Shown here one piece after another: positions 1 to 24,933 of a stretch of DNA of 24,933 nt. Position numbers and translations under genes: made by a program. Every line of letters begins with the position of its first letter. Positions within the stretch are counted from its first letter, which is position 1. The notes below the pieces were generated by a model. The model saw only the letters and a list, made by a program, of their open reading frames with translations, was not told where the DNA came from and ran no database searches. Source of the DNA: Chthoniobacteraceae bacterium (GTDB lineage: Bacteria; Verrucomicrobiota; Verrucomicrobiia; Chthoniobacterales; Chthoniobacteraceae); the NCBI GenBank assembly GCA_031409335.1, contig JANNWY010000204.1, positions 1 to 24,933 of the forward strand, written 5' to 3'.

Positions 1-137
1 GTCGGGCGTGGCTTCGGGTAACTCTCCTGCAAGCACCCAGAGTTCTTTTTGTTTTTCGCTGTCTTCGCGTCGCTCAAACATATTGCCTCTATCTATCCTT
101 CTAGCTCTGCCTTGTTGGAAGGTTTTTCAACAGGCTG
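1..137 (-). mobile_element. Left end of an IS5/IS1182-like insertion sequence: terminal IR plus start of transposase (ATG at 81, runs off the window)
   Basis: Minus strand reads TTAA|CAGCCTGTTGAAAAACC (137-121), resembling IS5/IS1182-type ends. An open frame from ATG 81 to base 1 gives MFERREDSEKQKELWVLAGELPEATPD, resembling the 'Q.E.W....ELP' N-termini of such transposases. Only 27 codons are visible. Confidence 0.55.
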
Positions 138-183
138 TTAAAGAAAAGGTGATGTCACTCTTTGCGGGCACCGGCGAAAAGAA

Positions 184-627
184 GTGAGGAAACCCGTGAA
201 CGAAAATCGAGCACGTAACTTCCTTCTTGGTATTTGGGCATCTTCGTTTCTCACGTGTCTAGTAATTGCGTTTTACTTACATATGAGCGGTGAAGCCATT
301 GAAGAGAATAATTTTAACGCGCTAGTTGCTCGCTTAAATGGGCTGTATGTCACTTATTTAGGCGTCATGATCTCATTTTATTTAACGCGAAGGCGAGTGA
401 CTGCTAGAGCGGCTGCTACCCAGACTGCCAAATCGAATGTTCCATTTGTGATTGCAGCCTCTGGATCTTTCCTTTGGAACGCGGTAATTCTCTCGTTTGT
501 AGGGAGCCTGCTGTTTGGCGTGGGATACGTTGAGGACACCATAACGCAGGTGGAAACATTCGGATCGTTGTTATCGTGGCTTGTGGCACCTGCGATAGGC
601 TTTTATTTTGGAAAACTTGGATCCTAA
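184..627 (+). CDS. Small membrane protein, about 4 TM helices, unknown function
   Basis: 147-aa ORF with four hydrophobic segments and paired motifs LGVMISFYL / APAIGFYFG. Its TAA overlaps the ATG of the next gene (TAATG 625-629). Confidence 0.75.
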   Translation: MRKPVNENRARNFLLGIWASSFLTCLVIAFYLHMSGEAIEENNFNALVARLNGLYVTYLGVMISFYLTRRRVTARAAATQTAKSNVPFVIAASGSFLWNAVILSFVGSLLFGVGYVEDTITQVETFGSLLSWLVAPAIGFYFGKLGS

Positions 628-2486
628 TGAAAAAATTAGTTACACTTATTCGATTGCTTATACTCGCTTTTATTTGGCTATGTGGTAACAGCCTTCAAGC
701 CGTCCAAAATTTCGCGTTAGTTATCGGCATTTCCGGTTATCCGAACTTTCCTGGGGGCGAGGAACTTAAATATGCACATAAGGACGCAGAAGAATTTGCG
801 AAGTTCCTCAAGAGTCCTGCTTGCGGCGAATTTGCCGAAGCTAACATTAAAGTAATTCCTCGTATGGAGGCAACCCGTGACGGGATTCTCGATGGATTGA
901 AGTGGTTAGACGACAATGTTCAGAGCAATAGTAAAGTCTATGTGTTCTTCTCTGGACATGCGCTTCCTGTTGACAAAGGCAATGTCTACTTGATTCCTTA
1001 CGGAGTTCCGAAAGCGAGTCCCGAACGTGGCATTGCGATAAATGAGTTTTTCGACAGAATTGTTGAGTTGCCAGTGAGCCGAGCAATCCTCTTCATGGAC
1101 GCCTGTCATTCGAGTGCTGCGGCAAATCCCCGTGGCGCGAAGGGGGAAGGAAGCACTAGCCGTGCAATAAGCAAAGCATGGGAAAAAGAGAACCAAGAGA
1201 ACAAGCTGCCTGTGGCTTTCGCTTTCTTTTCTGCGAGTAGCAATCAAAAGGCGTTCGAGCATGAAAAGGCCGGCGGTGGGCATGGAGTCTTTACCCACTT
1301 TTTGCTGGAAGGGCTTAGGGGAAAGGCAAAGAAGCGAGACAGTAACACACCTGCGGAGTATATCAGTTCCGAAGACTTGTATCGCTATGTTTTGGATGAG
1401 GTGCAAGCCTTTACGAAAAAGTATATTCGCGTGCTTCAAACGCCTGCCAAATCGCCGGGTTTCGATCCCAACATTGTCATGGCATCTTTAACGAAGATGG
1501 AAGGCACAACAATGACGCCTGTGCCTACCAACGATTCAAGCCAAGCTGAGGAGGCAGCTCGGGCGCTAGTCGCGAGAGAACTCGCATTACGCTCCTTGTT
1601 TGTGGGAACTTCAAACGCACAGAAAACATCCGCTGAATTGAAAATCACTCTTGCAAATATTCAGGGGTCTTTGAAAAGCGCCGGATTATATGAAGGAGAG
1701 GTTGACGGCATACCGGGGCCGAAAACAACAGCCGCCATCATCAGTTGGCAGGAAACTTCTCAACTTCAAGCTACTGGCACGCTTGACAGCAAAACGATAA
1801 ACTCACTTAAGAAGGCTGACAGCTCGCGTTATACGAATACGCTCAATATGAAATTTGTTCGCGTTCCAGGGTTGGACGTGCTGGTTAGCATTTGGGAGAC
1901 GCGCAATAGAGACTACCAAGCATACTGTGCAGCCGAAGGAATTGATCACCGCGACATCGGCCTTATTCAGAATGACCTGCACCCGGTAGTAAGAGTGAGT
2001 TACGAGGAGGCCCGCGCTTTTTGTAAATGGCTTTCTAAGAAGGAGAATCGCAGATACCGTCTTCCAACCGATGCAGAGTGGAGCCAATTTGTTGGGCTTT
2101 CCAACGAACAAGGTGAAACTCCAGCGGAAAAATCTTATTATGCAGCAAAAGTGTATCCTTGGGGTGGCGACTTCCCTCCTCCTCCGAAAGTGGCAAACTT
2201 GGCGACAGGCGGCGATGAATTTGAGGATACTGCCCCGGTAGGCAGACATGGGCCGAGCAAATTTGGGCTCTACGATATTTCCGGTAATGTGTGGGAATGG
2301 TGTGGAACGAAATTCAATGCGCCACAGATGCCATCGGCATATGTGGTAAGAGGTGGCGGTTGGGGAGACCCAAACGAAGTGGCTGCTAGATCAGGGCACC
2401 GATATTGGGCTGACCGAAATCACGTAGCCAGCGATTCCATTGGCTTTCGAGTAGTGTTGGATCCTAGCGCGGGCTCAGAGCGATAG
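627..2486 (+). CDS. Secreted caspase-family (peptidase C14) protein with peptidoglycan-binding domain and C-terminal FGE-sulfatase (SUMF1/CLec-fold) domain
   Basis: Signal peptide MKKLVTLIRLLILAFIWLCGNSLQA; ALVIGISGY; catalytic dyad FSGHA / MDACHS; HGVFTHFLLEGL; PG-binding LKSAGLYEGEVDGIPGPKTTAAI; FGE-fold YRLPTDAEW, FGLYDISGNVWEW, VVRGGGW, IGFRVV. Start placed at ATG 627 by translational coupling. Confidence 0.9.
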   Translation: MKKLVTLIRLLILAFIWLCGNSLQAVQNFALVIGISGYPNFPGGEELKYAHKDAEEFAKFLKSPACGEFAEANIKVIPRMEATRDGILDGLKWLDDNVQSNSKVYVFFSGHALPVDKGNVYLIPYGVPKASPERGIAINEFFDRIVELPVSRAILFMDACHSSAAANPRGAKGEGSTSRAISKAWEKENQENKLPVAFAFFSASSNQKAFEHEKAGGGHGVFTHFLLEGLRGKAKKRDSNTPAEYISSEDLYRYVLDEVQAFTKKYIRVLQTPAKSPGFDPNIVMASLTKMEGTTMTPVPTNDSSQAEEAARALVARELALRSLFVGTSNAQKTSAELKITLANIQGSLKSAGLYEGEVDGIPGPKTTAAIISWQETSQLQATGTLDSKTINSLKKADSSRYTNTLNMKFVRVPGLDVLVSIWETRNRDYQAYCAAEGIDHRDIGLIQNDLHPVVRVSYEEARAFCKWLSKKENRRYRLPTDAEWSQFVGLSNEQGETPAEKSYYAAKVYPWGGDFPPPPKVANLATGGDEFEDTAPVGRHGPSKFGLYDISGNVWEWCGTKFNAPQMPSAYVVRGGGWGDPNEVAARSGHRYWADRNHVASDSIGFRVVLDPSAGSER

Positions 2487-2513
2487 AAAGCGCCTCTCGA
2501 AAAGGAGCGCTTT
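2487..2513 (+). terminator. Possible hairpin/terminator after the caspase gene
   Basis: AAAGCG...CGCTTT imperfect stem immediately after the TAG; the U-tract is short. Confidence 0.3.
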
Positions 2514-2658
2514 ATCACCCATCCAGTGAAAAAGGATGGATGCGGCAGGTTCCGCTGGAGTGTGGGAAAGGATGCGAAACCAACTCCGAGCACTGTATGA
2601 AAGCGAAGGCTACTGCGTCGAAAGCATGAACGCCGATGGGAGCGGGCACAAGTCACTC

Positions 2659-2828
2659 TGGGCTTGCCCCGGTTTGGTGGACACCCAGAGAAGCGGAGAG
2701 TGAAATGAACGACGATGAACAAGACCAACAACGAAATGAGCGCGGGGGCGACAAGCTTCGCTCAATTCAAACGCTACGATGAGGCGTTCAAGCGCCAAGC
2801 CGTGGAGCACTGGCGGAAGCGCAAATGA
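2659..2828 (+). mobile_element. IS3-family remnant: left IR plus first ~35 codons of OrfA transposase
   Basis: TG-starting IR-like TGGGCTTGCCCCGGTTTGGTGGACACC (2659-2685). ORF 2715-2828 MNKTNNEMSAGATSFAQFKRYDEAFKRQAVEHWRKRK* contains the HTH_Tnp_1-type 'RY.E.FK.QAV' start, then stops abruptly. Confidence 0.7.
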
Positions 2829-3172
2829 ATTTTGTCGCCACCGTCTCGCACGAACTGCTCACGCCGCTCACCGTCATCCGCGGCGCGGCGCACAATCTCG
2901 AGCGCGGCGTGGTGCGCGAGCCGGAGCGCATCGGCGAGTACGCCGGGCTCATCACGCAGCACGCCGAGCAGCTTCAGGAGATGGTCGAGCAGGTGCTCAC
3001 GTACGCCGGGGCGAGAAAGAACGCGCTCCTCGCGACCCGCGCGCCCGTCGCACTCGGCGAGATTTTGCGCGATGCCATCGCCGCCGCCGCGCCCGAGACG
3101 CAGGCCGCGCATTGTGAGTTGGAAATCAAAATCGCGGACCCGCTCCCATCGCTGAATGGCGACGCCGCCGCG
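2825..3172 (+). pseudogene. Sensor histidine kinase fragment (HisKA domain plus start of HATPase)
   Basis: NFVATVSHELLTPLTVIRG H-box, LQEMVEQVL, PLPSLNGDAAA. There is no sensor region, and the reading turns into antisense VapC sequence just before the N-box. Confidence 0.8.
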
Positions 3173-3340
3173 CCTGCGCCGGCCATTCGGCAGCAGTTCG
3201 ATCCCTTTCCAAATCTCGCCGAGAGAAACCGCCGACACGCTGGCCAGATCCTCATGCGCTTCCAGCCACGCGAGCGCCGTTTTGTCCGGCCGCGGCTTGG
3301 TGGCCTCGCTCAGCACATTCGTATCCAGCAGGTAACTCAC
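3170..3340 (-). pseudogene. vapC: 3'-truncated VapC/PIN toxin
   Basis: MSYLLDTNVLSEATKPRPDKTALAWL...SAVSLGEIWKGIELLPNGRRRR is a classic PIN N-half. After ~57 aa it reads into the antisense of the kinase fragment and lacks the C-terminal acidic residues. Confidence 0.8.
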
Positions 3341-3351
3341 AGCCTCGCGGT

Positions 3352-3609
3352 TCAGCCCAATTTAATCGTCCGCGAAGTTTCCCGGCTGCGCGCGCCGACC
3401 AGTTCCCCGAGCCCGGGGGCCGGACACTTCCGCAGATGGCCGAGCAGCGAACTTCCGCGCTTGATCCGTTTCATGCGTTCGACCGACACGACGACGACCA
3501 CCGGCTTGCCGTGTTTGGTGATGACTTGCTCGCCTTCGGTGCGCGCCCGTTCCACCACTTCGCTGAGCCGATTTTTCGCGTCCTGCAATGACCATGTGGC
3601 GGTCTTCAT
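3352..3609 (-). CDS. Phd/YefM-family antitoxin
   Basis: MKTATWSLQDAKNRLSEVVERARTEGEQVITKHGKPVVVVVSVE (85 aa from ATG 3609), directly upstream of the PIN gene. Confidence 0.9.
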   Translation of the reverse strand: MKTATWSLQDAKNRLSEVVERARTEGEQVITKHGKPVVVVVSVERMKRIKRGSSLLGHLRKCPAPGLGELVGARSRETSRTIKLG

Positions 3610-3660
3610 ACGCGTAACTATCGGTGGCGAAACCGGCCAGTCCAGCCAGATTCGCTGCCG

Positions 3661-3828
3661 ATGAACGCGTTCATTTCGCTGCGCGGTGAAATCGGCATCA
3701 CCGACGGTGGCACTGGCCTCGGCCTCGCGATCGTGAAAAGCTGCCTCGAAGCCTGCCCCGGCAGCGTGGCCGTGCGCAATCGCGAGCCACACGGGCTGCG
3801 GGTGGAAATCAAACTGCGCGCAGTTTAG
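3661..3828 (+). pseudogene. Histidine kinase C-terminal (HATPase_c G2-box) fragment
   Basis: Reading frame not in the ORF track: ...DGGTGLGLAIVKSCLEACPGSVAVRNREPHGLRVEIKLRAV*. Confidence 0.7.
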
Positions 3829-3882
3829 CGCCCGGGTTGTGAAAGCTGTGCCGCGATGACCCGGCGCGGATTCATCGAGCGA

Positions 3883-5115
3883 TCAGTGGATGCCGACTTC
3901 GCTGCTCACGAGCGCGCCGCGTTCGTCTTTCACGGAAACATACCACGCGGTCGCATCGGCGGGAGGCGCGTCGCCGGTGATCTTCGCGCCGTCGATCGTG
4001 AGCGGCTGCGCGGTCCACGCGCGCTTGTGATTTTCGATGTGTGGCGCAGTCGTAAAGTACAGTTCGGCGGAAGTCAGCGCGGTTTTCGTTTCGACATCGG
4101 CGTTCACTTTTCCACCGTCGATCGAGCAGTGCGTGACCTTCGCGAGCGGCACGCCGCCTTGCAGCACGGAGTCGATGAAGAGGAACGCCTCGGGCACGTC
4201 GAAGATGTGGCCGTGCGGCATCGCGGGTTTGATCGCGATGTTCTTCGGGCTTTGCGCGAGCGCGTAGGTTTTCATGTAGCTGTCGAGCGGATAGGCGAAA
4301 TCGTTCGAGCCATTCAGGAACAGGATCGGCATCGTCGCGGAGCCGGTGTAGCTCGCCGGGTCCCAGAGTTGCGTCCATTTCTGCATCCACGGCCATTCGG
4401 TTTTTTTCGGGTCGAACCACTGCTTCGACCACGTGCTGTTGTCGCCGAGAAATCCGCAGCCGTATTGCGGCACGGCGACTTTGAACCGCGGATCGACGCC
4501 CGCGACGATGCACGTGAGATACCCGCCCCAGCTAATGCCGGTGACGCCGGTTCGCTCGACATCCACTTCCGGCAGCGAGCGGAGGAGCGAGTGCGCGAGC
4601 AGCACATTTGCGACGGAGTGATACGTCCACTGATCGCGATGCGGTGGCGGAGTTTCGCGGAATTTCGTGGCGTCGTCCTGATTCGGCCCGCCGTCGGGAT
4701 GGCGCTCGGGATTCTTGCCAGGCTCGGGCTTCCAGTTGCCCGAGAGGTCCATCGCGATCGCGGCGTATCCGCGCTTCGCGTAAACATTCACCCACTGCTC
4801 GAAAGCATTGCCGCCGCCACCGTGGACGAGCACCATCGCGGGGAACTTCTTCCCCGGAGTCTTATCCGTGCCGAGCGTCGCTGGCGAAGCGTAGTAGGCA
4901 AACACGCCCGTCGCTCGCCCCTCGAAAGGCTCGCCCTCGTAGAATAACTCCCGCACCAGCTTCGACTCATCGAGCCACGCGACGGCAGGCACGCGACCGA
5001 GCGCCTTCGCATCCCACGGAGTCGTGGCAGGCAGCGCAACGGGCGGGCGCGCGGAGATTTCCGCCGCGATGAAAAGCAGCGAAAGCGCGGCCAGCGTGTG
5101 TTTGGGAATGTGCAT
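3883..5115 (-). CDS. Secreted alpha/beta-hydrolase (acetylxylan esterase / dienelactone hydrolase-like)
   Basis: Signal peptide; PAMVLVHGGGG; nucleophile elbow GISWGG; Asp in NGSNDFAY; His in PAMPHGH. Confidence 0.85.
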   Translation of the reverse strand: MHIPKHTLAALSLLFIAAEISARPPVALPATTPWDAKALGRVPAVAWLDESKLVRELFYEGEPFEGRATGVFAYYASPATLGTDKTPGKKFPAMVLVHGGGGNAFEQWVNVYAKRGYAAIAMDLSGNWKPEPGKNPERHPDGGPNQDDATKFRETPPPHRDQWTYHSVANVLLAHSLLRSLPEVDVERTGVTGISWGGYLTCIVAGVDPRFKVAVPQYGCGFLGDNSTWSKQWFDPKKTEWPWMQKWTQLWDPASYTGSATMPILFLNGSNDFAYPLDSYMKTYALAQSPKNIAIKPAMPHGHIFDVPEAFLFIDSVLQGGVPLAKVTHCSIDGGKVNADVETKTALTSAELYFTTAPHIENHKRAWTAQPLTIDGAKITGDAPPADATAWYVSVKDERGALVSSEVGIH

Positions 5116-5177
5116 GATTTTCGAGTCGCGGAGACTATCTCAGGGGCGCGCGGTTCTTGGCAAGGTGCGCGGTAGAT

Positions 5178-5343
5178 TCCGGGTAGCACGCTCGTCCCGA
5201 GCGTTGGTTTCGGCGTCCCGCCGAAATGCACTTTCTTGCCGTGTCGGTACTGATTTCGTGAACGAATACCGGGGCGAAGCGTGAGGGAAGTTCGTCTTGG
5301 CGGGACGCCAAGACCAACGCTCGGGACGAGGGTGCTACCCGGA
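5178..5343. repeat. REPIN/MITE-like element, family A copy 1 (45-bp inverted arms)
   Basis: 5178-5222 TCCGGGTAGCACGCTCGTCCCGAGCGTTGGTTTCGGCGTCCCGCC vs 5299-5343, 3 mismatches. Each arm holds internal palindromes, and the element abuts the stop of the PSD1 gene. Confidence 0.85.
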
Positions 5344-7874
5344 TTCAATTTGTGATCGTCTCGTTCAGATTCAGCAGCACGTTCCCCATTGCCGTCCACG
5401 CTGCGAGTTCGCTGTCGTCGGTGTTCGCGGGTTTCGCGAGGTCGCCGACTTTTACAAGCGCCGTGGCGGCGGCTTTGTCCTGCGTATAGGTCGTGAGCTG
5501 GGTTTCGAGCGTTTTTGCGAGGATCGCGATTTCCTTTTCGGAAGGCGGGCGCGCGAGTGCCAGACGCCAGGCGAGGCGCAGGCGCGAGGTGTTGTCGGGG
5601 CCGCCTTCTTTCAAAATCCGCTGCGCGAAGGCGCGCGCGGCTTCGACGAAGACGGGGTCGTTCATCAGCACGAGCGATTGCAGCGGCGTGCTCGTTTTCG
5701 CGCGCTGCGCGGTGCAGAATTCGCGCGTCGGCGCGTCGAGCGTGATGAAGCTCGGATACACCGTGGAGCGCCGCCAATAGACGTAGAGCCCGCGCCGGTA
5801 GAGGTCGTCGCCTTTCGATTTGTCGTAGTTGTAGCCGCCCATTTCGTTGATCTCCCACGTGCCGGGCGGTTGCTCGGGCTTGATGCTTTTGCCGCCGAGT
5901 TTTCCGTTGAGGATGCCGCCGATCGCGAGCGCGTTGTCGCGGATGATTTCGGCGTCGAGCCGCTGGCGCGGGCCGCGCGCGAGCAGGCGGTTTTCGGAAT
6001 CTTTTTCCAAAAGCCGCGGACTGACGCGCGAGGACTGGCGATACGTTTCGCTCAACACGATTTGTTTGATCGCGCGCTTCACGTTCCAGTCCTTCATGAA
6101 ATCCGCGGCGAGCCAGTCGAGCAGTTCGGGGTGGCTCGGCCATTCGCCCTGCGCGCCGAAATCGTTCACCGTCTTCACGAGCCCGTTGCCAAAGAGCATT
6201 GCCCACCAGCGGTTGATTGTGACGCGCGCCGTGAGCGGTTGATCCTTCGCCACGAGCCACTTTGCAAAATCGAGCCGGTTCAGCGGCTTGCCGTCCGCGC
6301 GGGGGGCGATCGGTGGCAGGAATCCGGGCGCGGCGGGCACGACTTTCGCGCCATTTTCGTCGTAGGCTCCGCGCACTTTGATGAAGGTGTCGCGCGGCTT
6401 TTCCATCTCGGACATCACCATCGTGTTTGGGATTTCGCGTTCGAGTTTCTCCCTCGTCTTGCGAATTTCCGCGACCTTCGTCGCGGCTTCCGCGAACTCC
6501 GGTGCCTGCGATTCGCGGTAGAATTTCTGAAGCTGCGTCTTCTGCTCCGCCGTCCGCTTTTCCACCGGGATCGCGGCGATGGCAAAGGTCGCGCCGCCTC
6601 CGAGCGCGGCGACTTCATTTGGTGGCAGCGCGCGCTCGTAGATGCGGAACTCATCGACGCGTCCGGTGAATGTCGGTCCGGCCGCGCCGCGCCGCCCGAT
6701 GCTGAATGGCTCGGGGGTTTTGATCGTTTCGGTGAGCGTGTCGATTTGCGCCTTCGTTTTCTCAAGCTGCCCGTTCACATACATCTTCACGCCCGCCGCC
6801 TTGCCCGAGCCATCGTACGTCACGAGCAAATGCAGGAACGTATCCGCGGGCAAATCGCGTTCGGCCTGCACGCTGATCGCGTTCGCGGGCCATTGATTGA
6901 CGAGATGGAAACTTGGGCGCGTGCCGTGGAATTCGACATCCCATCCGCGCGTCGTCGCGCTCGATTCCATTTTTCCAAATGGTGACCCGCCCTGCGGCTT
7001 TAGGCGCAGCCATGCCGACACGGTGAACGCCTGATCTTTTTCAAAGCCGAATTTGTCGCCGTATTCGATCCATCCTTTTTTCTCCACGCGCAGACTTTGC
7101 CCCACGGCCCCGTCGGTAAAGGTCGCCTCGCCGTTGAGTTCACCCGTCAGCGGCTTCCCATCCGTGCCGGTCCCGTTGCCGTCCGCATCGAGCGGAATCT
7201 TCACCAGCGGTCCCGCCGGCTCCGCCGCCTGCCCGCTCGCGGCGATCCGCGTTTCCCACTCCGCCTGCTTCGCATCGGCAGCCTTCGCGATTTCCTGGCG
7301 CCGCGTTTCCGCGCCCGCGATTTCACCATCGAGTCGCGATATTTCCCCCGCTTGTTCCGGCGTCGGCACGCGCAGGAACGGCTTCGGATTCCGGTCGCGC
7401 ACGCCGTCCTTGCCGCTCTCGGGCACGTTGTGGAAGAAGCTGTACACCTGGTAAAAATCGCGTTGCGTGATCGGATCGTATTTGTGATCGTGACACTGCG
7501 CGCAAGCGACCGTGAGGCCGAGCCACGTCACGCCTGTCGTGGCCACGCGATCGACGACATACAGGTTCAGATATTCCTCCTCGATGAGCCCGCCCTCGTC
7601 GCTCGTCATCACATTGCGGTGAAAACCGGACGCGATCTGCTGGTCGATCGTCGCGCCTGGCAGCAGGTCGCCCGCGATTTGCTCGATCGTGAATTGATCG
7701 AACGGCATGTTCGCGTTGAACGCCTTGATGACCCACTCGCGCCACAGCCACATGTCGCGCAGCGAATCGTTGTGATACCCGCTCGTGTCCCCGTACCGCG
7801 CGAGATCGAGCCACGGGATCGCGAGCCGCTCGCCGAAATGCGGCGAGGCGACCACGCGATCGACGGCGGCGTCC

Positions 7875-7906
7875 ATCGCGGATTGCGGATCGCGGATTGT
7901 GGATTG
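7875..7906. repeat. Degenerate heptamer tandem repeat (ATYGYGG x4.5), in frame within the PSD1 gene
   Basis: atcgcgg attgcgg atcgcgg attgtgg attg; encodes QSTIRDPQSAM. Confidence 0.7.
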
Positions 7907-8046
7907 AACGAAGTCGTCCACTTCCGCGATCGACGGCGGGACTCCCGTGAGGTCGAGCCACAGCCTGCGGATCAAGCGCGCGGGCTCTTCTGCGGGCGAA
8001 GGCTCGAGCTTTTCCTTTTCCAGCCGCGCGCGAACGAACGCATCAA

Positions 8047-8071
8047 TTCGATGTTCGATGTTCGATGTTCG
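8047..8071. repeat. Perfect heptamer tandem repeat (TTCGATG x3 + TTCG) at the frameshift
   Basis: ttcgatg ttcgatg ttcgatg ttcg; AACATCG x3 on the coding strand. Confidence 0.9.
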
Positions 8072-8643
8072 GCGGTTCCTCCGCCTTCACCGGCTGAAAC
8101 GCCCAGTGCCCCGTCCAGTTCGCGCCCTCCTTGATCCAGCGCCGCAGCAACTCCGCCTGCTCCGGCTTCAGTTTCTTGTGCTCCTTCGGCGGCGGCATCA
8201 CCTCGTCCTTATCGGTGGAAGCGATGCGCCGCAGCAGCTCGCTCTTTTCCAAATCGCCCGGCACGATCGCGATCTCGCCCGACTCCATTTTCCCAAACGC
8301 CGACTCCTTCTCGTCCAGCCGCAACCCAGCCTTGCGCTTGCCCGAGTCCGGCCCATGGCAGGCGAAGCAATGCTCGGAAAGCAGCGGGCGAATCTCGCGC
8401 GCAAAATCGACGCCAGCCGCGCTCGCGGCGAGTGGGAGGGCGATTGCGATGAGGAAAAGGCGGAAAGACTTCATATGTTGGCTGCGTGTTATGTCGGACG
8501 GCGCTGGAATCTTAGCACCTCCATCTTCCCATAGAGAAATTGCTTCGCGGCGGATTCGTGAATCTCGAAGACACCCACTGGCTCACCGGCGACGACGACG
8601 GCGGCGATGGCATCATCCCCATCACCGACCCCGCAAGAATGAA

Positions 8644-8764
8644 AGCCGAAGGCCCTGGACTGCGGTGATTCCTTCACCGCTCTGGGAAAACGTCCGGCTT
8701 TGAGATGGAGCGCGGGGCAGGGGAAAAGCGGTGAAGGAATCACCGCAGTCCAGAGCCTTTGGCT
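8644..8764. repeat. REP doublet (REPIN-like), family B
   Basis: Perfect 27-bp IR CTGGACTGCGGTGATTCCTTCACCGCT (8655-8681 vs 8727-8753), extending to 38 bp with 2 mismatches. Each arm is itself a hairpin (GCGGTGA-TTCCT-TCACCGC). Confidence 0.85.
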
Positions 8765-8890
8765 GTTAGTCGCGAATCCCAATGCCCGGCGTGGGATCGA
8801 TCTTGAACGACAATGGGGCACGAGCGCGGCGACGGTCGAGTCGGGCAGCGTCCGCTTGTCATCCGCACAGGGCTCGCGCTAGATACTTCG

Positions 8891-9646
8891 ATGTTCTCCC
8901 GTCTGCCCCGAAGGTTCACCGGCAGCACCGCCGTCCCGACGCTTTTGCATCTCACCCATGCCAAGGCGGGCTCCACTTGGATCACCGTCATCCTGCACGA
9001 GCGGTTCGGCGAAAACGTGGCGCCGCGCGGGAAACGCGCCGCGGAAACCAGCGGCGGCGATCTGGCGCAGCACGTTTTTGAAACGGGCCGCGTGTATCCG
9101 TCGATGTTCATGACGCGCGGCGAAGTGCTCGCGCATCCCGAGCTGAACGGCTGCAAACGTTTCGTCGTCATCCGCGATCTGCGCGACACGATGGCCGCGC
9201 TTTATTTCAGCCTCAGAATGTCCGCCAATTCCGACGCGGAATCGCGCACTGCCGCGCTGCCCGACGACGCTGAGTCCGCCCTGCTCGAAGTGATCGACTC
9301 GCGCGCCGCGGGCATCGCCGCGATCCAGACCTCGTGGCAAAATCAGGGCGAAATCGTGTTGCGTTACGAAGAGCTGATCGAGCATGGCGTCGATATTTTG
9401 CGCGACGCCTTCATCGGCCGGCTCGCGCTGCCGATCTCCGAAAGCGCGCTCGTGAAAGCTGTCCGCAACGCCCCATCCGAACGCGGACGCAGGACCGGCG
9501 CGGTCGATTGGCGGAAACATTTCACCCCAAAAGTGCGCGCGCGTTTTGCGGAAAAATTCGGCCAGGTGCTCATCGACACCGGCTACGAAAAGGACCCCGC
9601 TTGGGCGCGCGAGCCGTCCTCGACTCAATCGCCGGCGGGCCTGTAG
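8891..9646 (+). CDS. PAPS-dependent sulfotransferase domain protein
   Basis: 5'-PSB loop THAKAGSTWI, 3'-PB IRDLRDTMAALYFS, VLRYEEL, DWRKHFT. Start chosen at ATG 8891 (uncertain). Confidence 0.75.
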   Translation: MFSRLPRRFTGSTAVPTLLHLTHAKAGSTWITVILHERFGENVAPRGKRAAETSGGDLAQHVFETGRVYPSMFMTRGEVLAHPELNGCKRFVVIRDLRDTMAALYFSLRMSANSDAESRTAALPDDAESALLEVIDSRAAGIAAIQTSWQNQGEIVLRYEELIEHGVDILRDAFIGRLALPISESALVKAVRNAPSERGRRTGAVDWRKHFTPKVRARFAEKFGQVLIDTGYEKDPAWAREPSSTQSPAGL

Positions 9647-9660
9647 CTTCGCCGCGCCTG

Positions 9661-10620
9661 ATGATTTCCGTCACCGTCCCGATCTGCAACGAAGCCGGCA
9701 GCATTCGCGAACTCCACGAACGAGTCCGCGCCGCCCTCGTGGCCGTGAACCAGCCGTGGGAACTCGTGCTCGTGAACGACGGCTCGACCGACGGCTCCGA
9801 GGAGCTGCTCGATCAAATCGCCACCGAAGATCCGCGCGTGAAGGTCGTCCATTTCCGCCGCAATTTCGGCCAGACGGCCGCGATGATGGCCGGCTTCGAT
9901 TTCGCCCGCGGCGAGATCGTCATCCCGATGGATGGCGACCTGCAAAACGAGCCCGCCGACATCCCGCTGCTACTCGCGAAACTCAAGGAAGGCTACGATG
10001 TCGTGAGCGGCTGGCGCAAAGACCGGCAGGACAACGCGCTCCAGCGCAACCTCCCGAGCATCATGGCGAATCACCTCATCTCATTCGTCAGCGGCGTGCG
10101 GCTCCACGATTTCGGCTGCTCGCTGAAAGCGTACCGGCGCGAGGTCATCGAGGGCGTGCGGCTTTACGGCGAAATGCACCGCTTCCTCCCGATCTACGCC
10201 GGCTGGCACGGCGCGCGCATCACCGAAGTCGTCGTGCGCCACTACGCGCGGGCGAGCGGACGCTCGAAGTACGGCCTCGAGCGCGTGCTGAAAGTGCTCG
10301 CCGATCTCGTCACCGTGAAGTTCCTCGCGCGCTTCCAGCAAAAGCCGATGTACCTCTTCGGAGCCGTCGGCCTCGGCTCACTCGCGATCAGTTTCCTGAG
10401 CGGCAGCTACGCGCTGTGGCGGAAATTTGGCGAAGGCGAATCCTTCATCCGAAACCCCCTGCTCCTCACCGCGATCCTCACTGCGATGACCGGCCTCATG
10501 TGCATCCTCATGGGCCTGCTCGCGGAGATGATCGTGCGGACGTTTTACGAGTCGCAGGGGAAGCGCGTGTATCTCGTGCGCGCGACGCGGAACGTGGAAG
10601 AAATGACCAAGATCCAATGA
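9661..10620 (+). CDS. GT2 polyprenol-phosphate glycosyltransferase (ArnC/DPM1-like)
   Basis: MISVTVPICNE, VNDGSTDGS, RRNFGQTAA, MDGDLQNEP, DVVSGWR, LHDFGCSLKAYR, EMHRFLP, two C-terminal TM helices. Confidence 0.92.
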   Translation: MISVTVPICNEAGSIRELHERVRAALVAVNQPWELVLVNDGSTDGSEELLDQIATEDPRVKVVHFRRNFGQTAAMMAGFDFARGEIVIPMDGDLQNEPADIPLLLAKLKEGYDVVSGWRKDRQDNALQRNLPSIMANHLISFVSGVRLHDFGCSLKAYRREVIEGVRLYGEMHRFLPIYAGWHGARITEVVVRHYARASGRSKYGLERVLKVLADLVTVKFLARFQQKPMYLFGAVGLGSLAISFLSGSYALWRKFGEGESFIRNPLLLTAILTAMTGLMCILMGLLAEMIVRTFYESQGKRVYLVRATRNVEEMTKIQ

Positions 10621-10692
10621 CCAATGACCAAAGCCGGATGACACGCGCGGTCGCAGGGAATTGGTCATTGGTCATTGGCCATTGGTCATTTC
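10600..10692. repeat. Inverted heptamer arrays (ATGACCA / TGGTCAT) forming a 32-bp stem
   Basis: 10600-10631 GAAATGACCAAGATCCAATGACCAATGACCAA vs 10661-10692 TTGGTCATTGGTCATTGGCCATTGGTCATTTC, 3 mismatches, 29-nt loop. Confidence 0.85.
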
Positions 10693-10696
10693 AAAA

Positions 10697-12592
10697 ATGT
10701 GCGGAATAGCTGGCTTCACCGGACGCGGCGACCGCGCCGCGCTCCAGCGGATGACCGACGCCATCCGCCACCGCGGCCCGGATGCCGAGGGACATTGGGC
10801 GGATGAGCGCGCGGGCGTATTTCTCGGGCATCGACGTCTCTCGATCATCGACCTCGCGGGCGGCGCGCAGCCGATGTGGACCGCCGACGGAATGCTCGGC
10901 GTCACCTTCAACGGCGAAATTTACAACCACGCCGAACTCCGCGCCGAACTCGCGCAGCGCGGCTGCAAATTCGCGACCGATCACTCCGATACCGAAGTGC
11001 TGCTGCACGCCTATCGCGAATGGGGCGAAGGTTTCGTCGAGCGGCTCAACGGCATGTGGGCCTTCGTCATCTACGATCGGGAAAAGCGCCGCCTTTTCGG
11101 CAGTCGCGACCGCTTTGGAAAAAAGCCGCTCTACTACTTTCACGAAGGCGACACCTTCGGTTTCGCCAGCGAACTCCCCGCGCTCCTCCAGCACCCCGCC
11201 TGTCCCCGCAGCATCTCGCCGCTCGCGCTCAAAAAATATTTCGCCCACTGCTACATCCCCGCCCCGCGCTCGATTTATGAGCATGTGTGGAAGCTCCCCG
11301 GCGGCCACAATTTCACGTTCGATCTCACCAGCGGAAAGTTGAACGTGTCGCGCTGGTGGCAGTTCATTCTTGAACCGCAAGCATCAGCGGATGAGGAAAC
11401 TTTGTGTGAAGAAATTCGCGCCACGCTCGACCGCGCCGTCCAGCGCCGCCTCATGTCCGATGTTCCACTCGGTGTCTTCCTCAGCGGCGGCATCGACTCC
11501 TCCGCCATCGCCGCGCTTGCCGCGAAACACGTCCCCGCCGGACAACTCAACACCTTCAGCGTCGGCTTCAACGAACCCAGCTTCGACGAATCCAGCTACG
11601 CGCGCCTCGTCGCGGAAAAACTCGGCACCAATCACCGCGAGGAAATTCTCGACCTCGACAAATCGACCGCCCTCATCGCCGACATCGCCGCGCGCCTCGA
11701 CGAACCGCTCGGCGACGGCTCGCTGCTTCCCACTTTTCTCCTCAGCCGCTTCACCCGCCAGCACGTCACCGTCGCGCTCGGCGGCGACGGCGGCGACGAA
11801 CTCTTCGCCGGCTACGACCCTTTCCGCGCGCTGCGCAAAGCCGAGCTTTACGCAAAGCTCGTCCCCAAACCCATCCACGCCGGCATCCGCCACCTCGCCG
11901 CGCGCCTGCCCGTCTCGCACGAAAACATCAGCCTCGATTTCAAAATCAAACGCACCCTGATGGGCCTCAGCTATCCGCCGCCGCTCTGGAACGCCGTCTG
12001 GATGAGCGCCCTCGAACCGCGCGACATCGACCAGCTTTTCCACGAATCCACACCGATTGAAGACCTCTACAGCGAAGCCATCGAAGCCTGGGACCGCTGC
12101 GCCCAGCCGAACATCGTGGACCGCGCCCTGCAGTTCTGGACGAACCTTTATTTGCAAGACGGCATCCTCGCGAAAGTCGATCGCTCCAGCATGCTGAACT
12201 CCCTCGAAGCCCGCTCGCCCTTCCTCGACATCGAAGTCGTCGATCTAGCGCGCCGCATCCCCTGGCAGCTCAAACTCCGCGACGGCACAACAAAGTGGAT
12301 TCTTAAAAAAGCCCTCGCCCCGTTGCTTCCGAAGGAAATCATCGACCGCCCAAAAAAAGGCTTCGGCATGCCCATCGGCCGCTGGCTCACCGAAGGAAAA
12401 TTCGACATCGACCCCGCTCAAACCGCCCCGCTCCTTGATCCGAAATTCATCGCTCAAAAGTGGACCGAGCATCGTCAGCGCAAAGTGGATCACCGCCTTT
12501 TCCTCTGGAGCTACTGGTTATTTGCAAGGTGGCAGGAAGATCCGGGGAGCATACGCGTCCCGCGTGTTGATTTCGGCGTCCCACCCAAATGA
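10697..12592 (+). CDS. asnB: Asparagine synthase (glutamine-hydrolysing) family amidotransferase, glycan-cluster type
   Basis: N-terminal MCGIAG (Ntn Cys), HRGPD, HRRLSIID, FNGEIYN, RDRFGKKPL, LSGGIDSS, GDGGDELFAGY, EARSPFLD, RPKKGF. Confidence 0.95.
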   Translation: MCGIAGFTGRGDRAALQRMTDAIRHRGPDAEGHWADERAGVFLGHRRLSIIDLAGGAQPMWTADGMLGVTFNGEIYNHAELRAELAQRGCKFATDHSDTEVLLHAYREWGEGFVERLNGMWAFVIYDREKRRLFGSRDRFGKKPLYYFHEGDTFGFASELPALLQHPACPRSISPLALKKYFAHCYIPAPRSIYEHVWKLPGGHNFTFDLTSGKLNVSRWWQFILEPQASADEETLCEEIRATLDRAVQRRLMSDVPLGVFLSGGIDSSAIAALAAKHVPAGQLNTFSVGFNEPSFDESSYARLVAEKLGTNHREEILDLDKSTALIADIAARLDEPLGDGSLLPTFLLSRFTRQHVTVALGGDGGDELFAGYDPFRALRKAELYAKLVPKPIHAGIRHLAARLPVSHENISLDFKIKRTLMGLSYPPPLWNAVWMSALEPRDIDQLFHESTPIEDLYSEAIEAWDRCAQPNIVDRALQFWTNLYLQDGILAKVDRSSMLNSLEARSPFLDIEVVDLARRIPWQLKLRDGTTKWILKKALAPLLPKEIIDRPKKGFGMPIGRWLTEGKFDIDPAQTAPLLDPKFIAQKWTEHRQRKVDHRLFLWSYWLFARWQEDPGSIRVPRVDFGVPPK

Positions 12593-12684
12593 ACTTCCCT
12601 GCCGTCCCGCCACAGAACTCGTGAACGAACTTCCCAACGACACGTCGAAAAAGTCCGCAAAGGCGGGACGCGTATGCTTCCCCG
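12541..12684. repeat. REPIN/MITE-like element, family A copy 2 (right arm internally deleted)
   Basis: TCCGGGGAGCATACGCGTCCCGCGTGTTGATTTCGGCGTCCC...TCGTGAACGAA aligns by eye with 5178-5270. The right arm is GCGGGACGCGTATGCTTCCCCG. Confidence 0.8.
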
Positions 12685-12782
12685 CACCGAAACGAATCCT
12701 CCACGTCATCGACAGCCTCGACCTCGGCGGCGCGCAGGAGGCGCTGGTCAATCTCGTCGCCTGCGCGGATCGCACGCGCTTT
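12674..12782 (+). pseudogene. GT4 glycosyltransferase N-terminal stub
   Basis: PAPKRILHVIDSLDLGGAQEALVNLVACADRTRF, a typical GT4 start; similarity ends at ~12782. Confidence 0.75.
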
Positions 12783-13075
12783 GGCAACCGCTCGGCGGCC
12801 CCGTGCTCGAACGTGAGTATCGGTTTCATCCGACGCGCAAGTGGCGTGCAGATTTCGCGCACGTCGAAAGCCGCACGCTGATCGAGATCGAGGGCGGAAT
12901 CTACATCGCCGGTGGTGGCCGGCACAATCGAGCGGCGGGCTTCCTCGCGGATCTCGAAAAGTATTTGGAAGCGGCGCTCGCGGGCTGGCGTGTCGTGCGC
13001 CTGGCGGAGCCGCTCATCACCGCCCCGCTGGTCGAGCGGCTGATCGCGTTCGTGCGCGGCGGGGGTGTAAAGTAG
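12779..13075 (+). pseudogene. 5'-truncated DUF559/Vsr-like PD-(D/E)XK endonuclease (phage-type)
   Basis: LEREYRFHPTRKWRADFAH...LIEIEGG...GRHNRAAGFLADLEKY..AALAGWRVVRL. Confidence 0.7.
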
Positions 13076-13231
13076 GTGTAAGGTTGCGGCTCAACCTTAC
13101 ACCTCAGGAAGCCCGAATTTCCGCACGAAGGCCGCGTGGTGGTGTCTGAGTAGGTCATTCGCAAAAAGACGCGGATTTTGCCTTTTGGGGCGCGTGGCAG
13201 CGCGCGTGACGGACACGAAAAGGTGTAAGGT
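13064..13231. repeat. GGTGTAAGGT iteron-like repeats including a perfect palindrome
   Basis: GGTGTAAAGT 13064, AGGTGTAAGGTTG-cggct-CAACCTTACACCT 13074-13104, AGGTGTAAGGT 13221. Confidence 0.7.
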
Positions 13232-13304
13232 GCGAAAAACAGCCCCTCATGGAATTGGAGTGATTGTCGCCCTAACCAAGTGGAAGGCGCTCGCTCGTAA
13301 AAGA

Positions 13305-15845
13305 TTACCTAGACACACGTCCTGAACCTCGACGCGTTTCTGCGGCTGGCAGGGCCTTCTTTATCTCCGCGACTTGGGCGATGAGGCGCGCGGAGAGTTC
13401 GGGCTGCTCGGCGAGTTTGTCTTTGGTTTCGGAAAGGTCGGCGCTGAGGTGGTAGAGTGCGCGCGCGCCGGCGCTCCATTCGATGAGCTTCCAATCGCCG
13501 TCGATGAGCGCGATGTCGGCGGTGGCGATGGCGAAGGGCGCGCGCTTTTCAACGCGACCCGCGTGCAGCGCGGGCCAGACGTTGAGGCCGTCGAGTTTGG
13601 CGTCGCACTTCACTCCGGCGGCGGCGGCAAGCGTGGGGAAAAGATCCTGCACCGCGACGGGCTGCTGGCTCGCGGTGCCGGCGGGGATTTGGCCGGGCCA
13701 GCGAATGATGCACGGCGTGCGGATGCCGCCTTCGTAGAGCGTGTCCTTGCCCGCGCGGAGCGGGCCGTTGCTGCCGTTGCGGCGGGAGGCGCCGTTGTCG
13801 GAAAAGAAGAGGACGACCGTGTTGTCGCGGAGCTTCTGCTGGTCGAGTGCAGCGAGGATGCGGCCGATGGCGGTGTCCATGGCGTCGATCACCGCCGCGC
13901 CGGTGGCCTGTGCGCCGAGGCTTTTGTATTTCGTGAGAAATTCGTCCGGCGCGCTTTGTGGGACGTGCGGGGCGTTGAACGCGACCTGCATGAAGAACGG
14001 CTTCTTCGCGTCGCGTTTCTCGATCTGGCGGATGGCTTCGTCGGCGATGAGGAATGTGGAGTAGCCTTCTTCATTCACGGTGGTGCCGTCGCGCTGCCAG
14101 TCCACCGCGCCGCGCTGGTCGGTGTGTTTGAAATAGTCGATCTCGGGGCCGAGGAAGCCGTGGAAATGATCGAAGCCGAACTGCGTCGGCGTGCTCGCGC
14201 CTTTGCCGAGGTGCCATTTGCCGATGAGCGAGGTGGTGTAGCCGGCAGTGCGAAACGTCGCGGGCAGGGTGACGAGATCTTTCGGCAACTGCTGCTGCGG
14301 ACCCATCACGGCGGTCACGCCGAAGCGGCGCGGCATCTGCCCGGAGAGCAGCGCGGCGCGCGTGGGGCTGCACACGGGATAGACGTAGAAGCGCTGCAAC
14401 TCGGTGCCGTCTTACACGAGGCGGTCGAGGTTGGGCGTGAGCGCGTTGCCTTTGTGAAAAGCGACGTCGCCCCAGCCGAGGTCATCGGCGATGAGGATGA
14501 GGATGTTCGGCTTCGCGGAGGCCTCGCTGGCGGGCGGCGCGGAAGGCGCGGGCGCTCTTGCGGGCGGCGTGCTCCCCGTGGAAGGTGCCGCGCTTGGCCG
14601 GCCGCCACCGGGAGGCGCGGCGCGATACTCGTCGGGGGTCAGTTTCCCGTCGCCGTTTTTGTCCAGCGTCTTGAGCGAGGTCGCGGCCTGGGCGACTTCG
14701 TCCGCGTCGATCGCGCCGTCCTTGTTCGCGTCCAGCGCGGTGAGCACCGGCATGTTCGGCCCACCGCCACGGGGCGGTGCAGCGCCTGTCGGCGGGGGCG
14801 GATTCTGCGCTGAGCCCGGTCCGCCTTCGAGGATGCCGCGCGGTGCGCCGCCCAATGGTGCGGGCCGCAGGCCACCGCCCGGCCCGCCGCCGGGAGGACG
14901 GTCGCCTTTTGAAAAACTCTGGTCCGGCACCCCGCGCCACATGCGCGGCAGGAACGGGAACTCGGCGCTGATGCAGTAATAGTAAGTCCCGTCGGGAAAC
15001 TCCGGCGTCACGCCGGTGCGCCCGTTGCATTCGTCGAGGTCGCCAGCGTCCTTCACGAATTCAAAGTCCTGCGTGAAGCGCCCGTCGTAGTTTCCGCCCG
15101 GTCCGCCTTCCTGCGCCGGACGCGCGCCCGGCTTCAGCCGGTAGCTGGATTTCATTTTGCGCAGCGCGCTTTTCGCGTCCTTCGCCTCCGCGTGCGCCAT
15201 GCCGGTGTAGATCGGGAAACCGTCCGCCGCCCAGCCGACGAGCAGCATTTTCTTCCCGTCGCCGCCGAGACGTTCGACCAAGCCGGTCGGCAGCGCGTGG
15301 TAATGATATGAGCCATTCGGCTGCACATGCGCGTTGTGTTCATCGAGGCCGAGATTGAGGAAACCGGTCGCCGCCTCGTAGCGCCAGCCGGAGCGTGGAT
15401 CGTTGTTCCAGGTCTCGCCAGTGCCCGGCTCAAATGGCACGCCATTCAACGCCACGCCCCACCACCAGCCGCCACGACGCTCCGGCACCTCGGCGAGCTT
15501 CGGCTTCAACGGCACGCGGAAGGTGTAGCTTTGCGCCGTCGGCGTGTTCGGGTTTCCGCGTCGCGGAAAAGCGCCGGGCGCGTGATCCGGCCAGCCGTTC
15601 GCTTTGATCACGCGATCCTCGCCTTCGGTCGTGATGCTCACGGAATTCTCCACCTTCCCTATCGTCGCCGCCGGAGCTGCGGCACTCAGCGGAGCGCCTG
15701 CTTGCGCGAGGAAAAACGCGGGCGCATTCGCCGCACCTCCGTCTTCTTCGTGGCCAGGATGGGCCAGTGCCGAGACGGCGAGGAATGCGAGTGCGGCGCC
15801 GCCCGTGCGGAGCGCGGTGATCAGGGTGCGAGGATTTGCGTTCAT
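13305..15845 (-). pseudogene. Exported YHYH - EF-hand - arylsulfatase fusion interrupted by one in-frame TAA (14412-14414)
   Basis: Signal peptide from ATG 15845; YHYH domain (GLDEHNAHVQPNGSYHYH, GWAADGFPIY, LDECNG); EF-hands (LDANKDGAIDADE, LDKNGDGKLTPDE); KPNILILIADDLG...[32 protein letters not shown] in the same frame; GKWHLG, NAPH, SDNG, GKDTLYEGGIR. Confidence 0.88.
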
Positions 15846-15865
15846 GGCCGGCATCCTTCCACGCG

Positions 15866-15885
15866 AACCTTGAGCCATGATGAAG
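15866..15885 (-). promoter_or_regulatory. Putative regulator-binding motif, copy 1
   Basis: CTTCATCATGGCTCAAGGTT, 20 nt upstream of ATG 15845; 17/20 identical to 23247-23266. Confidence 0.7.
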
Positions 15886-15958
15886 ATCGGAACGTTGCGC
15901 GAAGGATGTTTCGCTCCGCGGCGCGCTCGATCCGATGCCTGCAGGACGGCAAAACATT

Positions 15959-17686
15959 TCATCGAGCAGGCGGCTGCGGAGGCGGACCAGGCCTGCTGCC
16001 ATCGTCGCGGCGCGGCGGACGCTGGCCGTCGTCCGGCGCGTTGCCGCTGCGGGTGTAAACGACATTCAGAGACGCACTCGCGAGCACCTTGTCTTTGATC
16101 GCCGCAAGCAGGACGTCGCGCGTCACTTCGCGCGGCGACTGCGCGATCTGAAGCGGTGAAGACAGCGCATAAACCGTGAGCACGTAAGTCTTCGCGCCGG
16201 GGCCTTTCGAGTGCGGCGGTGCGTAGCCTGGCTGGCCCTTGAAACTCGTGCCGACCTTGCCGACGCCGCGCGCGTTTTTCGGCAGGCTCGTCGTGCTCGC
16301 GGGGATGTCCCACATCGTCCAATACGACTTCACCACGTTGCCCGGCGCGAGATGATCCATGACCAGCGCGTAGCTCTGCGTGCCGGCGGGCGCGCCCTTC
16401 CACGCCAGCGGGAGCGTCGCGCCGCTGCCGTCGCCGGTGTAGTCCACGGGCAGTGTGCCACCGTCGGTCACTTCGGGGCTCGTGAGGACAAACGACGCGC
16501 TCGGTTTTTTCATCGCGTCCATCCCGATCACTGAGGCGCTCTCGCCGGCTCGCGGTTCGTCGCGCGGACCGTCGCGGCTCTCGCGCGGCGGCGGGCCACC
16601 ACGTTCACCGCCGCGCCGTTCACCCTCGGGACGCGGTCCGCCGCCGCCGCCTGGTCGCCGCGTGTAGGTTTCCTTCGCCGTTCCGTCGCGGCCGTTCTGG
16701 TATTCAAAAGGGAACGTCCCATCCGCGTTGACGCTGTAGAGGATGGCGCGCTTCTCCCCGTTCAGTTCGTAGCTGAGTTTGTAGCTCCCCGCGCCCGTGC
16801 TCTCGAACGCCGTGATCTTCGCCCCCCGCAACGGCGCGCCCGCTCCGCGCACGCCACCGCCCGCGCTCGGCTGCGGATCGACCTGCCCACCGGCCTCGGT
16901 GACCTCGCCGTGGAAGCCGCCGTTCACATACGGATACTTCGTCGTGGCATGGTAGTGATAGCCGGCCTTCGCGTCGTCGTGGCCATTGACGGCATCGAGC
17001 TTTCCGAGCGGCGAGCCATCGGGCTCCGTGAGCCCGAATATGGGAAAGCCATCGAGCGCATACGCGATCGGCAGTCCTTTCCCGACGAGCGCCTGCAAAT
17101 GCAGCGGCGCGGCGTGGTAGTGGTAATCATCTGCGCGCCCGCAGTGCCCGCCCCATTGATCCAGCTCGCCGATTTCCTGCGAGACTTCGCCGCGATTGTT
17201 CTGCGGATTAAAAATCGGGATGCCATTCACCGCCAGCGCGATGGCACCCCGGAGGAAGCGGTTCTTGATCGACGCCGGCTCCTTCGCCACGACCGGACGC
17301 AGCGGGATGCGCCATGCGTTTTCGCCAGAATAGGAGTGCGGCAGCGGCACCTGCCGCTGCCAGTTCGTGATCCCCACCATCATGTTGTGCGCGGGGATGC
17401 CGTTGCTTTCCACAAAGAGAAACCGCTCGTCCCAGCGAACCTTCACCGCGGGCGCGAACTTCCCGAACGCCGCCGCCTGCACCGGCTGGGTGGACGCCGC
17501 CGCCGCCGCCTCGATGGGCTGGGCCGGAAGCGCTCGCGAAGCCGCCTGCGCCTGCGCGAGGAAAAACTCCGGCGGCTTCACCGACCAATCGTAGTGCGCG
17601 TGTTCTTCGCCCGTCGCGGAATCGTGAGCGAAGCAGTTGCAGGCGAGCGAGAGGCCGAGGGCGGCGATGAGTGGCGATGTTTTCAT
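15959..17686 (-). CDS. Exported YHYH-domain protein fused to YbhB/YbcL (PEBP/RKIP-like) domain
   Basis: Signal peptide; NGIPIFNP, GELDQWGGHCGRADDYHYH, YALDGFPI, GYHYH; Gly/Pro/Arg linker; FVLTSPEVTDGGTLPVDYTGDG...PLAWKGAPAGTQSYALVMD...YAPPHSKGPGAKTYVLTVYAL. Confidence 0.88.
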   Translation of the reverse strand: MKTSPLIAALGLSLACNCFAHDSATGEEHAHYDWSVKPPEFFLAQAQAASRALPAQPIEAAAAASTQPVQAAAFGKFAPAVKVRWDERFLFVESNGIPAHNMMVGITNWQRQVPLPHSYSGENAWRIPLRPVVAKEPASIKNRFLRGAIALAVNGIPIFNPQNNRGEVSQEIGELDQWGGHCGRADDYHYHAAPLHLQALVGKGLPIAYALDGFPIFGLTEPDGSPLGKLDAVNGHDDAKAGYHYHATTKYPYVNGGFHGEVTEAGGQVDPQPSAGGGVRGAGAPLRGAKITAFESTGAGSYKLSYELNGEKRAILYSVNADGTFPFEYQNGRDGTAKETYTRRPGGGGGPRPEGERRGGERGGPPPRESRDGPRDEPRAGESASVIGMDAMKKPSASFVLTSPEVTDGGTLPVDYTGDGSGATLPLAWKGAPAGTQSYALVMDHLAPGNVVKSYWTMWDIPASTTSLPKNARGVGKVGTSFKGQPGYAPPHSKGPGAKTYVLTVYALSSPLQIAQSPREVTRDVLLAAIKDKVLASASLNVVYTRSGNAPDDGQRPPRRDDGSRPGPPPQPPAR

Positions 17687-17696
17687 GGGAGTTTTG

Positions 17697-20600
17697 TCAG
17701 CGCCTCACGCGGTAGAATCTGCGCGCCACGCCGGACGCGGTGGTGTCGGTCCATGTGTTTGTCTGGCCGACAGGGATGTCGGTCCAGTTCATCAAATCCT
17801 CCGACCACTGCACCGAGTAGCTGATGGTGCTCTGCGAGGGCCATGTGATCGTTACGTTGCCGCCGGAGCGCGCTGCGGCGGCGGCGAAGCTCGCGGGCGG
17901 GGTGACGGCGCTGACGGTGTAGGTGCCGCTCGCGCTCGAAGCGGTCGTGCCGCCGTTGCTGTCGGTCACGCTGAGGCTGTAGGTCACAGTCGTGCCGGCG
18001 GTCTGCACCGGGATCGCGGCGCCGAAGATTCCGTCGCCCGCGGCGCCGTCGCCGTGCAGGCCGTCGTCATACATGGTCACGCTGACAGGAGGTGCGCCGG
18101 TGGTCGTGCTGATGGTGATGTCGTCGAGGTAGGTCTTGGGTCCGGTTGGCCCTCCGACGTCGTTGCCGATGAATTGGAAACGCATCCGCAGCGTGCTCAC
18201 ACGATCGGTGGGTAGGAGGGTGTAGGTGTAAAGTTGGATGGCGTGATTGACGCCAGCCGGCTCACTGATGCGTGTGGTCCAATTCGTGCCCGCTGCATCC
18301 GTGGCGAGTTGGAAGTTCCAACCAAGACCTGCGGCAAGATTTGCGGTGCCGGCCCAGAACTGGACGGTGCCCGCAGTGCCGCTCGCGTTGATCGCGTTGG
18401 TCGTTTGAATCATCGTCGCGAGAGCGCTCGCAGTGCCTTTGTCGAACTGCACGCCGCAGATGTTCCCGGCACCGTGATTGGCGACGGCGAGTTGCTTGAT
18501 GTTGCCTGCGCCTCCGGTGCTGGTGACCGTCCATGGATACACTGCGCCGGCGCCATTCCAGCCACCGGTGGCTGTGGCTGTGTTGGACATTGTCTCGGCA
18601 AAGACGGTGCTCGTGGACTGTGTGCCGTCGCTGTAAGTGAGCTGCGCGTTGGTGATCGTCGCGCCGGATGCGGCGGCGAGCTGTGCGGTGACCCACACAT
18701 TGTCCACGTAGGTCGGCGTGTTCAACGACAGGCGCGTGTTCGTGATCGTCGGCGGCGGAATGACACCGGTGGCGCTCAGCGCAATGTCGAAGGCCGCGCC
18801 GACGGAAGGATCGCTGCTCGCGATGTGCAGCGCCGCGCTCTTCGCCCCGGCGCTGGCAGTGAACTGCACGACGAGCGATGTGCTCGCGCCCGCGGCGAGG
18901 CTGCTCGCGGGCGGCGTGGTGACAGTGAAGTTCGCCGCGTTCGTTCCATCGATCGTCCATCCCGTGATCGAGAGCGAAGTGTCGCCGTTGTTCGTAATCG
19001 TGAAGGCTTTCGAGGTGGTGCTGCCGACGTTCACATTTCCGTAGCCCACGGTGCTCACGCCATCGGTGAGCGCGTTCCCATTCTCCGACACGCCGATCTG
19101 CGTCGTCGTGGTGGGCGCGGTGCGCACGGCGAAGACCGGATATGTCGAGGCATACGGCTCGTAGCTCACGATGCCCTGCTGATTGCGCGACGGCGTGGAG
19201 GTCGTCGTCACGCCGAAGTCCACCAGCCACGCCTGCGTGGGCGTGCCCGACTTCACCGAGGTCGAGCTCCAGTAGGCCGTCGCCGTCGCCGCGGGGAAGA
19301 GCGTCCGATTCAGGTTCGGCGCGGTCGTGGTCGCCGAGGCCGTGGCGCGCGGGATGTCCTGGAGCGATTGCAGCTCCTTCACGTTCGGCAGCCGCCAGTC
19401 GCTGAAGCCGCCCGTCGTCAGCCCTTCCGCGTAGCTCAGCGCGCCCGTCCAGTTCACCGCGGACGAAGGGACCTGCGTCCACATGAGGCTCGTGTCGAGG
19501 TCGGTGATCGTGCCGTCGTTGTTGTTGAGATAATTGTGCCCGGTGGTCGGCTTCGCGCCGCGCACGTAGCGCGCGTGGAAGCGCAGCGCGCCGCCCGCGC
19601 TGAGCGTCGAGGTCTTCGGATGCGGCCCGATCCCGCCGCCGGTGTTCGTGGACCAGACCTTGGTGTTGTCGCCGTAGAAAAGATCGCTCGTCCAAAAGTA
19701 ACCCGGCGTGCCGCCCGCGTTGTTCACGAAGTAAGTGGGATTCAGCGCCGGATTGCGTTCGTGATCGAGGATGCTGAACGCCTCCTGCGCCGTCGGCAGC
19801 CGCCAGTCGGCGAAGCCCGCGAGATTCAGCGAAGTCGCGCCCGTGCGCGCCGTGTCCCACGTCATCTCGCCACTGTCCGTCTTCTGCCACATCAGGCCGG
19901 TCACGTTGTCCGTCACGGTGCCGTTGCCGTGGTCGGTGAAGCTCGGCGCATTGATCGTGTAATCGCTGTCTTCGCCGAAGGTCGCCGTGGCGTTGAGCGT
20001 CTGGCCGGTGTCGGGCAGCTTCGCCAGCGATGGGCCGGTCATCCGGTAGTAGTTGAAGCGCGACGTGCTCGTGTAAGTCGCGGGGGTGCCGGTGGGATTC
20101 GTCGGCGTCTGATGATTTACCGTCACCGTGTGCGCGATGCGATCGATCGAATAGGTCACCGTGTAAGTGGTGCCGCTCACCGTGTAAGTGAGCACATACG
20201 AATCGGGCGCTGGCCGCGCGAAGCCGGTGATGACCGCGCCCGCCAGCGGCGAACCCGCCGGCGCGATGGAACTCGCCGTCGGTTGCGGATCGATCTGCCC
20301 GCCGTAGTTCACCACCGTGCCGTGCATGGCATTCATCAGGTAAGGACTCTGCGGCCCCGACGCGACCGTGCCGCGCGCATGGTAGTGGTAACCCCAGCCG
20401 CCGTGATCGTGCCCGCCGTCCGCATCGAGCGGTTGCTGCGCGCTGCCGTCCGGTTCGAGGTAACCGTAGATCGGGTAACCATCCAGCGCCCACGCGCACG
20501 GCTTGTCCGGCGTGTGCACGGAATAGAGATGCGTCGGCGCGATGTGGTAGTGGTAATCGTCCGCGCGCCCGCAGTGCCCGCCGTAGGCATCCAGCTCGCC

Positions 20601-21362
20601 GATGGCCTGCGAAAACTGCCCCGTGTTATTCCGCGGGTTGAAGATCGGGATGCCATTCGCCGCGAGCGCCACCGCGCCGCGCAGAAAATTTCCCGTGAGC
20701 GAAATCGGCGACGCCGCCGGCACCGGCACGAGCGGAATCCGCCACACATTCGGCTGCCCATAGCCGAGTGAACCCGTGTCGCCCTCCGGGTTCGTGACAT
20801 TTCCAAAGTAGCCGACCGGAATCGGCAACTGCTGCTGCCACGCGGTGATGCCGACCATCGGATTCGGCATCAGCGTCGCGTCCGGCATCGAGTCGCCCTC
20901 GACGTAGAAGTAGGTCGCGTCGTTGTAAACGCGGACGCTCGGCTTGAAGGGCGAGAATGACGCGATCATCAGCGGCCCATTCCCCGGCGCGATCGCGTTC
21001 GTGAGCGGCGCGCCGAATCCGGTCGAAAGTGGGCTGAGTCCTGCATCCGCCCGTAGGAATGTCGGGTAGCGCCCTCGAGACGGCGACCACTGCCACGGCT
21101 GCGCAGGAGCGGGCCTTACCGCGCCGCGCGAGGGCGGCGTCTTGAACCAGCCCGGAGCACCCGGCCCGTTCGCTCGAGCCGGGAGCGACCGTTTCGATGC
21201 GCCCGTCTTGCCCTGATGCGACACGATGATCTGCGCACGCAACTCCTCGGTGAAGGCGTGGCCTTCACCCGCGTGCAGGTGAGAATCATGCGCCGAAGCA
21301 GCGAAGGTCGTGGCGAGGAACGCCAGGCCGAGCGCGATGCGATGTTCAAGACGGGGAACCAT
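17697..21362 (-). CDS. Large exported YHYH protein with two DUF1566 (Lcl-C) domains, Ig-like (choice-of-anchor D), jelly-roll-like insert, choice-of-anchor X and C-terminal 'RFYRV' domain (~1221 aa)
   Basis: Signal peptide from ATG 21362; GELDAYGGHCGRADDYHYH, WGYHYH; GNGTVTDNVTGLMWQ...DWRLPT and NDGTITDLDTSLMW...DWRLPNVKEL; FTITNNGDTSLSI; MYDDGLHGDGAAGDGIFG; YSVQWSEDLMNW...RRFYRVRR. Confidence 0.88.
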   Translation of the reverse strand: MVPRLEHRIALGLAFLATTFAASAHDSHLHAGEGHAFTEELRAQIIVSHQGKTGASKRSLPARANGPGAPGWFKTPPSRGAVRPAPAQPWQWSPSRGRYPTFLRADAGLSPLSTGFGAPLTNAIAPGNGPLMIASFSPFKPSVRVYNDATYFYVEGDSMPDATLMPNPMVGITAWQQQLPIPVGYFGNVTNPEGDTGSLGYGQPNVWRIPLVPVPAASPISLTGNFLRGAVALAANGIPIFNPRNNTGQFSQAIGELDAYGGHCGRADDYHYHIAPTHLYSVHTPDKPCAWALDGYPIYGYLEPDGSAQQPLDADGGHDHGGWGYHYHARGTVASGPQSPYLMNAMHGTVVNYGGQIDPQPTASSIAPAGSPLAGAVITGFARPAPDSYVLTYTVSGTTYTVTYSIDRIAHTVTVNHQTPTNPTGTPATYTSTSRFNYYRMTGPSLAKLPDTGQTLNATATFGEDSDYTINAPSFTDHGNGTVTDNVTGLMWQKTDSGEMTWDTARTGATSLNLAGFADWRLPTAQEAFSILDHERNPALNPTYFVNNAGGTPGYFWTSDLFYGDNTKVWSTNTGGGIGPHPKTSTLSAGGALRFHARYVRGAKPTTGHNYLNNNDGTITDLDTSLMWTQVPSSAVNWTGALSYAEGLTTGGFSDWRLPNVKELQSLQDIPRATASATTTAPNLNRTLFPAATATAYWSSTSVKSGTPTQAWLVDFGVTTTSTPSRNQQGIVSYEPYASTYPVFAVRTAPTTTTQIGVSENGNALTDGVSTVGYGNVNVGSTTSKAFTITNNGDTSLSITGWTIDGTNAANFTVTTPPASSLAAGASTSLVVQFTASAGAKSAALHIASSDPSVGAAFDIALSATGVIPPPTITNTRLSLNTPTYVDNVWVTAQLAAASGATITNAQLTYSDGTQSTSTVFAETMSNTATATGGWNGAGAVYPWTVTSTGGAGNIKQLAVANHGAGNICGVQFDKGTASALATMIQTTNAINASGTAGTVQFWAGTANLAAGLGWNFQLATDAAGTNWTTRISEPAGVNHAIQLYTYTLLPTDRVSTLRMRFQFIGNDVGGPTGPKTYLDDITISTTTGAPPVSVTMYDDGLHGDGAAGDGIFGAAIPVQTAGTTVTYSLSVTDSNGGTTASSASGTYTVSAVTPPASFAAAAARSGGNVTITWPSQSTISYSVQWSEDLMNWTDIPVGQTNTWTDTTASGVARRFYRVRR

Positions 21363-21372
21363 GCCGCCACAC

Positions 21373-21837
21373 TTACTTCTCGAGTTCGGGCCGCGCGAGC
21401 TTCGCTTCGGCGCCGGGAGCGCCTGGCCCGCCACCCGGTGGGCGGCCTTCACTACCTCCGCCCTGTCCGCCCGGACCTTGCCCGCGTCCGCCGGGGCCAG
21501 CGCCGGGGCCACCCTGGCTGCCGGGGCGCTGCGGGCGGAATTCGTCTTCGGTAAGTTTTCCGTCGCCGTTTTTGTCGAGCTTCTTGAGCGACTCGACGGC
21601 CTTGGCGAGTTCGTCGGCGTCGATGACGCCGTCCTTGTTCGCGTCGAGCGCCTCGATGATCGGGCTCGGCGGGCGTTGTCCACCGGAGCCGCCCGGACCT
21701 CCGGGACGGCCTTCGCCGCTGGCTGGACGTTGTCCGCCGCCGGGCGGGCCACCGACAGGCGGCTTGCCTTCCTGTGCGGTGATGAGGCTGCTGGATGCGC
21801 CGATGGCCAGCGCGAGGATGATGATTTGTTTTTTCAT
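21373..21837 (-). CDS. Exported EF-hand protein with Gly/Pro-rich arms
   Basis: Signal peptide MKKQIIILALAIGASSSLITA; LDANKDGVIDADE and LDKNGDGKLTEDE. Confidence 0.88.
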   Translation of the reverse strand: MKKQIIILALAIGASSSLITAQEGKPPVGGPPGGGQRPASGEGRPGGPGGSGGQRPPSPIIEALDANKDGVIDADELAKAVESLKKLDKNGDGKLTEDEFRPQRPGSQGGPGAGPGGRGQGPGGQGGGSEGRPPGGGPGAPGAEAKLARPELEK

Positions 21838-21849
21838 GGTGTGTTTTGG

Positions 21850-23226
21850 TTACTTGGTTTTTTCGGTGCCGGGAGACGGCGTTGATTCGATGCAGTAGAG
21901 CGCGCGATTGGAGCGCAGAATGAGTTGCCGGTCCGCGATGGCGGGCGTGGCGTTGAATTGCGAGTCGTCTCCCGCGATGCGGTTTTGCGCGACGAGTTTG
22001 AACTCGGGTTTCGCTTCAAAAACGAACGTCCCATTCTGCCGGCTGACGGCATGGACGCGGCCATCGGCGAGGACCGCGGAGGCATAGAAGGGCTTGCCGC
22101 CGCGGCCCGTCGCGCTCGCACCGGGCACGCGCTCTTTGTAGATCACGTTCCCCGATTTCGCGTCGAGGCAGGTGGCAAATCCGGCATCGCTCACGAAGTA
22201 GAGCCGCCCCTCGTGCAGCACCGGCGTCGGCACGTAGGTGCTGATGCTGCCGCTCCAGAGGATGTGCGTCTTGGTGACATCGCCCTTGCCGCCGGCGCGC
22301 ACGGCGATCGCGCCGAGCCGCGGAAATCCGCCGCAGACATACACCACGCCGTCGCCCGCGACGACGCTCGGCGCGACATTGCCCGTCAGCCCGGTTTCCA
22401 CAAACCAGCGGAGCTTGCCCGTGTCGGGATTGAGCCCCCACAGCTCGCCGGGAAGTGAGAAAACCAGATCGGTGCGACCTTCACTCTCCACCAGCACGGG
22501 CGTGCCGAAGCTATAGGTGAGACCCGCGCCCTCGGCCTTCCACGCGATTTTCCCGGTCTTCTTGTCGAGCGCGACCAGCGCGTGGCTCTCCTCGGAGGCG
22601 TTGATGATGACGAAGTCCTTGTAAAGAATCGGGCTGCCTCCGGAGCCCCAGCCCTTGCGATTGGAATCGGTGCCGAGGCTGGTCTGCCACAGCTTCGTGC
22701 CCGCGAGGTCGAAGGCCGCCGCGCCGCTCTTGCCAAAGAAGACATAGACGTGCTCGCCGTCGCTCGTCGGCGTGTGGCTCGCGTATCCGTGCTCGGTGAG
22801 AAAGCCGCCGAAGCTATCCTCCGGCTGCACCGCCGGCACTGCGGTGGACCAAGCGATCTTTCCATCCGCGCGATTCACGCAGACGAGGTGGCGCTGCAGT
22901 TTCTGCATGTCGCCGCTGCCGCGCTCGTCGCCGTAGCCCGAGTAGCAGGTGACGAAAACGCGGTCGCCCACGACGATCGGGCTGCTCGTGCCGGGGCCGG
23001 GCAGTTCCGCTTTCCAGCGCACATTCTGCGACTCGCTCCAGGTCACCGGAGGCTTCGCCTCAGCCGCGATGCCGGAGCCATTCGGCCCGCGAAAGCGCGC
23101 CCAGTCCGCCGCCGAGGCAATGTTCAATGCGAGAAGACTCGCGGCTGTTGCAGCCAGCACTAGACCGCGCTCGAACATTCGCGGGCGGCGGATCGCTGCG
23201 TGGATTCGATGCGGAGCGTGTTTCAT
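21850..23226 (-). CDS. Exported PQQ-like beta-propeller protein (BamB-like, PVC type)
   Basis: ADWARFRGPNGSG, WKAELPGPGTSSPIV, repeated ALDKKTGKIAW / GLNPDTGKLRW blades, FNATPA. Start 23226 is supported by motif spacing. Confidence 0.88.
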   Translation of the reverse strand: MKHAPHRIHAAIRRPRMFERGLVLAATAASLLALNIASAADWARFRGPNGSGIAAEAKPPVTWSESQNVRWKAELPGPGTSSPIVVGDRVFVTCYSGYGDERGSGDMQKLQRHLVCVNRADGKIAWSTAVPAVQPEDSFGGFLTEHGYASHTPTSDGEHVYVFFGKSGAAAFDLAGTKLWQTSLGTDSNRKGWGSGGSPILYKDFVIINASEESHALVALDKKTGKIAWKAEGAGLTYSFGTPVLVESEGRTDLVFSLPGELWGLNPDTGKLRWFVETGLTGNVAPSVVAGDGVVYVCGGFPRLGAIAVRAGGKGDVTKTHILWSGSISTYVPTPVLHEGRLYFVSDAGFATCLDAKSGNVIYKERVPGASATGRGGKPFYASAVLADGRVHAVSRQNGTFVFEAKPEFKLVAQNRIAGDDSQFNATPAIADRQLILRSNRALYCIESTPSPGTEKTK

Positions 23227-23246
23227 CGCTCCAATCATCCCACCTC

Positions 23247-23266
23247 AACCTTGAGTTGTGATGAAG
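23247..23266 (-). promoter_or_regulatory. Putative regulator-binding motif, copy 2
   Basis: CTTCATCACAACTCAAGGTT, 20 nt upstream of ATG 23226. Confidence 0.7.
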
Positions 23267-23309
23267 GGTGTCGCCATTTTTCAACTCGATGAGATCGAAG
23301 ACGACTGGA

Positions 23310-24932
23310 TCACTCGCTGGTCAGCGTTTTGAGGAAAGCGACCAGCGCGCGCTGGTCGGCTTCGCTGAGTTGCAGGCCGCCTTCGGGATGCTTGGCGAGA
23401 TTCGGATCGAGCGTGGGGCTGCGGTGGATGCCGGTGCTGTAGTGGGCGACGACTTCCTCCATCGTGGCAAAGCGGCCGTCGTGCATGTAGGGCGCGGTGC
23501 GCGCGACGTTGCGCAGGCTGGGCGTGGCGAACTTGTCGCGGTCGGCTTCGAGCTTCGTGGTGCGGAATCGGCCGGGGTCGTCGGCGCTCGGCGCGAGGCC
23601 GTTGTTGTGAAACTGGTGGTCGCTAAAGAGCGGGCCGCCGTGGCAGTGGAAGCAATCCGCGCCGAGTTGTCCGGTGCGCTGGTCGCGCTCCGTCATGAAC
23701 AACTCGAAGCCCCGCGTTTCGTCGTCACTCAGCGTGGCCTTTCCGCGCAGGGCGCGGTCGAACTTTGCGTCGTAGGACGTGAGGGTGAGGAGAAACTGTT
23801 CGAGCGCCAGCCCGAGCTTTTCCGCGGTGATTTCCGGCGAGCCGAAGGCGGCGGTGAAGAGCGCGGGATACTCTTTCGTGGCGGCGAGCTTGGCGGTGAC
23901 GCGGTCGAGTGTTTCATCCAACTCGGTGTGATCCTCGATGGGCATGAGCGCCTGCGCGCGAAGCGACGGCGCGCGGCCATCCCAGAAGAAGCTCGTCTTC
24001 CACGCGAGGTTGAAAAGCGGCATGGAGTTGCGCGCGCCTTTCTGACCGCGCACGCCGAGGCTGAAGCGGCGTGCGTCCGCAAACGCGAACGTCGAGACGT
24101 GGCAGGCGGCGCACGAGAGCGTGCCGTCGCGCGAGAGCGCGGCTTCGTTGAAGAGCGCCTTGCCGAGCGCGATGCGTTCCTCGATGAGCGGATTGTCGCG
24201 TGGCAGATCGGGCACGGGAAAAGTGCCGCTCATCGTAAAGCGATAGGGTGTGAATTTCTCGGGCAGATAGAGCGGCTTCACCGGCGCGGGTTTGCTGATC
24301 GCAGGTGCGGCGGAGAGGACCTGCGTCACGCGGAATGCGCCGGGGAGATTAGCGACGAGCGCGGCGGCGACGGGATCGCCGTCGCGCGAGTGCGTGGCGG
24401 CGCCGTCCTTTTCAAACGAGAGCGGACGCGGCGCGTTGAGCAGCGTGCCGAGATCGAAGTCGAGCAGCACCGCGGCGTCGTGCGTGAGGTCGAGCGGCGC
24501 GGCGAGGCTGATGCGGGTGCGGTTCGGATCGCGCGCGAGATGGTGCGCGTAGCCTTTCAGCTTCGCCGCGCCGACCCGGTAGTGGCCCTCGACGGCGAGG
24601 AAGATGTAGCCCGTCTGCCAGCTCCAGTGCAGCCCGTTGAGGTTGGGATTCAGCGGATGATCGGCGGCCAGCTTCGCCGGGTCCGCGGTGTTCGCCTTCG
24701 CATCCGGGCCGAGGTGGAATCGCAGCGCGCGATATTTTCCCTCCGGCACTCCTTCGAGACGGACCACCGTGCGCCGTTTCGCCGCATCCATCCACGCGTA
24801 ACGATCCGGCACATCCACCCACACGCCATCCTCACGCTCGACGGCAAACCCGCTCAGCAAATAACTGAGCCGCGTGGCCGACAGCGTTTCGCCCGCGGCA
24901 TTCTGGTAGCGCAGCGAGTCGAGCAGGAGCGG
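23310..24932 (-). CDS. MbnP-family domain fused to MbnH/MauG-type di-heme cytochrome c peroxidase (5' end outside window)
   Basis: The frame is open to the window edge (PLLLDSLRYQNAAGETLSATRLSYLLSGF). MbnP-like region: RFHLG..ANTADP...HPL...LHWSWQTGYIF. Then LGKALF...LSRDGTLSCAACH, RNSMPLFN, FWDGRA, CFHCH, FHNNGL, FATPSLRNVARTAPYMHDGRF. Confidence 0.85.
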   Translation of the reverse strand, partial: PLLLDSLRYQNAAGETLSATRLSYLLSGFAVEREDGVWVDVPDRYAWMDAAKRRTVVRLEGVPEGKYRALRFHLGPDAKANTADPAKLAADHPLNPNLNGLHWSWQTGYIFLAVEGHYRVGAAKLKGYAHHLARDPNRTRISLAAPLDLTHDAAVLLDFDLGTLLNAPRPLSFEKDGAATHSRDGDPVAAALVANLPGAFRVTQVLSAAPAISKPAPVKPLYLPEKFTPYRFTMSGTFPVPDLPRDNPLIEERIALGKALFNEAALSRDGTLSCAACHVSTFAFADARRFSLGVRGQKGARNSMPLFNLAWKTSFFWDGRAPSLRAQALMPIEDHTELDETLDRVTAKLAATKEYPALFTAAFGSPEITAEKLGLALEQFLLTLTSYDAKFDRALRGKATLSDDETRGFELFMTERDQRTGQLGADCFHCHGGPLFSDHQFHNNGLAPSADDPGRFRTTKLEADRDKFATPSLRNVARTAPYMHDGRFATMEEVVAHYSTGIHRSPTLDPNLAKHPEGGLQLSEADQRALVAFLKTLTSE

Positions 24933-24933
24933 G

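Follow-up and report, generated by a model that had tools for sequence, protein, structure and literature searches.

The window analysed here, the whole 24,933-nt contig C204 from a sediment bacterium of the Chthoniobacteraceae, raises the question of what an MbnP-MbnH fusion (MbnPH) does beside a series of YHYH (PF14240) proteins. A sequence-only reading of positions 13305..24933 had proposed a co-regulated, exported system in which MbnPH supplies or matures YHYH modules that probably bind copper and carry swappable cargo. To answer this question, we considered the completeness and regulation of the locus, the identity of its proteins, and the partners that MbnPH keeps across genomes.

The six genes are confirmed as co-oriented, all on the minus strand. 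The MbnP-MbnH fusion g1 (23310..24933) is open at its 5' end in the window, but the end of C204 shares an exact 118-nt overlap with the start of contig C56, which adds the N-terminus of g1, including a signal-like leader (C56:1-237), two more YHYH genes on the minus strand (C56:240-1802 and 1784-3436), and, divergently on the plus strand, a response regulator and a kinase (C56:3377-5550). Both contigs combined, five secreted YHYH proteins surround the fusion. Downstream of g1 are g2 (21850..23226, alternative start at 23238), a secreted PQQ_2-type beta-propeller that recurs in related clusters (L018, L112, L189, L190, and L229); g3 (21373..21837), a secreted Gly/Pro-rich protein with two EF-hands; g4 (17697..21362), a short-type (S) YHYH protein with two Lcl_C/DUF1566 domains and choice-of-anchor D and X domains; g5 (15959..17686), an S-type YHYH protein with a PEBP (YbhB/YbcL-like) domain; and g6 (14412..15845), a canonical (C)-type YHYH protein with two EF-hands and a sulfatase stub. 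The tight spacing of the middle genes was correctly read (gaps of 12, 10, and 10 nt from g2 to g5), with 71 nt between g1 and g2 (83 nt from the second ATG) and 113 nt between g5 and g6. The five signal peptides hold as hydrophobic N-termini in g2 to g6 (best 10-residue Kyte-Doolittle mean, 2.1 to 3.1), on a hydropathy check rather than by a signal-peptide predictor.

The earlier description of g6 as a YHYH, EF-hand, and sulfatase protein stands for its first two parts. The sulfatase domain is interrupted after ~30 residues, ahead of CSPTR (14358-14372), by an in-frame TAA at 14412-14414, which leaves a 477-amino-acid YHYH and EF-hand protein and orphans the rest of the sulfatase domain (13305..14411, minus strand); no intact sulfatase domain with the formylglycine motif CxPxR was found in one frame in g6. 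Contigs from runs X1 and X2, which are one study with X1 possibly the source of the assembly, show 0 differences over 13720-15126, TAA included, and a simple assembly slip is an unlikely cause of the stop. Among the data sets listed with this sequence, none was RNA. Intact YHYH-sulfatase fusions exist in L112 and L165, and the different domains fused to YHYH across homologous loci bear out the idea of swappable cargo. The whole arrangement might be a chance co-location or a mis-assembled patchwork, given an assembly of 326 contigs, the breaks in both g6 and a paralogue on contig C76, and the fact that none of the read contigs listed covers the entire stretch. Nevertheless, the order MbnPH-PQQ-EF-YHYH(C) is kept in a same-genus genome (G154), the other five gene types are present in L112, and the regulatory box described below recurs, so that this explanation is largely refuted already and can be practically dismissed.

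Co-regulation, as previously claimed, is supported by a conserved, direct-repeat-like box with an 11-bp period, CTTCAT-N5-STYAAGGT, because it precedes three transcription units, namely those starting at g2 (23247..23266, minus strand, 20 nt upstream of the ATG at 23226), g6 (15866..15885, minus strand, 20 nt before its ATG), and an upstream YHYH gene, as well as the regulator. The copy before g2 likely acts as an internal promoter for g2 to g5. Scanning the family gave 30 matches versus 3 in a reversed control; outside the genome under study, 19 of 26 matches precede a system gene, and all three YHYH types have box-preceded members. The box is absent from the paralogous copies on contigs C302 and C144 of this genome. 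A palindrome considered earlier, CCTTNA-N8-TNAAGG, was one base off, led to nothing useful, and was replaced by the direct-repeat box. The latter may be a CopR-type TTTCAT repeat, presumably comparable to the PmrAB, QseBC, and BqsRS boxes; a literature search on the CopR-type reading returned no match. Looking upstream for two-component genes, as had been advised, revealed on C56 an OmpR-type pair, and the cluster is likely under the control of this one divergent regulator, as judged from gene arrangement and box. The best NCBIfam match of the kinase is the heavy-metal sensor family, below cut-off (TIGR01386, 267.2 of 292.55; TIGR01387 is likewise missed, 197.3 of 279.2). No conserved His, Met, or Cys was found in its sensor domain in a 17-row alignment, a domain that in CusS carries conserved His and Met.

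The fusion itself scores 95.5 bits against PF20243 (MbnP, cut-off 27) and 170.5 bits against CCP_MauG, with two CxxCH motifs (24099-24113 and 23640-23654, minus strand); the adjacent MbnP partner sought for an MbnH is thus present as a domain fused to the MbnH-like di-haem domain. Scored as a 5'-truncated fusion, g1 remains below the cut-offs of TIGR04052 (MbnP equivalog, 30.6 versus 140) and TIGR04039 (MbnH, 217.7 versus 362.85), and it is also below that of MauG TIGR03791 (211.1 versus 443.85). In the MbnP domain, the HWxW motif (24618-24629, minus strand) reads HWSW, its W103 and W105 are invariant in 71/71 fusions, and it aligns to the WNW of 7L6G, a match with an E value of 0.36 only. Candidate copper ligands are the invariant H102 and H131 and the near-invariant H181, and no Met precedes the WxW. 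The best solved match of the di-haem domain is 6E1C (E value, 1.2e-60), listed as 'Di-heme enzyme' and which we take to be MbnH; FWDGR and PY[MF]HDG, whose roles we assume from MauG, are kept in most loci. Some MbnPH frames are extended far at the N-terminus; considered as further fusions, these extensions were stop-to-stop artefacts. In agreement with the sequence-only reading, no mbnB was found at the locus, the sole PF05114 (MbnB-family) match lying on the unlinked contig C12.

YHYH domains fall into three clades, S, C, and long-insert (L), each separated from the rest by a single branch (support 97 to 100) in a quick tree. The three domains of the window score 37, 47.5, and 228 bits (cut-off 25), and since g4 and g5 cover only positions 2-109 of the profile versus 1-193 in g6, they belong to different subtypes. 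All three contain the Asp and three His core, D-x4-H...HxH, common to all YHYH types, which occurs twice in g4 (20544-20591 and 20379-20426), twice in g5 (17114-17161 and 16949-16996), and once in g6 (15297-15344), all on the minus strand; complete sites number two in S (81/85) and one in C (18/18). Fold searches gave a best Z score of 7.4 over 60 residues, mostly a C-terminal meander, for the S model and of 3.9 for the L model, leaving the YHYH core without a convincing match, which proves neither novelty nor absence. Used to search the PDB by sequence, the S alignment retrieved PEBP structures only, and the ESM Atlas returned YHYH clusters only or one weak unnamed match. A role of YHYH as sulfatase maturase was considered and set aside.

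A further line of evidence comes from the partners of MbnPH across genomes. Among 300 Verrucomicrobiia-class genomes, the 34 MbnP carriers all lie within the 68 YHYH carriers, and MbnP is present in 31/33 L carriers versus 3/35 non-L YHYH carriers. Within 6 kb of MbnP lie 30/42 L, 4/42 C, and 0/41 short YHYH genes, types being set here by profile span and not by tree, so that 'short' takes in non-S short matches. This 300-genome count leaves out all rows of the genome under study (G000), G510 (which scores below cut-off), fragments beyond the first in G335, G349, G457, and G513, and the MbnP fragments G334:C190 and G474:C3:86358. Among 60 relatives, MbnP occurs in 11/13 L carriers versus 1/8 other YHYH carriers, the two L carriers devoid of it being 67% and 71% complete. 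At 80 MbnPH loci, YHYH is found in 47 (within 500 nt in 42), mostly of L type, and is lacking from the flanks in 33 (18/55 where at least 3 kb is available on each side), where an L-profile search found no missed L gene; these survey samples overlap and their members are kin, so that P-values computed from them are too optimistic. L also occurs together with MbnPH in Chthoniobacter flavus (L025). Short-type loci with MbnP number 2/80, both with an L-type gene alongside, most occurrences of S and C types are in genomes and loci that lack MbnPH, and no MbnPH was found in the 5 plasmid YHYH regions examined of 11. Thus, the expected enrichment of MbnPH near YHYH is real, but its coupled partner is the L clade, which lies just outside the window, upstream. 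Given these proximities, the two short and one canonical YHYH proteins of the window are probably not MbnPH clients, contrary to what had been proposed, and copper for g4 to g6 has no direct support. We found no publication on a YHYH-MbnPH link.

Other neighbours of MbnPH point to copper enzymes. Fourteen MbnP genes have no YHYH gene within 6 kb, and 7 of them directly precede a galactose-oxidase-like gene, including those of all three MbnP-carrying non-L genomes, and the same order is found on contig C144 of G000 and in L197 and L202, where the Cys/Tyr/Tyr-His/His motifs, with the roles that we assume for them in such proteins, are intact. In an MbnPH tree that retained after motif filtering 7/10 oxidase-linked, 29/32 YHYH-linked, and 20/22 other proteins, the seven placed oxidase-linked proteins fall almost on a single branch (2 changes), hence this pairing represents about one event. 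YHYH-L is itself fused to a multicopper oxidase in 3/80 loci, and CusA/CzcA-type genes lie in 6/80 (a seventh is a short opposite-strand match).

Altogether, gene order, the box, the three clades, L-specific MbnPH inheritance, and copper-enzyme neighbours at paralogous loci are observed, and we tentatively propose, at slightly less than an even chance, that YHYH-L receives its copper from MbnPH and that the remaining YHYH proteins act as independent metal hydrolases. The divergent OmpR-type regulator would likely turn on the exported-protein cluster together. By analogy with Methylosinus MbnPH, the MbnH domain would use peroxide to convert the WxW Trp of the MbnP domain fused to it into kynurenine, likely forming a Trp-derived copper site. 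A kynurenine-copper site is described in PMC11951088, and PMC13729199 implicates MbnPH in copper release or uptake. The copper-bound MbnP domain may then load, or the di-haem domain activate, the enzyme in the adjacent slot, i.e., YHYH-L at most loci and the galactose-oxidase-like enzyme in one branch; the D-x4-H...HxH site of YHYH-L would hence be that of a copper enzyme, and YHYH-L is the likely candidate among the three subtypes since only L is inherited with MbnPH. S and C types would hold Zn or another divalent metal at the same site and act at the cell surface along with sulfatases, which are common in the phylum, likely independently of MbnPH. Counting against this reading are the 33/80 MbnPH loci without YHYH, the near-single origin of the oxidase link, the g1 scores below NCBIfam cut-offs, the kinase sensor without conserved His, Met, or Cys, and the boxless C302 and C144 copies. 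A broader version is possible but doubtful: YHYH-L would be a new class of exported copper enzymes of unsolved fold, the MbnPH fusion a general one-protein maturase loading copper into and activating exported cuproenzymes (YHYH-L and the copper-radical oxidase), MbnH might also install a Trp-derived cofactor in YHYH-L, and the S clade, with its two sites, and the C clade would have kept or taken another metal.

An unlikely alternative is that all YHYH types are Zn-type hydrolases and that MbnPH accompanies L as a general means of copper buffering or detoxification, together with CusAB and multicopper oxidase, guarding exposed His sites without any hand-over. The Asp and three His are read as a Zn site in both PMC7824862 and bioRxiv 10.64898/2026.10.18.759936, which counts against the copper reading, as does the identity of the L and C motifs. 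L too has sulfatase fusions and neighbours, and CusA lies near 6/80 loci and CusB near 5/80. This alternative nevertheless leaves unexplained the adjacency of MbnPH to a single clade (30/42 versus 4/83) and the copper-radical oxidase directly after MbnPH elsewhere.

The original view, extended to all five YHYH proteins, that these are copper enzymes or sponges within a regulon that copper induces and MbnPH supplies, appears quite improbable: one box covers all three types, the kinase resembles heavy-metal sensors, a His directly follows the AxA-type cleavage motif in 83/117 S-type homologues, and YHYH adjoins HupE/UreJ on a Deinococcus plasmid, but S and C occur mostly where MbnPH is absent, and the sensor domain has no conserved metal-ligand residues. 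We consider it similarly improbable that MbnH is a MauG-like maturase oxidising an invariant Trp of YHYH-L to a protein-derived cofactor. The strict L-specific coupling and the MauG-like di-haem motifs would fit, as would the L residues invariant in 44/44 rows (W7, W32, W160, W231, W284, the fourth His H225, and the lone Cys C357); however, the fusion already carries its own WxW substrate, these rows are 42 to 86% identical to the first, so that the Trp may be structural, and W231 lies within the motif common to the C type.

Loading of YHYH-L by MbnPH, if correct, makes two questions jointly testable, namely the role of orphan MbnPH without methanobactin and the function of the widespread YHYH family. 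The subtype split names L as the co-expression partner for MbnPH, with S and C as negative controls from the same locus, the oxidase-linked paralogue of the same genome, for which a standard assay exists, is a positive control, and the box offers a reporter for the inducing signal.

Compared with known systems, g1 shares with MbnP/MbnH of Methylosinus trichosporium OB3b a PF20243 domain with WxW, a di-haem CcP/MauG domain, and export. Unlike them, it is one polypeptide, at a locus without methanobactin genes or TonB receptor, with YHYH-L or a copper-radical oxidase as partner; 7L6G bears the name of a four-Cys motif protein and has Met-Ala before WxW, whereas the MbnP domain of g1 has no Cys and Leu-His at this place. 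The divergent regulator and kinase, the direct-repeat-like box, and a copy of it before the regulator recall the OmpR-type metal regulons CusRS and CzcRS, from which the pair differs by its scores below the TIGR01386 and TIGR01387 cut-offs and its sensor without conserved His or Met. MbnP/MbnH pairs outside methanobactin operons are described in PMC3621798. For PF14240, the core found here agrees with the description in PMC7824862; phage versions are tail-linked, whereas those studied here are regulated cell-envelope proteins of three clades with differing partners. Finally, in the Streptomyces Sco/ECuC/DtpA-GlxA system, according to PMC4736821, a haem peroxidase and a copper chaperone mature a copper-radical oxidase, and here too a haem peroxidase and a copper-binding protein would serve such an exported enzyme, although the oxidase on C144 scores only 159.5 bits against GlxA NF052501 (cut-off 800), the peroxidase and chaperone folds are unrelated, and the two domains are fused and lie mostly beside YHYH-L.

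Gene calling and domain searches returned the six minus-strand genes and domains of the sequence-only reading: g1 (MbnP-CCP_MauG fusion, MbnPH), g2 (PQQ_2 propeller), g3 (EF-hand protein), g4 (YHYH, two Lcl_C and anchor domains), g5 (YHYH-PEBP), and g6 (YHYH-EF-hand-sulfatase), with inner intergenic gaps of 12, 10, and 10 nt. The locus extends beyond the window, whose end overlaps contig C56 of the same genome by exactly 118 nt. C56 completes g1, including a signal-like leader, and carries two YHYH genes directly upstream of it; the two-component genes anticipated upstream are also there, as a divergent OmpR-type regulator and a kinase. The nearest named relatives belong to Chthoniobacteraceae and other Verrucomicrobiota, and the best-holding sequencing runs are freshwater sediment metagenomes. 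Within g6, an in-frame TAA (14412-14414) lies ahead of the catalytic CSPTR, with zero differences between the window and spanning contigs from two runs of one study. Unbroken fusions occur at two loci (L112 and L165), whereas six relative loci encode sulfatase-free YHYH-EF-hand proteins of the same type (440 to 576 aa), so that truncated g6 is similar to a widespread architecture.

A quick IQ-TREE of 68 of the rows separates the YHYH domains into three types, each set apart by a branch with support of 97 to 100: short (S, in g4 and g5), canonical (C, in g6), and long-insert (L, on C56 and contig C302). All types share D-x4-H...[YF]HxH, the same residues as the Asp plus three His of YHYH described in the accessible part of PMC7824862. 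Two complete copies of the site are present in 81/85 S-type sequences and one in 18/18 C-type sequences, and the pattern matched once in 44 of 54 L-type sequences. Across a 44-row L alignment, D173, H178, H187, and H189 are invariant, as are H225, C357, and five Trp. AlphaFold pLDDT was 90 for the S domain and 74 for the L domain, and fold searches with both models gave no convincing match among solved folds. Each predicted mature chain of g4, g5, and g6 starts with His, a possible extra metal site, and in 83/117 S-type homologues His follows an AxA-type motif. A W...RFYRV-type tail is similar at the g4 end (17697-17830) and at the L-type C termini of C56 and C302; we presume that it may be a Verrucomicrobial surface-sorting signal. 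Stop-broken L-type genes were seen at C76:1353-2012 (same genome; L005) and L016:16179-17849. On a plasmid of the alphaproteobacterium Loktanella (L188, NZ_CP072995.1), YHYH-PEBP-PEBP-YHYH are adjoining separate genes, so that the YHYH-PEBP link crosses phyla; on a Deinococcus plasmid (L184, NZ_CP092194.1), YHYH adjoins HupE/UreJ.

The expected proximity of YHYH to MbnPH was found, with a YHYH gene in 47 of the best 80 MbnPH loci (≤500 nt away in 42), the YHYH frames there being, by architecture, 55 L, 5 C, and 3 S. Conversely, among 80 metagenome loci retrieved with an S-type query, MbnP was present in 2, both with an adjoining L gene, a sulfatase in 41 (or 43, by a second query), a regulator in 24, and a kinase in 22. 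In a class-wide sample of 300 genomes, each at least 90% complete, all 34 with MbnP were among the 68 YHYH carriers: 31/33 L carriers versus 3/35 others. Lying ≤6 kb from MbnP were 30/42 L, 4/42 C, and 0/41 short genes. These counts leave out every row of the source genome, one row below cut-off, repeat gene fragments in four genomes, and two MbnP fragments. Sixty relatives (11/13 versus 1/8) and 150 genomes of the phylum (4/4) agree, both overlapping the 300-genome sample and being kin. Therefore, g1 is coupled to the two L genes upstream of it, and the proposal that MbnPH serves g4 to g6 was not supported.

The box CTTCAT-N5-STYAAGGT was derived from three sites of the window's own locus, where its presence is by construction. 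A weight matrix trained solely on 25 sites from other genomes placed the locus's sites in ranks 1 to 4 of the 14 that passed the threshold across the 7.9-Mb genome; the site before the regulator, in fourth place, ties with a C26 site without an assigned gene. In loci of other genomes, 22/25 matches lie ≤600 nt before a system gene. Scanning 121 genomes of the family yielded 30 matches versus 3 for a reversed control; the 26 outside the source genome precede the regulator (9), YHYH genes of all three types (6), sulfatases (3), a propeller (1), an unnamed secreted protein (2), or no assigned gene (5), mostly at 20 to 30 nt from the start codon. Related secreted Pro-rich proteins without a Pfam match start 22 nt behind the box at L209 and L226, as unnamed regulon members. 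We infer that the C56 regulator binds the box. The best family for the kinase is a heavy-metal sensor model, scoring below cut-off, and alignment of its sensor domain revealed no conserved His, Met, or Cys. Within the window, the S and C proteins likely share only a regulon with MbnPH and are likely MbnPH-independent predicted metal hydrolases, matching the family prediction.

Elsewhere in the window, a Planctomycete cytochrome c/DUF1549/DUF1553 gene (minus strand, 5345-8474) is apparently in two frames (8043-8474 and 5345-7975). The low-GC contig start (184-3792; 0.45 to 0.56) holds a caspase-PG-binding-FGE-like protein together with a Phd/PIN pair; the PIN gene of this pair continues into a HisKA fragment on the opposite strand, and the region may be a mobile or chimeric junction. 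Sulfotransferase-like, GT2 glycosyltransferase, and asparagine-synthase-like genes (plus strand, 8813-12592) bear no relation to the cluster.

The source genome encodes two further MbnPH fusions. That on C302 directly follows an L-type gene, and that on C144 (L012:9405-17047) immediately precedes a galactose-oxidase-like protein of 2,046 aa, which has a cytochrome c module of its own. A single MbnB/TglH/ChrH-family gene (C12:35761-36543, L203) is unlinked to MbnPH. Of the 14 MbnP genes without YHYH within 6 kb, 7 stand immediately ahead of a galactose-oxidase-like gene, among them those of all three MbnP genomes lacking L, and one adjoins CusB-CusA-YHYH(L)/multicopper oxidase. The oxidase-linked fusions form nearly one branch and therefore represent about one evolutionary event. 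A CueO-like oxidase is fused to YHYH-L in 3/80 loci. Against a strict pairing rule, 18/55 well-flanked MbnPH loci lack YHYH, nor did that set contain any gene labelled as oxidase-like.

Because MbnPH has a recognisable copper enzyme as its neighbour when YHYH-L does not fill that place, YHYH-L is a plausible if tentative candidate cuproenzyme. The site common to all types would suit every YHYH protein being a zinc hydrolase with MbnPH as a copper buffer, which we consider unlikely beside copper enzymes in the partner slot. The box shared by all three types would suit every YHYH protein being a copper client, an improbable reading next to the rarity of MbnP among non-L carriers. The five invariant Trp of the L type would offer MbnH a substrate, but such modification of YHYH-L seems improbable, as the fusion already carries a WxW substrate of its own.

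The YHYH-MbnPH cluster is a real, conserved, and undescribed variant of MbnPH biology: our literature search, with supplements and most subscription papers outside its scope, uncovered no publication that connects MbnPH with YHYH or with a copper-radical oxidase. The subtype split sharpens the test of this link. For YHYH-L as the candidate cuproenzyme, the models are Methylosinus MbnPH for the g1-type fusion (accessible parts of PMC11951088 and PMC13729199) and Streptomyces DtpA/Sco-GlxA (accessible part of PMC4736821). By analogy with both, the fusion would likely make its own kynurenine-copper site and likely load or activate the enzyme of the adjacent gene.
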